Shown here: in pieces, positions 1 through 32,000 of the stretch
Numbering within the stretch: the stretch's first letter is position 1
How the letters are laid out: every line of letters starts with the position of its first letter
Source of the DNA: Candidatus Pacearchaeota archaeon
Lineage (GTDB): Archaea; Nanobdellota; Nanobdellia; Pacearchaeales; UBA284
Assembly (NCBI GenBank): GCA_026016245.1
Contig: CP061211.1
Span: 570,001-602,000 of the forward strand
Direction of reading: 5' to 3'
DNA: 32,000 nt
Notes under the pieces: model-generated
Database searches by the model: none
The model's input: only the letters and a program-made list of their open reading frames with translations
Told to the model about the DNA's origin: nothing
Position numbers and translations under genes: made by a program

Positions 1-79
1 ATAGGAGAATAAGGATAACAGCAATTGCAACTATTATTTCAATTATTTGTTTAAGCAAAAGCAAACCTCTTTTGTTCAT
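1..79 (-). CDS. Partial (5' end only) small membrane or pilin-like protein that runs off the left edge
   Basis: A minus-strand ATG at 79-77 opens MNKRGLLLLKQIIEIIVAIAVILILL..., a basic N-terminus followed by a hydrophobic helix. It shares the NKRGL start with the 51-aa ORF at 1340-1495. It is absent from the ORF track because the window truncates it. Confidence 0.3.
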   Translation of the reverse strand, partial: MNKRGLLLLKQIIEIIVAIAVILILL

Positions 80-125
80 AAAAGAAACATACAAAGATAT
101 TATTTAAAATTTCTTGTTATTATTA

Positions 126-305
126 CTACTGAACTTGTGTTGCGTTCCAAAGACCGAGAGCATTTTTAAGTTTTGCCATCAAATCAGACATGAACTGCCT
201 CATTGCTCCAGAGAAAATGAGGACAATAACAACAAGAACAATAATAGCAAGAATTATAATCACAATAGTATTGATTGAGAGTCCTACAGCCTTCTTGTTG
301 CGCAT
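126..305 (-). CDS. 59-aa prepilin-like (class III signal-type) small protein, below the ORF-track size cutoff
   Basis: Hand translation gives MRNKKAVGLSINTIVIIILAIIVLVVIVLIFSGAMRQFMSDLMAKLKNALGLWNATQVQ*, with ATG at 305-303 and TAG at 128-126. The N-terminus is paralogous to the 311-685 product (NKKAV.L..NTI.I.ILAI.VLV). Confidence 0.45.
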   Translation of the reverse strand: MRNKKAVGLSINTIVIIILAIIVLVVIVLIFSGAMRQFMSDLMAKLKNALGLWNATQVQ

Positions 306-310
306 TTTGC

Positions 311-685
311 TTACTTGCTTCTTATAGTTTCACACATGTCTGAAGTAAATCCTGCCCCTAGACATTCTTCCTCATCCAATGCTTTGATAAGATTGTTATC
401 ACAGTAGACTGGTAGGGTTCCTATAACTTCTCCATCTGACATTTCTCTTATTGTAAATTCATGTGTGCAAAAACTGGTTTTGTCTCCAGCGCTGCAATAT
501 AGAGTGCATGCATTCCTAGTCTGTTCTATGTCTGTTTGTGAATAGGCCCCAGGGATTGGTATGATCTTTTGCCAAAGTTGTTGTATTCCTCCAGTAAAGT
601 AAAGTGCAAGAATAACTAGAACAAGAATTGCAAGAATTACTATAATTATTGTATTAACGTTTAACTCAACAGCTTTCTTATTCAT
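311..685 (-). CDS. Prepilin-like secreted or membrane-anchored protein with a Cys-rich C-terminal domain
   Basis: ORF track, 124 aa. The N-terminus MNKKA|VELNVNTIIIVILAILVLVILALYF has basic residues, then a small residue, then a hydrophobic helix of about 20 aa. This is typical of archaeal type IV pilin-like signals. The mature part has 6 Cys. It lies in tandem with the paralogous 59-aa ORF. Confidence 0.5.
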   Translation of the reverse strand: MNKKAVELNVNTIIIVILAILVLVILALYFTGGIQQLWQKIIPIPGAYSQTDIEQTRNACTLYCSAGDKTSFCTHEFTIREMSDGEVIGTLPVYCDNNLIKALDEEECLGAGFTSDMCETIRSK

Positions 686-740
686 TTTTTACCTCTTTTT
701 ATTTTTTTATTAAGTATGACTTGTTTTTAAAATTTTCTTT

Positions 741-1331
741 TTATTCAGCACATCTCTCAAGCTGAATTATGGGTGGTTTTTCATAGCTTATCACAAAATA
801 AAGCCCATCTTGTTTTTTGTAAAAGAAAGGACTTATAACATTAATTTCTTCACTCCACCATAAAGCACCTTTTTTTGACCCCTCTTGTTTAAACAATGGT
901 GGCTCTTTACTGAAGTCAACAACTTTTTTTATTCTGTAAGGAACTTCTTGTTTTGTTTCGTAAAATATTGCAGAAATCTTCAGATCACTTAGAGTAGTGC
1001 TTTTATAATCCTTATTTCCGTGAGTTAGTGTGATTTCTACAGCGCGCCCAGGTAATTCAGTAAAAACAAGGTTTGAATTCTGAACAAAACTTGCTGGAAA
1101 ATTAGGCAGGCCGTCACATACGCAATCATTATTCTGCAAAGAAAGACATTTGTCTATATTGCTGATAAGGACATCAAAATTATCTTCATTCTGCTGTTGC
1201 TGTTCTATGTTAAGCTTCCCCCCTCTTATTGCCGCATAGAGAGGATTGAAAAAACCAAGAAGTATAAGCACGACAACAGCTATTACTATTACAGCGATTG
1301 AAGCTCTAATAATCTCCCATATTCCCATCAT
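741..1331 (-). CDS. N-terminally anchored hypothetical protein in the pilus-like cluster
   Basis: ORF track, 196 aa. It has a single N-terminal hydrophobic helix (IIRASIAVIVIAVVVLILLGFF) followed by a soluble domain. It is on the same strand as, and tightly spaced with, the flanking small ORFs. Confidence 0.5.
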   Translation of the reverse strand: MMGIWEIIRASIAVIVIAVVVLILLGFFNPLYAAIRGGKLNIEQQQQNEDNFDVLISNIDKCLSLQNNDCVCDGLPNFPASFVQNSNLVFTELPGRAVEITLTHGNKDYKSTTLSDLKISAIFYETKQEVPYRIKKVVDFSKEPPLFKQEGSKKGALWWSEEINVISPFFYKKQDGLYFVISYEKPPIIQLERCAE

Positions 1332-1339
1332 TTTTATTT

Positions 1340-1495
1340 CTACCTACCAAATCTCAAAAAAGCTTTGAGTTCTTCTAAAATATTTACCCCTCGTTTTTGT
1401 AAAACAAATATAAAGATTATGACAAGAGCAAGAACAACTAGTCCAATAACCCACCAGTTTATCTCGCTCCAGACCAAACCTCTTTTGTTTTTCAT
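1340..1495 (-). CDS. 51-aa single-pass membrane protein, below the ORF-track cutoff
   Basis: Hand translation gives MKNKRGLVWSEINWWVIGLVVLALVIIFIFVLQKRGVNILEELKAFLRFGR*, with ATG at 1495-1493 and TAG at 1342-1340. It ends 8 nt upstream of the 741-1331 start. Its N-terminus resembles the partial ORF at 1-79. Confidence 0.35.
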   Translation of the reverse strand: MKNKRGLVWSEINWWVIGLVVLALVIIFIFVLQKRGVNILEELKAFLRFGR

Positions 1496-1550
1496 CTAAA
1501 CAAAAAGTTTTTTAACTTTAAAAATTTAATCTGAGTGAGGCTTGGGAAAG

Positions 1551-2306
1551 ATGAACAGGTTATTGGCTATTTTTTTATCTTTATCTACTGCTATTTCTCC
1601 AATTGCTCTAGCACAAGAATATCAGGGAATGAAGCTGGAACAAAGAATAAAGGATTTTAATGAGGTCATCAGAAGAAGGAATTTCTCAAATTATGATGTG
1701 CCTATAATTCATCTTCAAGTAGTTGATAAGGATTCTAAATGGCCTTTGGAAGATGCAAGAGTTGAATTAAAACATGAGGATAAGAGGATAACAGATGGTT
1801 ATCCTGTCCCTGGAGATTATATGTATTATAATCCTTATAGATCCAAAACTGATGAAGAAGGAAATGTTATTTTTAGCGTGACTCCATGTCATGAAGAGGA
1901 AATAACAAGATTAGAAGTAAAGTGCCAAGGTTATTATCCAATTGATGTAGATTTTCCCTTGCTTAATCTTTTAGCACATATTAATAACACTTTAAGTAAC
2001 CCACTTCCAGACTCAATTGAGCAGAAGCTGGAATTTGAGTATGATTGGAATAATGCTACTGTTTTCCGTGTGTTTTATGAAAACGCAAATGAATTTATAG
2101 AGAAGGTTTTGGGTGATGATATAGCAAGATATGATAGAGAGGCTAATAATATTTTTGGAAATAATTTTTATTCTTGGTATGTAAATAGTCTTTTAGGAAA
2201 AAAACTTCCAACACCCCTAATGCCTCCAATAAAAGAGTTTCATATTCTTATTCCTGGCATAGTTGAAATGGAAAAAGTGCCAGAAAAGATAAAGATAGAG
2301 TATTAG
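1551..2306 (+). CDS. Secreted hypothetical protein, possibly with a carboxypeptidase-regulatory-like beta-sandwich
   Basis: ORF track 1542-2306. I prefer the ATG at 1551 over the TTG at 1542. The signal peptide is MNRLLAIFLSLSTAISPIALA|QEY. The segment IIHLQVVDKDSKWPLEDARVELK...TDEEGNVIFSV resembles CarboxypepD_reg-type repeats. Confidence 0.55.
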   Translation: MNRLLAIFLSLSTAISPIALAQEYQGMKLEQRIKDFNEVIRRRNFSNYDVPIIHLQVVDKDSKWPLEDARVELKHEDKRITDGYPVPGDYMYYNPYRSKTDEEGNVIFSVTPCHEEEITRLEVKCQGYYPIDVDFPLLNLLAHINNTLSNPLPDSIEQKLEFEYDWNNATVFRVFYENANEFIEKVLGDDIARYDREANNIFGNNFYSWYVNSLLGKKLPTPLMPPIKEFHILIPGIVEMEKVPEKIKIEY

Positions 2307-2315
2307 AAAGATAAA

Positions 2316-4490
2316 TCAGACCATGATTCCACCTACTGCTATTGTTGCGAGAGCAGCCAGAGCAATTATTGCAATGAATGCTGCTATTGTATAAAGTGTC
2401 ATTCCTGTCAACAACATTTTTGCTTTTTCTGCTTTCTCTCCTAATCTATCTTCCCCTGATTCAATTGTAACAAGAGTTCCTGTTAAGATGAAAATTATCT
2501 CAATTATGTAAATACCAACAATGATTTGAAGCCAGTATGGTGGAATCATTTTAACAACATTAAACATAGTTGTTATTGTTCCTACTGTTCCAAAACCAGC
2601 AAGAGTTTGTTCTCCGCTTAGTGCGCCCATCTGTAACATAGATTCAAGCCTTCCTAATATCATTGTAATCATTGCTGCTAATCCTACAACTATTGCAGCT
2701 AAAAGTGGAGCAAGAAAAGTCATATTACTTTTCATTCCAGTTGTAACATCAGCTAATAAATCTTTTAATCTTTCATTTACTTTGTGAATATTCTTGACAT
2801 ACTCACTTATAGCCATTAGTGCTCTGGCTGCAACACCAAGCCCTTTTTTCAAGCTCTCTATGAGAATTCTCATACTTGTTTTTATCAGCTCAGATGGATA
2901 GTAATTGATAGCTCCTCTGCCTTTTCCAAACACAGCACGTTCAACAGACATTCCTGCTTGTCGTATATTCATGTTGACCATTGAGAAAAAGCCAGCTGTT
3001 GGTGTTCCTTTAAGGGAACTAGCAACTCTACCAAAAGCCATTTCAGCAGGAATTCCATCAGCAAGTCTATTGCCTAATTGAAAGACACTTGAAGCAAACT
3101 CTTTTTCAAGTTTTTTTGTTTCTTTTCTAGTTCCAATCAATTTTCGTGTTTTTAGTTTGTATGCCATTATAAAGAAAATGGCTATAGCTAGCGGGATAAA
3201 TAAACTTAGAAGCAGAGCAAAAGGACCAAAAGGACCAACAGTTGTATTAGTTTCTGGATCAACTTTAAAGTCAAATATATTTTGATTTCCTAAAAAACCC
3301 ATTCCTAATTGATCAAAAGTATAATCAGCTGGAATATTTAGAACATCAGCTAATCCATATTGCATTAACAAAGGCAAAAGTCCTATTAAGAGGAAGGGTA
3401 AAGCAATAAGAGCAGCGGTTGCATATGGCTTGTTTGATTTATAAAAGTGATAATTGGGGTTTTTCTCAAGTAGTTCTGTTTCACCAAAACCACCAGGCCT
3501 TTTGGATAAAACACTGTTGGTCATGTAAAAGACAACAAATGGAACAAGAATATTGTAAAGCAGGGCAACATGATACCATTGTATGGCTCCTTGTAATAAT
3601 GTTGAAGCTAAAGGCAATAAAGCAAGACCAAGAGTTGGTAAGACAATGCCTAACATATAGACATTTGTTAGAGGGCTTTTAACATCATGAGTGTAATGCA
3701 ACATTTTTTCATAAACACCATCAAGAATAACTTCGAGAGCTTTTTCCAAGGTTTTTAATCTTCTTGCTTCTACTGGCTCATAAAGAGAAGATTCTATGAG
3801 ATGGAAGGATTCTATAAATTCAAGATTATGCTCTCGCCAAGTCTCGAAATATGCATCCAAGGCATCTTTTATAGTGCTGTATTTTCCTGTCTCGACATTC
3901 CAGAAAATCTTTTTTAGGTCAAGAGAAAGAGGCGGCTGTAAGTGTCGGGATGCAAAATGGATTGCTCTTTCCAGGTTTGAGGAGTGTTTCATATAAACCA
4001 CAATATAGAGAATGCATGGGACCATTTGGGAAGAGGCTTTTAGACACCATTTTTGTTCTAATCTACCAGGCAAGCCATTCAAGTAGTAGAAAAGGAAAAA
4101 TGATATAAATAAGAGCAGGAGAAAAATTAAGAAAGGAAAAGTGTCTGTGAGTAAAAATACTGCTAATGAGATTAAGGTGGCAAGAATTATTATAATTATT
4201 AGTGAAAATACTGCCAAGCCAGCAGCCTCGCCTGGTTCAATGTCAAGATGTGCTCTTTCTATTGCCTTTCTTGTTTTCTCCTCGTCTTTTTTTGAAAGTT
4301 TTAACTTGATGATTCGGCCTATATTTTTGCAGGCACGCTCATAAGTGTTAAGAGGTGCGAGAGTTTCTCTTCTGAATTTTTTATATTCGTGAGAATAATC
4401 TGTAGGAGCTTCAGCAACCTCTGTCCTAAGTTCTCTTTCTATCTTAGCCTCAAACTCTTTTAGAAACTCCCTACCCTCTTTTCTTACCAT
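2316..4490 (-). CDS. Polytopic membrane protein, FlaJ/TadC-like (T2SS-F family) type IV pilus or archaellum platform protein
   Basis: ORF track, 724 aa. About 9 hydrophobic helices are interrupted by two soluble helical domains of roughly 110-150 aa: SSNLERAIHFASRHLQPPLSLDLKKIFWNVETGKYSTIKDALDAYFETW and FASSVFQLGNRLADGIPAEMAFGRVASSL...MSVERAVFGKG...LIKTSMRILIESLKKGLGVAARALMAISEYV. This is the duplicated layout of T2SS-F/FlaJ proteins. It sits next to the pilin-like ORFs. Confidence 0.5.
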   Translation of the reverse strand: MVRKEGREFLKEFEAKIERELRTEVAEAPTDYSHEYKKFRRETLAPLNTYERACKNIGRIIKLKLSKKDEEKTRKAIERAHLDIEPGEAAGLAVFSLIIIIILATLISLAVFLLTDTFPFLIFLLLLFISFFLFYYLNGLPGRLEQKWCLKASSQMVPCILYIVVYMKHSSNLERAIHFASRHLQPPLSLDLKKIFWNVETGKYSTIKDALDAYFETWREHNLEFIESFHLIESSLYEPVEARRLKTLEKALEVILDGVYEKMLHYTHDVKSPLTNVYMLGIVLPTLGLALLPLASTLLQGAIQWYHVALLYNILVPFVVFYMTNSVLSKRPGGFGETELLEKNPNYHFYKSNKPYATAALIALPFLLIGLLPLLMQYGLADVLNIPADYTFDQLGMGFLGNQNIFDFKVDPETNTTVGPFGPFALLLSLFIPLAIAIFFIMAYKLKTRKLIGTRKETKKLEKEFASSVFQLGNRLADGIPAEMAFGRVASSLKGTPTAGFFSMVNMNIRQAGMSVERAVFGKGRGAINYYPSELIKTSMRILIESLKKGLGVAARALMAISEYVKNIHKVNERLKDLLADVTTGMKSNMTFLAPLLAAIVVGLAAMITMILGRLESMLQMGALSGEQTLAGFGTVGTITTMFNVVKMIPPYWLQIIVGIYIIEIIFILTGTLVTIESGEDRLGEKAEKAKMLLTGMTLYTIAAFIAIIALAALATIAVGGIMV

Positions 4491-4627
4491 TATTCTTTTT
4501 ACCTCTTTTTTCTTTCAACAACAAACAAGGAAAAAGATTATAAAAAGATTTCCAAAATATACAAAAAATATTTAAAGTAGAATAATTTTTAACAATTAAC
4601 TAAATAGTAAAAAATAAATTACAAAAG

Positions 4628-4921
4628 ATGGTATTGAAAATTCTAAGGGTAAGCGATGTGGTTGGGATGAAGATTTTTACTGATTCTGGAGACTATCTAG
4701 GTATGGTAGAAGAAGCAAATGTTGTAGGTAATAAAGTAGATAGTTGGAGAGTAAAAATAGCTCGTGACAGTAATTTATCTGCACTTCTTTCTGGTGCTCG
4801 TGGTTTGATAATCCCTCACCAATATGTTAAAGCAATAAGTGAAGTTTTGATAATAAGTAGAAGTGCTATTCCAGTAAGAGAAGAGATGAAAGAAGCTGGA
4901 GAGGCAACTTTATTAGAATAA
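4628..4921 (+). CDS. PRC-barrel domain protein
   Basis: ORF track, 97 aa. VSDVVGMKIFTDSGDYLGMVEEANVVGNKVDSWRVKI...IIPHQYVKAISEVLII matches the PRC-barrel pattern (l.G..V....G..lG.v.d...d....v). Confidence 0.6.
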   Translation: MVLKILRVSDVVGMKIFTDSGDYLGMVEEANVVGNKVDSWRVKIARDSNLSALLSGARGLIIPHQYVKAISEVLIISRSAIPVREEMKEAGEATLLE

Positions 4922-4944
4922 ACCTAAGAACCTAAATTTTTAAG

Positions 4945-5436
4945 ATGGTTGCAGAAACTATTGGTATATTTGCACATCCTTTTTTCACTAATATTATTCT
5001 ACCCTTTCTTCTTGTTTTTGTAGTTATTTATGCTATTTTAGAGAAGACTACTGTATTGGGCAAGGATAAGAGATATGCTAATCTTATTGTTGCTTTTGTT
5101 ATAGGTTTTATGTTTATTGGTGCTCAGGCTTTGGTTGGCTTTACTATCAAACTCCTTCCATTAATTGCAGTCATGATAATAATCTTACTAGGTTATTTTT
5201 TGGTTTTTGGCTTTATTGGAATAGAAAAAAGTAAAGGTATGCAAATTGCTCTAGGAATATTATTTGGTATAGCTATCTTGGCAGCAGTATTCTGGGCAGC
5301 TGGAGTATTTGAGATGATAACACCATCTACATGGAGTCCTGATACAATAGCTATAATTGTTTTCCTTGTCATTTTTGGAGGAGCCATAGCCTTAGTGCTT
5401 GCAACTGCTCCAAAACCAAAACCAAAATCAACATAA
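4945..5436 (+). CDS. Integral membrane protein, paralog 1 of a tandem triplet
   Basis: ORF track, 163 aa, with about 4-5 TM helices. It shares the core LPFLLVFVVIYAILEKTTVLGKDKRYANLIVAFVIGF with the next two ORFs. Confidence 0.7.
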   Translation: MVAETIGIFAHPFFTNIILPFLLVFVVIYAILEKTTVLGKDKRYANLIVAFVIGFMFIGAQALVGFTIKLLPLIAVMIIILLGYFLVFGFIGIEKSKGMQIALGILFGIAILAAVFWAAGVFEMITPSTWSPDTIAIIVFLVIFGGAIALVLATAPKPKPKST

Positions 5437-5507
5437 ATATCAACGTAATTAAAAAGAAAAGTATATAAAACATAATCTTTTTAATAAAATAGACAAAAGA
5501 GGATAAA

Positions 5508-6041
5508 ATGGTTGATGGATACGGTGGATGGTATGCGTGGACAGATCTTTATGGGATTATCCAGCAGTGGGAAGCATTTGGTGTATTCACTATATTATTT
5601 CCTTTAGTTTTAGTATTTGCAGTTGTTTTTGCAATACTAGAAAAAGTAGATCTGTTCAAAAATAGAGGGGTTCATTTGCTTATAGCCCTGATTATAGGTT
5701 TCTTCACTGTGAGCAATCCTTATGTTGGTGGTTTTTTTATGTATTTCTTCTCAAATCTTGGAATAGGTGTGGCAATAATGCTTGCCTTAATTGTTTTGTT
5801 GGGAATAGCTTTAAAACCTGGAGAACAAGCATGGAAAGTTATTTTTGGAATTGTTGGAGGAGCAGTATTTTTAGTTATTCTAGCTAGGAGCGGAACATTC
5901 AAATGGATTTTTGGAGAGAATTTCTGGTACTGGATTCAGGCAAATAGTGCTTTGGTGGTTGTGGCTATAGTTGTCATTTTAATGATAGTTGCTGTAATGA
6001 CTGGAGTTAAAAAAGCACAAGTTAAAGGAAAAATAATCTAA
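5508..6041 (+). CDS. Integral membrane protein, paralog 2 of a tandem triplet
   Basis: ORF track, 177 aa. The core FPLVLVFAVVFAILEKVDLFKNRGVHLLIALIIGF aligns with paralogs 1 and 3. Confidence 0.7.
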   Translation: MVDGYGGWYAWTDLYGIIQQWEAFGVFTILFPLVLVFAVVFAILEKVDLFKNRGVHLLIALIIGFFTVSNPYVGGFFMYFFSNLGIGVAIMLALIVLLGIALKPGEQAWKVIFGIVGGAVFLVILARSGTFKWIFGENFWYWIQANSALVVVAIVVILMIVAVMTGVKKAQVKGKII

Positions 6042-6062
6042 AGTAAAAGAGTAAAAAGTAAA

Positions 6063-6542
6063 ATGGTTGTGTTAGATTTAAGCGGAATGTCAACTTTCAT
6101 CCCTGTATTTGGTTTTCTTCTTGTTTTTGTAGTTGTTTATGCATTATTAGGAAAGACAAAAGTTTTAGGAGACAATAGGTTTGTCCATATTCTTACTTCT
6201 TTTGCAATTGCTATAATCTTTCTTGTTTCAGCAAATGCAGTAGAATATGTTAGAGTTGTAACCCCTTGGTTTGCTGCCTTTGTTGTTTCTCTATTATTTA
6301 TTGTTCTTGTCGTAAGTCTAATTAAAGGCGATATAGATAAGTTCTTTAAACCTGGTTTTGGATGGTTAATTGTCATAATTCTTATAGCAGTGTTTGTATT
6401 CTCAGCAGTCTATGTTTTTGCTGATATCATAAATAAGTACATGGCTGGTCCAAAAGCTTTCTTGCTTCAGCCTACTGTGATTGGAATTATCGTGCTTATA
6501 GGAATCACAATACTTGCTTCTTGGCTTTTAACAAGAAAATAA
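6063..6542 (+). CDS. Integral membrane protein, paralog 3 of a tandem triplet
   Basis: ORF track, 159 aa. The core FGFLLVFVVVYALLGKTKVLGDNRFVHILTSFAIAI aligns with paralogs 1 and 2. Confidence 0.7.
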   Translation: MVVLDLSGMSTFIPVFGFLLVFVVVYALLGKTKVLGDNRFVHILTSFAIAIIFLVSANAVEYVRVVTPWFAAFVVSLLFIVLVVSLIKGDIDKFFKPGFGWLIVIILIAVFVFSAVYVFADIINKYMAGPKAFLLQPTVIGIIVLIGITILASWLLTRK

Positions 6543-6561
6543 TTAAAATAAGAAGTTAAAA

Positions 6562-7929
6562 TTAAAACATCTTTCTGCCGAATTTCTTTGCCAGCTTTTG
6601 TAATGTCTTCTTATCAATCTGTCCTGTACCAAGGCCTTTCATTGCCTTGCTACTAGAAATAAATTCCTTCACAATTTTGTATTGCTTAATCATCTCTCTA
6701 ATATCAGAAGTAGAAACACTGCTTCCTTTAGATATTCTTGCGATCCTGTTTGAATTTAATTTTTCAGGATTTTCCCTTTCTTCTTGTGTCATACTATCGA
6801 TTGCAAATCTCCACTTCTTGAGCTTAGCTTCTTGAACATCAAACAAGTCAGGAACTTTTGCTTTAACTCCTCCAAGTCCAGGAATCATATCTGCTATCTT
6901 TCCAAGCGGACCCATTGACTGCATTGCTTTGATTTGGTCATACAAATCAGTCAAAGTGAATTTTCCTTCCTCAATCCTTGTTTTAATTTTTTCCTTCTCT
7001 TTGTCTTCAACAGCAAGCTTTGCCTTTTCTAGTAAAGCTTTCAAATCACCCATTCCAAGTAATCTGGAAACAAAAGAACTTGGATCAAAAATCTCTATAT
7101 CTTGTAGTTTTTCTCCTGTTCCTATAAATACAACCTTGGCGTTAGTTTCAGAACAACTTGCTAATGCCCCACCACCTTTTGCTGTTCCATCCATTCTTGT
7201 TACAATAACACTATCAATTTTTCCAGCTTTATTGAATCCTTGAGCTTGGATTGAAGCAGATTTGCCAATATCAGCAGGCATAACAAGAAAAACCAAATCA
7301 GGTTTAATTTCTCTATATAAAGCTTTTAATTCATTAATAAGAGCACTACTTAAAACATCTCTTCCTGCTGTGTCAATAATAACAAGATTATATTTGCTTA
7401 GCTTTTTTTCAAATTTTTTCCAGATCCTTCCAGATTGTTTGTCTTCCTTGTCAACAAAAGAAGGCAGCTTTGCTTTTAGAGCAAGCTGTTCAAGCTGTTC
7501 AGGAGCTGCAGGACGATGCACATCCAAACCTACTAAAGCTGTTTTAAATCCCCTCTTGCTATAATAAAAACCTAGCTTGGCTGCAGTAGTTGTTTTACCA
7601 CAGCCATATAAACCTAATAACATGATTTTGAATGGCTTTTTCTTCTTATCCAACTTCACTTCATATTCTTCCTTACCAAGAATTTCAATAAGTTCATCAT
7701 GAATCAATTTAATTAGCTGTTCTTTCTTCTCAAGACCAGCAACCTTTTCACTAGCTTTTTTCCTTATCTTTTCAATCAAGGAGAAAACAATTTTTGTATC
7801 AACATCTGCCTCAAGCAAGCTATATCTCAAATCCTTAATAATTTCTTCAGTAATCTTCTTGTCTACAAAAACAGCTCCAGCTAATTTGGACATTGTTTTT
7901 TTCAGCACATTACCAAGTTTGTCTAGCAT
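6562..7929 (-). CDS. srp54: Signal recognition particle protein SRP54
   Basis: ORF track, 455 aa. It has an N domain, then a G domain with GLYGCGKTTTAAKLG (P-loop), DTAGR and TRMDG, and a Met-rich M domain (AMQSMGPLGKIADMIPGLGG). Confidence 0.95.
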   Translation of the reverse strand: MLDKLGNVLKKTMSKLAGAVFVDKKITEEIIKDLRYSLLEADVDTKIVFSLIEKIRKKASEKVAGLEKKEQLIKLIHDELIEILGKEEYEVKLDKKKKPFKIMLLGLYGCGKTTTAAKLGFYYSKRGFKTALVGLDVHRPAAPEQLEQLALKAKLPSFVDKEDKQSGRIWKKFEKKLSKYNLVIIDTAGRDVLSSALINELKALYREIKPDLVFLVMPADIGKSASIQAQGFNKAGKIDSVIVTRMDGTAKGGGALASCSETNAKVVFIGTGEKLQDIEIFDPSSFVSRLLGMGDLKALLEKAKLAVEDKEKEKIKTRIEEGKFTLTDLYDQIKAMQSMGPLGKIADMIPGLGGVKAKVPDLFDVQEAKLKKWRFAIDSMTQEERENPEKLNSNRIARISKGSSVSTSDIREMIKQYKIVKEFISSSKAMKGLGTGQIDKKTLQKLAKKFGRKMF

Positions 7930-7999
7930 GCAAGAAAAAAGCTAGGAATATTTATAAAGTTTTATAAATATTGAAATTCTAAATAAGAGTATAGAAAAA

Positions 8000-8869
8000 A
8001 TGAGGAAAATTTATTTGTTAATTTGTTTTATAATTCTATTATCCCTTTTTATAAGCGTTCAAGCAAATGAGAAATACACTTATCTTGATGTAACTTTACT
8101 AAACCAAGATCCATATCCAGCACAACCAGATAATTATGTTGACCTTATTTTTAAGATAGAGAATGAAGGAGGAAGTGAGGCAGAGGATGTCCTTGTGGAA
8201 CTGCTTCCAGAGTATCCTTTTTCTCTTGACCCTGGTGTTAGTGCCATAAAGAGAATTGGTTTGATAAGAGGTTCACAGTATGGTGCGGAAGCTGTTTTTG
8301 TTAAATATAGAGTTAGAGTGGATAAGGATGCTATTGATGGAGAAAATGGGATAAAATTAAGATATATTTATAACACAGAAGGGATATGGGACAAGTTCTT
8401 TGAAAAAGAATTTGATATTATGATAGATGATCCTAAAACAGATTTTGATATTGCTATTCAAGATTATTCTTCTGAAACAAATAGCTTGACAATTGCCATC
8501 TCAAACATAGGAGAGCAAGATGCAAATTCTGTTACAATAATACTTCCAGAACAAAGCTCAATAGATATTATAGGTTCAGATAGAGAGATTGTCGGAGGCA
8601 TAGATGCTGATGATTACACTGTATCTTCCTTTAGAGTTATTCCTAGGGAAGATGCTGCTCTGATTGTAAGAATTGCTTATACAGATTCTATAGGTGTAAG
8701 AAGAGAAGTTGAAAAAGCTGTGATATTCCATGCTTCAAAATATGAAAAAGAAGCTGATAAAGGAGCAGTTACAGATTATAGAGCTCTGATTTATATTGCT
8801 ATCGGAGTGATAGGGATAATTATTATTTTTGTATTACTCAGAATTCTCAGAAAAAAAAGAAAAAAATAG
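8000..8869 (+). CDS. Cell-surface protein (COG1361/CARDB-like) with a C-terminal membrane anchor
   Basis: ORF track, 289 aa. It has a signal peptide and LNQDPYPAQPDNYVDLIFKIENEGGSEAEDVLVELLPEYPFSL, the archaeal 'S-layer domain' pattern commonly found upstream of MacB-type ABC genes. The C-terminus is a TM helix plus a basic tail (LLRILRKKRKK). Confidence 0.55.
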   Translation: MRKIYLLICFIILLSLFISVQANEKYTYLDVTLLNQDPYPAQPDNYVDLIFKIENEGGSEAEDVLVELLPEYPFSLDPGVSAIKRIGLIRGSQYGAEAVFVKYRVRVDKDAIDGENGIKLRYIYNTEGIWDKFFEKEFDIMIDDPKTDFDIAIQDYSSETNSLTIAISNIGEQDANSVTIILPEQSSIDIIGSDREIVGGIDADDYTVSSFRVIPREDAALIVRIAYTDSIGVRREVEKAVIFHASKYEKEADKGAVTDYRALIYIAIGVIGIIIIFVLLRILRKKRKK

Positions 8870-8877
8870 GTTAAAAA

Positions 8878-10113
8878 ATGAAATTTGATGACTCACTGAA
8901 GTTTGCCTTAAATAATTTAACAACAAGAGGCTTGAGAAGCTGGTTAACTATTATTGGTGTTATTATTGGTGTTGCTGCTATAGTTGCCATAGTTTCAGTC
9001 GGACAGGGAATGCAAGAAACTATCTCAGCAGAGCTTGGAAGTCTTGGAGGAGATGTGGTTTTTGTTCTTGCAGGGTCTTCTTTTCAGATGGGTATTGCTC
9101 AAGCTGGATATGCTAGAGCAGCAGGAGAATTAGATGATAGAGATGTAAGAGTTATAGAGGCTGTAGAAGGGGTGTTACATGTTGCCCCAGACATTTTTGG
9201 TTTCGTAGAAGTGAGTTATCTGAAACAAAACAGGACCTTGTATATGTATGGGACGAATGAGAACTGGGCAAAAGTCAGAAGTAGTTTTAATATTGAATCA
9301 GGCAGATTTTTGAAGAGGGGGGATAGTGGTGTGGTTGTTTTAGGAAATACAATTGCAAAAGAAGCTTTTGATAAGGAAATTTTTGTGGGTTCTAATATAA
9401 AAATAGAGGGCGAATCTTTTAGAGTTATAGGAATTCTTGAGAAATTTGGGGGGTTTGGTTCAGATGAAGACCAGTCTGTTTATCTTACACTAGAGGATGC
9501 AGAACCTTACTCAGGAGGATTTGGTGTTGATAATTATTATGCTATAGAAGTAAAGGTAGATGCAGAGAGAGCAGAGGAAATTGCTGAAAAAATGAAGGAA
9601 AAACTAATGATCTCAAGACATGTTAATGAAGAAAATATTGATTTTACTGTTCTTACACCAAAAACAATAGCAGAGATGGTCTTTAGCATTATGAACACAA
9701 TAAATCTTTTCCTTTACGGAATAGCTGCCATCTCTCTTGTTGTAGGAGCTGTTGGAATAGCTAATACAATGTTCACTTCAGTCACAGAAAGAACTAGACA
9801 AATAGGAATTTTAAAATCCTTAGGAATGACAAATAAAGAAGTAATGAACCTTTTCCTTGTAGAATCTGCTCTTATTGGGTTAGTTGGAGGTATTCTTGGA
9901 TTGTTTGTTGGTTTTATTATTTCTGGAACAATAGGTCAAATAGCAGCTTATTTCCTTAGAGGAGCAATGTTCAGAACATCTTTTATTTCTATAACTCCTG
10001 GCCTTATAATCTTCGCCTTAGCATTTTCAGTTATCATAGGAGTTATCTCTGGAATATTCCCTGCAAGGAGAGCAGCTAAACTACAACCAGTTGAAGCTTT
10101 GAGGTATGAATAA
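8878..10113 (+). CDS. ABC transporter permease, MacB/FtsX family
   Basis: ORF track, 411 aa. The N-terminus LKFALNNLTTRGLRSWLTIIGVIIGVAAIVAIVSVGQG is followed by a large periplasmic-type domain. The C-terminal FtsX domain includes ERTRQIGILKSLGMTNKEVMNLFLVESALIG...PARRAAKLQPVEALRYE. Confidence 0.9.
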   Translation: MKFDDSLKFALNNLTTRGLRSWLTIIGVIIGVAAIVAIVSVGQGMQETISAELGSLGGDVVFVLAGSSFQMGIAQAGYARAAGELDDRDVRVIEAVEGVLHVAPDIFGFVEVSYLKQNRTLYMYGTNENWAKVRSSFNIESGRFLKRGDSGVVVLGNTIAKEAFDKEIFVGSNIKIEGESFRVIGILEKFGGFGSDEDQSVYLTLEDAEPYSGGFGVDNYYAIEVKVDAERAEEIAEKMKEKLMISRHVNEENIDFTVLTPKTIAEMVFSIMNTINLFLYGIAAISLVVGAVGIANTMFTSVTERTRQIGILKSLGMTNKEVMNLFLVESALIGLVGGILGLFVGFIISGTIGQIAAYFLRGAMFRTSFISITPGLIIFALAFSVIIGVISGIFPARRAAKLQPVEALRYE

Positions 10114-10786
10114 AATGAAAAAAGAAATACTTCACACAAAAAATTTAGTAAAACACTATTATTTGGATGGTGTGATTGTCAAAGCAATAAATGGTGTTAC
10201 ATTTAGTATTCCCAGAAACAAAATGACAGTTATAATTGGTCCTAGTGGTTGTGGAAAATCAACCCTGCTTCATTTAATAGGGCTTCTTGACAAACCAACA
10301 AGGGGAAAGATTTATTTTGACGGATATGATATTTCTAAATTAACTGAAACAAAACTTGCTAAACTGAGATTAAAAAAAATAGGTTTTGTCTTTCAATTTT
10401 TTAATCTACATCCTTTGCTTACAGCAGTAGAAAATGTTGAACTTCCTTTAACAATATCAAATGTTTCTCTAGCAGAAAGAAGAAAAAAAGCTCTAGAACT
10501 TTTAAAAATAGTTGGACTTAAAGAAAGAGCTGATCATTATCCAAATCAACTTTCAGGAGGTGAACAACAGAGGGTTGCAATAGCCAGGGCAATGTCAAAT
10601 GATCCCGAGATTATTATGGCTGACGAACCTACTGGAAATCTTGACACAAAATCAGGAGATGATATTATGAGATTGCTAATAAAATTAAGAGAAAAATCAA
10701 CAGTCATAGTAATAACTCATGATGCAGATATAGCAAGAAGAGCAAATAAAACAATAAAATTAAGAGATGGAATAATAGTTAAGTAA
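10106..10786 (+). CDS. ABC transporter ATP-binding protein (MacB/LolD type)
   Basis: ORF track, 226 aa. Motifs: Walker A GPSGCGKST, signature LSGGEQQRVAIARA, Walker B IIMADEPTGNLD, H-loop ITHD. The ATG at 10106 overlaps the permease stop. An ATG at 10115 is an alternative start. Confidence 0.95.
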   Translation: MNKMKKEILHTKNLVKHYYLDGVIVKAINGVTFSIPRNKMTVIIGPSGCGKSTLLHLIGLLDKPTRGKIYFDGYDISKLTETKLAKLRLKKIGFVFQFFNLHPLLTAVENVELPLTISNVSLAERRKKALELLKIVGLKERADHYPNQLSGGEQQRVAIARAMSNDPEIIMADEPTGNLDTKSGDDIMRLLIKLREKSTVIVITHDADIARRANKTIKLRDGIIVK

Positions 10787-11828
10787 AAATACTTTTAATC
10801 AAATCATCTTTGTCAAATTTCTTTAAATCTCCATACTCCTGGCCTACACCTAAGAAAATTATTGGCTTTTTTGTCACATAGCTTACAGAAATCATAGCTC
10901 CACCTTTCTCATCAACATCAGCTTTTGTCAAAATTATAGCATCAATTCCTATAGCTTCATGAAAAGCTTTAGCTTGGTCAATAGCATCATTACCAACTAT
11001 AGCCTCACCAACAAAAACTTTCAAGTCTGGCTTGTTCACTCTAATAATCTTTTCCATCTCTCTCATCAAGTCAGCTTTAACATGGATTCTTCCAGCTGTA
11101 TCAATCAAAACACAATCTATGCCTTGGGCTTTTGCATGGGCAATTGCATCAAAAGCAACTGCAGCAGGATCAGAACCATATTTATGTTTTATAACTTTGA
11201 CATCTAATTTTACTGCATGCTTTTCTAATTGTTCAATTGATGCTGCTCTGAAAGTATCACTTGCTGCTAACACAGAACTTAAACCTTGCTTTTTTAGAAG
11301 ATGAGAGATTTTTGCTATAGTTGTTGTTTTTCCACTTCCATTAATTCCAAAAAAGACAATTGTGTAAGGTTTTTCTTTTTTTACTCTCTCTTTAATTTTC
11401 TCAACAAAATCAAAAGGCTCTATAAGAAGTTCATTTATGGCTTTCTTTAAACTATTTTCAATTTCCTTCTCAAGCTCTTTTCTTTTGATCTCTTTTCCAA
11501 TAAGTTCTTTTTTCAATTCAGTTTTTAGAAATTCAATAGCTTCCATAGCCACATTATTTTCTATAAGAACCATTTCAAGTTCTGAGAAAAATTTATCAAA
11601 ATTTTCTTCTTTTATCTTGGCCACTTTAGCTATTTTCATTAATTTTGTGAGAAGATTTTCTTTCTTTTCCTCAAGCTTCTCTTTTTTTTCTGGTTCTTTC
11701 TTTTCCTTTTTCTCAAGCCCTTTTATTTCTTTTTTTATCTCTTTCTCTTCCTTATCTGTTTGTTTTTCCAACTCTTGCTTTGTCTTTCCAAACACTTCCT
11801 TGATTTTTTTCTTGAGGAAACCAAACAT
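10779..11828 (-). CDS. ftsY: SRP receptor FtsY
   Basis: ORF track, 349 aa. It has a K/E-rich acidic N-terminal domain and an NG domain with GINGSGKTTTIAKI, DTAGR and TKADVDEKGG. Its 3' end overlaps the convergent ABC ATPase gene by 8 nt. Confidence 0.95.
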   Translation of the reverse strand: MFGFLKKKIKEVFGKTKQELEKQTDKEEKEIKKEIKGLEKKEKKEPEKKEKLEEKKENLLTKLMKIAKVAKIKEENFDKFFSELEMVLIENNVAMEAIEFLKTELKKELIGKEIKRKELEKEIENSLKKAINELLIEPFDFVEKIKERVKKEKPYTIVFFGINGSGKTTTIAKISHLLKKQGLSSVLAASDTFRAASIEQLEKHAVKLDVKVIKHKYGSDPAAVAFDAIAHAKAQGIDCVLIDTAGRIHVKADLMREMEKIIRVNKPDLKVFVGEAIVGNDAIDQAKAFHEAIGIDAIILTKADVDEKGGAMISVSYVTKKPIIFLGVGQEYGDLKKFDKDDLIKSIFT

Positions 11829-11878
11829 AAAGCGAAGAGGTGAGAAATATTAATAAATGTTACTTTACTAGGAAAAAC

Positions 11879-12475
11879 ATGAAAAAAGAAAAAAAGAGGA
11901 AAATATGCAAAATCTATTTGTTTAGGCATGGGCAGACTTATTATAACAGAGATGGTATCTTTACAGGGTTTGTTGATTCTAAATTAACAAAAAGAGGTAT
12001 AGAAGATGCAAAAATTGTTGCTGAAAGATTAAAAAATAAAAAATTTCAAGTTGCATTCCATACAAGACTTTCTCGTTCTAAAGATACTTTAAAACAAGTA
12101 TTGAAATATCATCCAGAATGTACGAGGTTGATTGAGGATGATAGGATGCTTGAAAGAAATTATGGAAAATTAAACACACATAGCCATTGGGAGATTGTCA
12201 GAAAGAAAGGACCTAAACAATATGATAAGTGGCACAGAGGATTTAACATCAGGCCACCAAAAGGAGAGTCTTTTGCTGATGTTGAAAGACGTGTAAGGGC
12301 TTTCTTAAAGGACCTTTTCAAATTCGTAAAAAAGGAAAGAGTTGATGTTGCAATATCAGCTCATGGTAACTCAATACGCTTAGTCAGAAAAATACTAGAA
12401 AAAGCATCAAAAGAAGAAACAGTGGGGTGGTTTATTCCTTATGATACCTACTTTGAATATAGTGTTAAATGTTAA
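11879..12475 (+). CDS. Histidine phosphatase superfamily protein (dPGM-like phosphoglycerate mutase family)
   Basis: ORF track 11840-12475. I prefer the ATG at 11879 (MKKEKKRKICKIYLFRHGQTYYN...). Motifs: the RHG catalytic motif, TRLSRSKDT and SAHGNSIRLV. The 11840 start would leave only 11 nt to the divergent ftsY start. Confidence 0.8.
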   Translation: MKKEKKRKICKIYLFRHGQTYYNRDGIFTGFVDSKLTKRGIEDAKIVAERLKNKKFQVAFHTRLSRSKDTLKQVLKYHPECTRLIEDDRMLERNYGKLNTHSHWEIVRKKGPKQYDKWHRGFNIRPPKGESFADVERRVRAFLKDLFKFVKKERVDVAISAHGNSIRLVRKILEKASKEETVGWFIPYDTYFEYSVKC

Positions 12476-12534
12476 AATTTAGTTTAAGAACATTTTTAAA
12501 TTCCTTATCATTGTCATATCATAGCTAGGGGAAA

Positions 12535-13110
12535 ATGATAACTTACCAGGAAATTTATGATATATTGAGAAATGAGAAGTATAATGAAGCCCTCCAACAG
12601 CTTCCTAAGAAATTTCTATCTGAAATAGCTTCCTATCTTGCTGAGAAGAAAGATATTGTAAATAGGGAGCAAAAGAACAGTGAATTGTTTTCAGATACAG
12701 TAAGGATGACAAGAAAACAATTAGATAATACTCTAGCTATAATAAAGGAGATTATTGCTATCAGAGAAAGAAAAATCCTGAATCTGGCTTTTACAGCTGC
12801 CCTGACTGGAATAAGCAAGAGAGATACAGAAAATCTGATGGAACATGAGAAAGATCTTTTTGAGATAACTGTAAAAAAGCTTGAGCAAAATCAAAAAATA
12901 ATAACTGAAAAATTAAATGGGAAAATAAATGAAGAGAAGAAAGATTTAAAAAATATTCTCATTAGGTTTAAAGAAGATATCCCAGCCTTTCTTTCTGGGG
13001 AAGGCACTGAACTCGGACCTTTTAAGTCAGGAGATGTGGTGAATCTTCCTCAAGAGATAGCTGAAATTCTTTTAGGAGATGGAAAGGCTGCGATGGTTGA
13101 GGAAAAATGA
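12535..13110 (+). CDS. GINS complex subunit (Gins51/Sld5-Psf1-like)
   Basis: ORF track, 191 aa. The N-terminus YQEIYDILRNEKYNEALQQLPKKFLSEIASYL and the segment IRERKILNLAFTAAL fit the GINS A-domain pattern. The C-terminal FLSGEGTELGPFKSGDVVNLPQEIAEILLGDGKA fits the B-domain. Confidence 0.5.
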   Translation: MITYQEIYDILRNEKYNEALQQLPKKFLSEIASYLAEKKDIVNREQKNSELFSDTVRMTRKQLDNTLAIIKEIIAIRERKILNLAFTAALTGISKRDTENLMEHEKDLFEITVKKLEQNQKIITEKLNGKINEEKKDLKNILIRFKEDIPAFLSGEGTELGPFKSGDVVNLPQEIAEILLGDGKAAMVEEK

Positions 13111-13146
13111 AATGAGTGAAAAAATTGAAGACAAATAATAGATATA

Positions 13147-13326
13147 TTGAGAAGAAACGAAGAATTAGAATCTCTTTCAATCTCAAAAGAACTAGGAGTA
13201 ACTTATGATACTGCGTCAGAATATCTCAAGAAAATGACTAAAGAAGGGAAAATAGAAAGACGGGCTATAGGAAAGCCTTGGGTTTATTATTATAGACTAA
13301 ATCATCAAAAGCCAATATTAGTATGA
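13147..13326 (+). CDS. Small winged-helix DNA-binding protein with a TTG start, or the frameshifted 3' part of a 71-aa gene starting at ATG 13112
   Basis: Hand translation gives (L/M)RRNEELESLSISKELGVTYDTASEYLKKMTKEGKIERRAIGKPWVYYYRLNHQKPILV*, which is wHTH-like. An ATG ORF at 13112-13138 (MSEKIEDK*) continues seamlessly as ...IIDILRRNEEL if one A is added to the A3 run at 13133-13135. The stop overlaps the rpl44e start. Confidence 0.45.
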   Translation: MRRNEELESLSISKELGVTYDTASEYLKKMTKEGKIERRAIGKPWVYYYRLNHQKPILV

Positions 13327-13643
13327 AAGTTCCAAAAAAGACAAAAAGATATTGCAAGTTTTGTAAGAAACATACAGAGCACAAGATTAGCCAGGCAAAG
13401 GCAGGACATCAGAGGGGGGCATTAAAAAGAGGATCCCCTATAAGAGCAAAGAAAAGAGGTCTTGGAAGAGGATTAGGCAGCCATGGAAAATGGCCTCCTA
13501 GTAAGCCTGCTGTGACAAAGTGGAAGAGAAAAACTAAAACCACAAAAAAGACAAATTTTGTTTATACATGCAAAGTTTGTGGAAAAAGCACCATACAAAA
13601 AAAAGGAACCAGGACATCAAGAGTCCAGTTTAAGGAGAAATAA
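13323..13643 (+). CDS. rpl44e: 50S ribosomal protein L44e (eL42)
   Basis: ORF track, 106 aa. MKVPKKTKRYCKFCKKHTEHKISQAK...YTCKVCGKS is a CxxC...CxxC zinc ribbon in a highly basic protein, typical of L44e. Confidence 0.9.
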   Translation: MKVPKKTKRYCKFCKKHTEHKISQAKAGHQRGALKRGSPIRAKKRGLGRGLGSHGKWPPSKPAVTKWKRKTKTTKKTNFVYTCKVCGKSTIQKKGTRTSRVQFKEK

Positions 13644-13644
13644 G

Positions 13645-14175
13645 ATGGCTATACAAAAGAAAAAATATTTTGATGTTAAGCTTAATATTTTCAACACAAC
13701 AATCCAGCTTCTGGCATTTAAGCCAGAGGATCTTGAAGGGAGAAACGTCAAGTTTGATTTAACAAAAATTCTGAAAGGAAAACATTGTGAGGCTAATTAT
13801 ATAATAAAGAACAGAGATGGGAATCTTGTTGGTGAGATATATCAATTTAAGATTCAGCCCTCTTTTATCAGGAGATTGATTGGCCGAAATGTAAGCATTA
13901 TTGAGGATTCTTTTTTATGCAAAGTGAAGGATGCTAATTTGAGAATAAAGCCTTTTCTTATTACAAGAAAAAAAGTGCATAGATCTGTAAGAAAAGCGTT
14001 AAGGGATGAGGCAAAGAGATTTATAAAAAAGTTGGTGGAGAACAAGGACAAGGATAGTGTTTTCCAAGAAACAATTTTAGCTTCTATACAAAAACAGTTA
14101 AGCAAGAAATTGAAAAAAACATATCCCTTGGCAGTATGTGAGTTAAGAATTGTGAAAGTTGAAAAGGCCAAATAA
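13645..14175 (+). CDS. rps3ae: 30S ribosomal protein S3Ae (eS1)
   Basis: This is the same frame as ORF-track 13558-14175. The internal ATG at 13645 lies 2 nt after the L44e stop. MAIQKKKYFDVKLNIF...LEGRNVKFDL...IRRLIGRNVSIIED...LRIKPFLITRKKVHRSVRKALR...KKTYPLAVCELRIVKV follows the S3Ae pattern. Confidence 0.85.
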   Translation: MAIQKKKYFDVKLNIFNTTIQLLAFKPEDLEGRNVKFDLTKILKGKHCEANYIIKNRDGNLVGEIYQFKIQPSFIRRLIGRNVSIIEDSFLCKVKDANLRIKPFLITRKKVHRSVRKALRDEAKRFIKKLVENKDKDSVFQETILASIQKQLSKKLKKTYPLAVCELRIVKVEKAK

Positions 14176-14192
14176 TTTTCTCATTTAAAAAA

Positions 14193-15401
14193 ATGGTTGA
14201 CTGGGCACAAATTTATAATCCTTTATTCTTTATTTTAGTTATTATCTTTCTTTATTGCTGTTATATTCTTTATTTTGCTCTTACTGTCAGGAGAAAAAGA
14301 ATAAAACACGAATATTTTCCTTATGTCTCTGTACTTGTTTATGCCAAGGATGCTGGAAATGTCATAAGAAGAAGAATTGAAAATCTCATCAAACAGAATT
14401 ATCCGAAGAATAAATATGAGATAATTATTTATGATAACGCCTCAAAAGATGAAACTCAAGAAATCTGTATGAAATACAAAAAAAAGAAGCTAATTAAATA
14501 TCTAAGAAAAAAATTTGATAGAAAGGGCCCTCTTCTTGATCTAGCTATCAAAAAACTTGCTAAAGGAGAAATTTTGTTAATGACTGATCCTGATGTTCTT
14601 GCTGAAAAAAATTGGATTCTAAACATAGTTCAACCTTTTAAGGATAAGAGTGTAGGAGCTGTTGCAGGAACTGTTCATTGCGGAAACTATTACAAAGGTA
14701 TTATTCCATTAATGAGAGCAGTAGAAGATGAGTGGAGATTTGTTGCTCCAGTATTAAGAGATTCTGACACTGTTTTTAGTATAGGAGCAAATCAGGCTTT
14801 GAGAAGAGAGACATGGGAACAAACAAAATATGGGGGAAGCTTGCTTGATGATCTTGATATTATCTCGAGAATTATTGATAAGGGATGGAAGGCTGTTGGA
14901 TCTAGTGCAACAGGAACAGAAGAAGAAGTTGAAACCCCAGGACAGTATTGGAGGCAGAGGACAAGGTGGTACAAGGTTAATACTGCAGATTATTTTGGTG
15001 TAAGCAAGAAATGGAAAAAATTTCTTGAAAGTTTTCCTCATGTAATCCAGTTTTTTGCTCTTGTTTTATTAATAGTTTTTATCATCTCTTTATCTATAAC
15101 CTTCAATTATCTTATATGGTTCAGCATAATCAATTTTGTTTTAATGAATCTTGCCATGATTATCGCTTTTATAAAAATAAAGACAGGAAAAGCATTTATT
15201 CCAGCAATACCTTTATTTCTTACTCTGGATACTATACTTTTTGGGACAACTTTATTTTGGGTGCACATACCAGGAAGATTTTTTCATTTAACAAAAGAAG
15301 TATGGCCATCTCTACAAGGAAGGTATTATCATGTTGGCTCAGAATTAAAGAAATGGTTTTTTGAATTTGAGGAGAAAGTCAAGGATTACACAAAGATTTA
15401 A
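14193..15401 (+). CDS. Membrane-embedded family 2 glycosyltransferase (processive, cellulose/chitin-synthase-like)
   Basis: ORF track, 402 aa. It has an N-terminal TM helix and VSVLVYAKDAG...YEIIIYDNASKDET. Motifs: DxD-like MTDPDV, an acidic LLDDLD motif, and QRTRW (QxxRW). It ends in 3-4 C-terminal TM helices. Confidence 0.85.
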   Translation: MVDWAQIYNPLFFILVIIFLYCCYILYFALTVRRKRIKHEYFPYVSVLVYAKDAGNVIRRRIENLIKQNYPKNKYEIIIYDNASKDETQEICMKYKKKKLIKYLRKKFDRKGPLLDLAIKKLAKGEILLMTDPDVLAEKNWILNIVQPFKDKSVGAVAGTVHCGNYYKGIIPLMRAVEDEWRFVAPVLRDSDTVFSIGANQALRRETWEQTKYGGSLLDDLDIISRIIDKGWKAVGSSATGTEEEVETPGQYWRQRTRWYKVNTADYFGVSKKWKKFLESFPHVIQFFALVLLIVFIISLSITFNYLIWFSIINFVLMNLAMIIAFIKIKTGKAFIPAIPLFLTLDTILFGTTLFWVHIPGRFFHLTKEVWPSLQGRYYHVGSELKKWFFEFEEKVKDYTKI

Positions 15402-15432
15402 TAAATTATTGAAGAATTTTTTTATAGAAGGT

Positions 15433-15450
15433 AAAGTTTAAAAGTTTTCT
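15433..15450 (+). repeat. 18-bp sequence AAAGTTTAAAAGTTTTCT, copy 1 (BRE/TATA-like)
   Basis: It is identical to 18197-18214. Both copies have a similar 5' flank (GG[TC]) and 3' flank ([GA]AC). Confidence 0.7.
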
Positions 15451-15518
15451 GACCATCAACCACCCCCCTTAAATATTTCTTGCTGAAATCAAAAGATTTA
15501 AATAGTATAATACATAAA

Positions 15519-15543
15519 TAAGTATATTAAGTATCATAAGTAT
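15519..15543 (+). promoter_or_regulatory. Three direct TAAGTAT repeats at 9-bp spacing upstream of vapB (candidate operator/promoter)
   Basis: TAAGTAT occurs at 15519-15525, 15528-15534 and 15537-15543, with a degenerate ATAGTAT at 15502-15508. The last copy merges into TATAATAAAA about 28 nt upstream of the vapB ATG. Confidence 0.4.
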
Positions 15544-15570
15544 AATAAAAAATATTTGGAGAAAGAAAAA

Positions 15571-15786
15571 ATGACAAACATGACTTTGGCAATTCCAGAA
15601 GAGTTGCACCGCAGGATGAAGCAGTTCTCTGAAATAAGATGGGCAGAAATAGCTAGAAGGGCTATGGAAGAAAGGGCAAAAGATCTTGAAGAAATGGAAA
15701 AAATTGCCTCTAAGAGCAAACTAACTAAAAAAGATGCCGCAATTCTGGCGAAAAAGATAAAAAGAGCTGCTGCCAAGAGATTTTAA
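15571..15786 (+). CDS. vapB: VapB-type antitoxin (putative)
   Basis: ORF track 15556-15786. I prefer the ATG at 15571 (MTNMTLAIPEELHRRMKQFSEIRWAEIARRAMEE...), which has an RHH/AbrB-like N-terminus. Its stop overlaps the PIN gene start (TAATG). Confidence 0.6.
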   Translation: MTNMTLAIPEELHRRMKQFSEIRWAEIARRAMEERAKDLEEMEKIASKSKLTKKDAAILAKKIKRAAAKRF

Positions 15787-16205
15787 TGTTTATTGTTATA
15801 GATACGAATGTCTTTATTGCAGCTTTAATAAAAAATAGTTTGACTAGAGAGCTAATTTTAAATACAAAAGCCAGAATTCTATTCCCAGAATTAATTTTAG
15901 ATGAGTTAAGAAATCATGAGCAGGAAATAATCAAAAAATCAGGCATTTCAAGACAGGAATATCTCTTTATTTTATCAAAGCTTTTAAAATATGTCATGGT
16001 TGTGCCTTCAGAACTATGTCTGCCCTTTAAGGAAAAAGCTAAAGAGATAATGGATAAAATAGACCCTGATGATAGTGTTTTTATCGCAACTTCTTTAGCA
16101 TTTGGCAAGTGCGTTATTTGGAGCGATGACAAACATTTTAAGAAACAAAAATTTGTAAAAATAATAACCACAAAAGACATGAGTAAGAATTATAAAAAGA
16201 GATAG
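15786..16205 (+). CDS. vapC: PIN-domain ribonuclease toxin VapC
   Basis: ORF track, 139 aa. MFIVIDTNVFIAALIKNS carries the first acidic PIN residue. Later acidic residues are in ...PDDSVFIATSLA...IWSDDKHF. The start is coupled to the upstream small ORF. Confidence 0.8.
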   Translation: MFIVIDTNVFIAALIKNSLTRELILNTKARILFPELILDELRNHEQEIIKKSGISRQEYLFILSKLLKYVMVVPSELCLPFKEKAKEIMDKIDPDDSVFIATSLAFGKCVIWSDDKHFKKQKFVKIITTKDMSKNYKKR

Positions 16206-16241
16206 AAACTCTTAAATAATTTCTTGTTGTTATGGATATTA

Positions 16242-18098
16242 CTATGAAAATCTATTTAATATACGTTTGAATAAACCATCTCTTTTCCTTGTTTCCTTTG
16301 AAATATCTTCTTTAGGGATTCTACCAGATAGTTCTAATGTTTTAATATCTTTTAATTTGCTATTTAATTCATCTCCGAATTTAATATCCTTTAGATTTAA
16401 TCTTACTGTTTTATTACCTTTCCATTCATTCAATTCCAGTAGGTAAGCTATATGAATTTGTTTAGTGTTTTTGGAAATTTTGTCTAAAAAATGAGCCATC
16501 CGAAAACCTATGGCTTCTATTATGTTATTATAATTATCATAAAATTTAATTTTAAGATGTTTTTCTTTTAAGAGGTTGGGATAGTCGGTAAGGCTAAGAT
16601 TTGTAGAATAGAAAATTGGTTTTGGATTGCCTATTCCAAAAGGAGGTAATTGATTTATTTCTTTAATTAAAGTAGGATTAATATCAGCTAAATCTAACTT
16701 AGCATCAAGTTTTAGAATGGGCATAAACTGTTTGGAAGAAATTTTATTTTTTGCATATTTGCAAATCTGCTTTCTAAATTTTTTGATGTTTCTCTTATTA
16801 ATTTTAATACCAATTGCCTGTTCATGTCCTCCATAATTTATTAATAGGTTCTTACATGAATCTACTGCTTTAAGAAGATGAAAATTAGGAATACTTCGTC
16901 CAGATCCATATGCTCTGTCTTTTTCTATAGAGATTAGAATTGTTGGTTTATTATATATCTCAACAATACGAGAAGCTACAATTCCGATTATTCCTCTATG
17001 CCATCTTTCTTCTGCTAAAATAATACAATTTTCCTTATCAAGATTTATTTCTTTTTTTATCTTTAACAATGCTTTTTCTAATATCTTTTCTTGAATAACT
17101 TGTCTACGTATATTTTGTTCATCAAGAATATAAGCTATTTCTTGGGCCTTATTTTCAGAATTTGTTTGAAGTAGTTCCATAGATTTATCTGCTGTAGTTA
17201 AACGTCCTGCAGCATTTATTCTTGGCGCTAATCTAAAAGATATGTGTCCTGAATTGATTTCTTTCCCTCTAAGGCCTGAAACTTTGATTAAGGCTTTTAA
17301 ACCAATATTTTCAGTTCTCATTAACTGCTTTAAACCATATTTAACAATTATTCTATTTTCTCCATCTAAAGGCACGATATCAGCTATTGTTCCAAGACAA
17401 ACAAGATCTAAAAGAGAAATAATATTTAAACTGAGATTATATTTTTTTATTAAAACTTGTGCTACTTTAAATGCTATTCCTACCCCACTTAATTTTTTAT
17501 ATGGATAGTTGCATTTTTTTTGTTTGGGATTAATGATGGCTACTGCCTTAGGAAGTAATCCTATTTGTTCATGATGATCTGTAACTATTACATCAATAGA
17601 TTTCCTTTTAGCATACTTTATTTCTTTATTGGCGCTAATCCCACAGTCTACTGTAATAATTAAACCTACACCTTGTCTCCTTGCATAATCTATACTTTTT
17701 TTATTTAGTCCATAACCTTCAATTAATCTATTTGGAAAATAATATATGATTTTTCCTCCAATTAATTTAATAATTTTTACTAGAATAGCTGAAGCAGTTA
17801 TTCCGTCAACATCATAATCACCAAACAACATTATTCTCTCTTTATTAGTTATTGCTTTCTCAATACGATTAATAGCTTTATTCATATCTTTAAGTAAAAG
17901 AGGATTATGCATATCTTCAAAACGGCATCTAAGAAACTTTTCTGCTTCTTTAGAATCTATTATTCCCCTATTAGTAAGTAAAGTAGCAATTAATGGTGAA
18001 ATACCTAATTTTTGAATAAGAATCTGGCTATGTTTTTCTCTAGATTGTCTAATATTCCATTCCTTTTGTATATATGGCATAAATAAAATAGAACTCAA
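16242..18098 (-). CDS. recJ: Single-stranded-DNA-specific exonuclease RecJ with a bacterial-type motif layout
   Basis: ORF track, 618 aa. LLTNRGI...MHNPLLLKDMNKAINRIEKAI...IMLFGDYDVDGITASAIL...YFPNRLIEGYGL...IITVDCGI...VIVTDHH...GVGIAFKV...GGHEQAIG carries DHH motifs I-IV and the DHHA1 GGH motif, arranged as in bacterial RecJ. Confidence 0.9.
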   Translation of the reverse strand: MSSILFMPYIQKEWNIRQSREKHSQILIQKLGISPLIATLLTNRGIIDSKEAEKFLRCRFEDMHNPLLLKDMNKAINRIEKAITNKERIMLFGDYDVDGITASAILVKIIKLIGGKIIYYFPNRLIEGYGLNKKSIDYARRQGVGLIITVDCGISANKEIKYAKRKSIDVIVTDHHEQIGLLPKAVAIINPKQKKCNYPYKKLSGVGIAFKVAQVLIKKYNLSLNIISLLDLVCLGTIADIVPLDGENRIIVKYGLKQLMRTENIGLKALIKVSGLRGKEINSGHISFRLAPRINAAGRLTTADKSMELLQTNSENKAQEIAYILDEQNIRRQVIQEKILEKALLKIKKEINLDKENCIILAEERWHRGIIGIVASRIVEIYNKPTILISIEKDRAYGSGRSIPNFHLLKAVDSCKNLLINYGGHEQAIGIKINKRNIKKFRKQICKYAKNKISSKQFMPILKLDAKLDLADINPTLIKEINQLPPFGIGNPKPIFYSTNLSLTDYPNLLKEKHLKIKFYDNYNNIIEAIGFRMAHFLDKISKNTKQIHIAYLLELNEWKGNKTVRLNLKDIKFGDELNSKLKDIKTLELSGRIPKEDISKETRKRDGLFKRILNRFS

Positions 18099-18196
18099 TT
18101 AATTTTATATTTTTCTATTAGATAATGGTTTCTTCACATAAGGTCTCTTTTCAAATAAAAACCAAAAAACCTAAATAATTTCTCAATAACAAGGGC

Positions 18197-18214
18197 AAAG
18201 TTTAAAAGTTTTCT
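18197..18214 (+). promoter_or_regulatory. tRNA-Thr promoter (BRE/TATA-like AAAGTTTAAAAG); copy 2 of the 18-bp repeat
   Basis: TTTAAAAG at 18201-18208 lies about 24-31 nt upstream of the tRNA 5' end at 18232. The 18-bp sequence is identical to 15433-15450. Confidence 0.55.
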
Positions 18215-18231
18215 AACATAATTTATTTTAT

Positions 18232-18354
18232 GCCTCAGTAGCTCAGTTGGTAGAGCGGCGGTCTTGTAATAAAGAACCCAGGTTCTTTAAATTCCTAAAG
18301 AACAAGGGAAAACAAGAAAACCGTAGGTCGGGGGTTCGGATCCCCCCTGAGGCT
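18232..18354 (+). tRNA. tRNA-Thr (anticodon UGU) with a 50-nt intron at the canonical 37/38 position (intron 18269-18318)
   Basis: Hand fold: acceptor GCCTCAG/CTGAGGC, D arm GCTC-AGTTGGTA-GAGC, anticodon stem GCGGT/ACCGT, loop CT-TGT-A[intron]A, variable loop AGGTC, T arm GGGGG-TTCGGAT-CCCCC. The bulge-helix-bulge has a central helix CTTG(18263-18266)/CAAG(18313-18316) flanked by 3-nt bulges TAA and AAA that carry both splice sites. No CCA is encoded. Confidence 0.85.
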
Positions 18355-18391
18355 TTTGTTATATAGGTGTAAAGATTTTAGATAAGGGGAA

Positions 18392-18790
18392 ATGAGTAAA
18401 GTTTTATTTGTTTGTAAGGGAAATGTTGGAAGAAGTCAGATGGCTGAAGCTTTTTATAGTCATTTAGTAGGAAGAGGGGCTTATAGTGCAGGTATCAAGG
18501 CAGTTACAGAATTAGTACACCCTCCAGAAGACGTAGTTGATATAATGTTAGAAGAAAATATAGATCTATCAAACCAAATAATCAAAAAATTAAATGAAGA
18601 TATGGTGAGAAAAGCAGATAAAGTTATTATTATGTGCAAAAAAGAAATATATCCTTCTTATCTAAACAATTATTCTAATAAAGTTTTGTATTGGAATATA
18701 AAAGATCCAAGATACATGAATACAGATGAAAGAAGAAAAATCAGAGATATTATTAAAGAAAAAGTTCTTTCTCTTAATAGGAAGAGTTAA
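18392..18790 (+). CDS. Low-molecular-weight protein-tyrosine phosphatase / ArsC-family protein
   Basis: ORF track, 132 aa. The N-terminal VLFVCKGNVGRSQMAEAF contains the CX5R(S/T) P-loop signature. Confidence 0.85.
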   Translation: MSKVLFVCKGNVGRSQMAEAFYSHLVGRGAYSAGIKAVTELVHPPEDVVDIMLEENIDLSNQIIKKLNEDMVRKADKVIIMCKKEIYPSYLNNYSNKVLYWNIKDPRYMNTDERRKIRDIIKEKVLSLNRKS

Positions 18791-18863
18791 AAATTGCTGG
18801 TTTTTCAATACAGGATTTTTCTTGTAGCAAAATCTTTAAATATTCTTTCTTTTTTGTTTTGTT

Positions 18864-19256
18864 ATGATAAAAATTTATGAAATACCATCAGATAAGTTAA
18901 GTGGAGTAAAAAATATTTTGGAAGCTCCTGAAAAAGTTGCAGGAGAACTTGATGTAGAGATTGAGAAAGAGGCTGGCAGGAAAGGAACAAAAGTAGAGAA
19001 GGCAAAAGAGTGGAAGATTAATGAATTCAAAAGAGCTGGCTATATTTTGAGAGATGGAAAAGCTTTAGGTTTTGAAGAAAAAGAATCATATCTTTACATT
19101 GATGCTGATGAGGATTTTTTTAAAAGAAATGAAAAAATTTTGCTTGATGCTGGTGCAAAAGTACTTGAAGGGGAAAAATTTGAACAAGTAAAGAAAAAAA
19201 TCGAAAAAGCTGAACGCGAGGCTTCAGCTGGTGTTGGTTTTATTTTTGGAGGTTGA
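18864..19256 (+). CDS. Hypothetical charged protein with a hydrophobic Gly-rich C-terminal tail
   Basis: ORF track, 130 aa. It is K/E-rich and ends in ...AEREASAGVGFIFGG. I recognise no family. A TATA-like TCTTTAAATATT lies upstream. Confidence 0.5.
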   Translation: MIKIYEIPSDKLSGVKNILEAPEKVAGELDVEIEKEAGRKGTKVEKAKEWKINEFKRAGYILRDGKALGFEEKESYLYIDADEDFFKRNEKILLDAGAKVLEGEKFEQVKKKIEKAEREASAGVGFIFGG

Positions 19257-19261
19257 TTTGA

Positions 19262-19465
19262 ATGGGTATAACAAAAGGAATGCTGTCTAAATATCACCAA
19301 AATAAGGAAAAGATAGATTTGGAGATAAGAGATATTAGAAATGAGATTAATATGCATGGAACAGGAATTCTTTATGAAGAGGATAGAGAGATAGAAGAAG
19401 CTGTAAAATTATTAACTGAGAAGCATTATGATAATAGTAAGAGTATAGATGGAAAAGTAGATTAA
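19262..19465 (+). CDS. Hypothetical small protein
   Basis: ORF track, 67 aa. It starts 5 nt after the previous stop, so the two are probably co-transcribed. No recognisable motifs. Confidence 0.4.
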   Translation: MGITKGMLSKYHQNKEKIDLEIRDIRNEINMHGTGILYEEDREIEEAVKLLTEKHYDNSKSIDGKVD

Positions 19466-19545
19466 AAAAGAAAAAAATAGAAAGAAAAAGAGAGGAAAAG
19501 GATTTTAAATTGCTCTTTCTTATTTTTTATATTGGTTTTTATGTT

Positions 19546-19618
19546 GGGCCCGTGGTCTAGTGGTTACGACGTTGCTTTGACGTGGCAAAGATCCCAGGTT
19601 CGATCCCTGGCGGGCCCA
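19546..19618 (+). tRNA. tRNA-Val (anticodon GAC)
   Basis: Hand fold, 73 nt: acceptor GGGCCCG/CGGGCCC, D arm GTCT-AGTGGTTA-CGAC, anticodon stem TTGCT/GGCAA, loop TT-GAC-GT, variable loop AGATC, T arm CCAGG-TTCGATC-CCTGG, discriminator A. No CCA is encoded. Confidence 0.85.
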
Positions 19619-19659
19619 CTCATCATAGGATTTAAAAAAGGTAAGAGTTTTGTTAGAGA

Positions 19660-19995
19660 ATGGCAAAAAAAGGTGGTGACGAAGAAAAAATTTTTGCATT
19701 TCTTTGTTATTTGATTTCAATAATTGGTGTAGTGATTGTATTGGTTACAAAAAAAGACAGAAGCGACTTTAGTATCTATCATGCTAGACAGGGACTTGTT
19801 CTTTTTATAACTTGGATAATTGTTGCTATCCTATGGTCTATTTTAGGGTTAATACCTATTATTGGGTGGATTATAGGGTGGATACTATGGATACTAGTGC
19901 TAGTATTATGGATAATTGGAATGGTTAATTCTTTGACAGGAAAGAAAGTTCCATTGCCAGTGATTGGTGGATTTGCAAAATCTTTCAAGTTTTAG
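19660..19995 (+). CDS. Small membrane protein, DUF4870-like
   Basis: ORF track, 111 aa, with three TM helices. IFAFLCYLISIIGVVIVLV...DFSIYHARQGLVLF resembles the conserved HA.Q motif of that family. Confidence 0.5.
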   Translation: MAKKGGDEEKIFAFLCYLISIIGVVIVLVTKKDRSDFSIYHARQGLVLFITWIIVAILWSILGLIPIIGWIIGWILWILVLVLWIIGMVNSLTGKKVPLPVIGGFAKSFKF

Positions 19996-20098
19996 TGTCA
20001 TAAAGAGAAAAAAAGAAAACACAAAGTAAGATTTATATAGAGTTTTTTCCTCTCATCAAAAGAGAAGAGAGCTAAAAAAGAGGAGGGGCGCGCCTCAA

Positions 20099-21967
20099 AT
20101 GCAGCACAAGAAAGCACAAGTTACTATTTTTATAATAATTGCTGTACTTATTGTAGCTGTGGCTCTCTTCTCCTATTTTTTCATCTTCAGACCGCCAGCA
20201 ATTGTAATTCCTTCTGAAATTCAGCCTGTTGAAGCTTATCTTGTTGAGTGTGTTAGCGAGCAAGTTAAAGATGCTACAAGGATTGCTGGATTACAAGGAG
20301 GATATTTGGAAATGCCAGAGTTTGAACCTGGTTCTGAACAGCTTCCTTTTTCATCCCAGTTTGATTTTTTAGGAATACAAGTTCCTTATTGGTTTTATGT
20401 TTCTGGAAATAATCTAGCTAGGGAAAGAAAGCCTAGTTTGAAGGATATAGAAAAAGAGTTTGCTGATTATCTTAAAGAAAGAGTTGAGGAATGTAAGTTT
20501 GAGAGTTTTATTTTGCAAGGTTATGATATTGAAGTAGAAGGAAAGCCAGATATTGAAGTTAATATTAGAGCAAATTCAATTGAAACATTAGTAAACTGGC
20601 CTATTGATATTAATTATAGAGATATTAATGTTCGAATTGTAGAACATAGGGTTAGTACTAAAACCAGTTTTGGCCAACTTTATGATACTGCAAATAGAAT
20701 TTTTGATAGTGAGCAGGAGAAGTTGTTTTTAGAGAATTATGCTCTTGATGTCTTAAGACTTTATGCTCCTACTACTGATATTGAATTAAGTTGTGCTCCT
20801 AAAACCTGGTTTGTTAGTTCTGTTAGGGATGAGGTAAATAGTGCTCTTGAAGTTAATATCGCTGCTGTCAAGGTTTCTGGAACTTATTATGAATTAGACA
20901 GGAAAGAGGATGAGTATTTTGAGGTTGATGTTGGTGAGAGTATTGATGAGCAAGTGTATTTTCTTTATTTTAGGAATATGCCTCATGTCTTTGAAGTTTG
21001 GCCTTCTGAAGATAATTTAATGGAAGCAGAACCTATTGGAACACAGCCTGGTCTTGGTATCTTAGGAACTTTAGGTTTGTGTTATGTTCCTTATCATTTT
21101 GTCTATGATTTGAAATTCCCTGTTTTAGTTCAAGTGCTTAGGAATGGTGAGCTATTCCAGTTTCCTGTTGTGGTTGTAATTGATAAAAATAGTATAAGAA
21201 ATATGACTGCTGCTGAAACTCAGGAAATTGTGTTTGATTTATGTCAGCATAAAACACAGGAAGTTACAATATTCACTTATGATGAAAATACTCAGCCAAT
21301 TGAGGCTAAGCTTGGATTTAAATGCTTTAATCAAATATGTGATTTAGGTAGGACAAGAATAGAGGGCAGTAAGGCTGTTCTTGAAACTAGAATACCCCAA
21401 TGTTATAATGGATTTGTAGTAGCTAAGGCTGATGGTTATGTTACTAAAAAAGCTCCATCTCCAGGAATACAGACTTTTGTCATGAATGTATTCATGAGTC
21501 CTGAGCATGTTCTTGATTTAGAGGTTGGGGGATTGGGAAGCGGAGAGCATGCTACTGTAACTTTCACATCAGAAGATTATAGTGCTAGTGTTTATTATCC
21601 TGATCAAAAACAAATAATCTTGGCTGAAGGAATCTATAATGTATCAGTTTATTTGTTTAAAGAATCCTCAATTACTTTGGAATCTCAGAGAGTTGAAAAA
21701 TGCATAGATGTTCCTGTTGGTGGTATTGGCGCTATATTTGGAATTATGCAAGAGCAATGTTTTGAGCTTGATGTGCCTCAAGAAACTTATACTGATGTAA
21801 TATTTGGAGGAGGTTTTGTTGAATTTTCTATAACTGAATCTGAATTAAGAGGAGCATCTAAAGTCAGCATTATAGCTCCTTCATATGATGTTCCAAAAAA
21901 TCTGTTTGATTTAGGAGATGTTTATGGATTAATAGATGTCGGTGAAGTTCGAGTTTCAATAAAATGA
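20099..21967 (+). CDS. Large extracellular protein with a prepilin-like (class III-type) N-terminus; function unknown
   Basis: ORF track, 622 aa. The N-terminus is MQHKKA|QVTIFIIIAVLIVAVALFSYFF, with the same KKA motif as the pilin-like ORFs at 126-685. AGGAGG lies 13 nt upstream. The stop overlaps the start of the giant gene (ATGA at 21964-21967). Confidence 0.7.
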   Translation: MQHKKAQVTIFIIIAVLIVAVALFSYFFIFRPPAIVIPSEIQPVEAYLVECVSEQVKDATRIAGLQGGYLEMPEFEPGSEQLPFSSQFDFLGIQVPYWFYVSGNNLARERKPSLKDIEKEFADYLKERVEECKFESFILQGYDIEVEGKPDIEVNIRANSIETLVNWPIDINYRDINVRIVEHRVSTKTSFGQLYDTANRIFDSEQEKLFLENYALDVLRLYAPTTDIELSCAPKTWFVSSVRDEVNSALEVNIAAVKVSGTYYELDRKEDEYFEVDVGESIDEQVYFLYFRNMPHVFEVWPSEDNLMEAEPIGTQPGLGILGTLGLCYVPYHFVYDLKFPVLVQVLRNGELFQFPVVVVIDKNSIRNMTAAETQEIVFDLCQHKTQEVTIFTYDENTQPIEAKLGFKCFNQICDLGRTRIEGSKAVLETRIPQCYNGFVVAKADGYVTKKAPSPGIQTFVMNVFMSPEHVLDLEVGGLGSGEHATVTFTSEDYSASVYYPDQKQIILAEGIYNVSVYLFKESSITLESQRVEKCIDVPVGGIGAIFGIMQEQCFELDVPQETYTDVIFGGGFVEFSITESELRGASKVSIIAPSYDVPKNLFDLGDVYGLIDVGEVRVSIK

Positions 21968-24900
21968 GAAAAATGAAAAAAATAAATTTGGTTTTGGCAG
22001 TTTTGTTACTTGCAGTTTTATTTTCTGTTTTAATGGTTAGTGTTATGGCTCAACAACCTCCAATTGTCCCACCAGCTCCTGAATTGCCTCTTGAGCAGAT
22101 TCAAACACCCCCTGAATTTTACATGCAAGAGCCTCCAACACCTTATTTGTATCCTAATGCTGGTGTAACTCCTTGGTCTCATGTAGAATGGAGAGAGGGG
22201 TATTGCAATAAAACAGGGATGGATTTTCTTATTGAGATAGCTCCAGATGCATGCCAGCCTGCTATTGTTACTAGTGATCTTTTGGAAGAGCAAGATGTTC
22301 CTGTTTTATGTAGAATGACTGGGATAAAGATTAATCCAATAATACAAGTTCCATATATTAAGAGAATTATTCCTGCTGTTGAGAATCGTTCTGATGGAAT
22401 TAGTTATGTTAATTTCTTGCCTGCCCGTTATGCCCTAAGTTATTATGGTGATAGTGGACAGAAGAAGCCAGGTTTTGAGGGTGTCCCTACTATGAGTAAT
22501 CTAGGATATTTATTAATAGTTTTGAAAAGACAGCCCTCTGAAAAGAAAATGCCTGAGAGTGTCAAGGCTGATATTTCTGTAAGAATAATTTATGATATAG
22601 CCAGAACTTATGGGATTAATGAGAATCAGTTTGTATTGCCTTTATTAAGCCAGGAAGAATGGATCACTAACTACAAGAATTATGGTTTCTGGAGGGGCAA
22701 GGGTTATTTAAGGTTGCAGGAAATAGAGGGCAATAATAGAGCTAAAGTTGCTTTGTATACTATTCCAAGTGCAGCTCCTTTTGCTACTAGGGATCTTAGA
22801 GTGGGTATTGATCCTACAAAGAAAGATGAAGTTATGTTACCAGGATTTTATTGTGGTGCTGGTGTTAGTTTAAGATTAGATGAAATTTCTATTCCAAAGA
22901 ATAGAATTAGATTATTAGTTAATGGAAATGAACTTTTATTAGGAGAGGGAGAGCGTATTCAGGATTCAGGTTGTGTTGTTTTTAAAATTGAGCCTTCACC
23001 TTACACTTATGGAGGCAGTGCAGTAATAAGATGTGCTGCCACAGACAGAAAAGTTTTGACACTAAGTGATATTGAGGCAGATATTAAAGTGGATGAAAGA
23101 GAAGAGAGAGTGAGTGTTGGTTCTAGAATTGTTGCTGAAAAAGATAACAAGAAGAATTATTTTTATGTTGGCTATCTTGGCAAGGAGTATTTGAAAGAAG
23201 GTATGGATAATTTTATGATTTTATTTTCTGGAAAAAATGCAGAAAGTCCTTTGAGTGAGGGGGCTGTTAAAAAAACAACTGAAACAATACACTCTTATAT
23301 TAAATCACTAAGAGGAGAGGCATTAGAGGCTTTGCCTTCAACAACATGGAATTTACAATTAAGGGAAGCTCTTCAGAAAATATATCCAGATACTGCTAGG
23401 CAAGTCACTAACTTTTATGTTTCTAAGAAAGGTGTCTCAAATGGAATAGGCAGTCTAGGCACAAAGATAAATATTATTGATATGAGGGGGCCTAAGCAAG
23501 TTCTTTATTCAAGTGATGTTGAGGCTGTTTATAAGGACGCTATACAGCACTATCGTGATATTGCTCATGCTTACTCTGTTGAGCAGCATCCTGAGGGAAT
23601 GTATTATGGTGTAATGGCTCTAAGTTCTGCAGCAGACTTGGCTTCTGAATTGCATAAGGAAATTGATGAAGTTGATTTGTTGAGAGAGCTTATTGATAAA
23701 TATTCAGATTCTAGTGAGCTTGAAATTATTGCAGAGGTTGAGGAGGCAAGAGAGAGATTGAGGAGAGTTGTTTCCTTGAGTGGAGATAATTCTGCTATGT
23801 TCTCCAGACCAAGTGGAAATTATTTTATGCAGATGGTGTCAGTTGAAAAACCCTCTCTTGCAGTGCAGTCAGCTGAGATGGAGATTAATGATGTGAGAGG
23901 AACTTATGGTATTGATGATATTATTGATGGCTGGCAGATTGAAGATATAACTGATATTGGCGTTGTTTTCAAGAATCTGACCAAAACTTCTGAGAGAGAG
24001 ACTGTTTCAATAGGCAAAGTTGTTTATTTTGGACAGACAAGAGTTAAGGTTTTGGATATTACAATAAAAAGGGAGGCAAAAGTAACTATATTGCCTTTTG
24101 AACGTGAGCGAGAGACTGAGACTAATTTCAGTATTCAGATAGGTATTGAGAAAAGAGCAATACAATTGAGTCCTGAAAAAACAAGAGAGATGATTGCAGG
24201 TCTTGATAAAACTATTAGTAAGTTTGAGAGTGTAAGAGATAAGTTAGGGGATGTTGTTAGTGTGTGGAAGAAAGCATGTTATGTTGGCGCTAGTGCTTTA
24301 TGGGTAAAGAATTTTGTTACTGGCCTTAGTGGAGAAGCTCTTGCAAGAAAAAAAGTTATGCAAAGATGGACAATCATATGTTCAGATGAAGGTTATAGAA
24401 AAAGTATAGGAGCTGTCAGTATTTCAGATTGTTATAGAATAAAAGAAGATGCAATTAATAAAGATATAAATTTGATGAAAAATTCTCTCAGTAAAGCGAA
24501 TTCATTTGTAAAGGATGTTAAAGAGAGTGAGGGAGTTACAAAGACTGGTGGGTTATTTGGATTATCTAAGACAGTTGATGAAAATGAGTTCATGAAAGTT
24601 GCTAACAAAACTTTCTCTTCTGAACTTAAAGGAATAGGAGATATTCATCAACAAAAACAACTTAGAAAGATAGCAGTTTCAGATGGCCCTATTATTTATC
24701 AGGGAAAGAGATATGAGAGCATTAACAAATTAATAGAAGATATTGGAATTCAGACATTTGAAGAAAGGAAAAATGAGTATGCTGAAATTGAGAATAGGTT
24801 TGTGAATACTGCGAAGATTACCGAGAATATAAGTTATTTGCATCAGAAAAGCCAGTTGTTTAAGAATGATATTAAGGAACTTCATTTGACTCTTGAAATT

Positions 24901-27900
24901 TATAATGAATGCAAAAAGAAAACTCAAAGTGATATTGAAGATTCAGCCTTGTGTAAAGAAGCTTTGACAGGAACTTATGGAAAACTTAGTGGTTATGCTA
25001 ATGTTCTTGAAGAGGGAACTGCGCAAGAGGCTTTGAAAGATGTTTTAGGGTTAGATGCAGTGGTTGTTGTTCCAGAAAAACGTAATATTATCAAATCTCC
25101 AATCTATACATTAAAGAATTTTCCTAAATTGCAACCAAAGCTAGAAGAAAGTGGTGATACTAGATTTACTTATTTCTATCACACTGCAAATTATTATATT
25201 GCTGTTGTTGAATCAACTGGAGATGGAAAATTTGCAATCAAAACCCTTTATAATATTGAAAAATTAGGAACAGAAGATATTAAAGTTGTTGAGAAGTTCA
25301 CAAGTCCTGAATTATCTGGAAAACTTGGGGATTTGGGTATTTCTCATGTTGAAGAAATTGATATAACTTTATGTAATAATAATGAGATTAAAAACCCTTA
25401 CAGGAATGAAATTAAATTCTGGGAAACAGGGCCTTACAAAGATTTTGTTGCTTTAATGCCAATAGATAGAAGAACAGGATGGTATCTGGCAACTACTTAT
25501 ACAGGTTTAGAAGGTGCTTTGGTTGCATGGAAAGAATCTGGTGATATAAATGTGTTCTGGATTTGTAATGTTGGTCAGGATGGAATTCCTAATTTTGATT
25601 TCAGCCAGGGAGCTAGTGGTGATGATTGTTGTACTCAGGTTGCATTGATTACAGGAGCAGAGCCAGAGATTCCACCTTTAACTGCATCTGGCTCTAGAGA
25701 AATTGTTAAGAGGGCCAAAGATTGTGCTAAGCAAGCCATAACAGATTACTCCCAAGGCAAGAGGAGGATAGAGACTAAGTGTGGGGACTTTGTCTTGGCA
25801 AAGCCACCTTCTGCCAGGCCTGCTATGCAGTGCGAAGATTTCATGAGTCCTAGTGATTGCAGAATCATGTTTAATCTATGCGATCCTGTTATGTGTCCTT
25901 CATCTAGATGTGATCTTGGTGGAAGAATGCCTGTTGATGATGTGGTTGCTTCTGGTGTAATAGGAAGCTTGATGTTGTGCTTGCCTAATTGGGAAGATGG
26001 TCGGGGAGTATTAGTTCCTATATGTTTGACTGGGGTTCATGCTGGTTTAGATAATTTCATAACAATACTAAAATCAGGGAGAGATTGTTTGCAAGAACAG
26101 TTAGAGACTGGGAAAACAATAGGGATATGTGATGAGATAATGTCAATATATAAGTGTGAGTTTTTTTGGAGACAGCTTGATCCTTTTATCAGGGCAGGAA
26201 TTCCGGCATTAACTGAGAGTTTCACAGGAAGAGGAGGAGGGGAGTATGCTTTATTTAGTGAATCCTGGAAACAAGGCACTAATGCTTTGAGATATTGGAG
26301 TGATTATTATGAACAAACATCAAATCAAGCATTTAAGGCAAGAAGCACTGCCCAAATTGGAACTGAGATATGTAAGAGGTTTATTTCTGGGACATATCCA
26401 ACTCAAGCACAGTTCTGGGAGCAAGTGAGTAAGCCTGAATCCCCAACGCAAGCAATGGCATGGTTTGATGAAACTCAAATGGGTGGACCAAGTCCTGAAA
26501 GCCATTATAAAGTATTTTTCCATATATTTGCTGGACGCGATCAGGGAGTTTATTATAGTGTTTATCTAAGAAGCCCTTCTGCTCCTGGCTATTATCAGCC
26601 GCCTCCTCAGTACATGATTCCAAATGGATTTGGTTATCTTCCAGCAGGTGAGTATATTAGCATGACACCTGACTTTACTGCCCCTAGTGGTTATAAGGAG
26701 GTTTGTATCAGGTTGAATGAGAAAGAGATTTGTGGTTTTGGCCAGGCAACAACAAATTTTGCAATAGAGGAGCTTCAGAATTATTATCTTAAAAAACAGG
26801 CTGCAGAAGATGTAAGCACAGCTCAAGAATGTGTGAGTGGAAAGCCAACAATAATTCCTACTGCTACACTGAACATACAATCAGCTGTTGAGCATGCTTT
26901 AGAGCCAGCCATTTATAGAAGAGGGATTATCAGAAGATGTTCTACTTTAAATCCAGGATTAAATACAGAGCCAGATAGATGGAAGAGGATTGGTTATTGT
27001 GATAGTGAAAGTGTTGGCTGCTGGCTTGATACTAAAAGTGTTGAAGGAGCAGTAAGTGATTTAGGAATAAGGGAAGATATTATGGAAGAGGCTGAGCAAA
27101 AAAACATTGCTCATGCTATTGAAAAATATGGCTATGATAAACTTGAAGACAGCCAGAGCAATCTTATAAAAAATGAACCAAAAATTCTGGATATTGAAAA
27201 AACAGTTACTGAATTTATCAACAAAGTGAATTTAATGATAGAAGATGAGTTTAAGGCAGAGAAAAAAGATCTTGAAAAAGAGATTGAGAATATAGACAAG
27301 ATAGAGATTCAACCTCTTATAATAACATTCAGAGAAATAAGCAAAAAATGTGCAAGAAGTGAGGAGAAAGCAAGAGCAGATTGGGCAATTGCAAAAATAC
27401 TTGGATTAAGAGCTAGGTTATATGCACTACCAGGAATTTATGAAGTTGAAAAAAAATTAAAAGAGGAAGAAATTCCTGTGGAGATTAGAGATACTCTTGG
27501 CTTGCTGGACTGGCCTGTTCCTTTAGGTTATGATATTATAAGTTATTATGGTGAACCTCGCTTTGGTTATGAGCATACTGGTATTGATATCGGGGGAGCA
27601 GGAACTGAAGGATATGATATTGTAGCAGCTGCAAGCGGAAAAATTGTTAAAACAATTGATGGGTGTAAGGTTAGTGACTGTGAAAACTGTGTAACTGAAA
27701 TTTGTGATACTGAAGGTTGCAGGAGAAGTAAGGTTGGTAAATCAGGTAACATGATTGTGATTGAGCATGAGTATAGTGGTAGAAAAATATACTCTCTTTA
27801 TATGCATCTAAAAGAAAATAGTGTTGTTGTTAAAGTAGGAGATAATGTTAAGAGGGGTGAAAAAATAGCTGAAGTCGGCAAGACTGGGAATGCTTGTGGT

Positions 27901-29652
27901 ACTCCTCCTCATTTACATTTTGAAGTTAGGTTAAAAAGATATTCTGATGACAAGAATCCTTTATGTTTCTTTTCTGCTGCAACACTTTCAAAAGTGGATT
28001 TACCTCTCGGAAAATATGATGCTGAGGAATGCAAGAAAATCCAGAATGAATTCAAATTTGGAGTTGAAATAAAAGAAATAAGAGAATGCAAAAATATTCC
28101 TCTTAGAGACCAATGTTTATTACGAATAGATATATGTTATTGGGATTCTGCTGATTTAAAATGTAGGGGCTGTCCAGATAAATGTGAAGGTTCTAGAGAA
28201 AGTTTTTGGGATCCTTTTTGGAATGATCCTAATCTCATGTTCAAAACAAAAAATGATTGTGAGGATAATAATTGTGCTTTAGATTGTTTATGGTCAGATA
28301 AAGATAATAAATGTAAAAGTATAAGTGATGAATATGTTAGGGATAAAGTAAATAAAATAGATTTAATGACAGCTGATGAGATAAAAAAGCTAAAGGAAAT
28401 AGTTGAGAGAAATAAAAACAAGTTAAGTCAAGCAGATACATGGCTTAGTATTATAAATAGAAAACTTGCTGAGATTGAGCCGCAAATAACTGAAATTATT
28501 TTATATTCCTCTGTAAATAATGGAGATTTTGACAGAAGTAATAAATTGGTTGATTATGATGATAGAGTTGAGATTTGCGCTGTTCTGGAAATTGGAGGAA
28601 AGCTTTACTCTGGCAGGAGTTTAAGCACATCTATAAAGGGATATGAAGGTCCAAAACCTATATTCAGATGGTATAATATTATTCCTTATTATCAACCAGA
28701 GTATGGTGATTCAGGAGAGACTTATGAGTTGTATCTTTATGAAGGAGGAAGAAAAGATCTCTTGCAATATAGTCAACAACAAATTAGTGGTAATGATTGG
28801 TGTGTTTATGCTAATGGAAATGTAGGAACTTATCAGTATAGGGTTGAGACTGATGATTCTTCATCTTTAGGAAGAGCAGCTACATTAGCAGATAAGATTG
28901 AGTATGAGAGAAAATACATGAATTGGGGAATAAATTTTAACAAGTATGATGGTTACTGGCACACACTTTTACAACCAGCTGCTGTTAAGACTGCTGGCAT
29001 TAGTACAGATGTGCACAGAATAAGTAGAAAGTCAGATGCTAGGACTTGCATAGAAAAAGATTATAGCTATTATGATAAAAGATGTAGGTTTATTGCAACA
29101 CTAGAATCTTTTAAAAATGTTCCTTTTGCTTATGGATGTGCTTATTATGAAGATGAACAGAATAAGGTTGAACATCTGGCAAAGAATTTTGTTGCTATTG
29201 ATTGTATTAATTTAATGATTGGAGCTTTAGATTCTATGTATCCAGATACTTATGAGTTTTCACCAAAAATATATTTTGATGATTTTATAAGAGATTATAC
29301 AACAATTAAGTATGGAATAGAAAAATGGCCTCTAGAATCTGTTCTTGGAATTAATATGTTTTTTGATAAAGATGAAGAGCTTAATGTTGAACCAGGAGAT
29401 ATCTTGTTTGTGTGGAGAGAAGGTAAGGGTTATACACATACTTTTGTAATTTATGAAGATAAAGGAGAAAAAGGAATTTTTGATGAAGATGATATTATGG
29501 TTTATGCTAGTAGAAATTGTCCTGGAAGTGAGCCTAAGAATAAAGAAAGCAAGATACTATACAATGGCCAGCTATGTTATGCACCAATAGGAAGATACAA
29601 AGATGACCCTAACTTTAAATTTACTTTAGTAAAAATAAAAAATTTAGAATAA
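21964..29652 (+). CDS. Giant secreted multidomain protein (2,562 aa) with an M23 metallopeptidase domain and a C-terminal NlpC/P60-like domain
   Basis: The ORF is uninterrupted for 7,689 nt. The signal peptide is MRKMKKINLVLAVLLLAVLFSVLMVSVMA|QQPP, followed by a Pro-rich linker. M23 motifs: H1871-TGID, SLYMHL and H1983-LHFE. NlpC/P60-like motifs: VPFAYG...AIDC(2414)INLMIG...PGDILFVW...YTH(2492)TFVIYED. Residue numbers are derived from in-frame nucleotide positions. Confidence 0.9.
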   Translation: MRKMKKINLVLAVLLLAVLFSVLMVSVMAQQPPIVPPAPELPLEQIQTPPEFYMQEPPTPYLYPNAGVTPWSHVEWREGYCNKTGMDFLIEIAPDACQPAIVTSDLLEEQDVPVLCRMTGIKINPIIQVPYIKRIIPAVENRSDGISYVNFLPARYALSYYGDSGQKKPGFEGVPTMSNLGYLLIVLKRQPSEKKMPESVKADISVRIIYDIARTYGINENQFVLPLLSQEEWITNYKNYGFWRGKGYLRLQEIEGNNRAKVALYTIPSAAPFATRDLRVGIDPTKKDEVMLPGFYCGAGVSLRLDEISIPKNRIRLLVNGNELLLGEGERIQDSGCVVFKIEPSPYTYGGSAVIRCAATDRKVLTLSDIEADIKVDEREERVSVGSRIVAEKDNKKNYFYVGYLGKEYLKEGMDNFMILFSGKNAESPLSEGAVKKTTETIHSYIKSLRGEALEALPSTTWNLQLREALQKIYPDTARQVTNFYVSKKGVSNGIGSLGTKINIIDMRGPKQVLYSSDVEAVYKDAIQHYRDIAHAYSVEQHPEGMYYGVMALSSAADLASELHKEIDEVDLLRELIDKYSDSSELEIIAEVEEARERLRRVVSLSGDNSAMFSRPSGNYFMQMVSVEKPSLAVQSAEMEINDVRGTYGIDDIIDGWQIEDITDIGVVFKNLTKTSERETVSIGKVVYFGQTRVKVLDITIKREAKVTILPFERERETETNFSIQIGIEKRAIQLSPEKTREMIAGLDKTISKFESVRDKLGDVVSVWKKACYVGASALWVKNFVTGLSGEALARKKVMQRWTIICSDEGYRKSIGAVSISDCYRIKEDAINKDINLMKNSLSKANSFVKDVKESEGVTKTGGLFGLSKTVDENEFMKVANKTFSSELKGIGDIHQQKQLRKIAVSDGPIIYQGKRYESINKLIEDIGIQTFEERKNEYAEIENRFVNTAKITENISYLHQKSQLFKNDIKELHLTLEIYNECKKKTQSDIEDSALCKEALTGTYGKLSGYANVLEEGTAQEALKDVLGLDAVVVVPEKRNIIKSPIYTLKNFPKLQPKLEESGDTRFTYFYHTANYYIAVVESTGDGKFAIKTLYNIEKLGTEDIKVVEKFTSPELSGKLGDLGISHVEEIDITLCNNNEIKNPYRNEIKFWETGPYKDFVALMPIDRRTGWYLATTYTGLEGALVAWKESGDINVFWICNVGQDGIPNFDFSQGASGDDCCTQVALITGAEPEIPPLTASGSREIVKRAKDCAKQAITDYSQGKRRIETKCGDFVLAKPPSARPAMQCEDFMSPSDCRIMFNLCDPVMCPSSRCDLGGRMPVDDVVASGVIGSLMLCLPNWEDGRGVLVPICLTGVHAGLDNFITILKSGRDCLQEQLETGKTIGICDEIMSIYKCEFFWRQLDPFIRAGIPALTESFTGRGGGEYALFSESWKQGTNALRYWSDYYEQTSNQAFKARSTAQIGTEICKRFISGTYPTQAQFWEQVSKPESPTQAMAWFDETQMGGPSPESHYKVFFHIFAGRDQGVYYSVYLRSPSAPGYYQPPPQYMIPNGFGYLPAGEYISMTPDFTAPSGYKEVCIRLNEKEICGFGQATTNFAIEELQNYYLKKQAAEDVSTAQECVSGKPTIIPTATLNIQSAVEHALEPAIYRRGIIRRCSTLNPGLNTEPDRWKRIGYCDSESVGCWLDTKSVEGAVSDLGIREDIMEEAEQKNIAHAIEKYGYDKLEDSQSNLIKNEPKILDIEKTVTEFINKVNLMIEDEFKAEKKDLEKEIENIDKIEIQPLIITFREISKKCARSEEKARADWAIAKILGLRARLYALPGIYEVEKKLKEEEIPVEIRDTLGLLDWPVPLGYDIISYYGEPRFGYEHTGIDIGGAGTEGYDIVAAASGKIVKTIDGCKVSDCENCVTEICDTEGCRRSKVGKSGNMIVIEHEYSGRKIYSLYMHLKENSVVVKVGDNVKRGEKIAEVGKTGNACGTPPHLHFEVRLKRYSDDKNPLCFFSAATLSKVDLPLGKYDAEECKKIQNEFKFGVEIKEIRECKNIPLRDQCLLRIDICYWDSADLKCRGCPDKCEGSRESFWDPFWNDPNLMFKTKNDCEDNNCALDCLWSDKDNKCKSISDEYVRDKVNKIDLMTADEIKKLKEIVERNKNKLSQADTWLSIINRKLAEIEPQITEIILYSSVNNGDFDRSNKLVDYDDRVEICAVLEIGGKLYSGRSLSTSIKGYEGPKPIFRWYNIIPYYQPEYGDSGETYELYLYEGGRKDLLQYSQQQISGNDWCVYANGNVGTYQYRVETDDSSSLGRAATLADKIEYERKYMNWGINFNKYDGYWHTLLQPAAVKTAGISTDVHRISRKSDARTCIEKDYSYYDKRCRFIATLESFKNVPFAYGCAYYEDEQNKVEHLAKNFVAIDCINLMIGALDSMYPDTYEFSPKIYFDDFIRDYTTIKYGIEKWPLESVLGINMFFDKDEELNVEPGDILFVWREGKGYTHTFVIYEDKGEKGIFDEDDIMVYASRNCPGSEPKNKESKILYNGQLCYAPIGRYKDDPNFKFTLVKIKNLE
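27500..27935 (+). other. Peptidase M23 (LytM/lysostaphin-type) domain within the giant ORF
   Basis: The segment reads LLDWPVPLGYDIISYYGEPRFGYEHTGIDIGGAGTEGYDIVAAASGKIVKTIDG[CKVSDCENCVTEICDTEGCRRSKVGKS]GNMIVIEHEYSGRKIYSLYMHLKENSVVVKVGDNVKRGEKIAEVGKTGNACGTPPHLHFEVRL. The HxxxD and HxH zinc ligand motifs are both present. Confidence 0.8.
29110..29520 (+). other. NlpC/P60-like (papain-fold) cysteine peptidase domain at the C-terminus of the giant ORF
   Basis: The segment reads FKNVPFAYGCAYY...NFVAIDCINLMIGALD...VEPGDILFVWREGKGYTHTFVIYEDKG...DDIMVYASRN. It parallels the NlpC/P60 pattern PY.wGG...DCSGLv...pGDLvFf...HVgIY.g...iiHAs. Confidence 0.55.
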
Positions 29653-29673
29653 AAATAAAATTTTTATTAATTT

Positions 29674-30072
29674 TTAGTAATCAATGTCAGGAGTGTAATT
29701 ATTAGATTGAGGAACATCTGATTGTGGCCATACTGGGCCTTTCTCTTCTTGTCTAGGTTGAACTGGTGGTTGATAAGGTGGAGTTGGTTGATATGATGTA
29801 TGTTCAGGATGTACTTTTTTGTATGCTTTTTCTACGTTTTCTTCCCAGATACCATGCATTTTACCAAATACTTCAAAAAGATCTTCTTTCTGTTCTATTA
29901 ATTCACTAACAGTAAGGTCATCAATTGTTCTGACAGCTTTAACAGGTTCTTTAGGTTCAGAAGCAGCTCCTTTATTTCCAAAAAGAAAATATCCAAAACT
30001 AAGAGTTGCAATAGCAGTTAGAGCATAAGGTAAAATCTTTTTTGCTTTTTTCTTTATTTCATAAGTATCCAT
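29674..30072 (-). CDS. Single-pass membrane protein with a Pro/Gln-rich C-terminus; hypothetical
   Basis: ORF track, 132 aa. It has a TM helix (ILPYALTAIATLSFGYFLF) and the tail YQPTPPYQPPVQPRQEEKGPVWPQ. It is convergent with the giant gene. Confidence 0.5.
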   Translation of the reverse strand: MDTYEIKKKAKKILPYALTAIATLSFGYFLFGNKGAASEPKEPVKAVRTIDDLTVSELIEQKEDLFEVFGKMHGIWEENVEKAYKKVHPEHTSYQPTPPYQPPVQPRQEEKGPVWPQSDVPQSNNYTPDIDY

Positions 30073-30168
30073 TTTGTTTCAACACCTCATGATTATATTT
30101 TTTATAAGAATAAGACCTTTTTAAATCTTTCGTTTGTAGTCACTAAGCAATGAAGACAAAATATAATA

Positions 30169-30252
30169 TGCGGGAGACAGGATTCGAACCTGCGTAGGGA
30201 CTAACCCACCAGGTCCTAAGCCTGGCCCGTTTGACCACTCCGGCACTCCCGC
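30169..30252 (-). tRNA. tRNA-Leu (anticodon UAG), class II with a long variable arm
   Basis: Hand fold of the minus strand, 84 nt: acceptor GCGGGAG/CTCCCGC, D stem CCG/CGG with an 11-nt loop, anticodon stem CCAGG/CCTGG, loop CT-TAG-GA, 15-nt variable arm TGGGTTAGTCCCTAC, T arm GCAGG-TTCGAAT-CCTGT, discriminator A. A TATA-like TTTTAAAAAT lies about 25-30 nt upstream. Confidence 0.85.
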
Positions 30253-30326
30253 ATACTTTTTTAATGTATTAAGGATTTTTAAAATTATCGAGAATAAACA
30301 AGCTAAAATTTAGAAAATATTTGGAT

Positions 30327-30569
30327 TTAAGATGTTGCAGGTGCTGGAGAAATATAAGTTATTGTGTTTCCTCTGATAAATGCCAGTCCAATGTTTCTTT
30401 TGATCTCTCCTTTTTCTAGTTCTTTTGTATTGTCCAAAACAATATTAATGTGTATGTCAAAAGCTAGAAGTTTTCCAACAACTTGGCTACCATTTTCTAA
30501 GTTTACAAGTATCTCTTTTCCTTTTGACTGATTCAATAAATCCAAAGGTCTTTCGATTCCGTTAACCAT
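30327..30569 (-). CDS. Sm-like archaeal protein (SmAP/LSm)
   Basis: ORF track, 80 aa. RPLDLLNQSKGKEILVNLENGSQVVGKLLAFDIHINIVLDN...IGLAFIRGNTITYI contains the Sm1 and Sm2 motifs (..G.L..fD.hmNlvL.. / ..IRG..i..i). Confidence 0.85.
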   Translation of the reverse strand: MVNGIERPLDLLNQSKGKEILVNLENGSQVVGKLLAFDIHINIVLDNTKELEKGEIKRNIGLAFIRGNTITYISPAPATS

Positions 30570-30631
30570 TTTGTTATTTCGCTTTTAAAGTTTTTAAATC
30601 TTTTGTTCTTCGTCGGAAAAAATTAATAAAA

Positions 30632-30647
30632 GAAAGTTATTTAAATA
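30632..30647 (+). promoter_or_regulatory. BRE/TATA-like element for rps8e (GAAAGTTATTTAAATA)
   Basis: The TATA-like core is centred about 24 nt upstream of the rps8e ATG at 30667. That spacing implies a leaderless or near-leaderless mRNA. Confidence 0.4.
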
Positions 30648-30666
30648 TCCTACCTGTTTATTTTTC

Positions 30667-31041
30667 ATGACAACAAAACGGGGCAAAAAAATAAGTGGTG
30701 GAAGATATAGAAAGAGAAGGAAGAGAAAGGCATATGAGGCAGTGGCAAAACCCAGGGTAGTTTTATTGGGTGAAGAAAAAAAGAAGAAGATAAGAATAAC
30801 TGGTGGCAAAATAAAAATTATTTTATTAAGGACAAATAGGGTAAATGTGATGGATCCTAAGACACATAAAGCAAAGAGTGTACAGATAAAAAATGTTATT
30901 GATGTTCCTAGCAACAAGTTCCTTGCAAGAAAAAATATTTTGATGAAAGGGGCAGTGATAGATACAGAGGCAGGGAAAGCAAAAATAACAAACAGGCCAG
31001 GTCAGGAAGGTTGTGTGCAAGCTGTTCTTTTAAGTGATTAG
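30667..31041 (+). CDS. rps8e: 30S ribosomal protein S8e (eS8)
   Basis: ORF track, 124 aa. GKKISGGRYRKRRKRKAYE...KKKIRITGGKIKIILLRTNRVNV...NKFLARKNILMKGAVIDTEAGKAKITNRPGQEGCVQAVLL fits the S8e pattern. Confidence 0.9.
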   Translation: MTTKRGKKISGGRYRKRRKRKAYEAVAKPRVVLLGEEKKKKIRITGGKIKIILLRTNRVNVMDPKTHKAKSVQIKNVIDVPSNKFLARKNILMKGAVIDTEAGKAKITNRPGQEGCVQAVLLSD

Positions 31042-31129
31042 AAAGTTTTAAAAAGCTGAATAGTAAGATTTATAAAGTTTTTTTCTTTTTATTTATAAAG
31101 CTTTTGTTATTATTTTAAGTGACAAAAAA

Positions 31130-32000
31130 ATGCCAACTCGATATATTAAAAAATGCCCAGAATGTGGTTCTGTTAATTTGATTTATGATGAACAAAAAGG
31201 TGAATTGATTTGTAGTAAATGCGGATTAGTTATTGAAGAGAAAATGATTGACCTTGGTCAGGAATGGAGGCAGTTTGAAGAAGGGGGGAAGAAAGGTAGA
31301 GGAGGAGCTCCTTTAAGTTTGCAGAAATTTGATCAAGGACTTACAACTAATGTTGGCGAGGTGAGTGATATTTATCAGCTTGGTTCTGAAAAAAGAATAA
31401 GGAAATTTTTCAGATTAAAGAAGTGGCAGGAGAGAGTAAGTACGAGCATTGAGAGGAATTTAAGATTAGCCATGGCTGAATTAAGAAGAGTGGCCTCATT
31501 TTTGAGCTTGCCAAATTTTGTTAAAGAGGAGGCTTCTAGAATTTACAATATTGTTTTACAAAGAGGACTTGTTAGAGGCAGGAGTATGGAGAGTGTGGTT
31601 TCTGCTTGTATTTATGCTGCTTGCCGTTCTTACAATATACCAAGAACATTGGATGAAATTTCAGCGGCAAGTGATGTTGAGAGGAAGGAGATTGGCAGGA
31701 CTTATAGATTTATTACAAGAAAACTCAAATTGAAGATAATCCCTAGTAATCCTAAAGACTATATCTCAAGATTTGCTAGCATTCTTCATTTATCGCCTAA
31801 AACCCAGAATGATTCCCTGAAAATTCTAAAGAAAGCTGAAGCTTCTGAGCTTACAAGTGGGAGAGGCCCAGCAGGAATCGCAGCTGCTGCATTATATGTT
31901 TCTGCTTTGTTAAATGATGAAAAGAAAACACAAAGAGAGGTGGCTGATGTTGCTGGCATTACAGAAGTTACAATTAGGAATCGTTACAAAGAGCTGCTTG
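31130..32000 (+). CDS. tfb: Transcription initiation factor IIB (TFB), 3'-truncated by the window edge
   Basis: Hand translation from the ATG at 31130 gives MPTRYIKKCPECGSVNLIYDEQKGELICSKCGLVIEE..., a zinc ribbon. Cyclin-like repeats follow (...RGLVRGRSMESVVSACIYAACR...PRTLDEI...GRGPAGIAAAALYVSALL...TQREVADVAGITEVTIRNRYKEL). It is missing from the ORF track because no stop lies within the window. A TATA-like TTTATAAA sits at 31092-31099. Confidence 0.9.
   Translation, partial: MPTRYIKKCPECGSVNLIYDEQKGELICSKCGLVIEEKMIDLGQEWRQFEEGGKKGRGGAPLSLQKFDQGLTTNVGEVSDIYQLGSEKRIRKFFRLKKWQERVSTSIERNLRLAMAELRRVASFLSLPNFVKEEASRIYNIVLQRGLVRGRSMESVVSACIYAACRSYNIPRTLDEISAASDVERKEIGRTYRFITRKLKLKIIPSNPKDYISRFASILHLSPKTQNDSLKILKKAEASELTSGRGPAGIAAAALYVSALLNDEKKTQREVADVAGITEVTIRNRYKELL

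Follow-up and report, generated by a model that had tools for sequence, protein, structure and literature searches.

The locus and its genomic setting

The window analyzed here, i.e., the whole stretch of 32,000 nucleotides from a Candidatus Pacearchaeota archaeon, carries two adjacent open reading frames on its forward strand. The first (20099-21967, +) codes for a protein of 622 aa, here termed the partner, and the second (21964-29652, +) for one of 2,562 aa, here termed the giant. The two overlap by an ATGA at 21964-21967 (+), the stop of the first sharing letters with the start of the second, precisely where the initial annotation had placed it. At the GC content of the window (~33%), stop codons are expected to make up ~7.5% of all codons, and by our own calculation the chance of a frame of 2,562 codons remaining open at this composition is ~e^-198. 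In public databases both proteins have entries of 100% identity, annotated on a Candidatus Pacearchaeota contig of 710,724 bp: the giant (P0001) under the name [quoted passage not shown] and the partner (P0251) as "hypothetical protein IB618_03610". Around the pair in the window lie archaeal genes, namely those for GINS51, S3Ae, L44e, S8e, LSM and SRP54, together with FtsY, and with the first six of these flanking it, the earlier view of an archaeal contig rather than a mis-binned bacterial piece is upheld.

The partner protein

Orthologs of the partner gene (20099..21967, +) code for 605-667 aa and are situated directly upstream of the giant. The family, of which at least 1,234 members were found, has no Pfam domain and all its members are annotated as "hypothetical"; no sequence relative of the partner was found in the PDB. 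The N-terminus reads MQHKKA followed by QVTIFIIIAVLIVAV, and may be seen as a class III (prepilin-like) signal (MQHKKA followed by QVTIFIIIAVLIVAVALFSYFF; 20099..20188, +), in which a [KR]-[GAS] motif precedes a hydrophobic stretch of ~20 residues, with a putative prepilin peptidase cleavage site after Ala6. Within it K5, Q7, T9 and F11 are invariant (alignment A1). Scored solely by a pattern check, the strict form [KR][GAS]Q.[TSA].F is present in 62/82 partners and, with close variants allowed, in 82/82; the prepilin-type motif and hydrophobic helix that had been proposed for this one protein are conserved in essentially all 82 partners. Two small ORFs on the minus strand, at 126-305 and 311-685, likewise begin with KKA and a hydrophobic helix, and the resemblance of the partner to the ORFs at 126-685 remarked upon in the initial annotation is evident in the sequences. 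The ORFs of the window that were scanned include no gene for a Peptidase_A24-type or prepilin peptidase.

The signal leads into a conserved, Cys-containing ectodomain of ~590 aa. With other archaeal class III proteins, such as the type IV pilins and the sugar-binding proteins of the Sulfolobus bindosome, the partner shares the [KR]-[GAS] followed by Q and ~20 hydrophobic residues. Unlike the type IV pilins, it lacks a DUF361-type pilin domain, and since its ectodomain is far larger than theirs, it is not a structural pilin.

Export signal and scaffold of the giant

The giant gene (21964..29652, +) opens with a predicted Sec-type signal peptide recognized by hydropathy (aa 1-29, ending in VMA before QQ; 21964..22050, +), which reads MRKMKKINLVLAVLLLAVLFSVLMVSVMA followed by QQ and is succeeded by a Pro-rich variable spacer. 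The sole strong hydrophobic segment of the protein is aa 9-27 (Kyte-Doolittle 3.08), and all the giant homologs start with an n-region rich in K and have a core of hydrophobic residues and a cleavage site of small ones, which speaks for the cleavable-looking signal peptide noted at the outset. The initial annotation had also described a long N-terminal part with no recognized motif. This holds for ~1,850 residues in Pfam and fold searches: no recognizable domain emerged from Pfam runs with the whole protein and with segments, and the scaffold of ~1,700 residues has no known domain or fold, with Foldseek matching only an Ig-like sandwich and no viral fold relative appearing in BFVD.

A conservation profile over 149 giants resolves the scaffold into three conserved blocks: block A (aa 61-400; 22144..23163, +), with no Pfam match; block B (aa 691-870; 24034..24573, +), with predicted long helices; and block C (aa 1141-1710; 25384..27093, +), for which an AF2 model of moderate confidence (pLDDT 70.9, pTM 0.52) shows alpha/beta parts and a single beta-sandwich of the Ig-like type (~aa 1495-1596), and in which many Cys are invariant. 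The scaffold has 26 Cys that are >=90% conserved, and nine at this level are found in a hyper-conserved Cys-rich core (aa 1290-1410; 25831..26193, +), whose identity to the query across the 149 sequences is 56-76% per 30-residue bin, with a mean of ~64%. This core contains a hydrophobic Gly/Ser-rich stretch (VVASGVIGSLMLCLP...GVLVPICLTGVHAG) as well as the one secondary peak in the hydropathy profile of the giant. A further Cys-rich region, with no Pfam match, lies at aa 2000-2130 (27961..28353, +; 12 Cys in aa 2001-2200), and Pfam detected no peptidoglycan-binding domain (LysM, SH3b, PG_binding) in the giant.

The M23 domain

A Peptidase M23 domain of the LytM/lysostaphin type with a Cys-rich insertion of ~30 aa occupies aa 1870-1991 (27571..27936, +), and the earlier reading of it is borne out by an HMM match well above the Pfam threshold with every catalytic motif in place (PF01551: 63.5 bits against a gathering cut-off of 28.7, E 2e-17; 65.2 bits on the isolated tail). 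The motifs HTGID (aa 1871-1875), YMHL (1946-1949) and PHLHFE (1982-1987) supply the zinc-ligand/catalytic residues H1871, D1875, H1948, H1983 and H1985. NCBIfam matches the domain to MepM, ShyA and Pgp3, and the PDB to 2gu1, TagE, LytM and lysostaphin, the PHLHFEV of the giant aligning with that of 2gu1 and TagE; among named proteins the domain is closest to bacterial DD-endopeptidases, at 32-41% identity. Thus, the giant has an intact metallopeptidase domain with a predicted role in peptidoglycan hydrolysis. It is of the same type as the bacterial M23 domains (LytM/lysostaphin/MepM/ShyA), with HxxxD, a catalytic His and HxH, but differs from them in its location near the C-terminus of an archaeal protein of 2,562 aa, in the Cys-rich insertion, and in the lack of a LysM, SH3b or coiled-coil regulator architecture.

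The C-terminal Ig-like and NlpC/P60-like module

The remaining C-terminal module, modeled by AF2 with pLDDT 90.6 and pTM 0.90, combines an Ig/Fn3-like beta-sandwich (aa 2190-2300; 28531..28863, +), to which Foldseek matches Fn3 and CBM-type structures, with a divergent, putatively papain-like domain of the NlpC/P60 superfamily (aa ~2301-2562; 28864..29649, +). The latter assignment needed remote-homology and fold evidence because Pfam returned no match to NLPC_P60 or its clan with the whole protein, with 233-251-aa segments at E<=10 or with the 373-aa module; Amidase_6 was matched by 1/19 homologous modules (E 0.022) and 1/45 tails (E 6e-4). An exhaustive HMMER search with the module profile A2 recovered 151 relatives, and among those that stand alone Pfam matches were to NLPC_P60 (20/97, best E 1.4e-6), CHAP (4) and Amidase_6 (2). 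In hhalign, A2 matches the profile of the stand-alone relatives (A7) with a probability of 100% (E 1.9e-47), and the Cys and His of the two fall in the same columns. The papain-like part is matched in Foldseek by 4q5k (probability 0.99, E 4e-3), 2p1g, 6sqx and Tse1, with TM-scores <=0.44; 4q5k and 2p1g are structures that we take to be DUF1460 NlpC/P60 amidases (Xu et al. 2014, Structure).

Cys2414 (AIDC) is invariant in 19/19 homologs and aligns with the "DCADL" Cys of the relatives, and His2492 (YTHTF) aligns with their conserved His, its place being taken by Asn in 4/19 and Phe in 1/19 homologs. The third catalytic His of the relatives is Tyr2514 in the giant, and the nearly invariant Asp2510 could be a substitute for it. 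Thus, profile-profile and fold evidence make the module a divergent member of the NlpC/P60 superfamily: of the domain first proposed, superfamily membership with aligned Cys and His stands, while a significant Pfam match was not obtained and the third residue is a Tyr. With the NlpC/P60 amidases and peptidases (4q5k/2p1g, P. damselae 6sqx and the T6SS effector Tse1, 4fgi) it shares the "DC"-motif Cys at a helix N-terminus and the His after the "GD..." strand, along with a probable papain-like alpha/beta fold, and it differs from them in the third residue, the N-terminal Ig-like fusion and the lack of a direct Pfam match.

Spread and inheritance of the pair

In 4/4 contigs, and at 81/81 GTDB species loci that could be tested, the partner directly precedes the giant, a strongly positive outcome for the suggested survey of co-occurrence, and the tight coupling initially seen in the window recurs as a 4-nt overlap in 25/82 loci and as gaps of mostly <=20 nt elsewhere. 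Genomes of 439 GTDB species carry the partner. All 80 of the loci inspected (80/80) belong to Pacearchaeota, Woesearchaeota, Nanoarchaeota or unclassified "archaeon" MAGs, and the named matches of giant and partner are likewise confined to Pacearchaeota, Woesearchaeota, Nanoarchaeota or "archaeon". Core archaeal neighbors recur beside the pair in 32-64 of 84 loci, which sit among ribosomal and replication genes and also TFIIB and LSM, and the pair apparently occupies a single locus per genome. No integrase or capsid genes were found near it in the loci compared, and no viral contig in IMG/VR carries the partner. Thus, the pair is a core, vertically inherited and near-universal unit of Pacearchaeota and Woesearchaeota. 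Across 49 genomes, partner and scaffold vary together in their identity to their counterparts in the window (Pearson r 0.93, Spearman 0.55), the Pearson value being no proof of physical interaction because shared vertical descent alone predicts such a correlation.

Variable tails on a constant scaffold

All homologs (106/106) align over the scaffold (aa 60-1700), while the tail of this giant aligns in ~23. The homologs range from 1.5 to 3.6 kaa in length, and one of them, P0083, has a Pfam match to the phage XkdX family (PF09693). The tail domains across the family are M23, SLT, Amidase_2, Amidase_3, M15_4, glucosaminidase, NLPC_P60, Amidase_6 and M10, with at least nine hydrolase families represented; the Ig and NlpC/P60-like module can be kept behind different enzymes, and CP070794 shows a natural split, the cargo there being encoded by an ORF of its own and equipped with a signal peptide. 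SLT occurs in 5/45 species tails (SLT giants include P0015, P0018, P0020, P0056 and P0073), and Pfam searches with the whole protein and segments found no SLT/GH23 domain in the giant of the window. Thus, the scaffold, rather than SLT, is the feature common to the family. About half of the giants have a tail without a recognizable hydrolase, and cutting walls is therefore not the only, and perhaps not the primary, role of the scaffold.

The SLT, amidase, M15 and glucosaminidase domains act on features of bacterial murein, namely MurNAc and D-amino acids. To our knowledge, archaea make no murein, and pseudomurein has no beta-1,4 MurNAc-GlcNAc bonds, MurNAc-L-Ala amide bonds or D-Ala-D-Ala. As the features on which the tails act are absent from pseudomurein, this target and protein envelopes are disfavored, and the target, initially left among a bacterial wall, pseudomurein and a proteinaceous envelope, is narrowed by the tail enzyme set to the first of these. 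No cognate immunity gene was found directly downstream of the giant, nor is one expected, because the producer has no murein; there is no conserved downstream gene at all, with orf132 present in 0/84 loci and the same-strand downstream ORFs being heterogeneous.

Relationship to published families and known systems

Neither the family nor its functional reading is new, contrary to the impression given by the initial annotation. After an earlier mention (Castelle 2015, AR20), large extracellular murein-transglycosylase proteins were described as fam00969 with the same functional reading (Castelle et al. 2021, PMC8204110), and the same idea was expressed for a "large lytic murein transglycosylase" (Vigneron et al. 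2022, PMC9723730); a published wall-degradation hypothesis is also cited for the family in PMC12352652, along with the demonstration in haloarchaea of archaeal peptidoglycan hydrolases that kill bacteria. The giant shares with fam00969 the lineages (Pacearchaeota and Woesearchaeota), a size of up to ~3,000 aa, predicted extracellular location and an identical proposed role in binding or degrading bacterial walls (PMC8204110), and differs in having M23 and the NlpC/P60-like module in place of SLT. It may be equated with fam00969 from the published description: the lineage restriction, the size of 2-3 kaa and the predicted export of the giants agree with that description, and the SLT giants P0056 and P0073 are homologous to the giant of the window over the scaffold (E ~1e-218 to 1e-224). 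The two accounts (PMC8204110, PMC9723730) describe the family with one domain only; the obligatory partner with its class III signal, the swapping of cargo, the scaffold blocks and the hyper-conserved Cys-rich core are absent from these accounts and are new here. No member of the Pacearchaeota or Woesearchaeota cultured with a known bacterial host appears in the literature (PMC9723730, PMC8204110, PMC11537232).

A parallel might also be struck with bacterial polymorphic toxin/effector systems and the wall-punching proteins of phages and conjugative elements (tape-measure proteins bearing lysin domains, CwlT/PrgK-type), which similarly join a conserved N-terminal carrier to variable C-terminal enzymes and aim an endopeptidase plus an amidase or glycosidase at the murein of another cell. 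In contrast to these, the pair consists of chromosomal core genes that are not mobile and have no immunity gene, and its scaffold has no sequence or fold similarity to theirs.

Proposed function and alternatives

From these observations we infer that the pair probably functions as a two-protein extracellular surface apparatus, which delivers peptidoglycan-cutting enzymes to the bacterial wall. The observed arrangement of the genes suggests that they would be co-transcribed and coupled in translation. The partner would be exported via its class III signal, with the motif pointing to retention of the N-terminal helix as a membrane or pilin-like anchor, and the giant would be exported by Sec to fold as a disulfide-rich scaffold of ~1,700 residues built of long helices and beta domains. 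A role of the partner in holding the giant at the surface would agree with their strict co-occurrence and parallel divergence, and the C-terminal end of the scaffold would bear interchangeable wall-degrading modules. In the present case, the M23 zinc endopeptidase would cut peptide cross-links or stems and the Ig-like and NlpC/P60-like module may act as a cysteine amidase/peptidase or in binding only; in related species lytic transglycosylase, amidase, carboxypeptidase or glucosaminidase modules would take their place. These enzymes might open the murein of a neighboring bacterium, leading to contact with the host envelope or to the use of the wall and cell contents as nutrients, and no immunity protein would be required, as archaea are without murein. 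The Candidatus Pacearchaeota archaeon itself is tiny and probably host-dependent.

The enzymology would be the same were the giant a secreted or surface-tethered lysin of a free-living cell, used to kill competitors or to obtain amino acids and sugars from the walls of dead bacteria, with no stable attachment to a host and with the scaffold tethering the enzymes so that the products are captured. Varied cargo is typical of weapons, haloarchaeal peptidoglycan hydrolases kill bacteria (PMC12352652), and both a free-living state of Pacearchaeota and the peptidoglycan of dead bacteria as their amino-acid source have been proposed (PMC11537232). However, weapons and feeding enzymes are usually patchy and mobile, whereas the pair is near-universal, vertically inherited and syntenic with ribosomal genes, and a conserved scaffold of 1,700 residues with an obligate partner seems excessive for tethering; with the roughly half of the giants devoid of a recognizable hydrolase still keeping scaffold and partner, we regard such a lysin as rather unlikely. 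Those same members, together with the core-genome, near-universal and apparently single-locus status of the pair, the export signals of both proteins and the Cys-rich, extracellular character of the scaffold, could also be accommodated if giant and partner formed an S-layer or main surface scaffold on which hydrolases from bacteria are passengers. This we consider improbable: S-layer proteins usually evolve fast, but the 120-residue core remains ~64% identical on average over 149 sequences; the independent recruitment of nine murein-hydrolase families to one C-terminal position argues for selection for reaching murein; and, as weak evidence, a Pacearchaeota-rich metaproteome reports no dominant giant protein.

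It is generally known that DPANN archaea with known hosts use archaeal ones, and M23 and papain-like peptidases could in principle cut other peptides, which might direct the enzymes to the pseudomurein of a methanogen host or to the proteinaceous envelope of the archaeon itself. The sister giants, which bear SLT, Amidase_2, Amidase_3, M15_4 (D-Ala-D-Ala carboxypeptidase type) and glucosaminidase at the same position, the bacterial murein DD-endopeptidases as closest M23 relatives, and the failure of Pfam to find a pseudomurein endoisopeptidase-type domain in the giant and the tails render such targets very improbable. Similarly, phage tail and tape-measure proteins and those of Gram-positive conjugation are generally known to join long helical bodies with M23, SLT and NlpC/P60, and with the XkdX match of P0083 (PF09693) one might envisage a lysin, a tape-measure-like or a conjugative wall-punching protein from a provirus or integrative element. 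Such an origin is scarcely credible: in many lineages the locus keeps its place beside ribosomal genes and those for GINS, TFIIB and LSM, neither integrase nor capsid genes lie nearby, the partner is encoded by no IMG/VR contig, and the scaffold has no fold relative in BFVD.

An extension of the preferred surface apparatus, in our estimation a long shot, is that cutting of the wall is merely the first step of a machine for penetrating envelopes across domains of life, wherein the pilin-like partner would mount the giant on the archaeal surface and the hydrolases would open the murein. The disulfide-locked core at aa 1290-1410, with its hydrophobic segments rich in Gly and Ser (VVASGVIGSLMLCLP / GVLVPICLTGVHAG), would then enter the membrane of the host, or fuse with it, and build a connection to the host cytoplasm by which these metabolically minimal archaea would feed. 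Penetration of this kind would account for the retention of scaffold and partner even where no hydrolase is recognizable and a core more conserved than any enzyme domain.

Implications

Few uncultured archaea are as widespread as the Pacearchaeota and Woesearchaeota, whose genomes measure ~0.6-0.9 Mb, and we know of no hosts for either. Of the genomic hints at bacteria as their partners or prey, the strongest is a near-universal, syntenic surface pair tipped with hydrolases of the bacterial wall, and the partner protein, the swapping of tails among at least nine hydrolase families and the scaffold of ~1,700 residues with its exceptionally conserved core make the question of the host testable. 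The specificity of the cargo could predict the wall chemotypes of hosts, in an approach comparable to that of Strock et al. 2025. For antibodies, cryo-ET labeling and recombinant assays the pair offers concrete targets, and the enzymes of the giant are possible new antibacterial lysins.

Architecture of the gene pair

The pair consists of a 622-aa partner ORF (20099-21967, + strand) and a giant ORF of 2,562 aa (21964-29652, + strand), and their coupling is directly observed in that the partner stop codon lies inside the giant start, in the ATGA at 21964-21967. At the base composition of the window (GC ~33%), stop codons are expected at ~7.5% of random codons, so a frame that stays open for 2,562 codons (chance ~e^-198 by our own calculation) is not a chance event. 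The two products are each 100% identical to public-database genes on a 710,724-bp Candidatus Pacearchaeota MAG contig, in which the giant (P0001) is named 'M23 family metallopeptidase' and the partner (P0251) 'hypothetical protein IB618_03610'. The contig is archaeal; the flanking genes code for GINS51, S3Ae, L44e, S8e, LSM, SRP54, FtsY and a RecJ-like DHH protein. The initial annotation had read the anatomy of the pair correctly: both ORFs and their overlap were recovered, and every N-terminal sequence it had quoted, along with the HTGID and HLH motifs, is found in the translated proteins. The function it had proposed is plausible and unproven.

By eye, a TATA-box-like TTTATATA lies at 20032-20039, ~60 nt 5' of the partner ATG at 20099, and a Shine-Dalgarno-like GAGGAGG at 20080-20086, 12 nt 5' of the same codon; the giant ATG, in the same by-eye reading, is without a comparable upstream signal. 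The presence of such signals before the partner and their absence before the giant are consistent with a single transcript and coupled translation.

A secreted scaffold with a hyper-conserved core

A search of 5.8 billion proteins recovered 107 homologs of the giant (1,528-3,621 aa), all from Pacearchaeota, Nanoarchaeota or unclassified 'archaeon' MAGs. Residues ~60-1700, i.e., the scaffold, align in 106/106 homologs, and the region past ~1750 in only ~23 of the 106. The sole strongly hydrophobic segment of the giant is aa 9-27, inside MRKMKKINLVLAVLLLAVLFSVLMVSVMA/QQ, and in 82 of 82 extracted orthologs the N-terminus runs from a K-rich n-region through a hydrophobic core to a small-residue site, as in Sec-type signal peptides. 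The giant has 61 Cys in total, and among 149 giants 26 of the 34 in aa 1-1750 are at least 90% conserved, a set that fits a disulfide-bonded extracellular protein. In the 149-sequence alignment, conservation falls into block A (aa 61-400), block B (aa 691-870) and block C (aa 1141-1710). Within block C, a core at aa 1290-1410 is 56-76% identical to the query in each 30-residue bin (mean ~64%), includes nine Cys with a conservation of 90% or more and holds the only other hydrophobic stretch of the giant besides the signal peptide.

Pfam and NCBIfam scans of the whole protein returned Peptidase_M23 alone (aa 1870-1991) and left the first ~1,850 residues without a known domain, and ten overlapping segments scanned against Pfam at E<=10 gave nothing beyond M23 save noise. 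The giant, the C-terminal module, a whole-scaffold profile and the partner, the last both as a single sequence and as a profile, were likewise searched against all PDB sequences by phmmer and profile hmmsearch; only M23 structures were matched. The sole Foldseek match of the scaffold model in PDB and BFVD was a generic Ig-like sandwich of ~110 residues, shared with ApaG, GH2/GH3 Ig domains, C3 MG, an Fsx1 domain and DUF4352; any functional reading of the Fsx1 match was rejected.

Interchangeable cargo at the C-terminus

Past the conserved 'GYC...CWLD' that ends the scaffold, the family carries a swappable set of tails. Precomputed Pfam domains in these tails include M23, Amidase_3, SLT, glucosaminidase, NLPC_P60, M10, DUF1615, ankyrin and TPR. 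Among 45 complete giants from different GTDB species, our own Pfam scan found Peptidase_M23 and SLT in five tails each, Amidase_3 in three, Peptidase_M15_4 in two, and Amidase_2, Glucosaminidase, Amidase_6, DUF1615 and LRR in one each; more than half of the 45 tails are short (167-430 aa) and had no Pfam match. An Ig plus NlpC/P60-like module forms the extreme C-terminus in 23 homologs regardless of the enzyme that precedes it. In some tails DUF1615 (PF07759), ankyrin, TPR or LRR replace or join the hydrolases (homologs P0066, P0084 and P0099; locus L003, 8001-15644), indicating that the cargo is not confined to murein enzymes.

In the complete MAG chromosome CP070794 (locus L002), the scaffold gene (8001-14903; 2,300 aa) stops short of the enzymes and has no enzyme domain, and a cargo ORF of 643 aa (14905-16836) starts one base after it, with its own Sec signal peptide, an M23-like domain (26.7 bits) and the Ig/NlpC-P60-like module. 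This split marks the scaffold/cargo boundary as a natural module boundary. Split cargo genes as a general rule were rejected, this being the only case among the loci checked.

Taken together, the targets of the family cargo are the glycan strand, the amide bond of MurNAc-L-Ala, stem or cross-link peptides and D-Ala-D-Ala. Established biochemistry assigns these features to bacterial murein, and pseudomurein is without them. Because the cargo acts on murein-specific features, bacterial walls are the likely target across the family, as judged from domain content.

The M23 domain and the terminal module

Peptidase_M23 of the giant scores 63.5 bits (gathering score 28.7), has all of the zinc and catalytic residues (H1871/D1875, H1948 and H1983/H1985) and aligns with structures of LytM, lysostaphin, ShyA and TagE. 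On the strength of this residue set and these alignments it looks catalytically intact and has the appearance of an active enzyme, which sets it apart from the degenerate LytM factors EnvC and NlpD. The closest named relatives are short bacterial (Firmicutes) DD-metalloendopeptidases with 32-41% identity. Between M23 and the C-terminal module lies a Cys-rich stretch (aa 2000-2130; window 27961-28353, + strand) to which a Pfam segment scan assigned no family; aa 2001-2200 contain 12 Cys, e.g., in CRGCPDKCEGS and CEDNNCALDCLWSDKDNKCKS, and the stretch could be a binding or spacer domain.

The terminal domain had been read as NlpC/P60-like, a call that holds only at the superfamily level, in HMMER and hhalign comparisons, and finds no direct Pfam match: Pfam was silent on the C-terminal segment of the giant alone and on 19 homologous modules, save for one Amidase_6 at E 0.022. 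Modelled confidently by AlphaFold2 with 19 homologs (pLDDT 90.6, pTM 0.90), aa 2190-2562 form an Ig/Fn3-like sandwich at ~aa 2190-2300 followed by an alpha/beta domain. The best Foldseek matches in PDB include the N-acetylmuramoyl-L-alanine amidase 4q5k (probability 0.99, E 4e-3), 2p1g, the NlpC/P60 endopeptidase 6sqx and, lower-ranked, the T6SS amidase Tse1 (4fgi). The four best matches are all papain-like cell-wall hydrolases, with TM-scores of at most 0.44 and none at E<=1e-3.

The sequence evidence for the superfamily is stronger than that from the fold. The module profile, taken through an exhaustive HMMER search, reached 151 cluster representatives, many of them stand-alone proteins of 300-460 aa, and among 97 stand-alone relatives 20 match Pfam NLPC_P60 (best E 1.4e-6), four CHAP and two Amidase_6. 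By hhalign, the module alignment and that of the stand-alone relatives match with a probability of 100% (E 1.9e-47). The invariant Cys2414 ('AIDC') aligns with the Cys of the relatives' 'G-DCADL' and His2492 ('YTHTF') with their conserved His, a position taken by Asn in 4/19 and Phe in 1/19 homologs; their third catalytic His corresponds to Tyr2514 of the giant, and Asp2510 is nearly invariant. We therefore place the module in the NlpC/P60 superfamily, as a divergent member that may cut or may only bind.

Two of the stand-alone relatives (447 aa in L085; 450 aa in L086) sit in bacterial-looking contexts among genes for RhaA, FGGY kinase, Maf and Ysc84, which suggests a bacterial source for the module. 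Both share a 4-nt overlap with a TPR protein of ~630-660 aa encoded upstream, so that a TPR plus NlpC/P60-like pair recurs (L085, 2299-5615; L086, 4118-7353).

The partner and its genomic setting

In four distant contigs an ORF of 612-637 aa lies directly 5' of the giant and is homologous to the window partner (35-55% identity). With GTDB scanned at one genome per species, 439 loci with a partner relative came to light, and all 80 that were inspected belong to Pacearchaeota, Woesearchaeota, Nanoarchaeota or unclassified 'archaeon' MAGs. The giant N-terminal block follows the partner in 81/81 loci with enough downstream DNA, immediately so in 79. The junction is a 4-nt overlap in 25/82 loci and elsewhere mostly at most 20 nt. 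The partner family has at least 1,234 members of ~605-640 aa, all named 'hypothetical'; none has a Pfam domain, and phmmer and profile hmmsearch gave no PDB relative. Kept throughout is an N-terminus of the form [KR]-[GAS]-Q-x-[TSA]-x-F ahead of ~20 hydrophobic residues, a sequence pattern typical of class III (prepilin-type) signals in archaea. Across 49 genomes, the identity of the partner to its window counterpart correlates with that of the scaffold (Pearson 0.93, Spearman 0.55), which is expected from co-inheritance and compatible with interaction, not proof of it.

Near the pair, S3Ae recurs in 64/84 loci, L44e in 56, GINS51 in 47, FtsY and S8e in 36 each and LSM in 32. Further conserved components of the system were rejected, as beyond the pair only such housekeeping genes recur in the 84 loci. 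DUF4870 and orf130 are near it in 11/84, and orf132, orf67, PIN, RecJ-like and LMWPc in none. The window DUF4870/MamF-MmsF-like membrane protein (111 aa; 19660-19995, + strand) lies directly 5' of the partner and accompanies the pair only in close relatives.

Proposed function and its alternatives

We consider it fairly probable that the giant and partner form a surface-mounted apparatus that cuts the murein of a neighboring bacterium. The partner would be processed like a pilin and would anchor or mount the giant at the cell surface, the scaffold would project the C-terminal enzymes outward, and these would cut the neighbor's murein for intimate host contact or nutrient release. The producer would need no immunity, being itself without murein; the literature consulted gave no support for a murein wall made by these archaea themselves. 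If the conserved core were membrane-active, the pair would be a complete envelope-penetration device, archaeon into bacterium, which would be of high interest and which we hold to be doubtful.

The same enzymes might serve a free-living cell in scavenging or killing, a reading to which we accord a small share of probability, or might be passengers on a structural envelope complex, which seems rather improbable. Pseudomurein as the target is very unlikely, given that the cargo enzymes act on features that it lacks. A viral or mobile origin was rejected as exceedingly improbable: no IMG/VR contig carries the partner, and the locus is set within housekeeping synteny, both of which point to a two-gene, vertically inherited core unit rather than an island or provirus.

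The surface-mounted, murein-cutting apparatus that we favor is less new than had been assumed, as the family and the same idea are already published. Castelle et al. 2021 (PMC8204110) described the protein family fam00969, of up to 3,000 aa, and proposed extracellular enzymes attaching to or degrading bacterial walls, an idea repeated by Vigneron et al. 2022 (PMC9723730) and Takamiya et al. 2024 (PMC11537232). Strock et al. 2025 (PMC12352652) showed experimentally that haloarchaeal peptidoglycan hydrolases kill bacteria and noted many peptidoglycan hydrolase genes in Nanoarchaeota. Since annotated SLT-bearing giants are clear scaffold homologs of the window giant, the latter would be a member of this already noticed family with another enzyme set, fam00969 being equated by its description. 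These four papers do not describe the invariable partner with its class III signal, the breadth of cargo replacement, the scaffold blocks with their hyper-conserved core, or the Ig plus NlpC/P60-like terminal module and its bacterial stand-alone relatives.

Other loci in the window

The small pilin-like ORFs at 126-685 had been thought to share the N-terminus of the partner, and they indeed have one of the same type, as does the ORF at 1340-1495. Three small ORFs with class III-like N-termini (MRNKKA/VGLSINTIV..., MNKKA/VELNVNTII... and MKNKRG/LVWSEINWWV...) adjoin a 196-aa TM protein and a 724-aa polytopic membrane protein, which has no convincing Pfam match (DUF2207_C, 19 bits). This cluster (126-305, 311-685, 741-1331, 1340-1495 and 2316-4490, all on the - strand) may represent a type IV pilus-like locus whose platform protein has escaped recognition. 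At 8000-10786 (+ strand), a secreted CARDB-like protein of 289 aa, a MacB-type permease (MacB_PCD + FtsX) and an ABC ATPase follow one another and make up a MacB/FtsEX-like module for export or mechanotransmission, bacterial in style, in an archaeal genome. The neighborhood of the pair is bracketed by tRNA-Val(GAC) at 19546-19619 (+ strand) and tRNA-Leu(TAG) at 30168-30253 (- strand). The S3Ae ORF (13558-14175, + strand) begins with TTG as listed, so that its first 86 nt coincide with the end of the L44e gene (13323-13643), and its true start is probably a later codon.
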